A stretch of 64,000 bases of DNA from positions 1 to 64,000 of the forward strand of contig JBHIAV010000005.1 in assembly GCA_046758745.1 (NCBI GenBank). Reading direction: 5' to 3'. Made by a program: the position numbers and the translations under genes. This document shows positions 1-64,000 of the stretch, one piece after another. Position 1 is the stretch's first letter, and every line of letters starts with the position of its first letter. This DNA comes from Gemmatimonadota bacterium (GTDB lineage: Bacteria; Gemmatimonadota; Gemmatimonadetes; Palauibacterales; Palauibacteraceae). The notes under the pieces are model-generated. The model had not been told where the DNA came from. It saw nothing but the letters and a program-made list of their open reading frames with translations, and made no database searches.

Positions 1-82
1 TCCGATTAGCGACCTAGCGCACGGGCACGGCGAGCGTGCGCCCCCAGCTCGCCGTGCGCTCAGCTAGAGGAGGGGGCAGAGG

Positions 83-610
83 ATGAGTGCCAAGATGTCT
101 GAACGCAGAAACACTCGCACGGAGGAGCTGCTGCGACAAGGCGTACGGACGCTGTCCAAGGGCGGCAAGGCTCCGTTCGTGAAGTGGGGGGACGAGCCCT
201 GCTGGCTGGAAGGCCGGATCCTGGGCCGATGGGAGAGTCAGTACGGTCCGGTCCTGCGCATCGAGGTAATGGCCGCGAGCGAGAACCTCACCGCGACGAC
301 CGGCACTGGGAAGGAAAAGGTCGAATACCCGGTCCTCCCCGCCGTCGATGTGAGCCTCAGCCTCAGTTACAAGGCACTGCGGGATGCGCTGGCCAATGTG
401 GGCGACGGGAGGCTGATTCATGTGGCCTTCGAGGGCTGGTCCGAGACGAGGGGTGGGAACACGTTTCGGAACTTCATCGTGCTCGACCTTTCAGAGGAGC
501 CGCTCTCACCTGGCACGCCTTCAGAGGTTGGGGACTCCGACGATCAGGCCGAGCAGAACTCGATGGTCGCGGACACGGCACCGGCCGTCGAGACCGACCT
601 GCCGTTCTAG
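83..610 (+). CDS. Hypothetical protein, probable phage-type single-stranded DNA-binding protein
   Basis: 175 aa with a beta-rich core and an acidic disordered tail ending ETDLPF, like the SSB C-terminal DDIPF motif; purine-rich RBS upstream. Confidence 0.55.
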   Translation: MSAKMSERRNTRTEELLRQGVRTLSKGGKAPFVKWGDEPCWLEGRILGRWESQYGPVLRIEVMAASENLTATTGTGKEKVEYPVLPAVDVSLSLSYKALRDALANVGDGRLIHVAFEGWSETRGGNTFRNFIVLDLSEEPLSPGTPSEVGDSDDQAEQNSMVADTAPAVETDLPF

Positions 611-691
611 CGATCGAGTCCGCAGCGCCGCGTGCGCGGCTGCTTGGCACGGTGCGAGAGCTGGCCGCCTGAACGGTTTGAGAGGCTGGAG

Positions 692-1384
692 ATGAGTGAG
701 ATAGGCCCACAGAGATCGCTTGAGGACTTGGCCAGGCAGATCCGGGCCGAGCACGAGCAGGCCGCGGCGGCCATCCGGCGCGGTCTGGAGCACGCCCGGC
801 GGGCCGGCGAGCTGCTAATCGAGGCGAAGGGCCGGCTCGACCACGGCGAGTGGCTCCCGTGGCTTGAGTCGCGGTGCGACATCTCCGTCCGTACGGCTCA
901 GGCGTACATGCGGATCGCGCGGCGTTGGGACGAGCTGGCAAATACGCAACGCGCTGCGCATTTGACAGTAAGGGATGCGCTCAGACTCCTCTCGGCCGGG
1001 CGGCAGGATGAGCCCGCTGGAGAGGAGTCGGCGGAGCGCCCGGCGGCCGAGGAGGAGGCCCGAGCTGCCGTGCAGCAGGGATACCTGGCGGGTCATCTGT
1101 TGGGCCTGATGGCAGCGCAGGCGAACGGCAAGGTGCCGCCCGAGCAGATGTTGGAGGACTTCATCTGGCTGCACCGACACCCCGACCTCAAGCTGACCCC
1201 GACGAGTCTCACGTTCAAGCGGGAGGTCTCCCGGGAGGAGTTTTTCGCCACCGCCGAGCGTTTGTTCAGGCTGGCCTCCGGGGTCAGGCCAGAACCCCCG
1301 GAGGAGCGGCGGAGGGAGAGTTACAAGGAGCGCCGGGCGAGGCGGGAGTCGATAGAGGGATGGGTGCGCGGGCTGGCGCCGTGA
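692..1384 (+). CDS. DUF3102 domain protein (phage-associated)
   Basis: Motif AGELLIEAKGRLDHGEWLPWLESRCDISVRTAQAYMRIA; ATG at 692 after GGAG. The frame stays open past the TGA to 1597 (see findings). Confidence 0.75.
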   Translation: MSEIGPQRSLEDLARQIRAEHEQAAAAIRRGLEHARRAGELLIEAKGRLDHGEWLPWLESRCDISVRTAQAYMRIARRWDELANTQRAAHLTVRDALRLLSAGRQDEPAGEESAERPAAEEEARAAVQQGYLAGHLLGLMAAQANGKVPPEQMLEDFIWLHRHPDLKLTPTSLTFKREVSREEFFATAERLFRLASGVRPEPPEERRRESYKERRARRESIEGWVRGLAP

Positions 1385-1589
1385 CGGTACTCCACGCCCT
1401 GGCGCGACGACGCGCCGGACGGCGGCTACGCACGTTACGTCCTGCTCGTCGAGGGCCGCGAGCCCGAGCAGACCGTCCTCGACTTCGACGAGCCGGACGG
1501 GCCGGGCGAGGTGCCCCCGGCGGAGGAGGACCTGAGCGAGTTTTCCGCTGCTGCGCTCGACGGCAAGGGGCTGCCGTTCCGAGGCCCGC

Positions 1590-1949
1590 GTGAATGACCC
1601 GCTGCACCTGCTCCGGGAGCTGGCAGCGCGCTGGCGCGAGGAGGCGGCACTGTACGATCGTCGCGGTCAGCGCGCCCTCGTCGACGCGGTGAACAGCTAC
1701 GCCGCCGAGCTGGAGGAGTGCCTCCAGGAGTGGGCGCTGGAGGCTCTGAGCCTGGAGCAAGCAGCGGAGGAGAAAGGATGCAGGTACGACACGGCGCAGC
1801 GGAAGGTGGCGTCTGGAGAGTGGCCGAACGCAGGCCGCAAGGGCCGGCCGGCCGTGCGGCGGTGCGACGTCTGGCCCGCCCTCCGTCGGCCCCGGCTGGT
1901 GACCGGCGAGCCGGACATCGCCGGCGAGGAGCTGGCCGCCCGCGGGTGA
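1590..1949 (+). CDS. Excisionase-like/HTH DNA-binding protein
   Basis: LSLEQAAEEKGCRYDTAQRKVASGEWP resembles a winged-HTH/Xis segment; it lies just upstream of the integrase. Confidence 0.55.
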   Translation: MNDPLHLLRELAARWREEAALYDRRGQRALVDAVNSYAAELEECLQEWALEALSLEQAAEEKGCRYDTAQRKVASGEWPNAGRKGRPAVRRCDVWPALRRPRLVTGEPDIAGEELAARG

Positions 1950-1986
1950 GTTGCGGTGCCGCCCTCATGTTCGTATCTATGCGAAC

Positions 1987-2238
1987 GTGGGAAGCAAGCG
2001 AACCCTGCGCTCGGTTTTCGTGGCGGCGACCGAGCTGGCGACCGAGACGCTCGGCGACATCGCCCGAGCCATCGGCCGCACGCGCCGGATGCTGGAGTTC
2101 TACCGGAGCGGCGAACGGCGGGTGACCCCCGAGGCCGCCCGGACGCTCGCGGGTCACCTCCGGGAGCGAGCGGGCACGCTGGAGCGAGTCGCGACTGAGC
2201 TAGAGCGCGCAGCCAACGAGGAGGAGACAGATGGGTAG
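1987..2238 (+). CDS. Small XRE-like HTH protein
   Basis: TLGDIARAIGRTRRMLEFYRSGERRVT is an HTH pattern; overlaps the integrase start; GTG at 1987 chosen as start (uncertain). Confidence 0.6.
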   Translation: MGSKRTLRSVFVAATELATETLGDIARAIGRTRRMLEFYRSGERRVTPEAARTLAGHLRERAGTLERVATELERAANEEETDG

Positions 2239-3466
2239 GCGACAACTGTGGAGCCACTCCGTCGGGGAGCGGCCGAACGTGGTCCGCGTCTTCGAGCGCA
2301 CGCCCGGCGGCATCCTGTACGCCCGGGTATGGAGCCCCACGGCCCGGGGCGGCGAGGGCGGCTGGCGGAAGCGGTCCCTCGCGCACCGGGACCGCGACCG
2401 TGCGAAGCAGTACGCCCACGAACAGCACGCCAAGCTCCGGCAGGGTTGCGACGACATCCGGGCCGGGAAGGTCACCCTTGCCCGGCTGTTCAGCCTCTAC
2501 CGCACGCACCGGACCCCGAAGAAGCGCCCAGGGGGTCGTCAGGCAGACGAGCGTCGCATCGAGCTGTGGACCCGCTTCCTGGGCGTCGACAAGGACCCGC
2601 ACCGCGTCACCCTCGCCGAATGGGAGCGGTTCATCGACCTACGGTCGAGCGGTGCCCTCGACGCGCACGGCGAACTCGTGTCCGAGGGGAAGCGCAGCCC
2701 GGCGCGCGCCCGGACCGTCGAGGCCGACCTCAGGTGGCTGCGGTGGTGCCTCAACTGGGGGACCAAGTGGCGGGACCGGGAGGGCCGTTACCTGCTGCGG
2801 GAGAACCCAGTGCGCGGGTACGAGATCCCGACCGAGAAGAACCCACGGCGCCCGGTTGCAACCCGAGACCGCTACGAAGCCCTCCGCGAGGTCACCGACC
2901 ACGTCACGATGGAGACTAGATGGGAGGGCCGGCGCGAGGTGCGGCGCAGCTACCTTTCAGAGCTTCTCGACATCGCCGTCGGCACCGGCAGGAGGCTCTC
3001 TGCCATCTGCCGGCTCCGCTTCGGCGACCTGAGGCCTGAGGTACCGCCGCACGGCGCCATCCGCTGGCCCGCCGATACTGACAAGACAGGCCGAGAGTCT
3101 GTGGTGCCCATCTCGCCGCTCGTTCGGGCCGCGCTCGACCGGGTGCTTATGGAGCGGCCTGGGATTGGCGACGCGTACCTGTTCCCCTCCCCCACCAGCC
3201 CCGGCCAGGCCATCTCCCGTCACCTCGCGGACGCCTGGCTCAGGGAGGCGGAGAAGTTGGCGGGGCTGGGGACGCAGGAAGGGTCACTCTGGCACGCTTG
3301 GAGAAGGATGTGGGCGACAGAGCGGAAGCACCTGCCCGCCGTGGACGTGGCAAAGGCCGGCGGGTGGTCGGGCCCGGAAACGCTGGCGAACGTCTACCAG
3401 CAGGCCGACCACGAGACAATGCTCGCAGTCGTGCTCGGCGGCGGTGAGCTGCGGGAGGCGAAGTGA
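2231..3466 (+). CDS. Tyrosine recombinase/integrase
   Basis: Catalytic residues R (TGRRLSAI), K (DKTG), HxxR (HAWR), W at the His/Trp position (GGWS) and Y (NVYQ); RBS GAGGAG. Confidence 0.92.
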   Translation: MGRRQLWSHSVGERPNVVRVFERTPGGILYARVWSPTARGGEGGWRKRSLAHRDRDRAKQYAHEQHAKLRQGCDDIRAGKVTLARLFSLYRTHRTPKKRPGGRQADERRIELWTRFLGVDKDPHRVTLAEWERFIDLRSSGALDAHGELVSEGKRSPARARTVEADLRWLRWCLNWGTKWRDREGRYLLRENPVRGYEIPTEKNPRRPVATRDRYEALREVTDHVTMETRWEGRREVRRSYLSELLDIAVGTGRRLSAICRLRFGDLRPEVPPHGAIRWPADTDKTGRESVVPISPLVRAALDRVLMERPGIGDAYLFPSPTSPGQAISRHLADAWLREAEKLAGLGTQEGSLWHAWRRMWATERKHLPAVDVAKAGGWSGPETLANVYQQADHETMLAVVLGGGELREAK

Positions 3467-3480
3467 GGTCTTCCACCCCC

Positions 3481-3502
3481 AACAGCCCCACGAACAGCCC
3501 CA
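3481..3502 (+). repeat. Tandem 10-bp direct repeat AACAGCCCCA x2 (12-bp period), candidate integrase arm-type sites
   Basis: Exact copies at 3481-3490 and 3493-3502, between the integrase stop and the tRNA. Confidence 0.5.
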
Positions 3503-3565
3503 GGCGAAAGGCGGGAGCGGCTGTGGAAAACCCGCAGCGGCTTGGGCTGCAACCTCTTCCGTCAA

Positions 3566-3639
3566 TCGGGGCGGCCGGATTCGAACCGGCGACCCCCTGC
3601 TCCCAAAGCAGGTGCGCTACCGGACTGCGCTACGCCCCG
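3566..3639 (-). tRNA. tRNA-Pro (TGG), CCA not encoded
   Basis: CGGGGCGTAGCGCAGTCCGGTAGCGCA-CCTGC TTTGGGA GCAGG-GGGTCGCCGGTTCGAATCCGGCCGCCCCGA folds as a cloverleaf. Confidence 0.97.
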
Positions 3640-3709
3640 ATGTGTGCCGCTTGTTGCCGCTACGACGGTTCGCGTGCCGTGGAAACCGCTGGTGCCCACG
3701 CTCGGAGTC

Positions 3710-3739
3710 ACCTTACCTCGCAGCGCTTGCCAGCGTCAA
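3710..3739 (-). promoter_or_regulatory. Sigma70-like promoter for tRNA-Pro
   Basis: TTGACG-N18-TAAGGT on the minus strand, about 70 bp upstream of the tRNA. Confidence 0.55.
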
Positions 3740-4032
3740 GCCGACTCCATCTCCCCTTCCCCTCCGTGCTTCGTTTCCACGGCGAGCCGACCGGCCTTGC
3801 CTTTCACCCGGCCCAATGGGCCTCGCCTCCGAGAGGGAGGCCTCAACTTTCTCGCTTCGCCCGCGCTCCGCTGGCCCCGGCGCGCCCCCCGACCTCGGTC
3901 ACCGCTCATACCCGGCTCGGTGGCTCGCCTTCGAAAGCTCCTCCCGGAACTCGGGCTGCGGTGCAAATTGTTATCTGCAGGAAGGTATGACCGGTCGTTG
4001 TGCCGGTAGGAGGCGGATGTGGAAAGCGTGAG

Positions 4033-4725
4033 ATGGAACACTTCAGGTGGAAATATAGAGGCGGTCCTGTCAAGGGTGGCCGGTTGGCTCTCGGCCTCTG
4101 CGCAGTCGTGCTGCTCGCGGGCTGTGCCTCCACGCAGATCCGCACGGACTACGACCGCCAGGCGTCGTTCGAGGGGCTGAGGACCTATCGCTGGATCGAC
4201 CGAGAACATGGTGTCGGCGGACATCCGGCGCTCGAGAGTCCGCTGCTGGGGCGGCGAATCCAAGATGCGGTTGATGGCGAGCTGGCCAGGTTGGGCTACA
4301 GGAAGGTGGCTTCGGGCCGCCCGGACTTCCGGGTGGCCTACCGGGTGATCGCCCAGGAAGAGACCATCGACGATGTGGGGTACGGCTCGCACTACGGCCA
4401 CCATCACTCTGGGCATTTCGGTCACTTCGGACATCTTGGTCATCTCGGCCACGGCCCGTACTATGACTCGGGTCTGACGTACGATCGTCTCCGGGGCACG
4501 CTCGTCCTGGACATCTTCGACGCCCGACGGAAGCTGATTTGGCGCGGCTGGGCCGAGCGCACCCTGGCCCACAATCCGAAGCCCGCATCGGTCGAGAAAT
4601 ACGTGCGGAAGGCCGCCCGAAAGATCCTGGCCGAGTTTCCCCCATCGACGGGCAAGCCTCCGGACGGCGAACGTCCTGCGGTGCCTCTGACGGCGTCGCT
4701 TCCCTCGGCGGGAGCCGAGAACTGA
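4033..4725 (+). CDS. DUF4136 family lipoprotein with a His-rich insert
   Basis: Lipobox LAGC; TDYDRQASFEGLRTYRW and GTLVLDIFDA...LIWRG motifs; GHF/GHL repeats. Confidence 0.8.
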   Translation: MEHFRWKYRGGPVKGGRLALGLCAVVLLAGCASTQIRTDYDRQASFEGLRTYRWIDREHGVGGHPALESPLLGRRIQDAVDGELARLGYRKVASGRPDFRVAYRVIAQEETIDDVGYGSHYGHHHSGHFGHFGHLGHLGHGPYYDSGLTYDRLRGTLVLDIFDARRKLIWRGWAERTLAHNPKPASVEKYVRKAARKILAEFPPSTGKPPDGERPAVPLTASLPSAGAEN

Positions 4726-4985
4726 GACGGCCGTTTCAAGCACGAAGCGCGAGTCCATCGCTAGGGCGGTGGCGGGGTGACCTCCTCGCCCAAACGCTCG
4801 GCCGAGCCAAAGCCTCCGAAGGGCTCGCCCTGGGCTCGGATCCGTGCCCGGCGGGCCTTCGCCACCGGTAGCGGGCCCACTTTCCCGCCGATAGCTTGAC
4901 GGGCGATCCACAACCCTATCCTCGAAGCAAAGCGCAGCCTATGAGCTGACGGCCGTCGTCGAGCTCTTTCAGATTCTTCCGCGCC

Positions 4986-6701
4986 ATGGTAGCGGCTCAG
5001 ACAGGACGGTGGATCCGGTCAGCCTTCGCTCCGGTGTGTCTCGTGCTCCTGGGCGCGTGTGAGACTTCGCGCGACCCAGCGCCGACCGCCGATCCCGCTC
5101 CCGGCGGCTCTCTCTTCATCGACATCACCGAGCGGAGCGGCCTCGACTTCGTGCATGATGCGGGCGTCGACTCGAGCTACTACATGCCGGAGATCACCGG
5201 CTCGGGCGGCGCGTTCCTGGACTACGACGGCGATGACGACCTCGACATCTATCTCGTGAACGGTGCCCGGCACGGGTCGGGAAGCGTCGGCGATTCTCCC
5301 CTCAAGAACCGTCTGTACCGGCAGGATCGGGGGGGTCGCTTCGTCGATGTCACGGACGCCTCGGGCCTGGGAGACAGGAGATACGGTATGGGCGTGGCCG
5401 TCGGTGACATCGACAACGACGGCAACGTCGACGTATACGTGACGAACGTCGGCCCCGATGCGCTGTATCGGAACAACGGAGACGGGACGTTCACGGATGT
5501 GACGGCGGAGGCCGGGATCTCGGCCCCGGACTGGGGCGCGTCCGCGGCTTTCTTCGACTACGACCTCGACGGCTTTCTGGATCTGTACGCGACGAGCTAT
5601 CTGGAGCTCGATCCGGGCGTCGCCTGCACGGACGAGGCAGGGCGCCCCGATTACTGCGGCCCCAGGGCCTTCCGCGGTGTACCGGACGTGCTGTACCGCA
5701 ACAACGGGGATGGCACCTTCACGGACGTGTCGGTCCTGACCGGAATCGCCTCGATCGCCTCGAAGGGGCTCGGCGTCGTGAGCGCGGACTTCGACGGCGA
5801 CGGTTATCCCGACGTGTACGTGGCGAACGACGGCGAGCCGAACCAGCTCTGGATCAACCGGGGCGACGGCACGTTCGAGGATCGGGCGACGCCGCTCGGA
5901 GCCGCAGTGAACGCGCTGGGTCACGCCGAGGCGGGGATGGGAATCGCCCTCGGCGACGTGGACGGCGACTCCGATGTCGATCTCTTCATCACGCACCTTC
6001 GAGCGGAGAGCAACACGCTGTATCGGAACTCGGGGCTGCTCGGCTTCCACGACGAGACCTCGCCGCTCGGGCTCGCGGGGCCGAGCATCCCGTTCACCGG
6101 CTTTGGAACGGGCTTCCTGGACTACGACCGGGACGGAGACCTGGACCTCGTCGTCGCCAACGGGCGCGTGGTTCGTGGGCCGCTGCTCACCGCGCGTGAC
6201 CCGCCCGCCTACTGGGACCCGTATGCGGAGCCGAACCAACTCTTCGAGAATGACGGGGGACGCTTTCGAGACGTGAGCGAACGCGTCCCCGCCCTATCGG
6301 GACCGATCGAGAACAGCCGCGGCCTGGCGCTCGGGGATGTAGACGACGACGGGGACCTGGACTTGCTCATCACCAACGGGGGCGGTCCCGTCCGTCTCCT
6401 GCGCAACGACGCCGCGTCCGGACACTGGCTCGTGGTGCGCGCCCTGGACCCGGCGCTGCGGCGGGATGCGATCGGCGCCGTCCTCACCGTGTTCGCGGGC
6501 CCGCGCCGCCTCCACCGCCCGATCGCGCCCGCCTGCAGCTTCCTCTCCAGCTGCGATCCGCGCGCGCACTTCGGTCTCGGAGCCTCGACGACCGTGGACA
6601 GCATCGTCGTGCGGTGGCCGGGCGGTTTCGTGGAGACGTTCTCGGGCGTCGCGGCCGATACGATCCTCACCCTCCGTCGGGGAGAGGCCGGCGCCAGGTG
6701 A
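4986..6701 (+). CDS. CRTAC1-like lipoprotein (FG-GAP/VCBS repeats + ASPIC/UnbV)
   Basis: Lipobox LLGAC; repeated DxDxDGxxD Ca-binding loops and LYRNNGDGTFTDV; C-terminal AHFGLG...VRWPGG. Confidence 0.9.
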   Translation: MVAAQTGRWIRSAFAPVCLVLLGACETSRDPAPTADPAPGGSLFIDITERSGLDFVHDAGVDSSYYMPEITGSGGAFLDYDGDDDLDIYLVNGARHGSGSVGDSPLKNRLYRQDRGGRFVDVTDASGLGDRRYGMGVAVGDIDNDGNVDVYVTNVGPDALYRNNGDGTFTDVTAEAGISAPDWGASAAFFDYDLDGFLDLYATSYLELDPGVACTDEAGRPDYCGPRAFRGVPDVLYRNNGDGTFTDVSVLTGIASIASKGLGVVSADFDGDGYPDVYVANDGEPNQLWINRGDGTFEDRATPLGAAVNALGHAEAGMGIALGDVDGDSDVDLFITHLRAESNTLYRNSGLLGFHDETSPLGLAGPSIPFTGFGTGFLDYDRDGDLDLVVANGRVVRGPLLTARDPPAYWDPYAEPNQLFENDGGRFRDVSERVPALSGPIENSRGLALGDVDDDGDLDLLITNGGGPVRLLRNDAASGHWLVVRALDPALRRDAIGAVLTVFAGPRRLHRPIAPACSFLSSCDPRAHFGLGASTTVDSIVVRWPGGFVETFSGVAADTILTLRRGEAGAR

Positions 6702-8236
6702 GCGGGCGCCGGAGCGCCGCCTCGAGGGGTTCACGAGCTCCCGGCGGCGGCGCGCGCGCCCGGCGGCGCGGAGCGAGAAAGGCGACCCTCTCCCTCCTCG
6801 GCGCCCTCCTGGTTGGACTGGCCGGCCTCGGGGCGTACCGGCTGCTCTTCGCTCCGCGGGCCTCGCTCGACGCCCTACCGAACCCGGACCTCTCCGCCGT
6901 CGAGCCCCAGGTCGCCGAGAAGATCCGATCCCTTCGCGGCGCCGTCGTACGCGACCCGGGGTCGGCCGCCGCGTGGGGCAAGCTGGGGATGACTCTGGAC
7001 GTGCACGGATTCGACCGGGAGGCCGTCTCGGCTTATCAGCAGGCCGGGGCCCTCGACCGCGGCGATTTCCGATGGCCCTACTTCCACGCCATCGCGCTGC
7101 AGGAGACCGGCTCTTCCGAGGCGATCGCGGTCTTCGAGGCGAGCCGCGGCCGCCGGCCCGACTACCCGCCCCTCTACCTCCGGCTCGGTGAGGCGCTCTT
7201 CGATGCCGGCGAGCTCACCGGGTCGGAAGAGGCCTTCCGGAGAGCGCTCGAGCTGGATCCCTCGCTCTCGCAGGCGTATCTGGGGCTGGGCCGCATCGCC
7301 CTCGCCAACGGCGATCCCGAAGCGAGCCGGGCCGAGCTCCGCCGAGCCGTCGAGATCGACCCGGCGTACGGGGCGGCATGGACGCTGCTGGCCGAGGTGC
7401 ATCGGCGACTCGGAGAGACGGCCGCCGCCGAGGAGACGGCCCTGCGCGCCGGCCAGCTTCCCGAGAGGCCCGTCTTCACCGATTCGGTGTACGCAGCCGT
7501 GCTCAAGGAGGGAGTGAGCGCGCGCTGGTACATCGTGCGTGGCGAGGCCTTCCTGGACCGGGGACGCACCGAGGAGGCGGAGCGCCTCTTCCGCGCCGCC
7601 CTGGCGATTCGGGCGGATGCGAACGCGCACGACAACCTCGGGCTCGCCCTGCAGTTCCAGGGAAGGTTCGAGGAGGCGGCCGAGCAGCATCGGGCGGCCC
7701 TGGAGATCCGCCCGGGCTTCCGCGAGGCGCAGGTGAACCTGGGATCGGCGCTCTATCGCCTCGGGCAGATCGACGAGGCGATCGCGGCAGCGGAGCGGGC
7801 GCGCGACCTCGATCCCGCCTTCGCCCAGGCGTATCTCAACCTCGGCCTCTACCTCGCGCGGGCGGGCCGGCGGCGCGAGGCGATCCAGACGTTTCGCCAC
7901 GGACTCGCCAGGGCCCCCTTCGACGTGCGCATCGCGAACCAGCTCGCGTGGCTCCTCGCCACCTCGACCGACTCGACGCTGCGCGACGGGGCCGAAGCGG
8001 TGCGATTGGCCGAGAGAGTATCGGAGATGACGGCTTTCCAGGTGCCCGATGTGCTCGATGTCCTGGCCGCCGCATACGCCGAGACGCGGGCGTTCGAGCG
8101 CGCGGTCGAGACGGCCCGCCGCGCCCGGCGGCTCGCCGCAGGGACGGGCCGCACGGAGCTGGCGGCCGAGATTGAGAGGCGCTTGGAACGCTACGAGGCG
8201 AAGCGGCCGTACCGGAGCTCGGGGTTCCAAGAATAG
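6698..8236 (+). CDS. Membrane-anchored tetratricopeptide repeat protein
   Basis: GTGA overlap with the upstream gene; N-terminal TM helix; many TPRs; C-terminal NQLAWLLAT...RDGAEAVRLAE motif. Confidence 0.85.
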   Translation: MSGRRSAASRGSRAPGGGARARRRGARKATLSLLGALLVGLAGLGAYRLLFAPRASLDALPNPDLSAVEPQVAEKIRSLRGAVVRDPGSAAAWGKLGMTLDVHGFDREAVSAYQQAGALDRGDFRWPYFHAIALQETGSSEAIAVFEASRGRRPDYPPLYLRLGEALFDAGELTGSEEAFRRALELDPSLSQAYLGLGRIALANGDPEASRAELRRAVEIDPAYGAAWTLLAEVHRRLGETAAAEETALRAGQLPERPVFTDSVYAAVLKEGVSARWYIVRGEAFLDRGRTEEAERLFRAALAIRADANAHDNLGLALQFQGRFEEAAEQHRAALEIRPGFREAQVNLGSALYRLGQIDEAIAAAERARDLDPAFAQAYLNLGLYLARAGRRREAIQTFRHGLARAPFDVRIANQLAWLLATSTDSTLRDGAEAVRLAERVSEMTAFQVPDVLDVLAAAYAETRAFERAVETARRARRLAAGTGRTELAAEIERRLERYEAKRPYRSSGFQE

Positions 8237-8262
8237 CTGGGGGTCGAGCCTCGCCCCCGCGC

Positions 8263-11200
8263 TCACCCGCCTTCGGCAGGACGATGGCGGCGCCCCAGGA
8301 AGCGCGTATGGTAAGCCTCCAGATACCGCCGGTGCGCCTCGTCCGCCGGATACGCCTCGTCCGCGCCGTACGGGTAGCGCGACATGGCGTGGAAGGGCAG
8401 CGGCTCCACCGTGCCGCCCTCGGCCGTGTTGAGATCGGCGTCCTTGAGCCACCCGTCGCTGTACAGAAGGAAGTCGCGCCTCCACCCGGGCTCGAGCGGC
8501 GGAGCCTGCGTGGCGTCGAACTCCACCGTCATCTCATCCCCCGCCGCCAGAACGACATAGCGGTCGTCCGCCGCCCGGAGCAGCGGCTGCACGTCTCCGT
8601 ACCGGGTGTAGCGCCCCTCCATCGGCCGCCACCTGGGCTCGGTCGAAACGTCCCCGTAGTCGAACCACTGGGGGCCGTAGCGACCGCCCTTCCGGAACTC
8701 CCTCGAGAAGCCCCGGAAGTGGAGGTGAGCGGCCACCGGCTCCAAGGTCGTGCGACGGATCGGGGCGCGCACCGTCCCCACCGAGACGAAGGCGCGGTCC
8801 CAGTAGATCTGCATGCTGGTGCGGATGCGGACGCGGTGATCGTCGGTCGGGAAGCTGCCGCTGAGATCCACGACGACGGTCTTCTCCTTGCCGGTCGGGA
8901 AGCCCATCTCCTCGATCGCGGTCAGCCAATGCCCTTGCCGATCCACCACCTGGAGGTGCGGGCGGACCAGCTTCGTGGCGGCCGACTGAGCGAGGGCGAC
9001 GTTGATGCTCGCGTCGGTCGGAAAGATCCACCCCTGAAGGAACAGCCGCACCGGCTCGTCCGAGGCGAACGGGCCGAGGTCGAGGATCAGGTCGTGGAGA
9101 CGCGTGATCCCCTGGTAGCGATCCGCCTCGAGGGCGGAGACGTACAGGGCATCCCTCTCGCGAAGCTGCGGCAGGAGATCGCGTCCCTCTCCGTCCGTGG
9201 CCGAGACGGGCGGGTGCGTCTCCGCCACCTGGTGCAGGTCGAAGAAGGGGATGTCCGGGGGGACGAAGCGCTCGTCCACGTACAGCTCGATCGAATCGGG
9301 ATGGTCCAGAACGACGAGCTTCAGCTCATCCAGGTACGCCGTCTCCCACAGCTCCTCCGTGATCTGGAGCGAATAGAGGCCGTCCCGCTCCCGGAGCATC
9401 TCGCCCGGAATCCGCAGGTGCTCGCGCGAGGCGTCCGGCGGTGCATAGGCGGTCGAGCCGGCCATGATCCCGAGCGGCATACCGATGGCGCTCCGCCACA
9501 TGATATCGGTGACGAAGGAGTAGCTCGCGCCGTCCCACGCGTACAGGAAGGCGCACGATCCCTTCAGCGCCTGCTCCTCCACCAGCGTATGGTCGGCCGG
9601 CGGGGTGAAGGAGTTCTGCGGGACGCCGTTCGTCCACGTCACCCGCACGACGTCGGCCGCCGAGCGGGCGCCGAGGCCGAAGTGGGTGAGCGGCTCCGTG
9701 ACGACCCGTGTCTGGTACAGGTCGCCGGCCCGGAGCTCGAGCTTCGCACCGATCCCGAAGTGGTTGTTCTTCCCGCTCCCGGTCGACAGCCCGACGAGCC
9801 GCACCGCGAGGTACCGGTTCGCGTCTCCACCGTCGTTGCGCAGGAGGTGGACGCTCCCATCCAGGCCGGCCGTGAAGATGTCGAGGTCTCCGTCTCCGTC
9901 GTGATCGGCCGTCGCCAGCCGGCGGGCCGCTCCGAGACCGCTCGGGAGGAGGGGGGAGGCGTCGGTGAAGCTTCCGGTCCCGTCGTTCCGGAGGAGCCGG
10001 ACACCCGGCCCGTCGCTCTTGCCCGGCATTCCGGCGACCGCCAGGTCGAGGTGCCCATCGTTGTCGAAGTCGAGGAAGGCCGCGTCGAGGCCGCGGAAGG
10101 CGGAGAGGGACCGCAGCGATCCGGCGGAGCGGCGATCCGGCTCGAACGTCCCATCGCCGCGGTTGGTGTACAGGAGATGCCGCCCGGCGCCGGCTGTCGA
10201 CGTCGCGAAGATGTCGAGAAAGCCGTCGTTGTCGTAGTCACCGACGGCCAGCGCGGCCACGCCGACCGAGATCGCGAGACCGCTCGCCTCGGTGACGTCG
10301 GCGAAGCGTCCCTGCCGCAGGTTCGCGTACAGGACCAGCCCCGCATCGCCCGCCGCGAGGAGATCGAGATCCGCATCGTCGTCGAAGTCTCCGAACGCCG
10401 CATCGCGGCTCGCCGTCTCGCCGCCGGCCACGCCCGCACGCGCCGCCAGCTCGAGGAAGGTGCCATCGCCGTTGTTGCGGTGGAGCCTATCGCTCTCGCG
10501 CCTGGCCACGAACAGATCCAGGTCCCCTTCGTGGTCGAGGTCGGCGAAGAGGGCGGCGAGCTCGACGGGTGCTTCCCCGGGGCCGGCGACGGCCGTGCCG
10601 GGCTCCGCCTCCCGAGCGAGCCCCGCCAGGTCGGTGACCTCCTGAAACATGCCGCCTCCCCGGTTCCGGAAGAGCTGGCCGGGGCTCCGTGAGGCCAGCG
10701 CCAGATAGAGGTCCAGATCCCCATCGTTGTCGTAGTCGGCGAAGGCCGCGGCGCCGGACACGCCGGCGTTCGCCAGCCCCGCTTCAGCGGTCGCTTCCGC
10801 GAAGCGGCCGGCATCGTTCCGGAGAAGGACCGGCGTTTGGGAAGCGTCCGGCGACGAGCGGGTCAGGAGGAGGTCCACATCGCCGTCCCCGTCGTAGTCG
10901 GCGGCGGCGAGGCTCAGCCCCCACTCCAGGGCGGCGTCCGCCTCGACGGGAGAGGCCCGGAGGACGTCCAGTCCCGCCTCGGCGCCCATGTCGGTAAAGC
11001 GAAGGGCGGCGAGCGGGGCTCCCTCCCGCTCCGCCCGGGCCGAGAAGGCCTCGCTGAAGGTCCGGATCGGGAAGCCGATCGATGCGCCTCCCGGCCCTTC
11101 GAGGTCGATGATGCCGGCCTGATACAGCGGGATCGGGCGGAGGAGGTTGTGGAGGGCGAGCGCGGCGGGCAGCGCTGCCTCCGCGTCGCCGGCGCGCGCG

Positions 11201-11979
11201 AGCCGAAGCGCCTCATCGTACGCCTCCCTCGTCTGCCGGGCCATCTCGCCGAGCTGGCCCGCCAGAGCTTCGAGCTGTGCCGCTGCGGAGTCGCTCTCGC
11301 CACCCCGGAGGAGCGCTTCGATGAGGTGCAGGCGCAGCGCCACGTTGCCCGGATCGGCCACGACGGCCCGTCCGAGGTACTCGGCCCGTCGCGCCGACGC
11401 GTCCTCCCCTCCATCCCGAGCGAGCAGCTCGGAGAGGGTGTACAGCGTCCTCACGTGAGCGGGGGTGCGCGCCAGCGTCCCCTCGAGCGTCCGGATCGCC
11501 TCTGAGAGGTGCGCGGCGAGCTCCTGGTTCTTGGCCAGGATCAGCCGGATGTCGGGATCGTTCGGAGCGATGTCGAGGGCCCGTCCCAGCTCGGCATCCG
11601 CCTCCTCGTATCGGCCCAACCGGAGGTACACGAGGCCGAGATCCGCGTACCCGAGCGCCTCCCTCGGCACCAGGGCGATCACCCTGCGCAGCTCCTCCTC
11701 GGCCTCCGGGAGCCGGTTCTCCTCGAGGTACGCCAGCCCCAGGGTGCGGGCTGTGATGGCGGCCACCCGCTCGCGCGCCGTCCCTTCCCGATCGGCGCAG
11801 CCGGCGCTCAGGGTGGCCAGCAGGCCGAGAGCGCAGAGAGCGCAGAGGAGGGACCCGGATCGAGGAGCGGCGAGGCGGAAGGTGACTGCGCGTCCCGGCC
11901 GACGCACGGCGGGTTCGCCACATCGCCCGGGAAGGCGGCGCCCTCGCGGCGCGACCCCGCGGCATCCGGGGCCGGTCAC
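8263..11979 (-). CDS. Large TPR + FG-GAP + ASPIC/UnbV lipoprotein with an extra C-terminal domain
   Basis: Start reassigned to GTG at 11979 (GTGA overlap); lipobox LSAGC; TPRs, then DxDxDGDxD repeats, THFGLG, then a GSCAFLYAWDG...FVTD domain. Confidence 0.85.
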   Translation of the reverse strand: MTGPGCRGVAPRGRRLPGRCGEPAVRRPGRAVTFRLAAPRSGSLLCALCALGLLATLSAGCADREGTARERVAAITARTLGLAYLEENRLPEAEEELRRVIALVPREALGYADLGLVYLRLGRYEEADAELGRALDIAPNDPDIRLILAKNQELAAHLSEAIRTLEGTLARTPAHVRTLYTLSELLARDGGEDASARRAEYLGRAVVADPGNVALRLHLIEALLRGGESDSAAAQLEALAGQLGEMARQTREAYDEALRLARAGDAEAALPAALALHNLLRPIPLYQAGIIDLEGPGGASIGFPIRTFSEAFSARAEREGAPLAALRFTDMGAEAGLDVLRASPVEADAALEWGLSLAAADYDGDGDVDLLLTRSSPDASQTPVLLRNDAGRFAEATAEAGLANAGVSGAAAFADYDNDGDLDLYLALASRSPGQLFRNRGGGMFQEVTDLAGLAREAEPGTAVAGPGEAPVELAALFADLDHEGDLDLFVARRESDRLHRNNGDGTFLELAARAGVAGGETASRDAAFGDFDDDADLDLLAAGDAGLVLYANLRQGRFADVTEASGLAISVGVAALAVGDYDNDGFLDIFATSTAGAGRHLLYTNRGDGTFEPDRRSAGSLRSLSAFRGLDAAFLDFDNDGHLDLAVAGMPGKSDGPGVRLLRNDGTGSFTDASPLLPSGLGAARRLATADHDGDGDLDIFTAGLDGSVHLLRNDGGDANRYLAVRLVGLSTGSGKNNHFGIGAKLELRAGDLYQTRVVTEPLTHFGLGARSAADVVRVTWTNGVPQNSFTPPADHTLVEEQALKGSCAFLYAWDGASYSFVTDIMWRSAIGMPLGIMAGSTAYAPPDASREHLRIPGEMLRERDGLYSLQITEELWETAYLDELKLVVLDHPDSIELYVDERFVPPDIPFFDLHQVAETHPPVSATDGEGRDLLPQLRERDALYVSALEADRYQGITRLHDLILDLGPFASDEPVRLFLQGWIFPTDASINVALAQSAATKLVRPHLQVVDRQGHWLTAIEEMGFPTGKEKTVVVDLSGSFPTDDHRVRIRTSMQIYWDRAFVSVGTVRAPIRRTTLEPVAAHLHFRGFSREFRKGGRYGPQWFDYGDVSTEPRWRPMEGRYTRYGDVQPLLRAADDRYVVLAAGDEMTVEFDATQAPPLEPGWRRDFLLYSDGWLKDADLNTAEGGTVEPLPFHAMSRYPYGADEAYPADEAHRRYLEAYHTRFLGRRHRPAEGG

Positions 11980-13775
11980 GGCAGCACGGCGCCGGCCCGT
12001 TCGGCCATCACCACCAGCCCCGAGCTCTCCGAGATCACGTACTCCCGGCCCGCGCGAAGGGGACCGAGGCGAAGGGTGTCGCCGGTGGTCGGCCATCGCA
12101 CCGTCGTGCTGTCCGCCCGGGAGTGCGCGCCCAGACCGAAAACGAGCGGGTTCATCTCCGATTGGGAGAGATAGGAGGAGCCGGTGCGCACCATGCGGCG
12201 CTGGTGGAGGTCGCCCGCGTGCACCGTCACCACCGCGCCGATCGCGTCCAGGTTCGGGGCGTTCCCCCGCAGACGAAGGCGCATCCAGTTCGCCCCGGCG
12301 GGCAGGTCGTTGCGCAGGAGCTTCGGCGCACCGCCGTTCACCGTGATCAGGAGGTCCGCGTCCCCGTCGCGGTCGATATCCGCCGCGGCCAGCCCCCGCC
12401 CCACGACGGGCTCGGCCAGCGCGCCACCCACGGCAACCGTGATGTCGTGGAGGTGGCCCCGACCGTCGTTGTGCAGGAGCTGGGGCGGTTGGGCGAAGGT
12501 GATCTCCCTCTGCACCGTGTTGATGGCGGGCTCGATGTGGCCGTTGGCCAGCAGGAGATCCCGGTGGCCATCCAGGTCCACATCCACGAACCGGAGGCCG
12601 AAGGTGAGCGGAAGGAGGGTCGGGTTCGTGAGCCCCGCCGCTCCCGCGCGGTCCAGGAAGAGGTCGTCGCCGATCTGTGTGTACAGGGAGACAGGCTCCC
12701 GGGAGAAGTTCCCGATGGCGATCGACAGCCGATCTTCTCCGATCACCTCCGCCACGTCGATTCCCATCCCGGCCCTCGCCCGGCCGAACTCGTCGTACCC
12801 GACGCCGGCGCGCAGGGCGATGTCGGTGAACGTGCCGTCCCCGTCGTTGAGATAGAGGAAGTTGCGCTCGGTGTCGTTCGCCACGACGAGATCCGGCCAA
12901 CCGTCATCGTTGAAGTCGGAGACGGCGATGCCGAGCGACTTGCCGTCGCGGTTCAGCACGCCGGCGCTCGCCGTGACATCGTCGAACCGCCTTCCCTCCC
13001 GGTTGCGGTACAGCCGACACGACTCGCCTTCGTACGGCTGGGGCGTGGCGTAGGACTTCGTCTTCCCATCGAGCGTCGTGAAGAGATCCGTCGCCGGCGT
13101 CCAGCGCACGTAGTTGCACACGAAGAGGTCGAGCCAGCCGTCCCGATCGACGTCGAGCCATGCCGCCGCGGTCGACCAGGCCGGGAACGCCCCCGGCTCG
13201 TCGCCGTTGCCGAGCACGCCCGCCGCTGCCGCGACATCGGTGAACCGACCTCCGTCGTTGCGCAGGAGCAGGTTGTCTCCCACCGCCGTGAGATAGATGT
13301 CGGGGTCTCCGTCGGCGTCGTAGTCGGCGAAGGCGCTTCCCATGCCGTAGACCGTGAGATCGAGGCCGGCTTGCCGGGTGACGTCATCGAAGCGACCGTC
13401 GCCGCGGTTCCGATACAGCCGTGGAGTGGGTTGCTCTCGGTCCGTCTCGTGTCCGGGCCACTCCATTCCGTTCACGAGGAAGAGGTCGGGCCACCCGTCG
13501 CCGTCGTAGTCGAGGAAGCCGCCTCCGCTCCCCATCGTCTCCGGCATCCACTTCGCCCCGAAGGCGCCGGTCTCGTGCGTGAAGACGATGCCGGCCTCGT
13601 GCGTCACATCCACGAAGCGTAAAGGCGGGATGACCTGGGCGGGGTCGGCAGCGGCGTCTGCCGACTCCGCGTACTCGGCCGGCGGGGTGCTCGTGGCCGG
13701 CTCGCCCCGGCCGCACGCGGCGAGAGCGGCGACCCAGGCGAGGAGCACGGAGCCGCCGTGCACGGCCCGCATCAC
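11976..13775 (-). CDS. CRTAC1-like lipoprotein (FG-GAP + ASPIC/UnbV)
   Basis: Lipobox ALAAC; MPETMGSGGGFLDYDGDG; GRGLAAADIDRDGDADL; GSSYLSQSE...VFGLG. Confidence 0.9.
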   Translation of the reverse strand: MMRAVHGGSVLLAWVAALAACGRGEPATSTPPAEYAESADAAADPAQVIPPLRFVDVTHEAGIVFTHETGAFGAKWMPETMGSGGGFLDYDGDGWPDLFLVNGMEWPGHETDREQPTPRLYRNRGDGRFDDVTRQAGLDLTVYGMGSAFADYDADGDPDIYLTAVGDNLLLRNDGGRFTDVAAAAGVLGNGDEPGAFPAWSTAAAWLDVDRDGWLDLFVCNYVRWTPATDLFTTLDGKTKSYATPQPYEGESCRLYRNREGRRFDDVTASAGVLNRDGKSLGIAVSDFNDDGWPDLVVANDTERNFLYLNDGDGTFTDIALRAGVGYDEFGRARAGMGIDVAEVIGEDRLSIAIGNFSREPVSLYTQIGDDLFLDRAGAAGLTNPTLLPLTFGLRFVDVDLDGHRDLLLANGHIEPAINTVQREITFAQPPQLLHNDGRGHLHDITVAVGGALAEPVVGRGLAAADIDRDGDADLLITVNGGAPKLLRNDLPAGANWMRLRLRGNAPNLDAIGAVVTVHAGDLHQRRMVRTGSSYLSQSEMNPLVFGLGAHSRADSTTVRWPTTGDTLRLGPLRAGREYVISESSGLVVMAERAGAVLP

Positions 13776-16768
13776 CGGACTTTCCCGATCGTCAGCTCGT
13801 GCGTTCGGATCGCCTGCGACATCAGGTTGGCGCCGGGGTTCCGCAACCGGTAGGCGCGCGTGATCTCCTTGGCCGATTCATCCACGCGGTAGTACTCGTA
13901 CGCCGCCTCGGCCGCGGCGGCCTCCCCCTCCCGACCGAGCGCCCGTAAGCTCAGCATCCGGTGATAGTGCGCGATCCGATCCTCCGGATCGATCTCCAGC
14001 ACCCGCCCGAACGCTTCCAGCGCCCGCCCGTACTCCTCATTCAGATAGTAGGTGCGGCCGAGGTTGCGCCACGTCGCCCGGTCGTTCGGAAACTCCTCGA
14101 GGACCCTCCGATACGCGGCCGCGGCCTCCCCGTAGCGTCCGTCCTCCTGACGGGCGATGCCCCACACCCATGCCGCGCGCGCGTCGCCCGGACGGATCGT
14201 CTCGCTCCTTCGAAGATACTCGTAGGCCCGTGGAAGATTGCCGTCCCGGATGGCCACCCGAGCGAGGTTGAGCGGCCCGTCGATCCGGTCCGGCCGAAGC
14301 TCCGCCACCCGCTCGAAGGCGAGCGCCGCCCCTCGCGTGTTCCCCTCCATCAGCAGGCCGATCCCGTAATCGTTGTACCGCACCCACTCGGAGGAGTCCT
14401 CCGGCTGCGCGCTCTCGGAGACGTGGTCCATCCTCACGCGTTTCTTCTCGTTCCACATCTCCGGAGCCGCCGCCAGCGTGCCGTGACCCCCCGCGTCCGT
14501 CGCCGTCGCGGCGCGACCGCCCGCGCCGGCCACCTCCAGCGTCACCTCGTCCGCCGCGATCTCGCTGATCGGGAGGTCGGGCACGGCGGTGAAGCCCCGG
14601 AAGCCCTCGCGGTTGGCGTGAAACGCGAACTCCGTGTATCGCCGGGTGAACTTCCGCCACAGGAGGCGCGCCCGCAGGGTGATCCTCCGTCCCGCCAGCC
14701 GCGGCGGAACCGTGAACTCGTAGTGGGCGAGGTCCGCGGTGCCCGGGCGGATGACGTTCGCGAATACGGCGGCGCGGATGTCCTGCGCGTTCCTCCGGTC
14801 GATGAGCTCTCCGTGTCTGTCGAGGAGTACGGCGCCGTAGCGGTGCGCCAGGGGATCGAGGTGCCCATCCGGCCCCACGTAGCCGCTCATCGCCAGCACC
14901 CGTCCGTCCTGATCCCACAGGCTGAACTCGAGCCACCCTTCGTTCGAGTCGTTCGTGCCCCCCGGGAAGGTGTGCCCCACGCCCCGGTTGCGGACGACCA
15001 CGTCGACCGTCACCCGCCGGCCCGCTCGGAGGAGGGGCCGCGTCCGGTCCAGGGCCATCACGGGATCCCGGCGCGAACCGCCGGTCAGCGCGAAGATGTC
15101 GACGCGAAGCTTGTCGTCTCGGAGGAACTCCTCGATCCGTTCGATCATCTCGCTGTCCCCTCGCAGGAACGGGAGGGCCGTGTTCACGGCGAGAAAGCGG
15201 TGCGAGCGCACGAGACCGCTCTTCGCGGCGACGTCCCCGAGGGGGGCCGGCTCCGCCGGCATGTGGCAGTCCTGGCAGACCCGTCGGCGCGGCGGCAGAT
15301 AGAAGGTTCGGGCCGCGTTGCGCGAGATGCCGCTGTCGTCCCAGTTGTCGAACTCGTCCTGTCCGCGCAGCCACCGGTAGTTGTTGACGGGCACGGCCAG
15401 GCTGACCTTGTGGCACGCAGAGCAGAACTCGGGATCGCGGAAGAAGGGCCGCAGCATGAGGCGCTTGTGTACGGCCGGCCGCGCCTTGATCGCGGCGTCG
15501 TGGAGGAAGGAGCGGAGTGTCCCCGTCCCGGCATCCGCGAAGATGTAGGGGTCCGTCCGATCGTCGGCGATGTTGTAGGTCCCGTTTCCGGTGCGGTCGT
15601 GGATGCGGTCGATCGCGTGACACGCCAGGCAGGTAAGCCCGGCCTGCGCCTCCGGCGTCTCGCGCTCCACCTCGAACGGCATCCTCCCAGGCAGGAGAAG
15701 CACCGGATCGTGGCAAGCCGCGCACCACTTGCTCTTCACGTGGCCGACCGCTCCGGACTCCTCGGGATACTGCTCGAGGTGGGCTGCCAGCCACGCGTTC
15801 GGCTCATTCGATCGCTCCCTGAGGTCGTTGACCGTCGCCTCGTAGAAGGGGTTGTTGAAGGAGGCGAAGCGGTGCGCCGAGCTCTCCCACTGCCGAACCA
15901 CGTCCAGGTGGCAGCGGGCGCAGCTCTCGGCGCCCACCGTCGCCACCTGGAGCCGGCCGTACCGCTCGAGCTCCCTGCGCAGCTCCTCCGGCCGAGGCAC
16001 GTCTCCACCCGTGAGGACGCGGGACGGCGCATGCCGGCCCGACGAGGTGGTGGCGGCGGAGGGGAAGAAGGGGCTCCCCGGGGAGACGAACGCGGCGGGA
16101 AGGAAGCCCGACGTGCCTTCGGGCCGGGGGGGGTCGGTCACGTGGCTCCCGCCGGCGTCGTCACCGACTCCGGCTGCTCGTGGCTCCCGGTTCGCCAATC
16201 CGTGCCACGCCCCCAGCACGAGCGTGAGCGCGAGGGTGACGGCGACGAAGCGCCGGAAACGGGCGGCAGGCGGCCTCGCGAAGCTCACCCTGCGATGCAC
16301 GAGATACAGGAGAGGAACCAGGGCGGCGACGACCACGTGCGCCCACCACGCCCACCGGTTCTGTCGGCTGGCGGCGGCCGTCAGGATGAACAGGCCGGTC
16401 GCGGCCAGGGAGAGGCCGAGAGCCACGAAGAGCAGGCCCGAAACGATGCTCGATCGGTGACGGCGCCTCCACACCTTCGGCAGGTGACTCACTGCGAAGA
16501 CGATGAGAAGCGTCGCGAGCAGGAGGCCGACGCCCGTGTGCGTGAGCACCATCGCCTGAAGGAGCTTGGGAAGCGAGAGCTCCCCCGGAACGAAGAAGCG
16601 CCAGCCGATGGCTGCCGCCGCTCTATGGAAGAGAAGATAGAGCGTGTTGGCGAGCATGAACGCGGCAAGCGCCAGGGCGACGCCCAGGAAGCGCTTGAGG
16701 GTGCGCGGCAGGAGCGACGGCAGCACGTCCCGCGGCGGCCGCGGGCTCGGGCCGTTCACCTGGCCCAC
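13772..16768 (-). CDS. Membrane-bound multiheme cytochrome c with C-terminal TPRs
   Basis: About 5 N-terminal TM helices; five CxxCH motifs (CARCH, CAACH, CLACH, CSACH, CQDCH); GHTFPGG motif; TPR tail. Confidence 0.85.
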   Translation of the reverse strand: MGQVNGPSPRPPRDVLPSLLPRTLKRFLGVALALAAFMLANTLYLLFHRAAAAIGWRFFVPGELSLPKLLQAMVLTHTGVGLLLATLLIVFAVSHLPKVWRRRHRSSIVSGLLFVALGLSLAATGLFILTAAASRQNRWAWWAHVVVAALVPLLYLVHRRVSFARPPAARFRRFVAVTLALTLVLGAWHGLANREPRAAGVGDDAGGSHVTDPPRPEGTSGFLPAAFVSPGSPFFPSAATTSSGRHAPSRVLTGGDVPRPEELRRELERYGRLQVATVGAESCARCHLDVVRQWESSAHRFASFNNPFYEATVNDLRERSNEPNAWLAAHLEQYPEESGAVGHVKSKWCAACHDPVLLLPGRMPFEVERETPEAQAGLTCLACHAIDRIHDRTGNGTYNIADDRTDPYIFADAGTGTLRSFLHDAAIKARPAVHKRLMLRPFFRDPEFCSACHKVSLAVPVNNYRWLRGQDEFDNWDDSGISRNAARTFYLPPRRRVCQDCHMPAEPAPLGDVAAKSGLVRSHRFLAVNTALPFLRGDSEMIERIEEFLRDDKLRVDIFALTGGSRRDPVMALDRTRPLLRAGRRVTVDVVVRNRGVGHTFPGGTNDSNEGWLEFSLWDQDGRVLAMSGYVGPDGHLDPLAHRYGAVLLDRHGELIDRRNAQDIRAAVFANVIRPGTADLAHYEFTVPPRLAGRRITLRARLLWRKFTRRYTEFAFHANREGFRGFTAVPDLPISEIAADEVTLEVAGAGGRAATATDAGGHGTLAAAPEMWNEKKRVRMDHVSESAQPEDSSEWVRYNDYGIGLLMEGNTRGAALAFERVAELRPDRIDGPLNLARVAIRDGNLPRAYEYLRRSETIRPGDARAAWVWGIARQEDGRYGEAAAAYRRVLEEFPNDRATWRNLGRTYYLNEEYGRALEAFGRVLEIDPEDRIAHYHRMLSLRALGREGEAAAAEAAYEYYRVDESAKEITRAYRLRNPGANLMSQAIRTHELTIGKVR

Positions 16769-17285
16769 CTGCCCATCTCCGGCGACATGCAGCTTTCCTT
16801 CACAGCTCCCGTCGTACGCAAGCGGCCTCTTCCATGACTCCTTTCAAGACTCCCTCCGCCCGGCAAGCGGTTCTTCCGACCGCCTCGGCCTACGACCCCG
16901 GACGTAGGCAGGCGGCCGCTCGGAGCCCGGACGGCCGCGCTCGGCCCCCCTTCTCCGAAACGGGAAGATAGTCCGTAGCGGGAGGCCCTGGAAGAAGAAC
17001 CGAGCTCTCCGAAGGCGAGCCCCAGCCCCCCCGGCTGGCATCCGGAGAGCTCCTTCCGAAGGTGCGGCGCCCCGCATGGCCCCGGTGGGACCTTTTTTCA
17101 CCCGCCGCCGGCGTCACCTAACCTCATACGTGACATTATATGACATGAAATAAGCCGCTTTGTGCACGACACTTGGTCTACTGACGCCAGCGCGGGGAAC
17201 GCGCGTTGCAGCCGAGCAGGGCGGCGGGACAGGAGAGAAAGGCAGGAGCGGACATCCCTGGACTCCAGCAGACATCGGTGAAGTC

Positions 17286-18044
17286 ATGCGCAGGATCACA
17301 GCGCGAGCCTTCTTCATGGCCAAGCTCCTCCTCCCCTCCGCGGCGCTGGCGCAGGGCGCCGGACCGCTGCACAAGAGCGAACTGGTGCGGCTGCTCGCCG
17401 TCCGGCCGGAGTCGGAGGAGGAGCTCGCGGCGCTGGTCCGCGAGCACTGCCTGGCGTTCACCCCCACCGATCGCGATCGAGCCGACCTCATCAAGCTTCG
17501 TGCGGGCGAGGGGGTCTTGCAGGCGATTCGGTCCTGCGAAGGGCGCGTGCGCTCCCCCTCTCGGCTCCGTCCCGCTACCCCCGCGGCAGCCGGTGGCGCC
17601 GAGCTCCTCGAGGCCCCGCCCGAGCTCCTCGATGGGACGCCGGCGTCGGAGATCATGGCCGTGGGCCTTCCGGTTCCGCAGTTCACCTCGGGCACGCCGC
17701 CTCTGGCCGGTCTGCCATCCCGATCAACCGTCGAGCAGATCGCACCCATGAGGATCGACCGGCCGCCGAGGCTCACCAACCCGGCCGAGGTCGCCCGGCT
17801 CCTCAAACAGCACTACCCGCCGGATCTCCTCCGACAGGGAATCGGAGGCAAGGTCGTCCTCCGCCTCCTGATCGACGTAGACGGACGGGTGGCTCAGACC
17901 GAGGTGGCGGAGTCGAGCTCGATCGCGAGGCTGGACGAGGCGGCCGTGCAGGTGGCGGCTAACATGCGATTCACGCCGGCCAGGGCGCGGAATCTCGAGG
18001 TCCGGACCTGGACGCGCCAGCCGGTGATCTTCACCGCCCAATAG
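17286..18044 (+). CDS. TonB C-terminal domain protein
   Basis: YPPDLLRQGIGGKVVLRLLIDVDGRV...SS...LDEAAVQVA...FTPA is the TonB_C pattern; start uncertain. Confidence 0.75.
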   Translation: MRRITARAFFMAKLLLPSAALAQGAGPLHKSELVRLLAVRPESEEELAALVREHCLAFTPTDRDRADLIKLRAGEGVLQAIRSCEGRVRSPSRLRPATPAAAGGAELLEAPPELLDGTPASEIMAVGLPVPQFTSGTPPLAGLPSRSTVEQIAPMRIDRPPRLTNPAEVARLLKQHYPPDLLRQGIGGKVVLRLLIDVDGRVAQTEVAESSSIARLDEAAVQVAANMRFTPARARNLEVRTWTRQPVIFTAQ

Positions 18045-19449
18045 GCGGGGCCCCCTCCACCTCCTCGCAGGAGACACGGCTGGCGTACACGGGCCCTCTT
18101 CGACCGATGCCGGGAGAGGTGTCAGCGAACGTCTGACCCCATCCGGTGAGGTCCTGCCCATCGAGGCGGAGCCGCGCCGACAGCCCCCGGAATCCATCGC
18201 TCCACCACAAAAACACAGAGTCCGTGGCGAAGGGCAACCATCGGTATCGCTCGACTTCGGAGGTTCGTTGCGAGCTCCGCACCTCGTACATGCCGAAGAA
18301 ATGCAGATCCAAGCGGCTCAGCAGCTCGATGCTCTCCGGGATGTCGATGCCGGTGGCCCATCCGAAGTCCAATCGGTAGCAGCCGAGCGCCGGATTCCCC
18401 TCCGCCGGTGCCGGATCCACCGGGAATCCGGTCATGCGGCGGGAGTCCTCCGGCGCCGGCTCGGTGACCGCACGGGCGCCGGGCGGCACACGGTCGAGCT
18501 CCTCCGCCAAGCGTACCGGGGGCTCGGGGGCAGGTGCCTCCGCAGGCGGCGCGGCCTTGCTCAGCGGAGCGACCGCCTCCGCCGCCTCGTCGCGCCGGGC
18601 CGTCATGTCCCGCTTCGCTTCCGCCGGCGCGATGTCGCCCGCTTTCTCGGCACCCGGCCGGTGGGCCCCGGCTTCGGCCGGAACGATCCGGTCGTTCCCT
18701 TGTCGGTCGCGCTCCTCCTGGCCGGCCGGCCGGTCCTGCACCCGCGCCAACCGGCGAGCGGCCTCGACCCCATCGAAGGCTTTCCCTCTCACGCGCCCGC
18801 CCCCGGCGCCGCCCGCCGCCTCCTGCAACTCACCGGCCGCCGCCTTGTCGGCGTTCGCCCCCGTCTCCCTCCCCGGTATCATCGCCGCGCCGCGCTCGTT
18901 CTCCATACGCCCGGCTGCCCGAAGCGCCGCCTGTTCGTCGAACGGCTCCTCGGCCGGCGGCGCCGTCTCCACGGCGACCGGAGCCTCCACCGGCCCGTAC
19001 ACCATCAGACGGGCGAGCCACCCCGCCCCGAGCGCCAGCACGACGCTCGCCGCCCACGCCAGCTTGAGCGGATCGCGCAGCTGCCTTCGCACTCCCGTCG
19101 GTCGGCCGACGGGGCGGCCGCGAGCCGCGTCCACCGGGGTCGAGCTGCCCGGGGGTCCCGACGGAGCGTCGCCGGAGATGTCTCTTCCGGCTCCCACCTC
19201 CGCCTCGCGGCGCCGCGCCTCGGCCCGCGCGGCCACAGCCTCAAAGGGAGGCGCCTCGACGGCTCCGGGCACGGCCTCCGCCAGCAGCTCGTGCGCCCGC
19301 CCTCGCAGGCGCCGTGCCTCCTCGAGGCGCGCCCGGCAGTCCGGGCACACGGCCAGGTGACGCTCCACGGCCTCTCCGTCCGGCGCTCCCACCGCCTCCG
19401 GCGCGCCATCCAGCCACGCGTGCAGCTGTCCCTCATCCAGGTGCGGCAT
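18031..19449 (-). CDS. Zinc-finger (zf-HC2) transmembrane anti-sigma factor
   Basis: MPHLDEGQLHAWLDG...HLAVCPDC; single TM helix (LAWAASVVLALGAGW); overlaps the ECF sigma gene. Confidence 0.85.
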   Translation of the reverse strand: MPHLDEGQLHAWLDGAPEAVGAPDGEAVERHLAVCPDCRARLEEARRLRGRAHELLAEAVPGAVEAPPFEAVAARAEARRREAEVGAGRDISGDAPSGPPGSSTPVDAARGRPVGRPTGVRRQLRDPLKLAWAASVVLALGAGWLARLMVYGPVEAPVAVETAPPAEEPFDEQAALRAAGRMENERGAAMIPGRETGANADKAAAGELQEAAGGAGGGRVRGKAFDGVEAARRLARVQDRPAGQEERDRQGNDRIVPAEAGAHRPGAEKAGDIAPAEAKRDMTARRDEAAEAVAPLSKAAPPAEAPAPEPPVRLAEELDRVPPGARAVTEPAPEDSRRMTGFPVDPAPAEGNPALGCYRLDFGWATGIDIPESIELLSRLDLHFFGMYEVRSSQRTSEVERYRWLPFATDSVFLWWSDGFRGLSARLRLDGQDLTGWGQTFADTSPGIGRRGPVYASRVSCEEVEGAPPIGR

Positions 19450-19939
19450 CCCGTTCCTCCAGCTCCTCGTAAGACTCGACCAACCGGCGACGCGCCCGGG
19501 CCAGCGTCGTGCCGATGGCACCCTTCGCGAGGCCCGTCTGCGCCGCGATCTCCGCGTAGCTCAAGCCCGCGTCCCACAGGAGGAGGATGTCGCGGTCTCG
19601 ATCGACGAGCCTCTCCAGCGCCCGGCGGACCGAGTGCCTTCTCTCCCTCCGCTCGAGCTCCGAGGCCGCGTCCGGGCCGGTCGCCCAGCTCTCCTGTTCG
19701 CTCACCAGAAGGGTCAGATGTCGCTTGCGCCGGATCGCCGCTCGTGCCTCGTCACGGGCCAGGTTCCCCGCCACGGTGAAGAGCCACGAACGCGGGTTCT
19801 CCGGTGCGTGCTCGAGAGCGCGCACGAATGCCTCCTGCGCCAGATCCTGCGCCCGCTCCCCGTCCCACACCTTCCGGTAGAGGAAGCGGACCAGGTCCTC
19901 GTACGTGGCGGCGTATACGGCCGCCCAGTCGACGCTCAC
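19433..19939 (-). CDS. ECF sigma-70 factor
   Basis: AQDLAQEAFVRA and SWLFTVAGNLARD (region 2); GLSYAEIAAQTG...GTTLARARRRL (region 4). Confidence 0.9.
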   Translation of the reverse strand: MSVDWAAVYAATYEDLVRFLYRKVWDGERAQDLAQEAFVRALEHAPENPRSWLFTVAGNLARDEARAAIRRKRHLTLLVSEQESWATGPDAASELERRERRHSVRRALERLVDRDRDILLLWDAGLSYAEIAAQTGLAKGAIGTTLARARRRLVESYEELEERDAAPG

Positions 19940-20371
19940 GGATCCATCCTTCCCTGAGCTCGCGGAGGGAGAGAGACGGATCCCGGCTTGCCCTGAGCCT
20001 CGCCGAACCTCTCCTTCGCGCTCGTGCGCCCGTCTTTCGAGGTGAAAGATGCGGCCGGCCGCCGTCCGAGTCATCCCGTCACCGGCCGGGCCTTCTCCAG
20101 CCCGAGCGACGGAGCCCGCTGCTCCTCCTCCCGTTCATCGTTTCCCCTCCGTTCGGTGTTCACAGAGAGGGACGCCGAAAGCCCTCGCGTTTGCACACGA
20201 CCGGACGTCGGGATCCGGATCCGGACGGAGGGTAGGACGGCGGGCCCGACAGAATGCCGTGCTGACTTCGGCGCAGCCGCCGGGGCGCGGTGCGACGGCA
20301 GCCCATCGCGGTCCGGTGCGACGCAGGGCGCGAGCAGCTCAGAGACTCGACCCGTTCAAAAGGAGGCACCC

Positions 20372-21169
20372 GTGGCCCAGGTCAAGACCGCCGGCGACTT
20401 CGTCTGGTTCGATCTCCTGACGACCGACCCGGAAGCGGCGAGGGACTTCTACACCCAGGTCATCGGGTGGGGAACCCAGCTGTGGGACGGCATTCCCGGT
20501 CAACCGTACACCATGTGGACGGCCGGCGAGACGCCGCTTGGCGGCATCCACCCGCTGCCGAAGGAGGCGACGGCCGCCGGGGCGCCCCCGCACTGGCTCG
20601 CCTACATCTCCACCCCGGACGTGGACGCCACGGTGGCCCAAGCGACCGAGCTTGGAGCCGAGCTGAAGGTGCCGCCGACGGACATCCCGACGGTCGGCCG
20701 CTTCGCCGTCCTGGCGGACCCGCAGGGCGCCGTGTTCGCGGTGTTCACCCCCTCGGGAGACTCCCCGGGCCGCGAGGGACCCCCGAAGATCGGCGAGTTC
20801 TCGTGGCACGAGCTCGCCACCACGGACCACGAGGCGGCGCTCGGCTTCTACTCTGCGCTGTTCGGCTGGGAGAAGACGGATGCGATGGAGATGGGTGAGG
20901 TGGGAATCTACCAGATGTACGGGCGCGGAGGCGACGCCCCGCTCGGCGGAATGTTCAACAAGACGGCGGACATGCCCGGCCCGCCGTGCTGGCTATACTA
21001 CGCTATGGTGGAGGATGTCGCCCGGGTGGCCGAGAAGGTGAAGGAGCTGGGCGGTCAGGTCCTAAACGGGCCGATGGAGGTGCCCGGGGGAGACTTCATC
21101 GCACAGTGCATGGACCCGCAGGGCGCGGTGTTCGCCATCCACTCGAAGGCGCCGGCCGGCGGGAGCTGA
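20372..21169 (+). CDS. VOC/glyoxalase family protein (two domains)
   Basis: AAGGAGG RBS before GTG; duplicated FVWFDLLTTD/FSWHELATTD and DPQGAVFA motifs. Confidence 0.9.
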   Translation: MAQVKTAGDFVWFDLLTTDPEAARDFYTQVIGWGTQLWDGIPGQPYTMWTAGETPLGGIHPLPKEATAAGAPPHWLAYISTPDVDATVAQATELGAELKVPPTDIPTVGRFAVLADPQGAVFAVFTPSGDSPGREGPPKIGEFSWHELATTDHEAALGFYSALFGWEKTDAMEMGEVGIYQMYGRGGDAPLGGMFNKTADMPGPPCWLYYAMVEDVARVAEKVKELGGQVLNGPMEVPGGDFIAQCMDPQGAVFAIHSKAPAGGS

Positions 21170-21208
21170 TCCCGCCCGCGCCGCCCGGGGCGCTGCCGGC
21201 TCGCTCCC

Positions 21209-21931
21209 CTACAGCTCGGCTCGCAGCGCCCTCGCCGCCCGGGCCCGATGGCTCAGGCGGGCCTTCACCTCCGGCGGGAGCTCGCCGAACGTCTTGCCGT
21301 ACTCCGGCACGACGAACAGCGGGTCGTAGCCGAACCCGCCCTCGCCGCGCGGCTCCTCGGCGATCCGGCCGTGCACGACGCCCTCGGCCACCGCGGTCCG
21401 TGAGCCATCCACCAGGACGAGCGCGCACCGATAGTGCGCCGCCCGGCGATCCGCCGGCACGCCCTCGAGCCTTTCCAGCAGGTACGCGTTGTTGGCCGCG
21501 TCCCGTCCCAAACGCTCGGACCACTCGTCGGGGGCGAAGCGACGGGACCGGACGCCGGGCGCGCCGCGGAGCGCAGCCACGCACAGACCCGAGTCGTCGG
21601 CGAGGGTAGGCAGACCCGTGCGAGCGTGAAAATGCCGGGCCTTGGCGCGGGCGTTCTCCGCGAAGCTGTCGAACACCTCGATCGATGCTTCCTCGGCCCC
21701 GGGCCGAACGCCGATGTCGGTGAGAGAGACGAGCGCGAGCCCCTTGCCGCCGAGGAGGCCGCGAAGCTCGTTCAGCTTGTCGGCGCTTCGCGTGGCGACG
21801 AGAATCCTTCGACCGCGCGGCGGCCGCTTCTCCTCGGGGCTCCTGGGTTCGGCACGTCGGCCCCCGCGCCTGGACGCCTCCGGTGTCTCCGCTTCGCCCT
21901 TCAGATCACTCCTCGGCCCACAGGACCTCAT
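21209..21931 (-). CDS. rdgB: Non-canonical purine NTP pyrophosphatase (RdgB/HAM1)
   Basis: ATRSADK, ENARAKA, ADDSGL, GFGYDPLF and SHRARA motifs; true start uncertain. Confidence 0.9.
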   Translation of the reverse strand: MRSCGPRSDLKGEAETPEASRRGGRRAEPRSPEEKRPPRGRRILVATRSADKLNELRGLLGGKGLALVSLTDIGVRPGAEEASIEVFDSFAENARAKARHFHARTGLPTLADDSGLCVAALRGAPGVRSRRFAPDEWSERLGRDAANNAYLLERLEGVPADRRAAHYRCALVLVDGSRTAVAEGVVHGRIAEEPRGEGGFGYDPLFVVPEYGKTFGELPPEVKARLSHRARAARALRAEL

Positions 21932-22868
21932 CCTTCAGCTTCTCTCGCAGGCCGGGGTGCACGTTCCACATGTACACCCCCACGGTGAACGCGGCGATGA
22001 CGTTGCCGAGGAGGACCGACCACCAGGCGAGCTGCTCGAGGATCCAGTTGCCGAGCATCACGACCATCGCGATGAAGAACGTCTGCACCACCACGAACAT
22101 GAGGAGGAGGAGAAAGAGGATGGGCGGCGTACGCTCCGCCTGGGTGACGAGACCGGAGACGATCACGCCGAACACGAGGAACGCCGCGAGGTGGATCAGC
22201 GTGTATCCCAGTATGGTGGCCGCGGCGAAGTCGACGTTCCGGGCGGCGTCGGTACCGTGGAAGATCGCGGAGCCGAGCGCGGCCGGAGTGAAGAGGGGCC
22301 GTCCGGCCACAGAGTCCACGATGAGGAACCACACCGCCACGACGAACGCTCCGAGGAGTCCCGCCACGATCCCCTCCCGCAGGGTCCGGTGGGCCATGAG
22401 CTGCGCCCACACACCCGTCACCCCCGGCTCGGGGCTCGTCCAGTGCAGGTAGCCGACGATGACGAGGCCGGCGAGGACGTTCCCGAAAAAGACGGCCGGC
22501 CAGGCGGGGGCGGCCAGGATGTCCGTTCCGGACAGCACCAGCGAAGGGTAGAAGACGAGCGAGCAGGCGAAGAGGCCGTAGGCCGCTCCGAGCAGGAGAT
22601 TCTTCGGGAGCCGCGTCACCTCGAACAGGAGGGAGGCCCCTATCCCCAGGATGAGGAAGGCGACGTAGTGGGCGGCCGTGTACAGGGCGATCCGCAGCGA
22701 CCCGCCCTCCACCCCCATCTGCCCCAGCAGGGCGCCTGAGAGGAAGGTGGGCGTGTGAAGCGGCTGCCCACGCGCCAGGTCGAGGAAGAGGAAGACGATG
22801 ATGAGGACGGTCCCACCCAGCAGTCCCGCCATCACACCGTCCCACAGCGCCTTCCTGCTCAGCGTCAC
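21906..22868 (-). CDS. Polytopic membrane protein with an internal duplication, unknown function
   Basis: GTGA overlap with cyoE; two homologous halves (GVMAGLLGG...GQPLHTP / GIVAGLLGA...GRPLFTP; YTAAH / YTLIH). Confidence 0.8.
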   Translation of the reverse strand: MTLSRKALWDGVMAGLLGGTVLIIVFLFLDLARGQPLHTPTFLSGALLGQMGVEGGSLRIALYTAAHYVAFLILGIGASLLFEVTRLPKNLLLGAAYGLFACSLVFYPSLVLSGTDILAAPAWPAVFFGNVLAGLVIVGYLHWTSPEPGVTGVWAQLMAHRTLREGIVAGLLGAFVVAVWFLIVDSVAGRPLFTPAALGSAIFHGTDAARNVDFAAATILGYTLIHLAAFLVFGVIVSGLVTQAERTPPILFLLLLMFVVVQTFFIAMVVMLGNWILEQLAWWSVLLGNVIAAFTVGVYMWNVHPGLREKLKDEVLWAEE

Positions 22869-24037
22869 GGAGCATCCTCGCGAGCCCTCAGGGCTCGACC
22901 GGTCTCCCCGACGGCCTCCTCCAGAAGCCGCTCGACCTCCTCCCGCATGGCGCGCCGATACGTGTGCACCAGCCCGCCCCCGATCACCACGAGCAGGAAG
23001 GCGGGCGCCGCCATCAGCAGCACCATCCCCCAGAAGAAGCCCTGGCTCAGCTCCGGGCTCGACCCCTGGATGCATCCGGGGCATGCGAGCAGCTCTCCCG
23101 CCCCGGCCACGGATGCGGCCACGGCGGAACCCGCGCCCGGATCGAAGGTGAGAAGGAGGAGGAGTGCCGGAAGGTACACGAGCGACGCACGGAAGAGGCC
23201 ACGTGCGCGCCGCACATCGGCCTGGAGCGCGAAACGGAGGGCGCTCGTCAGGTATGCCGTTCCCAGCGCCACCGCTCCGAGGGCGTACACCGCCCCGCCG
23301 AGCCCCAGCACGGCCGGGATGAGGCTCACCGGAAGGAGGGCGAGCGAGTAGCTCACCGCCTGCCTTCCCGTGCGGGCTCCGCACGGGTCCGCCACGCTCA
23401 GCGTGCGCAGCCCCGCCCGCCTGTAGTCCTCCCGATACAGCCACCCGAGCGCGAGGAAGTGCGGGAGCTGCCACAGGAAGAGGATGGCGAACAGAGTGAT
23501 GGCGCCGGGGCCGAGCTCCCCGGTCGCCGCGCTCCATCCGCCGACGGCGGGGAGCGCGCCCGGGACCGCCCCGACCAGGATGGCCAGCGAGCCGACCCGC
23601 TTGAGCGGCGTGTACGCGAAGTCGTACACGATCAGGGCCAGGGCCCCCAGCGCGGCGGTGAGCAGGTTCACGGCCACGGCGAGGTACAGGACCCCTCCGG
23701 CCGCAAGAGCGAGGGAGAAGGCCATCGCCACGGCCGGCGACAGCCTTCCGTCGGGAAGCGGCCGGCGCCGGGTGCGGGCCATCCGCGCGTCCACGTCGCG
23801 CTCCAGCACCTGGTTCAGGGCGCTCGTGCCGCCACACACGAGCGCGATGCCGATGAGCGCCTCCAGGAGACCCGGCGCGCCAGCTGTGGAGCGAGCTCCC
23901 AGGAGATACCCGGCCGCGCTGGTCACCAGCACCATCAGGGTGATGCGCGGCTTCGTAAGGGAAAGGAGGTCGGCCGCCACGGACGTCCAGCCGGCCCGGC
24001 GGGAAGCCGCCGCCAGGGCCCCCGCCTCAGCGCTCAT
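22865..24037 (-). CDS. cyoE: Heme O synthase (protoheme IX farnesyltransferase) with a C-terminal CxxC-TM extension
   Basis: LTKPRI, NQVLERDVDARMARTRRRPLP, YTPLKR and WQLPHFLAL motifs. Confidence 0.93.
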   Translation of the reverse strand: MSAEAGALAAASRRAGWTSVAADLLSLTKPRITLMVLVTSAAGYLLGARSTAGAPGLLEALIGIALVCGGTSALNQVLERDVDARMARTRRRPLPDGRLSPAVAMAFSLALAAGGVLYLAVAVNLLTAALGALALIVYDFAYTPLKRVGSLAILVGAVPGALPAVGGWSAATGELGPGAITLFAILFLWQLPHFLALGWLYREDYRRAGLRTLSVADPCGARTGRQAVSYSLALLPVSLIPAVLGLGGAVYALGAVALGTAYLTSALRFALQADVRRARGLFRASLVYLPALLLLLTFDPGAGSAVAASVAGAGELLACPGCIQGSSPELSQGFFWGMVLLMAAPAFLLVVIGGGLVHTYRRAMREEVERLLEEAVGETGRALRAREDAP

Positions 24038-24105
24038 CCGGTGGCCCCCGCGTCGACCCTACCGCGTTCACGTCGCTGCGCCTCACGTCGGAGTCCCGTC
24101 CTGTT

Positions 24106-24375
24106 TCAGTATTCCATCAGCACCAGGACGACGAGGATCGCCGCCGGCAGGAGGGGGGCGGCGGCCACGACCGAGACCAGCCTCGGCTCGAAGCGGAGGT
24201 GCATGAAGTACAGAGCCACGAGGAGCGCCTTCCAGATCGCCAGTCCGAGCAGCCCCAGGATCGTCACGGCGCGGGGGAGCCCCATGAAGGCGACCCCGAG
24301 CTCGACTACCGTGAGGAGGGCCAGCCCGCCGAACACCGCCAGATAAGGAGGCTGTCTCTTTCGTGCCTCTTCCAT
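24106..24375 (-). CDS. Cytochrome c oxidase subunit IV (prokaryotic)
   Basis: 3 TM helices; LTVVEL and KALLVALYFMHLRFE motifs. Confidence 0.9.
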   Translation of the reverse strand: MEEARKRQPPYLAVFGGLALLTVVELGVAFMGLPRAVTILGLLGLAIWKALLVALYFMHLRFEPRLVSVVAAAPLLPAAILVVLVLMEY

Positions 24376-24385
24376 GCCGGACTCC

Positions 24386-25045
24386 TCAGATCAGGTATAC
24401 GACGGTGAAAAGGATAATCCACACCAGGTCCACGAAGTGCCAGTACAGCCCGATGATCTCGACGCCCTGGTGGTCCTCGCGCGTGTAGCCTCCCCGGAAC
24501 GCTCTCACCGTCACCCAGATCATCGAGATGACGCCGCAGGTTACGTGGAAGCCGTGGAAACCGGTCATCGTGTAGAAGGTGGCCCCGTACAGCGCCCCCG
24601 AGGCCGCCGGGAGCGCGCCGTGCGCCACCTCCTCCGCCAGCGCGCTCCCCGGTGCGTAGCCGCTCGGAAGGAAGCCGTGCTGGGCGAGGTGAATGTACTC
24701 GTACACCTGCACCCCGATGAACGTCGAGCCGATGAGGACGGTCGCGATGAGGAACGTCTTCAGGCCGCGGAGATCGCCGGTCTCGATCGCGGCGAACGCC
24801 TTCACCATCGTCACCGAGCTGCAGATGAGGATGAAGGTGTTGATGGCGGTGACGGGAACGTTGAGGACCACGCCCGGGGCCGGCCACTCCCCGGCCGCCC
24901 CGAAGCGCAGGATGATGTAGGACCCGATCAGCCCGGTGAAGAACATCACCTCCGAGCAGAGGAAGATCCACATCCCCACCTTTTTGTCATAGATGCCGAG
25001 CCCGCGCTCCCGGGGATGCTCGAGCGCCACCGCGTGCGTGCTCAT
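24386..25045 (-). CDS. ctaE: Heme-copper oxidase subunit III
   Basis: GMWIFLCSEVMFF, TGFHGFHV and GLYWHFVDLVW motifs. Confidence 0.93.
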   Translation of the reverse strand: MSTHAVALEHPRERGLGIYDKKVGMWIFLCSEVMFFTGLIGSYIILRFGAAGEWPAPGVVLNVPVTAINTFILICSSVTMVKAFAAIETGDLRGLKTFLIATVLIGSTFIGVQVYEYIHLAQHGFLPSGYAPGSALAEEVAHGALPAASGALYGATFYTMTGFHGFHVTCGVISMIWVTVRAFRGGYTREDHQGVEIIGLYWHFVDLVWIILFTVVYLI

Positions 25046-26811
25046 GCGGGCGCTCCCTTCGCGTGCGCGGGGGACACGATGTCCGGCCGCTCGTTCTGCG
25101 CCAGCCAGTCACGCTCCATGTCCGGATGGCTGTACTCGTACGGGCCGTGGTACACGACGGGGATCTCCTTCCAGTTCAGGTGCTTCGGCGGCGACGGGGT
25201 CTGCCACTCCAGGGTGGTCGCGTTCCACGGGTTCGCCGGCGCCCTCTCCTTGCGGAAGAGCCCGTATAGGAAGTTCCCGGCGAAGAGGAGGCCGGAGAGG
25301 AAGAGTCCGAGCGCGCTCACCGTGACCAGGATGTTCGTGTCCTCCAGGCCGGCCAGGTGCTGGTACTGGGTGGGGTCGTACAGCCGCCGCATCATCCCTT
25401 TCATGCCGAGCCCGTGCATCGGGAAGAAGGTCAGGTTGAAGAAGAGGAAGGTGAGGACGAAGTGGATCTTCCCCACCGTCTCGCTCATCATCTTCCCGAA
25501 CATCTTCGGGAACCAGTAGTAGAACGCCCCGAACAGGGCGAACAGGCTCCCGCCGAAGAGCACGTAGTGGATGTGAGCCACGATGAAATAGGTATCGTGG
25601 ATGTAGATGTCCACCGGCGTGGCCGCCATGTACACCCCGCTCAGCCCTCCGATCACGAACATCATCACGAACCCGATGCCGAAGAGGCTCGGGGAGGTGA
25701 GCTGGATGTCTCCCCGCCACAGGGTACCCATCCAGTTGAACGTCTTGATGGCGGAGGGGACGGCGATCACCATGGTCGAGACCATGAAGCTCATGCCGAG
25801 CGTCGGGTTCATCCCGCTCTGGAACATGTGGTGTCCCCACACGATGAACCCGAGGAAGGCGATCCCGATGATCGCGAACACCATGCTGTGATAGCCGAAG
25901 ATCGGCTTGCGCGAACCGTTGGCGATCAGCTCGGAGGTGAATCCCATCGCCGGCAGGATGAGGATGTACACCTCCGGGTGGCCGAAGAACCAGAAGAGGT
26001 GCTGCCACAGGAGCGGCTGTCCGCCCTCCGCCGGAAGGAAGAAGTGCGTGCCGATCGTCTGGTCGAACAGCAGCATGATCACCGCCGCCGCCAGGACCGG
26101 CATGGCCAGCAGCACCAGGATGGCCGTGATGAAGAGGGCCCATATCGACAGCGGTAGGCGGAACCAGGTCATGCCCGGCGCCCGCAGGTTGACGACCGTC
26201 GTGATGTAGTTCACCGCCCCGAGGAGCGAGCTCAGCCCGAGAACCAGGAGGCTGACGATCCACAGCTGCTGGCCGTACGACACCCCGCTCGCCTCCGGCA
26301 TGGCGCTCAGCGGCGCGTACGACGTCCACCCTGCGCCGGCGGCTCCTCCCTCCACCGCGAAGCTCGCCAGCATGATGATGCCCGCCGGGACGGCCACCCA
26401 GAAGGACATCATGTTGAGTCGCGGGAAGGCCATGTCCCGCGCCCCGATCTGGAGAGGGATGAGGTAGTTGGCGAACACGCCGACGAGCAGCGGCATGATG
26501 GCGAAGAACACCATGATCGTGCCGTGCATCGTGACGAGCGAGTTGTAGAACTCGGGGAGCACGAACCCCTGGTTGGCCATCGCCTCCGGCAGCAGGCGTC
26601 CGAGCGGCAACGGCCGGTCCGGCCAGGCGAGCTGGAAGCGCATCATCATCGCGAGCAGCCCGCCGACCAGTAGGAAGAAGAGGCTCATGAAGAGGAACTG
26701 TATCCCGATGATCTTGTGATCGGTCGAGAAGATGTACCTCCGGATGAACGGGAGCGGATGCTCCTCTTCGAGGATCGCCTGCCCCGTCGCCTCCGCTACG
26801 ATAGTCGCCAT
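25042..26811 (-). CDS. ctaD: Cytochrome c oxidase subunit I, type A1
   Basis: TMHGTIM, DMAFPRLN (D channel), WFFGHPEVY (A1), WGHHMF, K-channel Lys (AIKTFNW), HDTYFIVAHIHYV, MRR. Confidence 0.97.
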   Translation of the reverse strand: MATIVAEATGQAILEEEHPLPFIRRYIFSTDHKIIGIQFLFMSLFFLLVGGLLAMMMRFQLAWPDRPLPLGRLLPEAMANQGFVLPEFYNSLVTMHGTIMVFFAIMPLLVGVFANYLIPLQIGARDMAFPRLNMMSFWVAVPAGIIMLASFAVEGGAAGAGWTSYAPLSAMPEASGVSYGQQLWIVSLLVLGLSSLLGAVNYITTVVNLRAPGMTWFRLPLSIWALFITAILVLLAMPVLAAAVIMLLFDQTIGTHFFLPAEGGQPLLWQHLFWFFGHPEVYILILPAMGFTSELIANGSRKPIFGYHSMVFAIIGIAFLGFIVWGHHMFQSGMNPTLGMSFMVSTMVIAVPSAIKTFNWMGTLWRGDIQLTSPSLFGIGFVMMFVIGGLSGVYMAATPVDIYIHDTYFIVAHIHYVLFGGSLFALFGAFYYWFPKMFGKMMSETVGKIHFVLTFLFFNLTFFPMHGLGMKGMMRRLYDPTQYQHLAGLEDTNILVTVSALGLFLSGLLFAGNFLYGLFRKERAPANPWNATTLEWQTPSPPKHLNWKEIPVVYHGPYEYSHPDMERDWLAQNERPDIVSPAHAKGAPA

Positions 26812-26833
26812 GCGATCGTACCTCTCTCCGTTG

Positions 26834-27514
26834 TCACTCCGCGGCGGCTGCCACGGCCTCGCTTCTCTCCCGGTACCACGCCTCGTAGGAGGCGGCGTCG
26901 TGGACCTTCACGGAGGCCCGCATCCTGTAATGACCCGGCCCGCACAGCTCGGCACAGCCGATCTGGAAGTCCCCCGTCTCGGTGGCCTGGAACCAGATCG
27001 GGATGGTCATGCCCGGGACGGCGTCCTGCTTCACCCGTAGCACCGGGATGAAGAAGGAGTGGATCACGTCCTCGGAGGTCAGTCGGACGATGATCGGTTC
27101 GCCCACCGGGATGTGGAACTGATTGCGGATCGTGAAGTCGTCTTCGTTGCCGGGGATCCGGTCCGTTCCGGGGTAGGTGACGTTCCACTCGAACTGCTTG
27201 GCCGTCACGCTCAGGGTGAGGGCGTCCTCCGGAAACGAGTCGGGGCCGCGGATGTCCGCCCAGATGCGTCCGCTGTAGATGCCGAGGAGGACCACGGTGA
27301 CCGCGGTCACCGATGTCCACGTCACCTCGGCCCGCACATCGCCGTGCGTGTACCGCGCGCGGTGCCCCTCGCGCCGCCGGTATCTGAAGACGAACCACAG
27401 GACGCCCGTTTCGACGATCACGAAGGCGATGCCGGTGACCCAGGCGATGATCCAGAAGAGCCGGTCGATGTCGACGCCCTGCGTCGAGGCGTTGATCGGT
27501 AGCGACCAGTCCAT
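26834..27514 (-). CDS. ctaC: Cytochrome c oxidase subunit II (CuA, no fused cytochrome c)
   Basis: 2 TM helices; QFEW, DVIHSF and CAELCGPGHYRM CuA motif; ATG at 27514 after GGAGAGG. Confidence 0.95.
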   Translation of the reverse strand: MDWSLPINASTQGVDIDRLFWIIAWVTGIAFVIVETGVLWFVFRYRRREGHRARYTHGDVRAEVTWTSVTAVTVVLLGIYSGRIWADIRGPDSFPEDALTLSVTAKQFEWNVTYPGTDRIPGNEDDFTIRNQFHIPVGEPIIVRLTSEDVIHSFFIPVLRVKQDAVPGMTIPIWFQATETGDFQIGCAELCGPGHYRMRASVKVHDAASYEAWYRERSEAVAAAAE

Positions 27515-27599
27515 GCCCTCTCCCCTTTTCAGTCGCGATCGAGGCGGGGCGCCGCGCGTCGGACGAAAGCCCGAGATGCGCGGCGTCCCCGGCCGAAGC

Positions 27600-28451
27600 T
27601 CATCGCGCGGCCGCCGCGTGGACCCCGTGCAGGTCGATCGGCTCGCCGAGCGGCACGACGGCATCGGCCGCCATGTCACTGCGGAAGGTGAAGCTGATCT
27701 CCTTCGTCTCCTGCGCGCCCACCGTGACGTTTTGGGTGAGCGTGCCGTACAGCTCGTGCCACGCCTCGACGACGTAGTCTCCCGGCGGCAGCCCGTCGAG
27801 GGTGAAGGATCCGTTCGACCCGGAGACGGAGTGGAAGGGGTGCTCCGTGACGCCGATGTAGGCCTCCATCCACCCGTGCACGTCGCACTTCACCGGGACC
27901 ATGATCTCGGGGAAGGCGAACTTTTTCGTCGTCTCCATTCCCTCACGCGGCTGGCTCACGTTGAAGCCGCGGTTCTCCGTCGGCTGGGTGTTGATGTTGT
28001 GCAGCAGCGGGTCGCTGTTCCTGATGAGGAGCGGCTGCCCGGCCTGGATCCCCAGCACGTGCGGATGGTACCGGCAGCCATCCTGGTCGATCACGACTGG
28101 CTCCGAGGGTGGCGCGAAGCTCTGGCTGAGCCCGGACTTCACGTACACGAAGACATTGGCCAGCCGCCCGTCCGTCACCACCACGCCCTCGGTCATGGGC
28201 GGGCCTTCCTCGTACTTGACAGCGCAGTCCGGCTCCTCGGCCATGTCGATCGGCTGCGCGGCAGGCGGCGTACCCTCGAAAGCAATGTGGCCGCGAATCG
28301 TGGCGGCGACCGCCGGATCGACGGCCGGCGCGGCCGATGCGGCTTCGCCGCCTTCCTCCGCGCCCGCGCTCTCGCCCTCGCCTCCACCGCCGCACGCCAT
28401 GAGGCCCACCAGAAGGACCCCGGTCGCCAGCATCCTCTCTCGATCTCTCAT
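27600..28451 (-). CDS. Lipoprotein with cupredoxin-like and carboxypeptidase-regulatory-like domains
   Basis: Lipobox LMAC; DQDGCRYHPHV, NSDPLLHN, KCDVHGWM; LPPGDYVVEAWHE. Confidence 0.8.
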   Translation of the reverse strand: MRDRERMLATGVLLVGLMACGGGGEGESAGAEEGGEAASAAPAVDPAVAATIRGHIAFEGTPPAAQPIDMAEEPDCAVKYEEGPPMTEGVVVTDGRLANVFVYVKSGLSQSFAPPSEPVVIDQDGCRYHPHVLGIQAGQPLLIRNSDPLLHNINTQPTENRGFNVSQPREGMETTKKFAFPEIMVPVKCDVHGWMEAYIGVTEHPFHSVSGSNGSFTLDGLPPGDYVVEAWHELYGTLTQNVTVGAQETKEISFTFRSDMAADAVVPLGEPIDLHGVHAAAAR

Positions 28452-28497
28452 CCCTTGCCTCCGAAGAAAGAGCCTCCGACTCTCGGCAGAGCCGTTC

Positions 28498-30066
28498 TCA
28501 CACCATGACCGCCTGCGCCTCCTCCTCCCGGCGCGCCCGCCGCTGCGCTCGCGATACCGCCAGCAGACCGAGGCCGCCGGTGAGCAGCACGGCCAACACG
28601 GGCGCCGCGTACCGGACGGTGGAGGCGGGTTCCTCCAGGTACACATAGTACCATCCGCTCACCGATCCCCGCACGGCCGTCTCCCCGCTGGAGCCATCCC
28701 ACGCGAAGAACGCCACCGGGATGGCGACACCCTCCTGGAAGGCGAGCGCCCCTTCCGTCTTTGTCACCAGGGCACGCCGGAAGTGCACGCGCCACCGGCC
28801 GTCATCGTACGCGGCGGAGCCGCCCACTCCCTCGCCGTCCATCGGCTGGAGCTGGCCGAGCCCCCGGGCCCAGGCCTCGCCGACCCCACCCTCGCTCCCC
28901 CAGCTCCAAAGGTACACGGGCCTCCGTCCGTCGCCCATCAGGAAGTACGGCCTCTCCATCCCTTCCGGGATCGTCGGCGGGAACTGCACGAGAAGCCCGT
29001 CGGGGAGATGCGGCAGCTCGGTGACGGTCGTATCCCGATCGTCGGCGAAGAGCGTGGCCGTGATCTTTTCCTGCCACTCGTCCCACGAGGGATCCGGACT
29101 GCGTGAGGGGTCCGACCAGCTCACGCGCATCGCCAGCTCCGTCCCGTCGTGCGCCGCCTGCACCCACACCCCATCCACCGCGGGTGCCAACTGGCGGGGC
29201 TTCTGGATCACCTGACCGACGAGGGGGATGTAGAAGGTCTCCATCTTGTCCCACCCCTGCGCGTCGGGACCGTCCGGGAGAGGGCCCTCGAACCGGCGCG
29301 CGACGATTACGTCCCGCACGCGGGGCTCGCTCTCCGGCGCGAGGCTGCGGACGTAGCGCGCCAGGTCCCACAGCTCCTTGTCGGACACCACCCCGGAGGC
29401 GAGGGCGTCGCTGTACGCCGGCATCGGCGTGCCGTCCAGCCCGGTGAGCATCCGAGTGTGGATCGCCTCGACCGTGAAGCCGCCGTTGAAGCCCCAGGGC
29501 TCGGTGAGATCGGCCGCGCGGATGGGCAGCTTCCGCCAATCCTCGAGCGTCGGCGCCGATTGTCCGTTGCCACGGCCGGAGTCGCCATGGCACTTCCAGC
29601 ACTCGAGCGCCCGGTAGGCGTCCCTCCCGGACTCGAGGGCGTCCGCCCCACCGCCCGGGTCGCTCCCCAGATCGGCCGGCTGCGGGGCGGCCCCCTGGAA
29701 GAAGCGCGAGAAGCTCTTGATGTAGGCGATCACGTCCCGTCGCTCGGCCTCGCCGAGGTTCGGCCACGCCGGCATCACGGTGCCCGGCATGCCGTTGCGC
29801 AACACGTTGAGGAGATCCTCATCGGTCGGGAGCTCCCCGCTCGCCGTGGTGCGAATCTGGTAGCGTGCCTGCACGAAGTCGCGCGGCCGCGGGAGCATCC
29901 GATCGGCGGCCGGACCGTCGCCGCGTCCCTCGGCGCCGTGACACTCCACGCACCACTTCTCGTACAGCGCCCTCCCCCGCTCCGCGTCCTGCGCCCCGCA
30001 GGGCGCGGCCAGGGCGAGGAGGGTGAGGGCGGCCGCGCATGCGGGCCCGACGCCGCGCGAGCTCAA
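28498..30066 (-). CDS. Diheme cytochrome c fused to an ethylbenzene-dehydrogenase-gamma-like (EB_dh/DOMON) domain, with C-terminal TM anchor
   Basis: TTGA overlap start; CVECH and CWKCH with GTVMP/GTPMP Met ligands; AMRVSWSDPS, PYFLMGD and FFAWDGSSGE motifs. Confidence 0.85.
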   Translation of the reverse strand: MSSRGVGPACAAALTLLALAAPCGAQDAERGRALYEKWCVECHGAEGRGDGPAADRMLPRPRDFVQARYQIRTTASGELPTDEDLLNVLRNGMPGTVMPAWPNLGEAERRDVIAYIKSFSRFFQGAAPQPADLGSDPGGGADALESGRDAYRALECWKCHGDSGRGNGQSAPTLEDWRKLPIRAADLTEPWGFNGGFTVEAIHTRMLTGLDGTPMPAYSDALASGVVSDKELWDLARYVRSLAPESEPRVRDVIVARRFEGPLPDGPDAQGWDKMETFYIPLVGQVIQKPRQLAPAVDGVWVQAAHDGTELAMRVSWSDPSRSPDPSWDEWQEKITATLFADDRDTTVTELPHLPDGLLVQFPPTIPEGMERPYFLMGDGRRPVYLWSWGSEGGVGEAWARGLGQLQPMDGEGVGGSAAYDDGRWRVHFRRALVTKTEGALAFQEGVAIPVAFFAWDGSSGETAVRGSVSGWYYVYLEEPASTVRYAAPVLAVLLTGGLGLLAVSRAQRRARREEEAQAVMV

Positions 30067-30869
30067 CTCCCCCCTCCTCCCGCCGCCAGCTCCCACGTGC
30101 GCGGCGTCCATCCCGTCTGGTCGTACAGGTACAGGATCACCGCCCAGATCTCCTCCTCGGCGAGAAGAGACTCCCAAGCCGGCATGGCGGAGTTCCACGG
30201 CGTCCCCTCCCTGGGCAGCCCCGGTCCCCCTTTGGCGATGCGCCAGAAGACATAGCTCTCGGTGAGCTGGGCGATCGTGCCGTTGTCCGTGAAGTCGGCC
30301 GGGACCGGATTGAAGGCGTGGGCGAAGTGCCCCTCGCCGTCCAGGCGATCGCCGTGGCACGGGACGCAATTCTGCACGTAGACCCGCGCGCCGACCTGCA
30401 GGTGCTCCTGCATGGAGCCTTCCGCCCTCAGGGGATTCTCCAGTCCCGCCAGGCGCATCGTCTTCCCGCGGAAGGTGATCTCGTTCGGCGGAGCCGGATG
30501 GATCGAGCGGAGCGCGGCCGGCGCGGCGAAGCTCGGACGCACCTGCCGGTACGCGGCGAACCCGATGAGAAGGGGCAGGACGATGAGCAGGGCGATCCGT
30601 ACCCCGCGCCGATCCGGGTCCACCATCACCCCGTGGATCGGCTCCTTGAAGGTCCGCCACCGCTCCTCATCCGCGCTCACGTACAGGAGGACGCCGACCA
30701 GGGCGGTGAGCATGAACTGCACCACGACCGAGCGGGGCACGGGAGCGCTCGCAGCTCCGAAGAGCGGGGGCAGGTAGGCGATCCCGTAGCGGAAGAGGAG
30801 GTACGAAGCCGCGAGGAGGAGAAGGGCCTGCCAGAACGGGTGCCGGAGGAAGCCGCGGGGATCCGTCAC
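30063..30869 (-). CDS. Membrane-anchored monoheme cytochrome c
   Basis: 3 N-terminal TM helices; CVPCH; NSAMPAW distal Met. Confidence 0.88.
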   Translation of the reverse strand: MTDPRGFLRHPFWQALLLLAASYLLFRYGIAYLPPLFGAASAPVPRSVVVQFMLTALVGVLLYVSADEERWRTFKEPIHGVMVDPDRRGVRIALLIVLPLLIGFAAYRQVRPSFAAPAALRSIHPAPPNEITFRGKTMRLAGLENPLRAEGSMQEHLQVGARVYVQNCVPCHGDRLDGEGHFAHAFNPVPADFTDNGTIAQLTESYVFWRIAKGGPGLPREGTPWNSAMPAWESLLAEEEIWAVILYLYDQTGWTPRTWELAAGGGGS

Positions 30870-30987
30870 CGTCGCATCCTCCAGGTGGCTCCCCGCCTCC
30901 TCGCGCCGCCGCGCCGCCGGAACCGCCGGCGCGAACCCTCACGCTCTCCCGCATGGGGCCGCGCGGCACGACCGATCGGGACGCGGC

Positions 30988-31785
30988 TCACTTTCGCTCC
31001 GACAGGAACTGCACGATCGCCTCGAGCTGCGCAGCCGTAAGCTGCTGGCCGAACGTGGGCGGCATCGTGCCGGCGAACTGCTCGAAGCCCTGCGCCGTGT
31101 CCGCGTTCGGAAAGAGGATGGAACGGCGGATGTAGTCCGGCGCCAGGCGCGCTCCCATCCCGTCGAAGGGGGGACCGAGGGCGCCACCCGCCCCGTCGAG
31201 CAGGTGGCAGGCGAGGCACCCGCTCGCCTCGATGAGCTCGCCCGGGTCCGTAGCGGCCGGCGGCGTCCCGGCTCCACCCTGCGGCGCGGCGGCCGCCACG
31301 CCACCGCTCGCGGGGGCGCCTTCCTCCCCCGCCGTAGCGGCAATGTCATCGGCCGTAACCGTCACCGTCCCGCCCTGGCTCTCGAGGAAGGCCACCACGG
31401 CCCAGATCTGTTCGTTGGAGAGGGTGCGCCGCATGTCCGGCATGATCGGCTGGAAGCCCTCCACGAGGAAGGCCGTCGGCTCGACCAGCGACTGATACAG
31501 GTACTCCTTGCAGGCGAAGTCAGAACGCCGCGTCGCGCAGTTCGAGCCCACGACGCCCAGGAGGTCGGGAGCGCGGGTGCCGAGCCCGTGGCACGTCGTG
31601 CAGCCCCCGGCCCCCAGGTAGATCTCCTCTCCCGCCGCCGCCAGCTCCTCCGCGGTCACGTCCGCCCCGAGCACGAGCTCGGTCGGGACCTCCGACTCCA
31701 GCTGAGGGATGATGTTCGCCACGGTGGTGTACACGGCCAGGGTGCCGACCACCGTCAGAACGATCGCCACGTTCGTGCGCCACAC
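30988..31785 (-). CDS. Membrane-anchored diheme cytochrome c
   Basis: GTG start after GAGG; CTTCH...PIMP and CLACH...GTMP. Confidence 0.88.
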   Translation of the reverse strand: MWRTNVAIVLTVVGTLAVYTTVANIIPQLESEVPTELVLGADVTAEELAAAGEEIYLGAGGCTTCHGLGTRAPDLLGVVGSNCATRRSDFACKEYLYQSLVEPTAFLVEGFQPIMPDMRRTLSNEQIWAVVAFLESQGGTVTVTADDIAATAGEEGAPASGGVAAAAPQGGAGTPPAATDPGELIEASGCLACHLLDGAGGALGPPFDGMGARLAPDYIRRSILFPNADTAQGFEQFAGTMPPTFGQQLTAAQLEAIVQFLSERK

Positions 31786-31795
31786 GTCCGGTTCC

Positions 31796-33628
31796 TCAGC
31801 TCCCCGTCGCCAGCTCGGGGGCGAGACCGCCGGGTCCGCCCGCCCGCGCGGTGGCGAGCACCGGCTTCTCCACCAGGCCCCCGATCCAGAAGATGAGCGC
31901 CACCAGTCCAAGGAAGATGAGCACGCACACGCTGATGATCACCGACGCCGGCCCGAGCGCCGGGGTGACGGCCTGCGGACTCGTGTCCCGGACGACCTCA
32001 TAGATGTGCCAGTGCTGCCGGATGCCGCTCCGCGCGAAGCCCATCAGCCCCATCAGCCAGGTGAAGGTGACCGCGAGGATGAAGAGCGCGTACTGCGAGC
32101 GGGCCGGCATGTGGCCCCAGCGGATGGCGCCGCGCGATTCCGCCCCGCGCATGAGCGCGATGTCGATGAAGACGACGAAGAGGATCGCGGCCAGCACGGC
32201 GAGCACCTGGTAGACGCTGAACCCGATGCGCACGATCGCGGTGACGAAGTAGCCGTACACACCGTAGAAGACGACCACCGCCGTCGCGGCGGCCAGCGCG
32301 ATCCCCTGCGTGATCGTCCCCGTCCGTGCCCAGCTCACCACCGGGGTCTTGTTGGCCCGCCGGTACAGCATGAAGGAAAGGAAGGTGGTGAGGATCATCA
32401 GGTTCACCGCGGTGTTCTTGGCGCTCATCACGCCGAGCACGCCGAGGAAGGGATGGTGCGTCCCTCCCATCGCCGCGATCTCGTCGCGGGTCGCGATCAT
32501 GGTGTGCGGGGTAGCCCACACGATCACGCCGAGGACCAGGAGGAGGAGCATCCACTTCACGTACTTCGTGAACCGCTCGGCCCCCGGGATCCTCCCCATG
32601 CCGATCCACAGGTAGTAGTTGCCGGCCAAGAAGAGCACCCCGATGAGGAAGGCCTGGACGATCCACAGCCAGCTCATGAAGCCGCCCATCATCGTGATGC
32701 CGAGCTGCTCGTTGAACTCGTAGACCTCCCGGCCCAGGTAGTAGCCGGCGAACGGGAGGACGATGAGGGCTCCGATGGCGATGAAGTTCCCCACGTAGCC
32801 CATCCAGTCGTAGTGCGCCCGCTCCTCGTCGGTACGGGCGGCGAGGAAGCGGTAGGCGGCGTACGCGCCCACAATGGCCCCGCCGAACACCACGTTGGCG
32901 ATGAGCCGGTGGATGTTGATCGGCATCCAGGTGGCGTTGGCGATGGCGCTCCACGTCTGCACGGTGGCCGGGGCCGTGTCCGGTGTCGCCTCGGCGGGCG
33001 GGCTCATCATGTAGGTGAGCCATCCGTTGGCGATGAACATCACCACCGTGCCCCACACGTTGAGCAGGATCCCGAGGCTCCAGTGCCACGCCTTGGCCCG
33101 CCCCGCCTTCCACCGCTCCCACCCGTAGTAGTACAGGTACAGGGTGAACGACTCCAGGAAGAAGAGCCCGACGTACAGCCACATCGAGGGTCCGAAGACG
33201 GCCGTCATGTATGCCCAGAAGACGGGGTACAGGGTCGAGAGGAAGAAGACGAGGATGGCGCCCCAGATCGCCGTGGCGCTGTAGGCGATGAGGAGGAGGC
33301 GGGTGAACTCCCTGGCCAGCCGGTCGTATCTGTCGTCCTTGCCGAAGATCCCGATCGCCTCCACCACCACCGCGAACATCGGAACCCCGAGCACGAAGGC
33401 CGCGAACATGAGGTGCACCTCGGCCGCGATCCACACCGCTCCGCGCGCGCCCACGATCGGGAAGTCTCCGTACGCCCGGACCGCCTCCTGCGCGACGAGC
33501 GGATCGGCCGCGAGCAGCAGCCCGGCGGCGATCGCCCCTCCGACGCCGAAGGCGCGTCTCCCGACCCTCCTACCAGCCGCAGCGGGCGCCCGCACGCGCC
33601 GCGTGCCGAGGCGGGGGGATCTTCTCAC
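31796..33628 (-). CDS. Cytochrome bd subunit I-like ('bd-like oxidase') membrane protein; no CydB partner nearby
   Basis: GTGA overlap start; HLMFAAFVLGVP, RYDRLAREF, FFLESFTLYLY, INIHRLIAN and MGFARSGIRQHW motifs; more than 12 TM segments. Confidence 0.82.
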   Translation of the reverse strand: MRRSPRLGTRRVRAPAAAGRRVGRRAFGVGGAIAAGLLLAADPLVAQEAVRAYGDFPIVGARGAVWIAAEVHLMFAAFVLGVPMFAVVVEAIGIFGKDDRYDRLAREFTRLLLIAYSATAIWGAILVFFLSTLYPVFWAYMTAVFGPSMWLYVGLFFLESFTLYLYYYGWERWKAGRAKAWHWSLGILLNVWGTVVMFIANGWLTYMMSPPAEATPDTAPATVQTWSAIANATWMPINIHRLIANVVFGGAIVGAYAAYRFLAARTDEERAHYDWMGYVGNFIAIGALIVLPFAGYYLGREVYEFNEQLGITMMGGFMSWLWIVQAFLIGVLFLAGNYYLWIGMGRIPGAERFTKYVKWMLLLLVLGVIVWATPHTMIATRDEIAAMGGTHHPFLGVLGVMSAKNTAVNLMILTTFLSFMLYRRANKTPVVSWARTGTITQGIALAAATAVVVFYGVYGYFVTAIVRIGFSVYQVLAVLAAILFVVFIDIALMRGAESRGAIRWGHMPARSQYALFILAVTFTWLMGLMGFARSGIRQHWHIYEVVRDTSPQAVTPALGPASVIISVCVLIFLGLVALIFWIGGLVEKPVLATARAGGPGGLAPELATGS

Positions 33629-34986
33629 GATCGGTCCCTGCCTCCGGCGAAGAACGGGAGGCGACGCGAGAAGTCGATCGGCATCTCCGAGCGAATCCTC
33701 TCCATGAGCTCCGGCGTGACGCGGGCGTGCCCCTTCCGGCGGGCGTACGCCTCGACCCGGCTCACCACGACACCCCGCACGAAGGAGGGGATCCGGGCGA
33801 GCCGCGCCTCGGCCTCCGGCGTCCACTCCAGCTCCGGGAGCTGCGCCATGCCGTACAGCACCGCGCGCCGAGGCTCCACCACCGGGAGGTCGCCGGCGGG
33901 CTCGTACGCGCAGGAGGGATCCTCGGCCAGGAAGTCCCCGTCCCGCGCGAAGGCGCGTGCCCGGCACCCGCCGCACACCTTCCGGTACTCGCACCTTCCG
34001 CACTTCCCCCCCAGCTCCCCCTCGCGCAGGAGGCGGAAGAGGGGAGCCGAGCGCCACACCTCCGCGAACCCCTCCGACCGCAGGTCGCCGGCCACGGCCG
34101 GAAGGTAAGGGCAGGGCGTAAGCTTCCCCTCGGGAGTGATCCGGCAGTACTGCACGCCGCATGGGCAGCGGGTGCCGTAGTTGAGGAGAGGCGACTCGGG
34201 GTCGGACTCCCATGCGTGACGCATGATCTGCGGCTGGCACTTCGAGCGGACGAGCATCCGGCCCCGGTATCTCCGCTCCAGGATGACGAGGCCGCGCAGG
34301 ACCTCCTCGTTCTCGACCGGAGCGAGGCCCCGCATCCCCTCACCCCGACCGGTCTGGACCAGGAAGTACACGTTGAACGACACGGCCCCCGCATCGGCGG
34401 CCCACTCGGCCAGTGCGGGTATCTCGTCCCGATTCCCTCGCGTGACCGTCGTCTGGACGATGAAGTCGAGGCGCGCATTCCTCAGCCGTTCCACCGCCCC
34501 CAGCGTCTCCTCCAGCGCTCCGGATCCGTGCCGGAAGCGGTCGTGGTAGCGAGGGTTCAGCGAGTCGACGCTGATCGCCGCCCCGCTCACTCCGGCCTCC
34601 TGCAGGGACTCGATTCGCTCCACGGTCAGCCGCGTGCCGTTCGTCCCGACGACCACCGTGGCGCCCCCCTTGTGGGCGTGTGAGGCGATCGCCTCCAGGT
34701 CGTCGCGGAGGAGGGGCTCGCCCCCGCTGAGGATCAGCAGGGGAGCGGGGTTCAAGGCGAGGATCTCTTCGATGATGCGGAAGCACTCCCCCGTCGTGAG
34801 CTCTCCCTCCGCGGAGTGCCACGTTCCGGCGGAGATATAGCAATGCGCGCACGCGAGATTGCAGCGACGGGTGACGTTCCACGCCACCACGTGGGGAAGG
34901 TAGCCGTCGCCGGCAGCCGGCCGTGCCCCCGGACGCGCCGCCACGAGGGCCTCCGGCCACTCGGGTGCGCCGGCCGGCCCGCTCAC
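33625..34986 (-). CDS. Radical SAM/SPASM protein (AhbD/NirJ-like) with C-terminal PCP_red domain
   Basis: WNVTRRCNLACAHCY; SGGEPL; SPASM cysteines (CPCG, TPCPY, CGRC...CGGCRARA...DPSC); tail LEWTPEAEARLARIPSFVRG. Confidence 0.88.
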   Translation of the reverse strand: MSGPAGAPEWPEALVAARPGARPAAGDGYLPHVVAWNVTRRCNLACAHCYISAGTWHSAEGELTTGECFRIIEEILALNPAPLLILSGGEPLLRDDLEAIASHAHKGGATVVVGTNGTRLTVERIESLQEAGVSGAAISVDSLNPRYHDRFRHGSGALEETLGAVERLRNARLDFIVQTTVTRGNRDEIPALAEWAADAGAVSFNVYFLVQTGRGEGMRGLAPVENEEVLRGLVILERRYRGRMLVRSKCQPQIMRHAWESDPESPLLNYGTRCPCGVQYCRITPEGKLTPCPYLPAVAGDLRSEGFAEVWRSAPLFRLLREGELGGKCGRCEYRKVCGGCRARAFARDGDFLAEDPSCAYEPAGDLPVVEPRRAVLYGMAQLPELEWTPEAEARLARIPSFVRGVVVSRVEAYARRKGHARVTPELMERIRSEMPIDFSRRLPFFAGGRDRS

Positions 34987-35098
34987 GTCGCCCTGGACAC
35001 CCGCACCGGAGGCACCGCGACCCTACCCGGCCGCGCGCCGGGGTGGCTCCATGACGCGGAGGGCCCGGCACGGCTGTGTGGGATCGGAGCTCCCCTCA

Positions 35099-37108
35099 CT
35101 ACTCGCCCATCGGCCCGGGAACGTCGGCCTCCTTCCTCATCAGCTCCTCGACGGCGCGCCTCGCCTCCTCGGGGGTGGCCGTCTTGAAGTCCACCGGACA
35201 GCGCTCCACCTGACGCTCGATGTCGCGGATCGGGCAGCGCGTTACCCCCGCCGCCTTCGCCTCATCGATGAACTTCCGCATCTCGGGACTCACCCCATCC
35301 AGTCCCGCCGCCTCCGCCCGCGCCTGCTTCGCCTTGAGCTCGTTGAACATCACGAGCATGGTGTCCATGTCGAACTCGTCGGCTTCGATCATCGCCTGCT
35401 TGTTGTCGTCCATCACCATCGTGGTGACACGCCACATGCCGTGGCGCCGGGCAAAGCGCTCCACCGTGTTGCGGGCGAGAGGGCGCGCGATGAGCGGGAC
35501 CTGGCGGAGACGGTCGTACGCCTCGTGCGTCCACACGACCGGGTCTTCCTCGGTCCGCTCGCGCACGGTGGCGTGTCCGGAATAGGGGCACTTCGTCTCC
35601 ACGGGTCGGGGCGACTCGAAGACGTCCGCGTCGTGCGTCTCCACGACGGTGCGCTTCATCGCCTCCTCCGCCTTCACCTCGGCCAGGGCGAGCTCCTCGG
35701 CATCACCGACACCCATGATGAGCTGCATGTGGGTGGGGAGTAGCCTGCGGATCGCTCGGTCCAGCCACTCGTTCGTGACGGTCGGCAGTTCGGGCGGCGT
35801 GTGCTCCACATTCTCGAGAACGAACTCCTCGACCGCCTTTCGGGCGATCCCGAGCGCAAAGGGAGGGACCCGAAGGATTCGCACCTCGGCCTCCGGCGCC
35901 CACTCCAGACCGGTCTCGCCGTCTTCCTCGATCCATGGGATCTCGTCGGGTCGCACGTCCGTCGTCCCGATGAGGAGCACGCTGCACGGCGCGAGGCGGA
36001 TCAGGTTCTCGGCCTGCGACCCCATCTCCGTGCCGTCGACGCGGTGCGCCCCGTGTCGGGCCAGCACCAGCAGAGTCGGCTCGACCTCCTCGGCCCACTG
36101 GAGCACCACCTGGAAGGGCTTCCCGATGAGGATCTGCGTCGCGAGCTTGACGTCCGGGTACTCCTTCGCCATCGCCTCGGCCCGCTTGAGGTTGGCCTGG
36201 CAGAGACGGAGCAGACCCTTGTCGATGATGTTGTTGTGCAGCTCCTCCTGCTCCTCGAACTTGAAGACCTTCGAGGCCTGCACGGAGAGGACGTCCTTGA
36301 TGTTGTTGAAGACGACGTGGTGGTACTCGACGTCGAAGGCGCTGCACACGAAGAGCTTGGCCCCGAACTCTCGCGCCATCTCCAGCGCCATCCGCATCGC
36401 CTTGTAGCAGTAAGACGATCCATCAATGCACACCATCCACCGTCCGCCCTGTAGCGGCCGGTCGTCACGCACGATGAGGACATCCTTGTGCACCGAACGG
36501 ACCACGCGGGAGACCACGCCGCCGAGCTGCGAGTAGGGCTGACGTCCGATGCCGTGCGCCCCTATGGCCAGGAGGTCGTAGCGTCGCCCGGAAGAGCCGG
36601 CGAGCTTCCGCTCCGAGTCTTCTTCCTCCGCCACGAGGCGACCGGTCTCGCTGATCTTCACGTCGCTGCGAACGACGTCGCCGCCGTCGTATCGGGCGGC
36701 GATGTTCGGATCGAACCCGATGAGGCTCGGGAGCTGGCCGCGGCCCTCGTTCGCCTCCCGGATGATCTCCTCGAAGTTGATCCCCTCGAGGAGCTGCCGG
36801 GTGAGCGGCGCACCCGCCTCCGAGCAGCGCTGGGCGACCCGGTCCAGAAAGCTGTCCGCGATGAGCTGGAGACCCTTCTCGATCAGCTTGTCGTGAATCT
36901 TCCGCTGTCGCTTGATCTCCTCGGAAGTCTGGAAGCGAGCGGGGAGCCCGCTCTCCAGCTGGCGGAAGCGAATGTCGTGGAGCCGCGCTGCGTACACGTG
37001 GTTCGCCGTGATGCGGCCGCCCGACCGCGAGCACAGCTCGATCGCGCGCTCGAGGGCCCAATCAGAGTGGACCGAGTTGTCCACGGGAACGAGCAGCTCA
37101 CGGTACAT
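35099..37108 (-). CDS. Tandem universal stress protein domains + two PCP_red-like domains
   Basis: ELLVPVDNS...IGAHG and MVCIDGS...LARHG...MGSQAE (USP x2); LEWAPEAEVRILRVPPF and VVWTHEAYDRLRQVPLIAR. Confidence 0.85.
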   Translation of the reverse strand: MYRELLVPVDNSVHSDWALERAIELCSRSGGRITANHVYAARLHDIRFRQLESGLPARFQTSEEIKRQRKIHDKLIEKGLQLIADSFLDRVAQRCSEAGAPLTRQLLEGINFEEIIREANEGRGQLPSLIGFDPNIAARYDGGDVVRSDVKISETGRLVAEEEDSERKLAGSSGRRYDLLAIGAHGIGRQPYSQLGGVVSRVVRSVHKDVLIVRDDRPLQGGRWMVCIDGSSYCYKAMRMALEMAREFGAKLFVCSAFDVEYHHVVFNNIKDVLSVQASKVFKFEEQEELHNNIIDKGLLRLCQANLKRAEAMAKEYPDVKLATQILIGKPFQVVLQWAEEVEPTLLVLARHGAHRVDGTEMGSQAENLIRLAPCSVLLIGTTDVRPDEIPWIEEDGETGLEWAPEAEVRILRVPPFALGIARKAVEEFVLENVEHTPPELPTVTNEWLDRAIRRLLPTHMQLIMGVGDAEELALAEVKAEEAMKRTVVETHDADVFESPRPVETKCPYSGHATVRERTEEDPVVWTHEAYDRLRQVPLIARPLARNTVERFARRHGMWRVTTMVMDDNKQAMIEADEFDMDTMLVMFNELKAKQARAEAAGLDGVSPEMRKFIDEAKAAGVTRCPIRDIERQVERCPVDFKTATPEEARRAVEELMRKEADVPGPMGE

Positions 37109-37423
37109 CGACACCTCGAATCCAGGGGTGCCGCCGCCCAAGTGGGAGCGCGGGAGGCGCCGGGCGTGCGGGAGGGGCGAGCCGCAGGGCCGGTGGTGAC
37201 GCGGCTCCGCCCGCGAAGCAGCGCGCGACGGTCTCGGAGCCGGATCTCCACCTCAGCCCCACGAGCCTCTCGACCCGTCGTTCCCGAGGCCCACTTCGAT
37301 TCCGGCGTAGGGCGCGCGCCGCGCGCGGCGGGCCCGCCTCTATCGGTGAGACGGGCCCCCGCCCGTCCCGAATTCGACTCGAAAGGAGCGCCTCTCCCCT
37401 GACCCGGGAGTGCGCTCGGCGTG

Positions 37424-37454
37424 AGTATATAGCCGCGGCGGCGACAGCTGTCAA
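37424..37454 (-). promoter_or_regulatory. Sigma70-like promoter of the USP-rSAM-bd-like-cox gene run
   Basis: TTGACA-N19-TATACT (or N17-TATATA); palindrome GACAGCTGTC overlaps the -35. Confidence 0.6.
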
Positions 37455-37549
37455 ACGCCGCCAAACAGGCGCTCTCGAGGCGCGGACGACCCCCCGATCC
37501 ACCGCTCTCCGCGCCCGAGGAACGCTCTCGCCGGCGGGTTCGGATGGGC

Positions 37550-38302
37550 TCACGCAGCCGCTCCGGCGAGCCGGCGGGCGAGGGTCGGCGCCGCCGCGAG
37601 AACAAGCCCCGCCCCCAGCAGGACGACGGCGATGGGCCCGATCCACGAGGCGAGGGGACCGACCCCGCCGGTACCCGTCAGCGCCCGGGTGACCGCAGGG
37701 GACCCCGCCGAGACAGCGAGCAGGCCGTCGTGGAGCGGGCCGAATGGGCTGAGGTGTTCCACCGTCTCGGCCCATGTTCCGGGCCCGGCCGCGCGGAACA
37801 CCCCGCTCAGGTGGAGCGCGAAGAGCGACGCCGCCGCGCACGCGAGGGCGCCCTCGGCGAGCGAGCGCACGAGCGCCGCGATGACACTTCCGAGGAGGTT
37901 TCCGAAGAGAAGCGCGAGCAGCAGCCCCGCCGCGGCGCCGAGGCCCGGCGCCCACGAGGCTCCGGAGACCGCGAGCAGGATGAGGAGGAGGGGCAGGAGC
38001 TGGAGCGCGTCCAGGGCCGCCGCCGCGATCGTACGCTCGGCGAGCCAGGCGCGCTCGCCATACCCGGTCAGCCTCACTTTCTCCACCCAGCCGGACGCCC
38101 CCTCTCGCACGAGCGGGATGCAGCTCCCAAAGGTGGCGAAGAAGACGATGAAGACGCTGAACACGGCCGCCCGGTGCGGTGCGGCCGCCGGACTCGCCGC
38201 CACCGGGAGCAGAAGCGCGACGGGGACGATCACGTTCCAGGCGAAGAGTCGGCGACGCGTGAGGGCGATCCGCCACTCCAGGGCCCACACGCGCCCGATC
38301 AC
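37550..38302 (-). CDS. ABC-2 type transporter permease
   Basis: About 6 TM helices; LVREGASGWVEKVRLT motif; adjacent to the ABC ATPase. Confidence 0.75.
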   Translation of the reverse strand: MIGRVWALEWRIALTRRRLFAWNVIVPVALLLPVAASPAAAPHRAAVFSVFIVFFATFGSCIPLVREGASGWVEKVRLTGYGERAWLAERTIAAAALDALQLLPLLLILLAVSGASWAPGLGAAAGLLLALLFGNLLGSVIAALVRSLAEGALACAAASLFALHLSGVFRAAGPGTWAETVEHLSPFGPLHDGLLAVSAGSPAVTRALTGTGGVGPLASWIGPIAVVLLGAGLVLAAAPTLARRLAGAAA

Positions 38303-38333
38303 GGGTGCTCCCTCCCCCGACCCTCTCTGTCCC

Positions 38334-39350
38334 TCACGGGCCGCCGCGAGCGGAGAGACCCGTCCCCCGCAGCGCCGTCTCGTCGGGGGCCGGGGCCGCC
38401 CCGTCGAGGGGAACCCCGGCCAGCTCCAGGAAGACGTCGGCAAGGTTCGGCTCGTGCACCCGAATGGAGCGGGGCTCGCACCCGGCCTCGAGCAGGCGTG
38501 CGCACAGCTCCGGGAGCGCGGCGCCCCCCGCGGGTGAAGCGAAGCGTGCTCCCTGCGGATACAGTGCCAGCGTCCGCACCTGCGGCTGCGGTTCGAAGCT
38601 CCTGCTCGGCATCTTTCCCGACACCTCGATCACGGTCTCCTTCGCCAGCCCGGCGATGAGGTCGCGGGGAGGGCCGTCCGCGATGAGCCTTCCGCCGTGC
38701 AGGAAAGCGACCCGGCTGCACGCCGTCTCCACGAACGCCGGATCGTTGGAGGCCACCAGGGCCGCCGCTCCTCTCGACGCCGCATCGGCCATGGCCGCTC
38801 GCAGCGCCGCCACGCCGAGGGGATCCAGCCCGAGCGTGGGCTCGTCGAGCAGGAGGAGGTCGGCTGATGCGGCCACCGCCTCTGCGAGGGCGAGACGGCG
38901 GCGCATCCCGTGCGAGTAGATCGATACCCTTTCCACAGCGCGGTCGGCGAGGCCGAAGTCGCGCAGCGCGCTATCCAGCGCACCGGCCGCTGCCTCGCCC
39001 CCGTGTCCCCTGAGGCCGAGCAGACGGAGAACGTTCTCGCGCCCCGGGAGGGATTCCTGAAACGGAGTGCGGTCGAAGACGACGGCAACCCGCCGGCGGA
39101 GGTGCGACGCCGAGTCGGAGGGCTCGTTCGGGAAGAGGCGTGCCGAGCCCTCGGCCGGAGGGAGCACCCCGGCTACGATGCGGAGAAGGGTCGTCTTCCC
39201 GGAGCCGTTCGGCCCCATCACTCCGAGGACTTCCCCGGCCGCCAGCTGGAGCGTCAGCCCCACCAGAACAGGCGGCCCGTCGGCGTAGCGGTGGCCCAGC
39301 CCGCACAGGGCCAGGACGGGTCCCACCGGGACGGACGGACCTGTCGTCAT
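38334..39350 (-). CDS. ABC transporter ATP-binding protein (exporter type)
   Basis: GPNGSGKTT, YSHGMRRR, LLLLDEPT; C-terminal EPNLADVFLEL. Confidence 0.9.
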   Translation of the reverse strand: MTTGPSVPVGPVLALCGLGHRYADGPPVLVGLTLQLAAGEVLGVMGPNGSGKTTLLRIVAGVLPPAEGSARLFPNEPSDSASHLRRRVAVVFDRTPFQESLPGRENVLRLLGLRGHGGEAAAGALDSALRDFGLADRAVERVSIYSHGMRRRLALAEAVAASADLLLLDEPTLGLDPLGVAALRAAMADAASRGAAALVASNDPAFVETACSRVAFLHGGRLIADGPPRDLIAGLAKETVIEVSGKMPSRSFEPQPQVRTLALYPQGARFASPAGGAALPELCARLLEAGCEPRSIRVHEPNLADVFLELAGVPLDGAAPAPDETALRGTGLSARGGP

Positions 39351-39604
39351 GGGACGAGCGTGTGACCGTCCTCGTCATACACGGTGATCGCGTCCACCGG
39401 ACAGGCGGCGCACGCCCGCAGGAGACGCTCTCGCCCCACCGCCTCCGGAGTCGTCAGCACCGCGATCTCTTCCGCGTCCAGCGCGAACGCCGCCGGCGCT
39501 TCGGCGATGCACTCCGCGAAGCCGACGCACAGGCCCCGGTCGATCGCCACGCGAAGCCTCCCGACCCGGCGGTCGCACCGCGCATCCGCGATGGCTTCCG
39601 GCAT
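39347..39604 (-). CDS. Single-cluster ferredoxin ([3Fe-4S]/[4Fe-4S] type)
   Basis: IDRGLCVGFAEC...ACAACPVDAI; alternative GTG start at 39706. Confidence 0.85.
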   Translation of the reverse strand: MPEAIADARCDRRVGRLRVAIDRGLCVGFAECIAEAPAAFALDAEEIAVLTTPEAVGRERLLRACAACPVDAITVYDEDGHTLVP

Positions 39605-39702
39605 CCGGCCCGCAGCGAGGACCGGCGACTGTCCCGGCGCGGCCTCCTCCCGCCGGGCAGCCGCCGACCCGGCACCGCGAGGGGGAGGGGGGACGGATGC
39701 CG

Positions 39703-40152
39703 TCACATCCCCTCGAGGCCGAGCTCCCGACGTGCCCGATCCATGATGGCGGGAGTGATCTCGGCGATGCCCCGCTCCCTCGCATAGTCGATGTAGATGC
39801 GCTTTACCATCCCGCGCACGAAGGAGGGGACGGCCCCCAGCCGTTCGATCGCCTCCACGCTCCAGCGCACCGTGGCGGCCGACGGCTCGGGCGGTGCGGT
39901 ATCCGCGAACGCCTTCTCCCGGCCCTCCGCCAGAGAGCCCCGCACCATCTCGAAGGGCTGTTCGGGCACCGCACGCCCCCCGATCCGGACCCCGAGGGAG
40001 GCCACGAGCTGCGTCTCCATGGGGTTGGTCAGCAGTCCGACCCGGTGGTCGCACGACGGGCAGCGGAAGGCGGCCGCCAGCGTGCCGTCCCCCGGGAGGT
40101 CCCGCTCCTCGAACACCATCTGCTCGTCGCACTCCACGCACAGGAACTTCAC
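39703..40152 (-). CDS. Zn-ribbon + PCP_red domain protein
   Basis: CVECD...CPSCD; VRWSVEAIERLGAVPSFVRGMVKRIYIDYARERGIAEIT. Confidence 0.85.
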   Translation of the reverse strand: MKFLCVECDEQMVFEERDLPGDGTLAAAFRCPSCDHRVGLLTNPMETQLVASLGVRIGGRAVPEQPFEMVRGSLAEGREKAFADTAPPEPSAATVRWSVEAIERLGAVPSFVRGMVKRIYIDYARERGIAEITPAIMDRARRELGLEGM

Positions 40153-41036
40153 GCCGCCTCCTCGCCCCCCAGGAGGGTCGCGGCGATCGTCGCCAGTGCC
40201 CTGCCCGCCGGACGATCGAGGGCGCCGAGCGGGTCTCCCTTCTCCGCCAGCGCGGCGCTCTCGGGATCAAGCGGGACGCGCCCGAGCAGCGGGATTCCGA
40301 ACAGCCCGGCCAGAGACTCACCGGCATCGCCTCGGAAAAGAGGCCGCACCGCTCCACACTCCGGGCAGGCGTACCCGGACATGTTCTCGATCACACCCAG
40401 GGCGGGCATGCCCCGCTCCCGGGCCTCGCGGAGGGAACGCTCCACGCTGGCGCGGGACGCGTCCGAGGGGATGGTGACGACCAATGTCCCCGAGAGGTCG
40501 GGAACGAGTTCCGCGAGGTCGATCATGCGCCCCGTACCGGGCGGAAGATCGATCAGAAGGAGATCCAGCTTCCCCCACTCCACGTCCCCCAGGAACTCGC
40601 GCAGTGCCCCCTGCTCCTGCGCTCCCCGCCACACGAAGCTCTCCGAGGCGGGCTCCTTCCAGGCGAGAGGTCGTCCCGCCTCCAGAAGCAGCTCCATCGA
40701 CATGACCCGCACTCCCGCCGGGCTCACCGCCGGCACCACCGCCGATTGCTCCACGCGGAGCTCTCCCGGCGACACCCCCGACAGGCGGGCGGCCGTCGGG
40801 CCGTGAAGGTCGGCGTCGAGCAACCCGACCCGGGCCCCTGCGCGAGCGGATTGGGCGGCCAGCAGGGCTGCCACGAAGCTCTTCCCGACCCCGCCCTTTC
40901 CGCTCATCACGGCCACACAGCGTTCCACCAGCTCGAGGCGCCGGCGCACTTTTTCGCGCTGCGCGGTCACCTGAGCGACGAGGTCGGACCGGTCCCGGCC
41001 GAGGAGCTCCGAGTAGGTGCGGAAACCGATCGTCAC
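40149..41036 (-). CDS. Mrp/NBP35 (ApbC-like) Fe-S carrier P-loop ATPase
   Basis: SGKGGVGKS, DADLHGP, IDLPPGT, ENMSGYACPECG; GTGA overlap start. Confidence 0.92.
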   Translation of the reverse strand: MTIGFRTYSELLGRDRSDLVAQVTAQREKVRRRLELVERCVAVMSGKGGVGKSFVAALLAAQSARAGARVGLLDADLHGPTAARLSGVSPGELRVEQSAVVPAVSPAGVRVMSMELLLEAGRPLAWKEPASESFVWRGAQEQGALREFLGDVEWGKLDLLLIDLPPGTGRMIDLAELVPDLSGTLVVTIPSDASRASVERSLREARERGMPALGVIENMSGYACPECGAVRPLFRGDAGESLAGLFGIPLLGRVPLDPESAALAEKGDPLGALDRPAGRALATIAATLLGGEEAA

Positions 41037-41530
41037 AGGTCCCAGCCGGCGCGGGCCAGCATCCACAGGTTGATGAGCACGACGACCACGGCCGTCACGT
41101 AGAGCGCCGCCGGGAGGCGGGCCTCCGCAACGGGCAGGAAGCCCCGCCGGACGAGGGCGGGGAGGCGGAGCGCGTGAAGGAGCCACACCGCCCGCGCGAA
41201 CCACGGATTCTGCCAGCGCCACAACCCCCAGAAGACGACGGCCACGATGGCCGCGCCGAGGAGGAGCCACACCCAGACCGCACCGCGCTCGGCCGGCAGG
41301 ACGCCGGCCCGAGCCGCGGCGATGACGGCCGCCTCGTACAGGAGTCCGACGTGCAGATAGACAAACGCCGCCTGCCGGAACTTGACGGCCCGCGCCGGCG
41401 CGTGAGGCAACCTTCGCGCCCGGCGAGCCGCCGGCTCGGCCGAACCGGGCCCGTCCGCCACCGCGCCTTCCGGACTCTCCGCCGCTCGGCTCCCCGCCAT
41501 ACTCTCTTCCGTCTGGGGTCTTTCGCTCAC
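41033..41530 (-). CDS. Hypothetical membrane protein (4 TM)
   Basis: Hydrophobic helices; translationally coupled to the Mrp gene. Confidence 0.7.
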   Translation of the reverse strand: MSERPQTEESMAGSRAAESPEGAVADGPGSAEPAARRARRLPHAPARAVKFRQAAFVYLHVGLLYEAAVIAAARAGVLPAERGAVWVWLLLGAAIVAVVFWGLWRWQNPWFARAVWLLHALRLPALVRRGFLPVAEARLPAALYVTAVVVVLINLWMLARAGWDL

Positions 41531-41712
41531 CTTACCGGTACAGCTTGCCGGGGCGCCCGCTGTTCCGCAACAGCGGCTGTCCCGCCGCGCCGCCGCGCGC
41601 TAGTTTTCTGGGTGTAGGGTGCCGCGAAGCGGCGCTTTCTCTGCCTGGGGTGCGGCGAGCCGGCACGTGGCAGTGCACACGCGTCCCGCGGCATGGAACA
41701 TGAGGAGGCGAC

Positions 41713-41916
41713 GTGTCCCTCATCGGCTTTCACAGGGTTCTGATCGGGAGCGCGATTCTCTTCTGCGCGCTCTTCGCAGTGTGGGAGGGGTGGCGATACC
41801 TGCAGGCGGGAGGCGCGGCCGAGCTCACCCTCGCCGTCGTGTTCGGAGTCCTCGCCTGCTCCCTCGCGTACTATCTGGCGAGGCTCAACCGCTTCCTCGG
41901 ACGCGAATCTTCTTGA
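41713..41916 (+). CDS. Small 2-TM membrane protein
   Basis: GAGGAGG RBS, GTG start, two hydrophobic helices. Confidence 0.7.
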   Translation: MSLIGFHRVLIGSAILFCALFAVWEGWRYLQAGGAAELTLAVVFGVLACSLAYYLARLNRFLGRESS

Positions 41917-41985
41917 GGGCGGCGCGTCCCCGGCGACCCGCCGCCCGCGCCGGGGCTGCCGACTGACCGAGGCTTCCGAGCCGGC

Positions 41986-42618
41986 GTGAGCGACGAGGTC
42001 GGCGCCGGCGGGAGTCCCGCCTGGCTCCTCGGCGCGGCGGCGCTCTTCCTCCTGCTCCTGGCGGCTCTCGTCGCGACCTCCCTGTGGCGCCGCGAACCTC
42101 CGGCCTTTCCCATCACCCACCGGACGCCTCAAGAGGCGGGAGACTCGCTCGGCCGAGGCCTCGTGACGCTCGACGCACGGGACCGGCGCGCCTGGGTGCG
42201 CTTCGACTTCTCCCGCTCCGCGGTCGTGGAGAGCGGGGAGCCGGCGGGCTGGGATGTGGCCGCTCGCCGCCATCGATTGATCGTCAACGGTGGCCAGGGC
42301 TTCGCCGGGCACGGAGGCGTGATCGAGGTCACCGGCACGCCGTACGAGGCGGTGGGCGAGGCACCCGACGAGGGGTACACGGGATCCAGGGTCACCGCGG
42401 GAGGCGACTCGGTCAACTCCGTCTTCGACGGCTGGTACCGCTACGGCTTCTTCTCTCACCTGCTCGAGCCGAAGCCGGCCACGTACATCGTGCGAACGGC
42501 AGACGGAAGATATGCGAAGCTGCGCATCCTCAGCTACTACTGTCCGGGAGCGGAGCCCGGCTGCCTCACCTTCGAGTACAGCTACCAGGGAGCGGGCGGA
42601 ACGAGGCTGGCGCCCTAG
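41986..42618 (+). CDS. HmuY-family heme-binding protein
   Basis: WVRFDF, WDVAARR...NGG, WYRY...H.LEPK...YIVRTADGRYAKLRILSYY. Confidence 0.8.
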   Translation: MSDEVGAGGSPAWLLGAAALFLLLLAALVATSLWRREPPAFPITHRTPQEAGDSLGRGLVTLDARDRRAWVRFDFSRSAVVESGEPAGWDVAARRHRLIVNGGQGFAGHGGVIEVTGTPYEAVGEAPDEGYTGSRVTAGGDSVNSVFDGWYRYGFFSHLLEPKPATYIVRTADGRYAKLRILSYYCPGAEPGCLTFEYSYQGAGGTRLAP

Positions 42619-43121
42619 TCGTCCGACAGCTCCCTGATGCGAGTCACCAGGCGCGAGGTCGAGCGTTCCGGCACAAGCGGGAGCACGTGCACCTCGCCAC
42701 CCGCCGCGAGCACGTCGGGGCCGCCCACGATCTCCTGTGGTCCGTAGTCGCTCCCTTTTACAAGCACGTCGGGGAGCAGCTTCCGGATCAGCTCGAGCGG
42801 CGTGTCCTCGTCGAACACGGTGACAGCGTCCACGCAGCGGAGCGCGGCGAGGATCACCGCCCGGTCCCCCGCCGTCTGGAACGGCCTGCCTCTTCCCTTG
42901 ACCCGGCGCGCCGAGGCATCCGAGTTCACTGCCACCACGAGTCGATCACCCAGGCGGCGAGCCTCCTCGAGACACCGGATGTGCCCGGCGTGCAGGAGGT
43001 CGAACACCCCGTTCGTGAAGACGAGCCGGTGGTCGCGAGGCCTTCCGTACGTCGCGCACAGCGCCGGCCGGGCGAGCACGCGCCCCATGCCCGGTACGCG
43101 GCGTTCCTCGCCGCCCCTCAC
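42615..43121 (-). CDS. rfaE2: D-glycero-beta-D-manno-heptose 1-phosphate adenylyltransferase (stand-alone HldE domain II)
   Basis: VFTNGVFDLLHAGH, NSDAS, FDEDTP, LVKGSDY; alternative ATG start at 43088. Confidence 0.92.
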   Translation of the reverse strand: MRGGEERRVPGMGRVLARPALCATYGRPRDHRLVFTNGVFDLLHAGHIRCLEEARRLGDRLVVAVNSDASARRVKGRGRPFQTAGDRAVILAALRCVDAVTVFDEDTPLELIRKLLPDVLVKGSDYGPQEIVGGPDVLAAGGEVHVLPLVPERSTSRLVTRIRELSDD

Positions 43122-44074
43122 CTCGGGTCCCTCGCACGGCGCCCGAGCAGCTCTCCCGCTCCTCGCTCGAGGAGTCGTTCGGCGAGCGCCCTCCCGATCG
43201 CCGCCGGCTCGAACGCCGAGCCGGAGAGCGCATCTCGGATGGCGACCCGCCCGTCGGGCGAGAAGACGGCGGCGGCGGCGCGCAGGCGCGGCCCCTCCAC
43301 CTCCGCGAATGCCCCAACCGGGATCTGGCACCCCCCTCCGAGCGCTGCCAGCAGGCTCCGCTCGCACTCGACCGCGGTCCTCGCTTCCCGGCTCTCGATC
43401 GCCGCCAGCAGGCGAGCCGACTCTTCGTCCGAGGCCCGTGCCTCCACGCCGAGGGCGCCCTGCCCCACGGCCGGGAGCCATTCCGGCGGTTCGAGCCGGG
43501 CGAGATGCCGGTGCGGGAGGCCAAGCCGCCGCAGTCCGGCCGCCGCCAGGATGATCGCGTCGTACTCCCCGTCCCGACACTTGCGAAGGCGGGTTTCGAC
43601 GTTCCCCCTGATGCTCCGAACCTCGCAGTCCGGCCGCCGGGCCAAGAGCTGCGCGACGCGCCTCAGGGAGGAGGTGCCGAGCACGCTACCTGCCGGAAGA
43701 TCCTCGAGTCCTCCCCTTCCCTCCCGGCGGATGAGCAGGTCGGCTGCGTCCGAGCGCTCTGGAACGCATGCCAGGCAGAGCCCCGCCGCCAGGTCGGTCG
43801 GGAGATCTTTGAGGGAGTGCACCGCGGCGTCGATCTCCCCCCGCAGGATCCGCCTCTCCAGCTCGGCGGTGAAGAGACCCTTGCCGCCGATCTCGGGAAG
43901 CGGTCGATCGATCGATCGATCCCCCTCGGTCTCCACGCCGACGATCTCCACGACGAGACCGGGCCAGGCCGTCCGCACCCGCTCGGCGACGACCTCGCTC
44001 TGGGCCATAGCGAGCCGCGACCGGCGCGAGCCGATGATGAACCGGGAACGGGAGAGCTCTGGCATGGCCGCCAT
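43118..44074 (-). CDS. hemC: Hydroxymethylbilane synthase (porphobilinogen deaminase)
   Basis: GSRRSRLAMAQ, GGKGLFT, AVHSLKD, GTSSLRR, IRGNVETR, LGGGCQIP. Confidence 0.96.
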   Translation of the reverse strand: MAAMPELSRSRFIIGSRRSRLAMAQSEVVAERVRTAWPGLVVEIVGVETEGDRSIDRPLPEIGGKGLFTAELERRILRGEIDAAVHSLKDLPTDLAAGLCLACVPERSDAADLLIRREGRGGLEDLPAGSVLGTSSLRRVAQLLARRPDCEVRSIRGNVETRLRKCRDGEYDAIILAAAGLRRLGLPHRHLARLEPPEWLPAVGQGALGVEARASDEESARLLAAIESREARTAVECERSLLAALGGGCQIPVGAFAEVEGPRLRAAAAVFSPDGRVAIRDALSGSAFEPAAIGRALAERLLERGAGELLGRRARDPR

Positions 44075-45687
44075 CAGAGAACCCGCCCCGGAAGGCGGCC
44101 GGGCCTACGGGCCGCGGCCACCGCCTCCCGCAGGTCCTTTCGCTGGAAGAGGATCTTGAGGAAGGGCGGCACGATGAAGGTGGAGAGAATCACCATGATG
44201 AGGATCGCGCTGTACACCGCGTTCGACAGGATCCCCGCCGTGAGACCGATCGAAGCGAAGATGAGCCCCACCTCACCCCGCGGGATCATCCCCACCCCCA
44301 CCAGCAGCTTGCTGGTGTCCCGCCGCCGCACCGCCAGACCGGATACGATCTTTCCGATGACCGCGATCACGGTGAGGATGAGGCCGACTGCCAGGACGGC
44401 CAGATCGAAGTCGTCCGATCCGGGAATGAACAGCTTCACGTTCACAGGCGCGCCCACCGCCACGAAGAAGATCGGGGTGAACACGTCGGCCACCGGCTCG
44501 ATCCGCTCCACCACCGCGTCGAACTGGTTCGTCGAGGAGAGCACGATCCCGGCGGCGAACGCTCCGATGATCATTGCGGATCCCGCCCAGTCGGCCAGCG
44601 CCGCCACCCCGAGCGCGAAACAGAAGGCCGTAACGAGCAGAACGCCGCGCACACGCATGCGATCCACGTAGTTGAACAGCGCCGGTGCGAACCGATTCCC
44701 GATCACCACGGCGAGGACGAGGAAGCCGACCGCGAAGAGGAAGATCTTCCCGATCGACAGGACGCCGACGGCGACGCCGCCCGCGAGCCCCGATACGACG
44801 GCGAGGATCACGATGCCCATCACGTCGTCGATGACCGCCGCCCCGATGATGATGCGCGCCTCGGGGGTACTCATCTTCTTGAGGTCCGCCAGGACGCGCG
44901 CGGTGATGCCGACGGAGGTGGCCGTGAGCGTCGCACCCACGAAGACGGCGACGATGGCGAAGGTGATTCCCTGCGGGTGGGCCCCGATACCGGGATTGAT
45001 CATGTACCAGTAGAGAAAGCCGAGCCCGAAGGGCACGACGACGCCGACCGTCGCGACGGAGAAGGCGGTCGGGCCCACATGGAACATCTCCTTGAGGTCC
45101 GTCTCGAGCCCGATCTCGAAGAGGAGGATCGCCACTCCGATCTCGGCGAAGATCTGGACGATCTCCCCGGTGGGTGTGTCGAACGGCGGCACGACCCCGA
45201 GCAGGCTGCTGCCGAGGACCACCCCGGCGACCAGCTCGCCGAGCACCGCCGGCTGTCCGCGCCGCTCCGCGAACTCGCCGAACAGCTTCCCGAGAAGGAG
45301 AATGGCGATGAGGACAAAGAAGACGTCGCGGACCCTCAGCCCGTCTTCCGCCTCTCCCGTCGAGTCGTGCGCGTTCTGCAGCGCCGGCCGGCCGGCCTCC
45401 CGGGCCGTTTCCGTCAGCCCGGCCCCGGTGTCCGCGCCCCCCCTTACCCCTTCCGCTCCCCGCCCCCGGCTCCTCGGTTCCGCGGTCCGGATCGCCCCGG
45501 GTGTGCCTCCGGCCGCTCGCCCCGTGCCTGCCGCGCCGGCGAGCAGCGGAGCCGGGGAGACAGGCGCTTCGCCCCCCGCCCGGCCCGCTCCGCCCGCGAT
45601 GACGAAGCACAAGCCGAGCGCGACGAGGCCGCGTCGCCAGAGCCTCCGGGTGCTCGCGCGCCGGCCTCGCCCCCTGCCGACTCTCAC
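44074..45687 (-). CDS. Cation:proton antiporter (CPA2 family)
   Basis: GQPAVLGEL, LLFEIGLE, ATSVGIT, AAVIDD and GMIPRGEV motifs; start and low-complexity N-terminus uncertain. Confidence 0.88.
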   Translation of the reverse strand: MRVGRGRGRRASTRRLWRRGLVALGLCFVIAGGAGRAGGEAPVSPAPLLAGAAGTGRAAGGTPGAIRTAEPRSRGRGAEGVRGGADTGAGLTETAREAGRPALQNAHDSTGEAEDGLRVRDVFFVLIAILLLGKLFGEFAERRGQPAVLGELVAGVVLGSSLLGVVPPFDTPTGEIVQIFAEIGVAILLFEIGLETDLKEMFHVGPTAFSVATVGVVVPFGLGFLYWYMINPGIGAHPQGITFAIVAVFVGATLTATSVGITARVLADLKKMSTPEARIIIGAAVIDDVMGIVILAVVSGLAGGVAVGVLSIGKIFLFAVGFLVLAVVIGNRFAPALFNYVDRMRVRGVLLVTAFCFALGVAALADWAGSAMIIGAFAAGIVLSSTNQFDAVVERIEPVADVFTPIFFVAVGAPVNVKLFIPGSDDFDLAVLAVGLILTVIAVIGKIVSGLAVRRRDTSKLLVGVGMIPRGEVGLIFASIGLTAGILSNAVYSAILIMVILSTFIVPPFLKILFQRKDLREAVAAARRPGRLPGRVL

Positions 45688-45746
45688 GGCCTACCGGGTC
45701 CGCTCGCCCGGCCGGGCTCCGCCGCGGACGGTCCGGCCGCGAGCGC

Positions 45747-46253
45747 TTACCACTGGGACTGCGCCCCGTCCACGATCTTCTGGATGAGGTTCTCGAGCGC
45801 CAGCTGCTGACCCTCGTCCTCCGTCTCCGTCTCGGGGTCGTACTCGCCCACGCCGGTCACCGAGGGAGCGTTCCAGATCACCTCGTTGCGCTGCAGGTCG
45901 ATGATCTCCACACGGGCCCGAATCGTGATCCGCCGCTGGAACACGTCGGCTCCGACATCCTCGCGAGCCTCGAAGTTCAGCGCGCGGTCGGCGTACCCGG
46001 TGATGGTCGCGCGGATCACGGAGTCCGCGTCCCCCTCCGAGGCGAGCTGCACACCTAGGCGACCGCGCGCGGCGTCGAGAAGACCCTGAGTGAGCTGTTC
46101 CGTGAGGGTGAAGCGGGTCGTCTGATTCTCGACCGGAGGGACGAACATGGTGTGGACATGCGAGGGAAGGCCCCCTCCCCCGGAGAAGGTGTAGTTGCAG
46201 CCGGCCAGAGCGAGGACGAGAGCGAGCCGGCTAACGCGAAGACGTGAGCTCAT
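45747..46253 (-). CDS. lptE: LPS assembly lipoprotein LptE family
   Basis: Lipobox LAGC; GGGLPSHVHTMFVPPVENQT; LptE-like size and pattern. Confidence 0.7.
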   Translation of the reverse strand: MSSRLRVSRLALVLALAGCNYTFSGGGGLPSHVHTMFVPPVENQTTRFTLTEQLTQGLLDAARGRLGVQLASEGDADSVIRATITGYADRALNFEAREDVGADVFQRRITIRARVEIIDLQRNEVIWNAPSVTGVGEYDPETETEDEGQQLALENLIQKIVDGAQSQW

Positions 46254-47019
46254 AGATCTCTTTCGGGTGAGGCGCGGTGGCCCGTACTTTCCCCATCTCC
46301 CATCTAACGCGGCTCCGGGCGGCGAGGTCCCGATACTCGGCTCTGCGGGGCCACTCCCCCTCGGCATGCCACTCGACGACTACCCTCCGGAGAGTGCGGC
46401 CGGCTCTTCGCTGCTCGAGCCGTCGCAGGCGTCCCTCGCGCAGGAAGAAGTACGTGGTCTCGCTCCGGTCGTTCCCATACACCAGCACCTCGTCCTCTCC
46501 GGAAACGTATCCGCGGGTCGGCTCCGGGGCGGCCGGCCGGAAGATGCCGGCCATCGCGTACAGGAATGGCGGGGACGGCAACTCGACATCCTCGATCTCG
46601 CCGAGGGTGGCGAGGGAATCGCCCGCCAGGGAGACGGCGAGGGCCAGGTCGCCGGAGGTGAACAGGTCCAGTCGCAGGCTGTCGGGGGGGTTGAAGCGCG
46701 CGATCCCCTCCCCTTCCACCCGCCCGCGGCGGTCGCCGTACCGCCACTCGAATCGCACCGTCGCCGGCGTCACCGCACCGCCGAGGGAAGCCCGACGGAC
46801 CACGGCCACGGGATCGTCGAGAGGCGGGCCCGTCCCGACAAACCCGGTACAGCCGGTCGCCGTCAACACGCTCGCCACCAGCGCCCCGACCCGAAAGCGG
46901 TCCCGGGGGGGCAAAAAGCCCGGAAGGCACGGGCGCTGACGCAGGGGGGCGAGCAGAGGAAGGGGGCCGCGACAGCTCATCCGGAGCGACCATCCGGGCG
47001 GCGGCCGCTCAGCTCGCAT
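46231..47019 (-). CDS. Hypothetical lipoprotein (possibly LolB-like fold)
   Basis: TATGC lipobox-like segment; PPDSLRLDLF; coupled to neighbouring genes; start uncertain. Confidence 0.55.
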   Translation of the reverse strand: MRAERPPPGWSLRMSCRGPLPLLAPLRQRPCLPGFLPPRDRFRVGALVASVLTATGCTGFVGTGPPLDDPVAVVRRASLGGAVTPATVRFEWRYGDRRGRVEGEGIARFNPPDSLRLDLFTSGDLALAVSLAGDSLATLGEIEDVELPSPPFLYAMAGIFRPAAPEPTRGYVSGEDEVLVYGNDRSETTYFFLREGRLRRLEQRRAGRTLRRVVVEWHAEGEWPRRAEYRDLAARSRVRWEMGKVRATAPHPKEIYELTSSR

Positions 47020-47467
47020 GCTCCGCCGGCCGGGCAGCGCCGTCGGCTCGCGCGAGCTCCTCCAACGCCTTCCGCAGCTCGGCCGGCATTCGCCGCGGTC
47101 TCCCCGCGACGTCCGTGCACACCAGGTCGGTGGATGCGCGGGCGAGAAGCTCCCCGTCGGAACTCCGCAACACGTCGTACAGGAAGGTCACGGAGCGACT
47201 GCGCACGGCGCTGACTCGCGTCTCGACGGCCACGAGCTCCTCGTACTCCGCTCCCCGTCGGTACTCGACCTCCAGGCGGGAGACGGGCAGGAGGATTCCT
47301 CTCCTTTCCAGCTCCGCGTACGAGATGCCGCTCTCCCGCATCAGGGCGGTGCGACCCAGCTCGCACCAGACCACGTAGGCTCCGTGATGTGCCCTTCGCA
47401 TCTGGTCTGTCTCGGCGTAGCGAACCCGAACTTCGACCCGCCCGCCGCATTTCGCCTCGTCTCTCAT
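47009..47467 (-). CDS. Acyl-CoA thioesterase (YbgC/4HBT family)
   Basis: VRVRYAETDQM..AHH..YVVWCELGR. Confidence 0.88.
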   Translation of the reverse strand: MRDEAKCGGRVEVRVRYAETDQMRRAHHGAYVVWCELGRTALMRESGISYAELERRGILLPVSRLEVEYRRGAEYEELVAVETRVSAVRSRSVTFLYDVLRSSDGELLARASTDLVCTDVAGRPRRMPAELRKALEELARADGAARPAEHAS

Positions 47468-47630
47468 CGGCCTGAACAGAGGGAGATCCCCTCGCCTCGC
47501 GCAAGGGGCGGGGAGCGAGGGACGCTCCGCGCGTGCCCGGCGACGACATGCACCGGTCCCGCCCGCGCCGAACACCGGGACGTCGGCGGCCGCCTTTCCG
47601 GTCTCCGGGGCGGGGATCTATGTTTCATCG

Positions 47631-48365
47631 GTGGATCCGATCACGCTGGTCACCTCGGACGCACATCTCGGCGAGGTGTCCGCCGAGAACGAGGCGGCGT
47701 TTCACGCCTTCCTCCGGCACGCCGCGGGCGCCGCCGGCGAGCTCCTGATCAACGGCGACTTGTTCGACTTCTGGTTCGAATACCGCTCCGTCGTGCTTCG
47801 CCGTCATTTCATGACCCTGCGTCTTCTGGCCGACCTGGTGGACGCGGGGGTGCGGGTGCGCCTGGTAGGCGGCAATCACGACGCGTGGGGCGGGCCCTTC
47901 CTGACCGAGGAGATCGGGATGGAGCTCATCCAGGGTCCCGTGGTGACATCGGTCGGCGGACGCCTCGCCTACCTGGCACACGGCGACGGGCTGGCGGAGG
48001 GTGACTGGGGGTACCGCGGGCTCAAGCGGGTGATCCGGAGCCGGGGTGCTCGGAAGCTCTTTCGGCTCGTTCATCCGGACCTGGCGACGCGTCTGGTGCG
48101 CCGTGTGAGCCGCACGCAAGAGAGGCGGGCTGATGGCCCGCGGGACGATCTCCGTCGCGCCGAGCTCCTCTCATCGCACGCCGAGGCGATCCTCGAGGAA
48201 CGACCCGAACTGGAGCTAGTGATCTTCGGTCACGCGCACCGTCCTGAGCTCCGCGAGATAGCTCCAGGCCGGCACTACCTGAATCCCGGCGACTGGATCC
48301 ATCATTGCAGTTACGCGGTGGTGAGCCCGGAGCGGATCGAGCTCAAGCGGTGGAATCCACGCTGA
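47631..48365 (+). CDS. lpxH: UDP-2,3-diacylglucosamine diphosphatase
   Basis: SDAHLG, GDLFDFW, GNHD, AHGD, FGHAH and NPGDW metallophosphoesterase motifs. Confidence 0.85.
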   Translation: MDPITLVTSDAHLGEVSAENEAAFHAFLRHAAGAAGELLINGDLFDFWFEYRSVVLRRHFMTLRLLADLVDAGVRVRLVGGNHDAWGGPFLTEEIGMELIQGPVVTSVGGRLAYLAHGDGLAEGDWGYRGLKRVIRSRGARKLFRLVHPDLATRLVRRVSRTQERRADGPRDDLRRAELLSSHAEAILEERPELELVIFGHAHRPELREIAPGRHYLNPGDWIHHCSYAVVSPERIELKRWNPR

Positions 48366-49203
48366 CCTTCTCGAGGTGGTCGATCTCGCCACCCAGAAAC
48401 CTGCTCGCCAAGCTGCCGAAGCGTTCCGCGTCGTCCGTCACGAAGTAGCGCCCTGCCACTGCACGACCTTCGGGTGCGAGCAGTCCCGCGCCGGCCAGGG
48501 ATCTCGCCACATGGTCCGCCGTCGCCTCCGCCGAGTCGATGAGTGTCACGGTCGGCCCCGCCACGTCCGCCAGAAGGGGCTTGAGGAGCGGGTAGTGGGT
48601 GCAGCCGAGGACGAGCGTGTCGATGCCCCGATCGAGAAGCGGCCGCAGGTAGTGCTCGGCCGTGAGACGCGCCACCTCGCCCGCCGTCCATCCCTCCTCC
48701 ACGAGCGGCACGAAGAGAGGACACGGGGCCGCGACGATCTCCGCCTCCGGCCGCCAGGAGCGGATGGCGCTCTCGTAAGCCCCGCTCTCGATCGTCCCCT
48801 GTGTGCCGATGACGCCGATCCGCCCGCTCGGCGAGTCGGTCGCCGCCCGTCTGGCACCGGGCTCGACTACGCCGATCACCGGTACCCGGGCGCGCTCTCC
48901 GATCACGGCCAACGCGTGCGCGCTGGCGGTGTTGCACGCCACCACGATCGCCTTGACCCCTCGCGCGACCAGGAAATCCGCCGCCTCCGTCGAGTACCGC
49001 CGTATGGTCGAGGCCGATTTCGGACCGTATGGGAGGCGGGCCGTGTCCCCCAGATACACCGTCGACTCGTCCGGGAGGCACCGACGGATCTCCCGCAGCA
49101 CCGTGAGGCCCCCGATGCCGGAATCGAACACGCCGATCGGCGCTTCGAGGCGGAGATCCCCTCCGTTCCCGGTGACTCCGCTCGCTCCTCCCCGCGCCGC
49201 CAT
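48343..49203 (-). CDS. murI: Glutamate racemase
   Basis: IGVFDSGIGG, PYGPKS, VACNTA, LGCTHYP. Confidence 0.95.
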   Translation of the reverse strand: MAARGGASGVTGNGGDLRLEAPIGVFDSGIGGLTVLREIRRCLPDESTVYLGDTARLPYGPKSASTIRRYSTEAADFLVARGVKAIVVACNTASAHALAVIGERARVPVIGVVEPGARRAATDSPSGRIGVIGTQGTIESGAYESAIRSWRPEAEIVAAPCPLFVPLVEEGWTAGEVARLTAEHYLRPLLDRGIDTLVLGCTHYPLLKPLLADVAGPTVTLIDSAEATADHVARSLAGAGLLAPEGRAVAGRYFVTDDAERFGSLASRFLGGEIDHLEKVSVDSTA

Positions 49204-49208
49204 CGATG

Positions 49209-49810
49209 CTATGGGCCACGCACGGCGATGCGGTAACGCAGCTCGAGGCCTGCCGCGCCGTCCGCGGGTGGCGTCACCTCTCCCTCGAACCCCTGCAGGT
49301 GCGCGGACACCCACGCGTCCACGCCGCTGAGAAGCGCGAAGAAGGCAGCCAAGACGATCCAATCCTCCCGCTGCTCCTTGCGCGCATCCACCAGGGCGCT
49401 GTCGGCCGGTGAGGCGCGCCGCGCCGCGTCCAGCTTCGACTGAGTCTTGAAGACCATGAACAGGCTTCCCGCCTCGGCGGCAAAGTAGAAGGCCCCACGG
49501 CCCGGCTTTCCCGCCGCCACCTGGCCCCACCCCGGGACGATGAGCGATCGGCCGAGCGCGCCGAGCGGGCTGACCCGGGGGCGGGCCGCAGAGTCGGGGA
49601 CGACCCCGGCTTCCTGCCGTTCCTCCGCCTGCCGCGGCTCGCCGGCTCCCCCTTCCCGCGAAGCTCCACCAGCGGCCGGACTCCCGCCGCCGCTCTCGGC
49701 GGGGCCAGGCTCCTCCGCCCGCGGCCGCTCCGGCTCCTGAGCCGACGCGTTCCGGGACGGCCGTGCCGCAGCCGCCGCCACGCAGAACAGGAGCACCGCC
49801 GAGCGGGAGA
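49209..49810 (-). CDS. DUF5683-like membrane/secreted protein
   Basis: SPLGALGRSLIVPGWGQ...K and DAWVSAHL motifs; start not determinable, so the upstream coordinate is approximate. Confidence 0.6.
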
Positions 49811-49983
49811 TGACGATGCGGAAGCAGGTACGGGAGGCGAGGGGGGCCGAGCGCCCCGTTCCCTGGGCCCCGCGCCCGGATTCCGGTCGCTCCCGTGGCC
49901 CCCGCTTCCCTGCCCCTGCCGGCGGCCGGTCCCGCGCCTCCGGAAGCCGCGATCCCCGCTCTGGCACCGGGAGGGCCGGGAAA

Positions 49984-50080
49984 TGGCGGGAGCGTGTGGG
50001 AATCGAACCCACCCGGGACGCTATCCGCACCCCGAAACGGTTTTGAAGACCGCCGGTGACACCAGCCACCATCCGCTCCC
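49984..50080 (-). tRNA. selC: tRNA-Sec (TCA)
   Basis: 97 nt: 8-position acceptor stem, 6-bp D stem with TGGT loop, CT-TCA-AA anticodon loop, long variable arm, 5-bp T stem, G73-CCA. Confidence 0.95.
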
Positions 50081-50135
50081 CCGGCGTCGCGCCAAACGCT
50101 CTCCCTCCGGCGTCGCCCCGCTCCATCCCCCTTCC

Positions 50136-50537
50136 TCAACCGCCGGCGGCGGGGCGGAGACGAGCGATGAGCTCCACCTCCACCCGGGCGTCGCGCGGAA
50201 GCCTCGCCGACTGCACGGCCGAGCGAGCCGGGTACGGCTCCTCGAACGCCTCTGCGTACACCTCGTTCACCGCCGCGAACTCGTCCATGTCGGCCAGGTA
50301 CACCGTCGTCTTGACGACGTCTCGGAAGCCGAGCCCGGCGGCGCGAAGCACCGCGTCGAGGTTTCGGAACAGCTGGCGGGCCTGGCTCACCACATCCGGA
50401 CCGGCCATCTTTCCGGTAGCCGGATCGATCCCGATCTGTCCGGCGGCGAAAAGGTACCCCCCGGCGATGATGCCCTGCGAGTACGGACCGAGGGCGGCCG
50501 GCGCCCCCTTCGTGTGAACTGCTCTCGTGTCCGTCAC
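50136..50537 (-). CDS. ridA: RidA/YjgF family reactive-intermediate deaminase
   Basis: APAALGPYSQ, AGQIGIDP, YPARSAV...LP...VEVE. Confidence 0.9.
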   Translation of the reverse strand: MTDTRAVHTKGAPAALGPYSQGIIAGGYLFAAGQIGIDPATGKMAGPDVVSQARQLFRNLDAVLRAAGLGFRDVVKTTVYLADMDEFAAVNEVYAEAFEEPYPARSAVQSARLPRDARVEVELIARLRPAAGG

Positions 50538-50657
50538 CTCGCTTCCTCTCCGTCCGGTTCGGTCCGCACGGGGGCCGAGCGCGGCCCTCCGCCGCGCGCG
50601 TGGGAATGTCGCGGCGGCGCGTCGCCGAGCCGCCGGCGCGTGTGAGCTTCCGGACCT

Positions 50658-52322
50658 CTAAAAAAGCCCCTCGATCCGTCCGTCCGGGTGCACACGCATC
50701 GCCTCTGCTGCGGGTCGGGCCGGCAGCCCGGGCATCGTCAACACGTCGCCCGTGAGCGCCACCACGAACCCCGCGCCCGCCGAGAGTCGAAGCTCGCGCA
50801 CGGTGACCTCGAAGTCACACGGCCGGCCGTGCAGAGCCGGATTGTCGCTGAGCGAGTATTGGGTCTTGGCGACGCACACCGGAAGGTCCCCATAGCCCGC
50901 CGCCACGAAGCGCGTCACCGCTCGCTCGGCGGCGGGGAGCATGTTGATGCCGCGTGCACCATACGCCCGGGTGGCGATGGTTTCCAGCTTCTCGGCGAGC
51001 GGCACCTCGAGCGGATAGAGGGGCCGGAAATCGGCACCGTCATCCTCCAGAAGCTGGAGGAGACGAGCGGCCAGGGACTCGCCCCCCTCACCCCCCCGCG
51101 CCCACACATCCGCCGTTTCGCACGGAGCGCCGGCCTCCTTGCACAGCTCGGTCACCGCGGTCAGCTCCTGCTCGGAATCGGAGGCGAAGCGGTTCACCGC
51201 GACGATGGTGGGCACGCCGAACTGCTTCACGTTCTCGATGTGGTGAAGCAGGTTCGGGAAGCCCGCCCGCACGGCTTCCGGGTTCGGGTGGGTCAGCTCC
51301 GCGGCCGGAAGGCCCGCGTGTCGTTTCAGCGCGCGTATCGTGGCCACGACGACTGCAGCGTGGGGCGTCAGCTTACCGGTGCGGCACTTGATGTCGAAGA
51401 ATTTCTCCGCCCCCAGCTCGGAGGCGAAGCCCGCCTCGGTCACCACGATATCTCCGAGCGTCAGCGCCGCACGCGTCGCGATCAGGGAGCTGCACCCATG
51501 CGCGATGTTGGCGAATGGCCCGCCGTGCACGAAGGCGGGTCCCCCCTCCAGCGTCTGCACCAGATTCGGAGCCAGCGCGTCCCGCATGAGGAGCGCCATG
51601 GCGCCGCTCACCTTCAGCTCGGCGGCCGACACGAGCGTGCCGTCGGATCGCACCCCGAGCACGATGCGTGCGAGCCGCTCCTCGAGGTCTCGCAGGTCGG
51701 TCGCAAGGCAGAAGATCGCCATCACCTCGGACGCCGCGGTGATGGTGAACCTCTCCTCGCGGGGGACACCGTTCAGCGCACCGCCCAGACCGACCACCAC
51801 CCGGCGTAGGGCTCTGTCGTTCATGTCGGTCGCTCGTTGCCACTGGATGCGCCGCGGATCGATCCCGAGCGAGTTCCCACGGTGGAGGTTGTTGTCGAGC
51901 GCCGCGGAGAGAAGGGAGTTGGCCGCCGTGATCGCGTGGAAGTCCCCGGTGAAGTGGAGGTTGATCTCCTCCATCGGGAGCACCTGGGAATACCCACCCC
52001 CGGCCGCCCCACCCTTCATCCCGAACACCGGGCCGAGCGACGGTTCCCGCAGGCAGAGAACCGCGTTTCGGCCGAGCCGGCGAAGGGCCTGTACGAGTCC
52101 GACCGAGACCGTGGATTTTCCCTCCCCGGCCGGCGTCGGCGTCATGGCGGTCACGAGGACCAGCCTGGCTGTGGGCTTTCGGGCGAGCAGAGTCTCGAGG
52201 TCGACCTTGGCGACGTAGTGTCCGTACAGCCGGAGCTCTGCCTCTCCGAGCCCCAGCTCTTCGGCGACCTCTCGGATCGGCCGCAGGGTGGCGCACTGCG
52301 CGATCTCGATGTCCGTCGGCAT
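50658..52322 (-). CDS. fhs: Formate--tetrahydrofolate ligase
   Basis: TPAGEGKST, KGGAAGGGYSQV, HGGPFANIAHG, EKFFDIKCR, AKTQYS. Confidence 0.97.
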   Translation of the reverse strand: MPTDIEIAQCATLRPIREVAEELGLGEAELRLYGHYVAKVDLETLLARKPTARLVLVTAMTPTPAGEGKSTVSVGLVQALRRLGRNAVLCLREPSLGPVFGMKGGAAGGGYSQVLPMEEINLHFTGDFHAITAANSLLSAALDNNLHRGNSLGIDPRRIQWQRATDMNDRALRRVVVGLGGALNGVPREERFTITAASEVMAIFCLATDLRDLEERLARIVLGVRSDGTLVSAAELKVSGAMALLMRDALAPNLVQTLEGGPAFVHGGPFANIAHGCSSLIATRAALTLGDIVVTEAGFASELGAEKFFDIKCRTGKLTPHAAVVVATIRALKRHAGLPAAELTHPNPEAVRAGFPNLLHHIENVKQFGVPTIVAVNRFASDSEQELTAVTELCKEAGAPCETADVWARGGEGGESLAARLLQLLEDDGADFRPLYPLEVPLAEKLETIATRAYGARGINMLPAAERAVTRFVAAGYGDLPVCVAKTQYSLSDNPALHGRPCDFEVTVRELRLSAGAGFVVALTGDVLTMPGLPARPAAEAMRVHPDGRIEGLF

Positions 52323-52380
52323 CCCCTCCCCTTCCTCCTCCTCTCCTACTGGTCGAACCGGTCAGGCTCGAGCTGTCGCC

Positions 52381-53430
52381 TCACGCGCGGGATCTCGCCG
52401 AGGCGGGCCCCCGCCGTCCGACGCCGGCGGTCTCCTCCGCCGGGCAGCCCGCTATGAGCTCACCCCGGGTGACGGGGACGGCGCCCAGGCGAGATACCTC
52501 GATCCCGGCCGCGTGGTTCGCCAGAGCGGCGGCGGCGGGCACGGGCGCGCCGCCCGCGAGCAGCACCGCCAGCGTGGCGGTCACCGTGTCGCCCGCCCCG
52601 GTGACATCGAACACCTCCCGCGCGCGGGACGGAATGGCCAGCGGCGCCGGGTCGTCGCGCGTGAGCAGGAGCATGCCCCCCTCACCGAGAGTGAGGAGGA
52701 GGTGGTCGCACGCCAGGCGTTCCGCCACTCCCCGCAGCACCTCCGCCGCGCGCGGAACCCGCTCCACGCCGAGGGCCGCCGCCAGCTCCCTCCCGTTGGG
52801 CTTTACGAGGAACGCCCCGCGGTAGTCGAAGAAGTGCCGGCGCTTCGGATCGACCAGGGCCGGGATCCCGCGTGTCCGGGCCTCCGCGAGCAACCGAACC
52901 GCGAGGCCAGGCTCGAGGACTCCCTTGTCGTAGTCCTCCAGCACCACGGCGTCGGCCCATCCCAGCGCGCCAAGGGCCCGCGCGGCAAGCTCCTCCCGAG
53001 TGGCGGCGCCGATGGACGAGGTCGTCTCCCGGTCCACCCGAAGCATCTGCTGATGCTTGGCGAGGATCCGCGTCTTGATCGTCGTCGGCCGGCCACGCTC
53101 CACCACTAGGTCATCGCTCCCGATCCCGTGCGCACCCAGCCCCTCGCGGATGAGCTCGGCTTCCGCGTCGGACCCGGTGACCGACACGAGGCGGCAGGCG
53201 GCCCCCAGGGCGGTAACTCCCGCAGCCACGTTCGCCGCCCCGCCGAGGGCGGTGCGCTCCTCCGCCACGCGAACGACGGGGACCGGCGCCTCGGCCGAGA
53301 TCCGCTCGACCGTTCCGCTCACGTAGCGATCCAGCATGCTGTCGCCTACGACGAGAACGCGTGCTCCGTCCGCGGCATCCAGAAAGCGGCGGGCCTCATC
53401 GGAACCAACGAGATGGGCGTCCGGTCGCAC
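52381..53430 (-). CDS. rfaE1: D-glycero-beta-D-manno-heptose-7-phosphate kinase (stand-alone HldE domain I)
   Basis: GDSMLDRY, RISAEAPVPV, GGAANVA, DYDKG, DVTGAGDTV. Confidence 0.9.
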   Translation of the reverse strand: MRPDAHLVGSDEARRFLDAADGARVLVVGDSMLDRYVSGTVERISAEAPVPVVRVAEERTALGGAANVAAGVTALGAACRLVSVTGSDAEAELIREGLGAHGIGSDDLVVERGRPTTIKTRILAKHQQMLRVDRETTSSIGAATREELAARALGALGWADAVVLEDYDKGVLEPGLAVRLLAEARTRGIPALVDPKRRHFFDYRGAFLVKPNGRELAAALGVERVPRAAEVLRGVAERLACDHLLLTLGEGGMLLLTRDDPAPLAIPSRAREVFDVTGAGDTVTATLAVLLAGGAPVPAAAALANHAAGIEVSRLGAVPVTRGELIAGCPAEETAGVGRRGPASARSRA

Positions 53431-53612
53431 CTCGCTTCACCTTGCGCCGAAGATGGGGCCTCGGTAACCTGCGCGAGTCCTTCCGGCCCGGTCCCGGTGC
53501 CGTAACGTGTTGCCCCGCAACGGGCTGTACGATGGAGCGGACCGAAGGCCGAATTCGGGCGCGAAGATAGCCGGGATCCGAGAGAGAGTCAAAAGGCCCG
53601 CCGAAACAGCTC

Positions 53613-54443
53613 ATGAGCTCCGCGACGCCCGGCCCGGCACCGATCGCCTTCGCCAACGAGACGCTGAAAGGGTGGGCCTTTCACACCCAGGAATACATCG
53701 GCCTGCTGGGTCGAACTCTTCGCGCCTGTGTCTCGCGGCCCTTCTATTTCCGCGACCTCACGATTCAGATGGACGTCATCGGGGTCGGCTCGATCATGAT
53801 CGTCCTCCTCACGGGGCTCTTCACCGGGATGGTGTTGGCCCTTCAGTCGGCCGTCGAAATGGAGCAGTTTGGCGCGGAGATCTACATCGGACGGCTGGTG
53901 GGAGCGAGCGTGGTACGCGAGCTCGGCCCGGTGCTTACCGCGCTCATGGTCACCGGTCGGGCGGGATCCGGGATGGCTGCGGCGATCGGCGCCATGGTGG
54001 TGACGGAGCAGGTCGACGCGCTGTACACGATCGGCGTCGATCCCGTGCGCAAGCTCGTCGTTCCGCGCTTCCTGGCCGGGCTCATCATGCTGCCGATTCT
54101 GACCATGATCACGGACGTCGTGGCGGTCTTCGGCGGTTTGATCATTGCCCTCTTCAAGATCGGTCTCACCTTCGACCTGTACATGCGGTCGGTGTACCTC
54201 ACCCTGGCGGAGACCGGGTTCATACTCCGGTACATCCCCATCGACCTCATCTCCGGCCTGCTGAAGCCGATCTGGTTCGGAGCGATAATGGCCCTCACCG
54301 GCTCCTACTACGGCCTGAGCACGACCGGTGGAACCGAGGGCGTCGGGCGGGCGACCACCCGCGCCGTGGTGACCGCTTCGGTGCTGATCCTGGCGTTCGA
54401 CTACTTCCTCACACAGATCCTCATAGTCCTGCTGATAGAGTGA
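53613..54443 (+). CDS. mlaE: MlaE-family ABC permease
   Basis: VVRELGPVLTALMVTGRAGS, TEQVDAL, GVGRATTRAVV. Confidence 0.92.
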   Translation: MSSATPGPAPIAFANETLKGWAFHTQEYIGLLGRTLRACVSRPFYFRDLTIQMDVIGVGSIMIVLLTGLFTGMVLALQSAVEMEQFGAEIYIGRLVGASVVRELGPVLTALMVTGRAGSGMAAAIGAMVVTEQVDALYTIGVDPVRKLVVPRFLAGLIMLPILTMITDVVAVFGGLIIALFKIGLTFDLYMRSVYLTLAETGFILRYIPIDLISGLLKPIWFGAIMALTGSYYGLSTTGGTEGVGRATTRAVVTASVLILAFDYFLTQILIVLLIE

Positions 54444-55282
54444 AGGCGCGAGGACTCGGAGACAGCGGCGAGCTGCGGCGCGAAGTTCGCGCCATGGTGC
54501 GGAAGGAGCTGGGGCTAGCGGTCGAAGACGACCGCCCCTCCACCCCCGCGGGCGAGGTCGTCATCGAGCTGCAGGACGTGTGGCTGGCCTATCCGGACAA
54601 TCCGGTTCTCCGTGGCATCAGCCTTCAGCTCCTCCGAGGAGAGACCCTGTGCGTCCTGGGGGGCTCCGGCGCCGGCAAGTCTACGATCCTGCGCCTCATC
54701 CTGGGCCTCACCAAGCCGGACGCCGGGGAGATCGTCGTCGATGGCTTGGTGCTCGCGCACGCTTCGCTCGAACAGGTCCTGGAGACGCGACGAAAGATCG
54801 GAATGGTGTTCCAGGGCGCCGCGCTTTTCGACTCCCTGTCGGTGTACGACAACGTCGCCTTCTATCTTCACGAGCACACCAGCCTGGAGGAGGAGGTGAT
54901 CGCGGAGTGCGTGCGCGAGGCGCTCGATTTCGTGGATCTGGACACGGACGTGATCCGCGAGCTCCTGCCGGCGGAGCTGTCGGGTGGCATGAAGAAGCGT
55001 GTCGGAATCGCCCGAGCGATCATCCACCGACCGGAGATTCTCCTTTTCGACGAGCCCACCAGCGGGCTGGATCCGATCACCACCCACACGATCAACGAGC
55101 TGGTTCGCAAGCTCCAGCGTGAGATGCGTGTAAGTTCGGTCGTGGTCACGCACGACATTCGATCGGCCTTCCGCATCGCCAACCGGGTCGCTCTATTGTT
55201 CAACGGAGAGATCATCTTCATGGGGAGCCCGGAGGAGATGGTGGGGTCGGAGGAAGAGTATGTGCGGGCATTCCTTCGCTGA
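54440..55282 (+). CDS. mlaF: MlaF-family ABC ATPase
   Basis: GGSGAGKST, LSGGMKKRVGIARA, FDEPTSGLDP; start is GTG 54440 or ATG 54494. Confidence 0.9.
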   Translation: MKARGLGDSGELRREVRAMVRKELGLAVEDDRPSTPAGEVVIELQDVWLAYPDNPVLRGISLQLLRGETLCVLGGSGAGKSTILRLILGLTKPDAGEIVVDGLVLAHASLEQVLETRRKIGMVFQGAALFDSLSVYDNVAFYLHEHTSLEEEVIAECVREALDFVDLDTDVIRELLPAELSGGMKKRVGIARAIIHRPEILLFDEPTSGLDPITTHTINELVRKLQREMRVSSVVVTHDIRSAFRIANRVALLFNGEIIFMGSPEEMVGSEEEYVRAFLR

Positions 55283-55384
55283 GGGACCGGGCCGCGGGTT
55301 CCGGCCCGGCGGTTTCCGCGAAGCGCTGCCCGTCGGCGCGGTCCCCCTCGATTCGCACCGCCGGTCCCGACTTCGGAGGGGAGG

Positions 55385-56365
55385 ATGAGACGCGGGACGA
55401 GGGTGACGTGGGAGCAGGTGCGCACCGGAGTCGTGCTCATTCTCGGCTTCGCGGTTCTTGCCGTCGGAGTCGTCTTCATCGGACAGACGGGCCACGTGTT
55501 CGGCGAGCGCTATCGCCTCGTCACCCTCATGCACAGCGCGGCCGGTCTCGTCCCGGGCGCCGCCGTGCAGCTGGCCGGCCAGAACGTCGGCCAGGTGGAC
55601 GCGGTGGAGCTCATCGAGCCGGACCGGCGGCCGGAGAGTGGCGAGGCGGTTGCCGTGTGGCTGGCCATCAACCGGGAGGTGCAGACCCAGATCCGACGCG
55701 ATTCGCAGGCCCGGGTCCGCACACAGGGCCTCCTCGGGGATCGGATCATCGACATCCGGCCGGGGACCTCCGCGGCCCGAGTGCTTCGCGAAGGCGACAC
55801 ACTGACGGCGGCCAGCGCACTCGATGTGGATCGACTCTTCGAAGAAGGGGCGGCTGCCGTCAGCGGGCTCTCCGAGGTGGCGAACAACCTGGCGGACCTC
55901 ACGCGTCGCCTGCTGGCAGGTGAAGGCTCGCTCGGCCAACTCGTGGTGGACGACGCGCTCTACCGGCGGATGGTCGACCTCTCCGCCTCCCTCGACACCC
56001 TGGTCGAGGTCACGGCGAATGAGAACACGACCTTCGGTCGGTTGCTGCGGGACGACGCGCTGTACCGCGCGCTCCTCGGCGCCGTGGCGGCCTTCGACAC
56101 CCTTACGGCGAACATCGCGAGCGGAGAGGGTACGCTCGGCCGCATGCTGATGTCCGATTCCCTGTACGTGGTCCTGCACTCGGTGGTCGCGCGATCCGAC
56201 TCCCTGCTCGCATCACTCCAGAGCGGGAAAGGGTCGGCGGGGCGCCTCCTCTCAGACGAGCGACTCTACGAGGAGCTCCTCCGCACCGTCGTCGAGCTCA
56301 ACAACATCCTCGCCGAGCTTCGCGAGGAGCCGCGCCGCTACATCCCACCGGTAAAGGTCTTCTGA
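55385..56365 (+). CDS. mlaD: MlaD/MCE family protein
   Basis: N-terminal TM helix; AAGLVPGAAVQLAG and TQGLLGD motifs; repeated GEGSLGQL helical tail. Confidence 0.9.
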   Translation: MRRGTRVTWEQVRTGVVLILGFAVLAVGVVFIGQTGHVFGERYRLVTLMHSAAGLVPGAAVQLAGQNVGQVDAVELIEPDRRPESGEAVAVWLAINREVQTQIRRDSQARVRTQGLLGDRIIDIRPGTSAARVLREGDTLTAASALDVDRLFEEGAAAVSGLSEVANNLADLTRRLLAGEGSLGQLVVDDALYRRMVDLSASLDTLVEVTANENTTFGRLLRDDALYRALLGAVAAFDTLTANIASGEGTLGRMLMSDSLYVVLHSVVARSDSLLASLQSGKGSAGRLLSDERLYEELLRTVVELNNILAELREEPRRYIPPVKVF

Positions 56366-56424
56366 GGACAACCCGCACCTGCCCTCGGTGACGCGCGGCG
56401 CAGGCGCGTTCGGCGCTCCTCGTC

Positions 56425-56889
56425 CTACGAGCCTCGAGGCACTTCGGCCGCCGGCCGCGGTGCTTCCTCCGACGCGGGGCTGGCGTGTATGATCCGACGC
56501 CCCTGAAATGCGGTGGCGAGAAGGATGATGGCGGTGGCCGCTGCGACGATCGTCGTTAGGCTGCCCAGGAGCCTGCCACCCCGGTACAGCCAGCCGGCTG
56601 CTGTCACTCCGCTCGCCAGGGCGCCGAGAAGCGCCCACAGGCCCAGCTCCTCGTGCTCCTCGATCGCCGCCTCGGCCGCGTACCACAAGGACCCGACCGT
56701 CTCCTCCGCCTGACGGCCGGTGATGTACACGACAGGAGCGGTCAGCCCGGCGAGAACGAGGGAGATCGCCCCATAGCGCATCAGACTATCTCGGCCCGAT
56801 GCTTTTCCGGCCCCCATCGCGACCGCGCCGACGATCGCCAGGATGATGGGGAAGTGGTTGGTGACCAGATGGAGGTAGGGCCAGTTCAT
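56425..56889 (-). CDS. DUF2231-like 4-TM membrane protein
   Basis: HLVTNHFPI, TG..AEE, IEEHEE and GRRIIH conserved His pattern. Confidence 0.65.
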   Translation of the reverse strand: MNWPYLHLVTNHFPIILAIVGAVAMGAGKASGRDSLMRYGAISLVLAGLTAPVVYITGRQAEETVGSLWYAAEAAIEEHEELGLWALLGALASGVTAAGWLYRGGRLLGSLTTIVAAATAIILLATAFQGRRIIHASPASEEAPRPAAEVPRGS

Positions 56890-56943
56890 CGGGGATTTCC
56901 CATCGCCGACGGCGAGGCCATCGCCGCCAGGCACGGGGGTCGG

Positions 56944-57438
56944 CTAACGCTTGCCGTCGCCGTTGGGCCCGACGAGGTCGTGCAGCGTCATGAACGCCGT
57001 GATCCGGTACCGGATCGACCCACCGGGGAGGGTCACGGTGACCTCCTCTCCGACCCGGCGGCCGAGCAGCGCGCGTCCGATCGGCGAGGCCATCGAGATC
57101 TCGGACTTGTCGAAGTCGATGTAGTCGCCGAAGGCGAGTGTGAAGCTCTCCTCGGTGCGGCCATCGAGGTCGATCACTCGGACCTGAGAGCCGAAGCCCA
57201 CGCGATCCGCAGGAATCTGCTCGAGATCGATCTCGGCCAGCTCGGAGAGACGGCGCGAGATGTGGTCGAGGCGGGCCCGCACGAGCTGTTGCCGCTCGAG
57301 CGCGGCCGAGTATTCCGAGTTCTCGCGGAGATCGCCCTGTCCGACCGCCCTCTCGATTTCGGCGGGCAGTACGACCTTCAGCTCGTGCAGGAGTCGCTCG
57401 GACTCCTCGCTCAGTCGCTCCCTCAACCGATCCAGCAC
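56944..57438 (-). CDS. greA: Transcription elongation factor GreA/GreB family
   Basis: GDLRENSEY, VGFGS and ISMASPIGRALLG motifs; AAGGGAG RBS. Confidence 0.88.
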   Translation of the reverse strand: MLDRLRERLSEESERLLHELKVVLPAEIERAVGQGDLRENSEYSAALERQQLVRARLDHISRRLSELAEIDLEQIPADRVGFGSQVRVIDLDGRTEESFTLAFGDYIDFDKSEISMASPIGRALLGRRVGEEVTVTLPGGSIRYRITAFMTLHDLVGPNGDGKR

Positions 57439-57532
57439 GGTGGTTTCTCCCTTGATCGGCGGCCGCGCCTCGCGCTCACGTGGGGAGCGAGGCGGGCCCA
57501 CCCACCCCTCCCACGCACGGAAGGAACTCGAG

Positions 57533-57573
57533 AAAAAAATCGCCGCGCGGAACTCGGCGAGCCCCGCGCGACA
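57533..57573 (-). terminator. Rho-independent terminator after tmRNA
   Basis: CGCGCGGGGCTC-GCC-GAGTTCCGCGCG stem followed by a T7 tract on the minus strand. Confidence 0.75.
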
Positions 57574-57579
57574 TGGTGA

Positions 57580-57946
57580 TGGAGGTGCCGGGAATTGCAC
57601 CCGGGTCCGCGAACCCATCGATCGCAGTCGCTACGTGCGTAGTCGGAGATTCAATCTCGTCGGAGTCGGGCTCACCGACGGCCCGTCACCGACCAGCCGC
57701 TATCGGCTTTACGCCATCTCGCCCCCTGCGCGCGCGGCACGCGCTGCGGGCCAGCCCGATTCTTCGACGCCCGCCGGCCCGCCTCGGGCCCGGCAGATCG
57801 ACGGACGGACTACGTCAACTTTCGTTACGCAGCCAGTGCCAAGTTATCGTTGGCAGATGTTGTTTTTCCCGGTGTTTCGCGAGGTTCCGAGCACCTCGGC
57901 ACGCTACCACGACCTCAGGAGAACACGTCGAATCTGATTCACCCCC
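57580..57946 (-). ncRNA. ssrA: tmRNA; tag reading frame at 57825-57854 encodes ANDNLALAA*
   Basis: 5' GGGGGTGAATCAGATTCGAC; 3' GACCCGGGTGCAATTCCCGGCACCTCCA with a G3-U pair; tag ends in LAA. Confidence 0.95.
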
Positions 57947-58006
57947 AGGTTATCAAGCAGCCTTCATCGCCTGAGGCCCTCGAGGGGGCCCCGGGCACAC
58001 TCTTGC

Positions 58007-58035
58007 ACACTAGGAACCATTGATTGTTCCGTCAA
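58007..58035 (-). promoter_or_regulatory. Sigma70-like promoter for ssrA
   Basis: TTGACG-N17-TAGTGT, about 60 bp upstream of the tmRNA 5' end. Confidence 0.6.
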
Positions 58036-58588
58036 TCGGCCCGTCCGACCGAGGCCCCGTGCCGAGGGCGCTCCCGCGGCCGCTCGCCTGCACCCGGGCC
58101 CGGTACAGGGCGCGCAGGTGGCGAAGCGCCGGGCCGAGCGCCGGACGGACGGACGGCCCCGGGGGCCCTTCGAAGGATATGCAAAGAACGCGCCCGGGCC
58201 CGGCCGGCCCACCGACCAGGGACCAGCCGACGCCGGAGCCGAAGAGGTCCTCCGAGGAGAGCTGCAGGAGGAGCCCCTCCCGGAGCGACCAGGTGAACGG
58301 GTGGCCCGCCGCCTCCAGGGCGCATCCACCCAGCGATGCCGTCCGCTCTGTCCGTGTCTCCCGCTCGACGACCCACACCTCCCCTTCCAGCAACCACACC
58401 GCGATCCGTGCCGCGGCGAACGCCACGCGAAGGGCATCCAGAAAGCTCTCGAGGGGCGTGGCCTCTTCCCCCGCCCCGGAGAGCCCGGAGGGGATATCGG
58501 TCAGCGAGCGGGCCCGCTCTTCGTCAGAAAACGAGTTCCGGAGGCGCGACCACCAATCGGAGAGCCAGCGTCTCGGCCGATGAATCAA
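58010..58588 (-). CDS. Hypothetical protein
   Basis: 192-aa ORF with TTGA overlap to larB; no family recognised. Confidence 0.5.
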   Translation of the reverse strand: MIHRPRRWLSDWWSRLRNSFSDEERARSLTDIPSGLSGAGEEATPLESFLDALRVAFAAARIAVWLLEGEVWVVERETRTERTASLGGCALEAAGHPFTWSLREGLLLQLSSEDLFGSGVGWSLVGGPAGPGRVLCISFEGPPGPSVRPALGPALRHLRALYRARVQASGRGSALGTGPRSDGPIDGTINGS

Positions 58589-59352
58589 TCGCAGGACGCG
58601 AGGTGTTGGTTGATACGGGTGGCGGCGCAGGCGGCTCCATATCCGTTGTCGATGTTCACCACGGTGAGGCCGGGCGCGCAGGAGGTGAGCATGGTGAGGA
58701 GCGGCGTGAAGCCGCGGAGTGCGGCTCCGTATCCGCGACTGGTGGGCAACGCGATGACCGGCGTCGGAACCATCCCCGCAACCACCGAGGGGAGAGCGCC
58801 GTCCATCCCGGCGGCGACGATGATCACCGCGGCCCGGCGCAGCTCGTCCTGGAGCGTCAGGATGCGATGGAGTCCGGCCACGCCGACGTCCAGCCGCACA
58901 TCGACGGGATTGCCGTACGCCCGCGCGGCCACCCGAGCCTCCTCCGCTATGGGCAGATCGGATGTGCCAGCCGTCAGGATCAGCACGCGGCCGCGCACGT
59001 TGGGCGGGGTATCCTCCTTTGCCGGGAGGTGCGCGATGCGACCGGTTGGCGAGACCTCGATCCCGGGAAACTCACTCCGCAGCGCCCGGAGCTGTGGGTC
59101 TGTCGCCCTCGTCGCGAGAAAGCCCTCGCCCCGCCCGGCGAGTCCCGCGCAGATATCCAGCAGCTGAGCCGTCGTCTTCCCCTCGCACAACACGGCCTCC
59201 GGGTGCCCTAGACGGAGGGCACGGTGATGGTCGAGCTCGGCGAATCCGAGCTTCTCCGTGGGGAAGCCATCGAGCTCGGCCAGCACCTCATCGCACCCGA
59301 TACCACCCGTCGCGAGCCGTTCGAGAAGACGACTCAATCGCTCTCGTCGCAC
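58585..59352 (-). CDS. larB: Nickel-pincer cofactor biosynthesis protein LarB (PurE-like)
   Basis: DHHRALRLGHPEAV..EGKT, AGTSDLPIAEEA, DVGVAGLHR, AGMDGALPSVV, VVNIDNGYGAA. Confidence 0.9.
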   Translation of the reverse strand: MRRERLSRLLERLATGGIGCDEVLAELDGFPTEKLGFAELDHHRALRLGHPEAVLCEGKTTAQLLDICAGLAGRGEGFLATRATDPQLRALRSEFPGIEVSPTGRIAHLPAKEDTPPNVRGRVLILTAGTSDLPIAEEARVAARAYGNPVDVRLDVGVAGLHRILTLQDELRRAAVIIVAAGMDGALPSVVAGMVPTPVIALPTSRGYGAALRGFTPLLTMLTSCAPGLTVVNIDNGYGAACAATRINQHLASCD

Positions 59353-59452
59353 TATGCCTCGCCCGTGTCTGTCTGGTCGCCCGGTCCGTCGGCGGAGCGC
59401 CTCCGCCGGTTGGGTGCAAGGTGGGATCCGCCGGCGTGCTACGCCAGCCCTT

Positions 59453-59482
59453 TTGACACGTTTTCGCGGCCCTGGATATACT
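59453..59482 (+). promoter_or_regulatory. Sigma70-like promoter for the PTS IIA gene
   Basis: TTGACA-N18-TATACT. Confidence 0.65.
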
Positions 59483-59591
59483 GCGTGCGAGTCTCTTCCC
59501 GGAGGTGGCCGGGGCGACTCCCGGGGCGGCCCGGGAGCGAAACGATCATGCACATCCGTGGGGGTCGACCCGATCCCCTTGTCATAAGGAG

Positions 59592-60053
59592 ATGGCTGAC
59601 ATGCAGCTGCGGGATTTCTTCTCCGAGAATGCGATCAATCTGGACCTCAAGGCGCAGACCAAAGACGGCGTCCTCAAGGAGCTCGTACGCCTGTTCGATC
59701 TGGACGAGAAGTCCGAGGGTATCCTCTTCAAGATGCTCAAGCGGCGTGAGAACCTCGGTTCGACGGGAATCGGGAAAGGGATCGCCATCCCCCATTGTCG
59801 ATCGCTGGTCGTCAACAGGCTGCGCGTCGCCTTCGGACGTCACAGCGCCGGGATCGACTTCAAGGCGATCGACAAGAAACCGGTCCACCACATCTTCCTG
59901 ATCGTCGCCCCTCCGCTCGAAGTCTCCAACCAGTATCTGCCCGTGCTCGGGAAGATCGCCCAGTTCGGCAAGGAGTCCGACATTCCGGAGCGCCTGACGC
60001 GGATTGACAAGCCCTCGCAGTTTCTGGAGCTGCTTCAGGAGAAGGGGGTCTGA
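59592..60053 (+). CDS. PTS IIA domain protein (PtsN/fructose-type)
   Basis: RENLGSTGIGKGIAIPHCR with the phospho-His; AAGGAG RBS; alternative start at 59601. Confidence 0.9.
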   Translation: MADMQLRDFFSENAINLDLKAQTKDGVLKELVRLFDLDEKSEGILFKMLKRRENLGSTGIGKGIAIPHCRSLVVNRLRVAFGRHSAGIDFKAIDKKPVHHIFLIVAPPLEVSNQYLPVLGKIAQFGKESDIPERLTRIDKPSQFLELLQEKGV

Positions 60054-60057
60054 CCGC

Positions 60058-60414
60058 ATGCACCCGCAGCTCGAGATCCTGCTCGAGATGCAGGACCTCC
60101 ACAGCCAGAGGCGGGCGTTGCTCGAAGAGCCGACGCGGGAGGTCGAATCGTCCTTCTTCGACCTGGAGATCGACGAGGCCGTACGGATCCTCGATAAGAA
60201 GATCGAGGAGCTGATCGGACGGCTCGAGCCCACCGTGCAAGCCCGATACCGGACGATCGCCGGCTCACTGGGCCGCGCCGTAGTGCCGGTGGTGAACGGG
60301 ATCTGTTACGGCTGCTTCGTGGCCGTACCCACGGCGTGGGCCTCGGAGGCGAGCCGCAACGACCGGGTGCGCGTGTGCGACCAGTGCGGTCGTTTCCTGT
60401 ATCACGTCGACTGA
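60058..60414 (+). CDS. C4-type zinc ribbon domain protein
   Basis: AVVPV..GICYGC...VCDQCGRFLY. Confidence 0.82.
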   Translation: MHPQLEILLEMQDLHSQRRALLEEPTREVESSFFDLEIDEAVRILDKKIEELIGRLEPTVQARYRTIAGSLGRAVVPVVNGICYGCFVAVPTAWASEASRNDRVRVCDQCGRFLYHVD

Positions 60415-60500
60415 TCCACCCCACCGCCGAGCCGCGCAGATCGTGAGCTCGTTCCTCTCGGAGGAGAAACGGACCCCGCTCTCCGCCAATGCACCGGCCG

Positions 60501-60944
60501 TCATCGGGAGGCGAGGAGCTTCCTGACCTCACTCTCTCCGTTGACCAGCAGCTGCACGAAGTAGGGCCCCGACGCGACCCTCCGGCCGGAACGGTCCCGA
60601 CCGTCCCATAAGGCGAGATACCGGCCGGGTCGTGGATACGAGAGGGAGTCGATGGGCTCGCCGCGGCCCGCCGGGTGGTCGAGGGCCGTCGGGATCGCCA
60701 CCAGCTGGTGGAGGAGGCTGAAGATGCGCATCGAGACGGTGACCTCTCCTCCCGACGCGAAGGCGGAATCCCCCAGAACGAAGGGGATGCGGGCGGTCGA
60801 CCGGAACGGGTTCGGATACGGGACCCCCAGCGCAAACGGCGGCGCGGCGGTCGCCCGAGGGTCGGACGAGACCTCCTGCGCGTGCGCGGACCCGGCTTGC
60901 ACGCCGCCGAGGAGCAGCAGAAGCGCGGCGGCGGCCGCTCTCAT
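60501..60944 (-). CDS. Secreted FlgD-Ig-like domain protein
   Basis: Signal peptide; YPNPF and WDGRDRSGRRVASGPYF motifs. Confidence 0.78.
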   Translation of the reverse strand: MRAAAAALLLLLGGVQAGSAHAQEVSSDPRATAAPPFALGVPYPNPFRSTARIPFVLGDSAFASGGEVTVSMRIFSLLHQLVAIPTALDHPAGRGEPIDSLSYPRPGRYLALWDGRDRSGRRVASGPYFVQLLVNGESEVRKLLASR

Positions 60945-62827
60945 CGCTCGACGAGCTCCCTTCCCTCGCCTACGCGTCTCGTAACTCCCGTCCTATCCAA
61001 GAATTCCATAAGAGGGATCAAGTACTTTCGCGATACGCCGAACGCCTCTTTGAAGTCCCCCGGCGCCGCGGTACCCCGCTCCCCGAGGAGGCGGCGGGCT
61101 CGAAGTCGGGCGTTCTCGGCCTCCTCCGCGGCGAGGAAGATCTCCGGCGTCAGCGCCACGATCTCCTCCCGCTCGAGGAGGAGGCGAAGGAGGTCGTTGA
61201 GCAGCGGACGGTCCAGACCCAGCCTCGCCGCGATCTCATCGACGGTCGGTGGCGCCAGTCCTCCCTCGCCCACCGCGCGCGCCACCTCGGCCAGCGCCCG
61301 CTCTTCGGCGGCCGTCAGCTCGGCGCCGTGGCCGGGAAGCCGGGCGCTCGGGCCGTCGACCAGGATCTTCCGCTCGTCTACGAGCTCGTCGAGGGCGCGC
61401 TCCAGCAGTGCGGGTGCGAAACGACCGGCGGCGGCGGAGCGCAACCCCTCCAGGGATACGGACGGCGCCCTGCGGTTCGCGGCGTGCGCTCTCCGCACAG
61501 CGTCGAGGAGTGCGGACCGAGCGCCGGAGAGGATTTCCCGCGAGAACCACCGCCTGCCGATCCGGACCGCGTCTACGCGTCGCGCGTCGGGCCGGGCGAG
61601 CCGGTCGGCGGGAAGGCCCGTGACGATCGGGAGCCTCTCGTCGGCCAGCCCCTGGCCGGCGGCGAGGCGAACCGCGGCGACGATCGCCTCCTCGGCGGTA
61701 CCGTCGAGGCAACGCTCCCATGCCCCGACCCGCTCACGCCAGCCTCTCGGCGGATCGAGCGCAGAGATGCGCCCGCCCCCGATCGTGGTGACGGGCGAGT
61801 AGAAGCGGATGACGAAGCGGTCGCGGCCGCGCGCCACCACCGGCGTCTCGAGCGCGAGGACCGCCCATCCACGCTGGCCGGGCTCGAGCCGGTCCCTGTT
61901 GGCGAGCACCACCCTGCTCATGACCTCGCTGGTGCCCAGATACAGGCGAACGCGCTGACCATGCTCCACGTGGCGCGGAGCGTGCGCGAGGACCTCCAGC
62001 CACACGCCGACGCGCCGGGACGGCCTCCAAGCGCCCTCCGAGACGATCACGCTCCCCCGCTTCGCCTCGTCGGCCTGGACCCCGACGAGGGCGAGGGCTG
62101 CCCGCCGTCCGGCGGCGACGCGCGGGCGCGTCCGTCCGTGCACTTCCACGGAGCGCACCCTCACCCTCTTCCCGCCCGGAAAGAGGCGAACCCTATCCCC
62201 GCTCGCCACCTCCCCACTCCACACGGTCCCGGTCACCACGGTACCCACACCACGGATGGTGAAAGAGCGATCGACGGGCATGCGGAACAGGTCCCTTCCC
62301 TCCTTCCCGCGCGCATGCGCCGCCTGCCGAAAGATCTCGGCGCGGAGCTCATCCACACCGGCTCGGGTAGCCGCCGAGACGGGCACCACCGGCCAGCGGG
62401 TGTGACCGAGGACGGCCCGAAGCTCTTCGGCCACCGCCTGTCGGGCCAGTTCGAGAAGCTCCGAGTCCGTCCGATCGACCTTGTTCAGGGCGACGATTCC
62501 GTGCTCCACTCCCAGGAGCCTGGCTATCGCCAGGTGCTCGCGGGTTTGCGGCATCGGCCCCTCCTCGGCCGCCACCACCAGGAGGAGGAGGTCGATGCCG
62601 GTGGAGCCCGCCAGCATGTTCTTGACGAAGTCCTCATGGCCGGGGACGTCGATCACTCCCACCTCGACCCCTTCCTCCGCTCCGAGTCGGGCGAAGCCGA
62701 TGTCGATCGTCAGTCCGCGCTCCTTCTCCTCCTTCCAGCGGTCGGTGTCGACGCCTGTCAGGGCGCGAACGAGCGCCGTCTTCCCATGGTCGACATGTCC
62801 GGCCGTGCCCACCACCACCCCTTTCAT
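60941..62827 (-). CDS. selB: Selenocysteine-specific elongation factor
   Basis: GTAGHVDHGKT, TIDIGF, DVPGHEDF, NKVD; C-terminal winged-helix SRKYLIPLMEFLD. Confidence 0.95.
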   Translation of the reverse strand: MKGVVVGTAGHVDHGKTALVRALTGVDTDRWKEEKERGLTIDIGFARLGAEEGVEVGVIDVPGHEDFVKNMLAGSTGIDLLLLVVAAEEGPMPQTREHLAIARLLGVEHGIVALNKVDRTDSELLELARQAVAEELRAVLGHTRWPVVPVSAATRAGVDELRAEIFRQAAHARGKEGRDLFRMPVDRSFTIRGVGTVVTGTVWSGEVASGDRVRLFPGGKRVRVRSVEVHGRTRPRVAAGRRAALALVGVQADEAKRGSVIVSEGAWRPSRRVGVWLEVLAHAPRHVEHGQRVRLYLGTSEVMSRVVLANRDRLEPGQRGWAVLALETPVVARGRDRFVIRFYSPVTTIGGGRISALDPPRGWRERVGAWERCLDGTAEEAIVAAVRLAAGQGLADERLPIVTGLPADRLARPDARRVDAVRIGRRWFSREILSGARSALLDAVRRAHAANRRAPSVSLEGLRSAAAGRFAPALLERALDELVDERKILVDGPSARLPGHGAELTAAEERALAEVARAVGEGGLAPPTVDEIAARLGLDRPLLNDLLRLLLEREEIVALTPEIFLAAEEAENARLRARRLLGERGTAAPGDFKEAFGVSRKYLIPLMEFLDRTGVTRRVGEGRELVER

Positions 62828-63561
62828 CGGACCCGCCCGAGTCCGAGGAAGTCGAGCGAGCGGAGACGCACCCCCTCGGCCAGGTGATGCCGGATGAAAT
62901 CGGCCACGAGAGTCACCTGTCGGTCGGTGACATCCCCCGCGCCGTCCCCCCCCCCCGCCAGCGCGCGCAGCTTCGTGAGCTCCGCCCCGCTCAGGAGCGC
63001 CCCCACTTGCGAACAGCTTTCGCAGCGTACACCTCCCGAGGCGCAATCGAATCTGCCCGGCTCACCGGAGGCGATCGGCCGGCCGCACTCGAGGCAGAGA
63101 TCCAGGGCCGGGGCGAAGCCCAGCACCGCGACGAGCCGCCAGATCCGTCCGAGAGCGACCGACGGCACGACTGGCACCGAAGCCGCCAGGAGGGCATCGA
63201 GCCCGCCGGTAAGCGCCTCGTACAGTCGCTGATCCGCCTGCTCGGGGGCGAGGCGAAGGACGAGCTCGCAAAGGACCGAGGCGCCGGAGAAGCGATCGAG
63301 GTCCGAACCCAGCTCCTGCCGGGCGTGCAGGAGCTCGAAATCGGAGAGGGTGTGGAGGTCGCGGTTCGACTTCAGATAGAGGGTGGCGCGGCCTTCCGCG
63401 AACGGCTCGAGGAGCCCTGCGAGGCGACTCCGCGGCCGAAGAGCTCCCCGGGCGATCGCCGAACGCGGTCCATGCTCCCGCGTCATGAGGCGAAGGATCT
63501 TGCTCGTGTCGCTGTACCGGAACGTCTGCAACACGACGCAGCGGGTCGTTACGATCGGCAC
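62824..63561 (-). CDS. recO: DNA repair protein RecO
   Basis: YSDTSKIL...G..SAIARGA; LEPF; GFAP...CLECG...CESC zinc finger. Confidence 0.92.
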   Translation of the reverse strand: MPIVTTRCVVLQTFRYSDTSKILRLMTREHGPRSAIARGALRPRSRLAGLLEPFAEGRATLYLKSNRDLHTLSDFELLHARQELGSDLDRFSGASVLCELVLRLAPEQADQRLYEALTGGLDALLAASVPVVPSVALGRIWRLVAVLGFAPALDLCLECGRPIASGEPGRFDCASGGVRCESCSQVGALLSGAELTKLRALAGGGDGAGDVTDRQVTLVADFIRHHLAEGVRLRSLDFLGLGRVR

Positions 63562-63718
63562 GAGCGCAAGTTACGCGCGTCATGATGGGCGAGCAACGAG
63601 TCATCGGTCGCCCCGGTTCGGGATCGAGGGGGTGCGCCCGCCGCGGGGGGATCATGACCGAGGGCGGCCGCGTCGCTCTGCACGGGGCCGCCAGGGCCCG
63701 GGGGGGCCGCGTGCGACC

Positions 63719-64000
63719 CTATTCGCCCGATCCCCGCGATGCGGCGGAGAGGGGCACCACCTGCCGTCCGAGCGCACCGAGGTTCAGCACCCGCACCGGC
63801 CAGCCGAAGGCCGATTCCAGGCGCTCCGGCACCAGCACGTCGGATGGCCGTCCCAACGCTTCGACCCGCCCCCCCACGAGAAGCACCAGGTGGTCCGCGT
63901 ACCGAGCCGCGAGGTTGAGATTGTGGGTGATGGAGATCACGTCTAGTCCCTTCTCTCGAACGAGGTCCGACACGAGCTCGAAGAACTCCATCTCATGCCC
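63719..64000 (-). CDS. Iron/heme/cobalamin-type ABC ATPase, C-terminal part (truncated by window edge)
   Basis: ITHNLNLAARYADHLVLL..GRV..GRPSDVL. Confidence 0.8.
   Translation of the reverse strand, partial: GHEMEFFELVSDLVREKGLDVISITHNLNLAARYADHLVLLVGGRVEALGRPSDVLVPERLESAFGWPVRVLNLGALGRQVVPLSAASRGSGE

What the first reader, a model, noticed from the sequence alone, without database searches (positions are those of the whole stretch)
21906..33628. Respiratory supercluster: bd-like protein + cytochrome c chain + cupredoxin directly upstream of an A1 heme-copper oxidase
Seen: one co-directional, largely coupled run of CydA-like protein (no CydB), diheme c, monoheme c, diheme c-EB_dh, cupredoxin-like lipoprotein, coxII, I, III, IV, cyoE and a duplicated membrane protein. 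It has five CxxCH motifs in membrane-anchored cytochromes, and no bc1, ACIII (act), ctaA or SCO gene. Known: cox operons are commonly preceded by bc1 or ACIII genes, and similar bd-like proteins with c-type and EB_dh cytochromes occur in nitrite oxidisers such as Nitrospira, where they remain biochemically uncharacterised as far as I know. Inference: the bd-like module occupies the complex III position. It could be an undescribed electron-input complex forming a supercomplex with the oxidase, or a second cytochrome c-fed terminal (O2/NO) reductase sharing the same carriers, here in a probable non-nitrifier. This is the best candidate novel system in the window.
Basis: partly seen in the sequence, partly recalled or inferred. 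Interest (0 to 1): 0.85.

Follow-up and report, generated by a model that had tools for sequence, protein, structure and literature searches.

The report
Bd-like module sharing an oxidase operon
A known but never purified kind of bd-like membrane haem protein sits here in one conserved gene run with three cytochromes c, a predicted blue-copper protein and an ordinary cytochrome c oxidase, and it likely acts as a second, cytochrome-fed oxygen reductase rather than as a missing complex III.

Summary
The bd-like gene is a 14-helix OR-N (N1/N2-type) member of the cytochrome bd superfamily, in the four-gene module known from Nitrospira, Nitrospina and anammox bacteria, here in Gemmatimonadota.

The cox linkage is strict: same order in 37 of 37 and 59 of 60 long-enough loci. 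The unit extends upstream to a radical SAM gene found in 43 of 43 carriers and 0 of 108 non-carriers.

It does not replace complex III: all 43 carriers have ActD, and this genome has a full ACIII, cydAB and an NXR-type enzyme elsewhere. NXR-type beta was found in none of the 42 relatives. cbb3 occurs in 0 of 43 carriers versus 35 of 108 others (kinship-confounded).

Best reading (0.5): a branched terminal hub in which one cytochrome c/cupredoxin wire likely feeds both the A1 oxidase and an OR-N oxygen reductase. Main rival (0.33): a quinol-to-CuA input module; in other lineages the module also sits inside nos clusters. A complex III-like role was already proposed in print (2013). This scan noted the same system before on other genomes. 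New variant of a known kind.

The parts
40149..41036 (-). Mrp/ApbC (NUBPL) Fe-S carrier ATPase; accessory
   Evidence: PF10609 E 4.9e-64; upstream in relatives; beside the module in 9 of 45 distant loci
39703..40152 (-). Small Cys-motif protein with PCP_red domain; accessory
   Evidence: PF08369; upstream in relatives; 9 of 45 distant loci
39347..39550 (-). Small ferredoxin; accessory
   Evidence: PF13370; present upstream in most of the 10 relatives printed
37424..37454 (-). Sigma-70-like promoter candidate (TTGACA, then TATACT 19 bases on); likely start of the transcript
   Evidence: a similar pattern lay upstream of USP in 50 loci; missed by the 16-18 spacer scan; not tested
35099..37108 (-). 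Universal stress protein with PCP_red domains; accessory
   Evidence: PF00582 + PF08369; upstream in 40 of 40 loci; 16 of 45 distant loci
33625..34986 (-). Radical SAM/SPASM protein, AhbD/NirJ2-like, with PCP_red; likely haem-maturation enzyme dedicated to the module
   Evidence: NirJ2 292.9 and AhbD 286.5 bits, cut-off 500; 43 of 43 carriers, 0 of 108 others; overlaps the bd-like start by 4 bp
31796..33628 (-). OR-N (N1/N2-type) bd-like protein, 610 aa; 13 modelled long helices plus a signal-like N-terminal segment; H72, E159, H240, M401 kept; Y152 and S534 replace two CydA glutamates
30988..31785 (-). Membrane-anchored dihaem cytochrome c
   Evidence: 2 CxxCH; fused to bd-like proteins in P0123 and P0132
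30063..30869 (-). Monohaem cytochrome c with about three membrane helices
   Evidence: CxxCH and distal Met invariant in 62 rows
28498..30066 (-). Dihaem cytochrome c (6H5L chain B type) + EB_dh domain + C-terminal anchor; haem b ligand pair of the EB_dh domain not conserved
   Evidence: 6h5l_B E 7e-49; Lys site is Arg in 89 of 103, Met site is Met in 61 of 103
27600..28451 (-). Lipoprotein with predicted type-1 copper site (H151, C189, H192, M195) and carboxypeptidase-regulatory-like domain
   Evidence: ligands 78 of 78; an Atlas CoxII cluster carries a matching domain, TM 0.93
26834..27514 (-). CoxII with CuA site and no fused cytochrome c
   Evidence: TIGR02866 over cut-off; CuA ligands 77 of 77
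25042..26811 (-). CoxI, type A1
   Evidence: GHPEVY, all His ligands, D-channel Asp/Asn and K-channel Lys in 67 of 67
24386..25045 (-). CoxIII
   Evidence: PF00510
24106..24375 (-). CoxIV
   Evidence: PF03626
22865..24037 (-). Haem o synthase CyoE/CtaB with a C-terminal extension; variable part
   Evidence: TIGR01473 over cut-off; missing after coxIV in several relatives
21906..22868 (-). Internally duplicated 8-helix membrane protein, no family; variable part

Best explanation
The genes form one likely operon for a branched end of the respiratory chain, in which a shared wire of three cytochromes c and a predicted blue-copper lipoprotein would feed both the proton-pumping A1 oxidase and the bd-like OR-N protein, the latter likely working as a second oxygen reductase for low oxygen.

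Proposed path:
1. Menaquinol is oxidised by the ACIII encoded elsewhere (gene set shown; role inferred from known ACIII).
2. Electrons enter the module's periplasmic c haems (motifs shown; partner inferred).
3. One branch runs from the dihaem domain through the cupredoxin to CuA of a CoxII that has no cytochrome c of its own (inferred from adjacency and a fusion).
4. The other branch runs from the dihaem c, which is fused to the bd-like protein in other organisms, to a low-spin haem b on H240/M401, then to a haem on H72, where O2 would be reduced with protons arriving past E159 (ligands inferred from alignment and topology; catalysis untested).
5. The radical SAM, USP, Mrp and ferredoxin genes would supply or modify the haem of the module (co-occurrence shown; function inferred).
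For: Fold is CydA (Z 31-35). The His19, Glu107 and His186 equivalents are kept, while the quinol loop is replaced by two helices, so a non-quinol donor is needed and c-type cytochromes are adjacent or fused.

At 17 tested positions the window protein is identical to the bd-like proteins of L249, L251 and L271. These loci have the layout of the NIDE0901-type putative terminal oxidase region described in PMC6606698 (Rieske, cytochrome b, second bd-like gene). Nitrospira analysed there lack a canonical haem-copper oxidase.

ACIII is present in 43 of 43 carriers, so no input module is missing. cbb3 (CcoO) is in 0 of 43 carriers versus 35 of 108 others, and within family f3 in 0 of 27 versus 23 of 47. 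CydB is in 9 of 43 versus 44 of 108.

A dedicated AhbD/NirJ-like enzyme, although ChdC is present in 5 of 5 carriers tested, fits a special catalytic haem or a low-oxygen role. The cox can exist without the module (G065, G124).
Against: The Glu99 equivalent is Tyr, the Glu445 equivalent (a haem ligand in CydA; recalled) is Ser or Ala, and the Trp441 equivalent is Gly in all 22 rows listed, so the classical two-haem O2 site is not intact.

No CydB or second CydA-like partner is in the run, and a second paralogue was found in only 4 of 43 carriers. The cbb3 and CydB patterns are confounded by kinship and were not corrected on a tree.

The module is conserved in strictly anaerobic anammox bacteria (PMC3578206) and sits inside N2O reductase clusters in 5 distant loci, which suits an electron donor at least as well. 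Low- and high-affinity oxidases on one transcript would be unusual (my knowledge). None of the papers read reports an assay of an OR-N enzyme.
Confidence: 0.5

Rival explanations
1. The module is an electron-input unit, working like a complex III: the bd-like protein oxidises menaquinol at a new site and passes electrons through the c haems and cupredoxin to CuA enzymes (CoxII here, NosZ elsewhere), or runs in reverse from NXR in nitrite oxidisers.
For: Strict position directly upstream of a CoxII lacking its own haem c. This cox clade is almost confined to carriers: 41 of 43 at the threshold versus 2 of 108. It is the only COX1 hit in G137 and G109. The module lies beside an A-type cox in another, unnamed lineage in a different order (4 of 45 loci) and inside nos clusters (5 loci). 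O2-site glutamates are lost. Proposed in PMC3578206 and PMC6606698.
Against: The Q-loop and the Lys252/Glu257/Asp239 equivalents are absent, and no other quinol site was identified. ActD is in all carriers, and there is no anticorrelation with bc-type cytochrome b. In 9 of 45 distant loci a Rieske gene lies beside the module. The nos clusters already have NosR-like FMN and Fe-S domains. The structural likeness to ActF/ActC (Z 20-23) had no canonical-CydA control and does not discriminate.
Confidence: 0.33
2. The bd-like protein reduces or scavenges another small molecule (NO, peroxide) with electrons from the c haems and so protects the co-expressed copper enzymes.
For: Altered active site with an invariant Tyr and extra invariant His392 and His541; neighbours are NO- or O2-sensitive enzymes (cox, NosZ, NXR).
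Against: No positive link to denitrification genes in this phylum: nosZ is in 10 of 43 carriers versus 52 of 108 others. No direct evidence.
Confidence: 0.1
3. The bd-like protein has no turnover role and is a haem-binding anchor or haem-handling scaffold that organises the cytochromes and the oxidase.
For: Both the quinol site and two active-site glutamates are lost; haem synthesis and HmuY-like genes lie nearby; the EB_dh domain looks degenerate.
Against: Very high conservation (66-86% identity across the class), and invariant buried Glu, Tyr, His, Met and Arg across distant lineages, point to chemistry.
Confidence: 0.07

Closest known systems
OR-N1/OR-N2 subfamilies of the cytochrome bd superfamily (Murali, Gennis, Hemp; bioRxiv 10.1101/2021.01.16.426971)
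   Same: 14 predicted helices, His19 kept, no quinol-binding residues, no haem c in the subunit, operon with alternative donors; OR-N2 is often without a second CydA-like gene.
   Different: Here it shares a run with an A1 oxidase and a dedicated radical SAM cassette, which the parts of the paper I read do not mention. N1 versus N2 could not be assigned with the authors' HMMs.
bd-like_2 (NIDE0901-type) and bd-like_3 / alt_NxrC clusters of Nitrospira, Nitrospina and anammox bacteria; TO_1 of Manganitrophaceae (PMC6606698, PMC3578206, PMC12342949, 10.1101/2021.11.15.468770)
   Same: bd-like + dihaem c + monohaem c + NxrC-like protein, with cupredoxin-like neighbours; about 48-51% identity to such loci; same residue pattern.
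   Different: The host lineage mostly lacks NXR, has ACIII and haem-copper oxidases, and joins the module to cox genes.
ACIII-caa3 and bc1-aa3 operons and supercomplexes
   Same: A membrane redox module with c-type cytochromes directly upstream of an A-type oxidase.
   Different: No ActA-F, Rieske or cytochrome b gene in the run; no quinol site found; ACIII is encoded separately.
Canonical CydAB (qOR)
   Same: Fold (Z 31-35), N-terminal four helices, His19, Glu107 and His186 equivalents.
   Different: No Q-loop, no Glu99 or Glu445 equivalent, four extra helices, no CydB.
Kustc0457 dihaem cytochrome c with cupredoxin Kustc0456 of Kuenenia (6H5L chain B; PMC12053348)
   Same: The dihaem domain matches 6h5l_B (E 7e-49) and lies next to a type-1 copper protein gene.
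   Different: There the partner is an HAO-like protein. That 6h5l_B is Kustc0457 is recalled, and homology of the two cupredoxins was not tested.

Membership tests
OR-N (N1/N2) bd superfamily | First four CydA helices with His19 conserved | tested here: met
   H72 aligns with the CydA His; invariant in 52 of 52 orthologues
OR-N (N1/N2) bd superfamily | No quinol-binding Lys252/Glu257 or Q-loop | tested here: met
   Two helices occupy the place of the Q-loop
OR-N (N1/N2) bd superfamily | 14 membrane helices | tested here: met
   13 long helices in the model of residues 47-610 (pLDDT 94.6) plus one N-terminal hydrophobic segment read from the sequence
OR-N (N1/N2) bd superfamily | No haem c motif in the subunit (unlike OR-C); operon with alternative donors and no CydB | tested here: met
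OR-N2 specifically | Assignment by the authors' subfamily HMMs or reference tree | not testable with these tools
OR-N (N1/N2) bd superfamily | O2 reductase activity | not testable with these tools
   Needs an assay; unconfirmed for the family according to PMC10839748
Canonical qOR CydAB | Quinol site residues and Q-loop | tested here: not met
   (Asp239 site is Arg300)
Canonical qOR CydAB | Glu99 and Glu445 (the role of Glu445 is recalled) | tested here: not met
   Y152 and S534
Canonical qOR CydAB | CydB partner gene | tested here: not met
   None in the run; this genome's cydB lies beside its own canonical cydA; 34 of 43 carriers have no CydB hit
Alternative complex III | ActA pentahaem, ActB, NrfD-type ActC, ActD, ActE, ActF | tested here: not met
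   Not in the run; the full set is on contig C14
bc1/b6f complex | Rieske protein and bis-His cytochrome b | tested here: not met
   Not in the run; a pair lies on contig C36
A1 haem-copper oxygen reductase | GHPEVY with Glu and cross-link Tyr, six His ligands, D and K channels, CuA in subunit II | tested here: met
   67 of 67 CoxI rows; 77 of 77 CoxII rows
caa3-type oxidase | Cytochrome c fused to subunit II | tested here: not met
   No CxxCH in CoxII; other cox loci of the phylum have it
AhbD haem b synthase / NirJ2 | Score above the curated NCBIfam cut-off | tested here: not met
   286.5 and 292.9 bits against 500; related family only
DMSO reductase type II haem b subunit (EbdC/NxrC) | Met and Lys haem b ligands (ligand identity recalled) | tested here: not met
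   Lys site is Arg in 89 of 103; Met in 61 of 103; TIGR03477 102.5 against 169.85
Type-1 copper cupredoxin | His...Cys-x2-His-x2-Met ligand set | tested here: met
   78 of 78; copper binding itself not tested

The most novel reading that the evidence does not exclude
The OR-N module is a third kind of complex III built on the CydA scaffold. It carries a haem modified by its own radical SAM enzyme, oxidises menaquinol at a new site, and plugs through a cytochrome c/cupredoxin wire into whichever periplasm-facing enzyme it is encoded with: an A1 oxidase as a supercomplex here and in a second lineage, NosZ in a third, NXR in nitrite oxidisers.
Probability: 0.3. Interest if true: 0.9.

Novelty: new variant of a known kind. 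Interest (0 to 1): 0.55.

Why it matters
The OR-N proteins are the presumed terminal oxidases of Nitrospira and Nitrospina, yet activity, subunit make-up and oxygen affinity are unconfirmed (PMC10839748, PMC12342949). This locus shows the module outside nitrification, in 42 of 150 sampled Gemmatimonadota genomes, tied to a standard oxidase.

It gives a parts list that earlier descriptions I read lack: the dedicated radical SAM/USP/Mrp/PCP_red cassette that expression would probably need, and the cupredoxin link to CuA. That makes the oxidase-versus-complex-III question testable by expression.

It also matters for annotation: the protein is often named 'cytochrome ubiquinol oxidase subunit I', which may inflate cytochrome bd counts. 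ActD was found in 144 of 151 genomes, against under 10% ACIII in a KEGG-based survey (PMC9426454).

Tried and rejected
No RNA holder was listed for the region. No Rfam match in window 20000-42000.

No exact FNR or CRP box lay upstream of USP in 83 loci, and the 5' leader is not alike across families.

A weak hairpin plus T-rich tail at 28491-28474, between the EB_dh gene and the cupredoxin, is not conserved: 1 of 62 gaps over 30 bp. It was rejected as a terminator.

Replacement of ACIII or bc: rejected. Dependence on NXR: rejected for the lineage. A positive link to nosZ in this phylum: rejected.

Radical SAM as the cell's general haem b synthase: disfavoured, since ChdC-family genes are in 5 of 5 carriers tested. 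Cupredoxin as a SCO substitute: not supported, since SCO is in 4 of 5 carriers and 4 of 5 non-carriers.

The lineage of L240-L246 and of the nos loci could not be named. The IQ-TREE run did not finish, so only FastTree was used. The solved-structure search for the cupredoxin gave nothing significant. Three papers were not held.
Full report
OBSERVATION. The genes are present as described, on the minus strand: bd-like 33628-31796, dihaem c 31785-30988, monohaem c 30869-30063, dihaem c + EB_dh 30066-28498, lipoprotein 28451-27600, coxII 27514-26834, coxI 26811-25042, coxIII, coxIV, cyoE and a duplicated membrane protein ending at 21906. There are five CxxCH motifs. The window is contig C5 of a 3.08-Mb, 87%-complete genome.

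THE UNIT IS LARGER AND STRICTLY LINKED. Of 150 phylum genomes at least 90% complete, 42 have a near full-length orthologue at 66-86% identity. With this genome they are the 43 'carriers'; the other 108 are 'non-carriers'. I fetched 40 of the 42 loci. The order bd-like, dihaem, monohaem, EB_dh, cupredoxin, coxII, coxI holds in 37; three end at a contig edge. Among the 80 GTDB loci it holds in 59, 20 are too short, and one (L194) differs. The two sets may overlap and are kin, so they are not independent. Median gaps are at most 38 bp at all ten junctions, and a terminator-like element was seen in 1 of 62 longer EB_dh-cupredoxin gaps. A TTGACA promoter-like site lies upstream of the USP gene, so one transcript from USP onward is likely but not shown. 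cyoE and the duplicated protein are variable.

A DEDICATED CASSETTE. The radical SAM gene upstream has an orthologue of at least 62% identity in exactly the 43 carriers and in 0 of 108 others; weaker hits were 35-38%, plus one 48% fragment at a contig edge. It scores best against NirJ2 and AhbD but far below their cut-offs. USP, a small Cys-motif protein and the radical SAM protein all carry PCP_red domains, and Mrp and a ferredoxin lie nearby. A metagenome scan seeded with a distant fusion protein gave 79 loci; I examined the 45 of at least 6 kb. These show monohaem 39, dihaem 37, EB_dh 35, cupredoxin-like 23, USP 16, radical SAM 14, Mrp 9 and PCP_red protein 9, in other gene orders and mostly without cox. 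The cassette therefore follows the module, not the oxidase. ChdC-family genes are present in 5 of 5 carriers tested, so the enzyme is unlikely to be the general haem b synthase. A modified haem or an oxygen-independent haem supply is inferred.

THE BD-LIKE PROTEIN. The AlphaFold model of residues 47-610 (134 sequences, pLDDT 94.6, pTM 0.92) has 13 long helices. The N-terminal segment looks like a signal peptide (read from the sequence). The ten best structural matches are all CydA (Z 31-35). Alignment to Geobacillus, mycobacterial and this genome's own CydA gives H72 = His19, E159 = Glu107, H240 = His186, Y152 = Glu99, S534 = Glu445, G530 = Trp441 and R537/W540 = Arg448/Trp451, in E. coli numbers. 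His19, Glu99, Glu107, Lys252 and Glu257 come from the Murali preprint and Asp239 from PMC13189123; the rest are recalled. M401 as the Met393 equivalent rests on topology and invariance, because the pairwise alignment was weak there. The Q-loop is replaced by two helices. H392 and H541 are extra invariant periplasmic-side histidines; no coordinates were available to place them. In a FastTree of 72 rows the protein lies in a 12-row Gemmatimonadota clade (support 100) among OR-N-like proteins, with canonical CydA on a 3.3-long branch. This meets the published description of OR-N1/N2. N2 is the likelier label because it stands alone, but I could not test that.

PARTNERS. Natural fusions join bd-like proteins to the dihaem-type cytochrome (P0123, 34%; P0132) or to a haem c domain (P0125). 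The dihaem domain of the EB_dh protein matches 6h5l_B. Its EB_dh domain has lost the Lys ligand in most copies, whereas the gamma subunit of this genome's NXR-type enzyme keeps both. The lipoprotein has an invariant type-1 copper ligand set, and an Atlas cluster of CoxII proteins carries a structurally matching domain (TM 0.93, predicted models). This ties the cupredoxin to CuA. The oxidase is a canonical A1 whose CoxII lacks the fused haem c seen in most other cox loci of the phylum that I fetched.

GENOME CONTEXT. This genome has a complete ACIII with no cox beside it, cydAB, a Rieske/cytochrome b pair, three more COX1 genes, ctaA, nosZ, a second OR-N module without cox, and an NXR-type enzyme (1644 bits to Kuenenia NxrA). 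Across the 151 genomes, carriers versus non-carriers: ActD 43 of 43 versus 101 of 108; bc-type cytochrome b 16 versus 42; NXR-type beta 1 versus 1; CcoO 0 versus 35; CydB 9 versus 44; nosZ 10 versus 52; cluster-type CoxII 41 versus 2 (of the two carriers missed, one has it below threshold and one contig ends). Among 52 genomes searched for COX1, the cluster gene is the only hit in G137 and G109. The Fisher values overstate, since kin are not independent, and absences mean 'not found in those searched'.

OTHER CONTEXTS. Among the 45 distant loci, 4 have an A-type cox with a cupredoxin beside the module in a different order, 9 have a Rieske gene and 8 a cytochrome b, and none hit Act or NXR queries within the flanks held. 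Five loci place the module inside a nos cluster (NosD fusion and nosY in all five, nosZ and nosL in three each). One of them (L223) is sister in the tree to L233, whose layout resembles L229, named Nitrospirota. The CoxI of L240/L242 falls in the same broad clade as the cluster CoxI, unresolved, so an independent origin of that linkage is not shown.

MECHANISM. Two readings remain close. I prefer a second cytochrome c-fed oxygen reductase on a shared wire (0.5) for four reasons. No complex III is missing. No quinol site is recognisable. The protein matches at all 17 tested positions those in loci laid out like the putative Nitrospira terminal oxidase region. And carriers lack cbb3. An input role (0.33) is favoured by the loss of two active-site glutamates, the haem-c-less CoxII, and the nos and anammox contexts. 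No binding, expression or activity was tested.

LITERATURE SEEN. Murali et al. bioRxiv 10.1101/2021.01.16.426971: parts 1-4 of 6. Its supplements, which hold the OR-N operon descriptions, distribution tables and HMMs, are closed and may already list Gemmatimonadota or a cox context. Passages only: PMC3578206 (proposes an alternative complex III-like role), PMC6606698, 10.1101/2021.11.15.468770 (8), PMC10839748, PMC12342949 (supplement list only), PMC9426454, PMC8387239, PMC13253579 (68, nothing relevant), PMC13189123, PMC12053348. Lucker 2010, Yu and Leadbetter 2020 and the journal version of Murali were not held. In eight searches, judged from listings and the passages above, I found no description of the cox linkage, the radical SAM cassette or the nos context; most subscription papers are outside the library.

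VERDICT. Real, conserved and not ordinary, but built on a named family whose possible complex III-like role is already in print. Earlier notes of this scan report the same system on other genomes; they are not counted as support. New variant of a known kind; interest 0.55.

Noticed in passing
L053:2269-9587 (G000 contig C53): Anammox/Nitrospira-type NXR or periplasmic nitrate reductase operon (alpha, small ORF, beta, chaperone, dihaem c + haem b gamma); its beta subunit was found in only 2 of 151 phylum genomes.
   Followed up: partly
L051:6335-19760 (G000 contig C12): Second OR-N module (about 53% identical) without cox, preceded by two cupredoxin-like genes and several cytochromes c; relatives are named Rokubacteria, NC10, Chloroflexi and TA06.
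   Followed up: partly
L223, L224, L226, L230, L231: OR-N module embedded in nos clusters that have a Fe-S/NosD fusion and a separate FMN-binding gene.
   Followed up: partly
L240, L241, L242, L246: Unnamed non-Gemmatimonadota lineage (GC 0.51-0.60) with cupredoxin-cox genes next to the module and the same maturation cassette downstream.
   Followed up: partly
G000:C15:32038-39998: B-family-like haem-copper oxidase (GHPLVY motif) directly downstream of a nosZ-nosL-nosD-nosF-nosY-like run, read from sequence and the nosZ hit.
   Followed up: no
L097 (G065) and G124: Family f7 keeps the cluster-type cox without the module (locus seen for G065), and both genomes have a high-scoring CydB.
   Followed up: partly
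window 41986-44008: HmuY-like gene (+) and hemC (-) just upstream of the cassette; haem synthesis-like genes also flank it in some relatives.
   Followed up: no
window 37550-39326: ABC ATPase and permease between the Mrp cassette and USP, kept in some relatives only.
   Followed up: no
window 13772-16768: 998-aa membrane protein with five CxxCH motifs and TPR repeats.
   Followed up: no
window 83-3466: Run of plus-strand ORFs at the contig start with atypical codon scores that look like a mobile element, from sequence only.
   Followed up: no
L048:9513-10553 and L049:8735-9742: Two cytochrome b6-like genes with no Rieske neighbour recognised, one beside heavy-metal efflux-like genes.
   Followed up: no
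151 phylum genomes: ActD in 144 of 151, whereas PMC9426454 reports ACIII in under 10% by KEGG annotation.
   Followed up: partly
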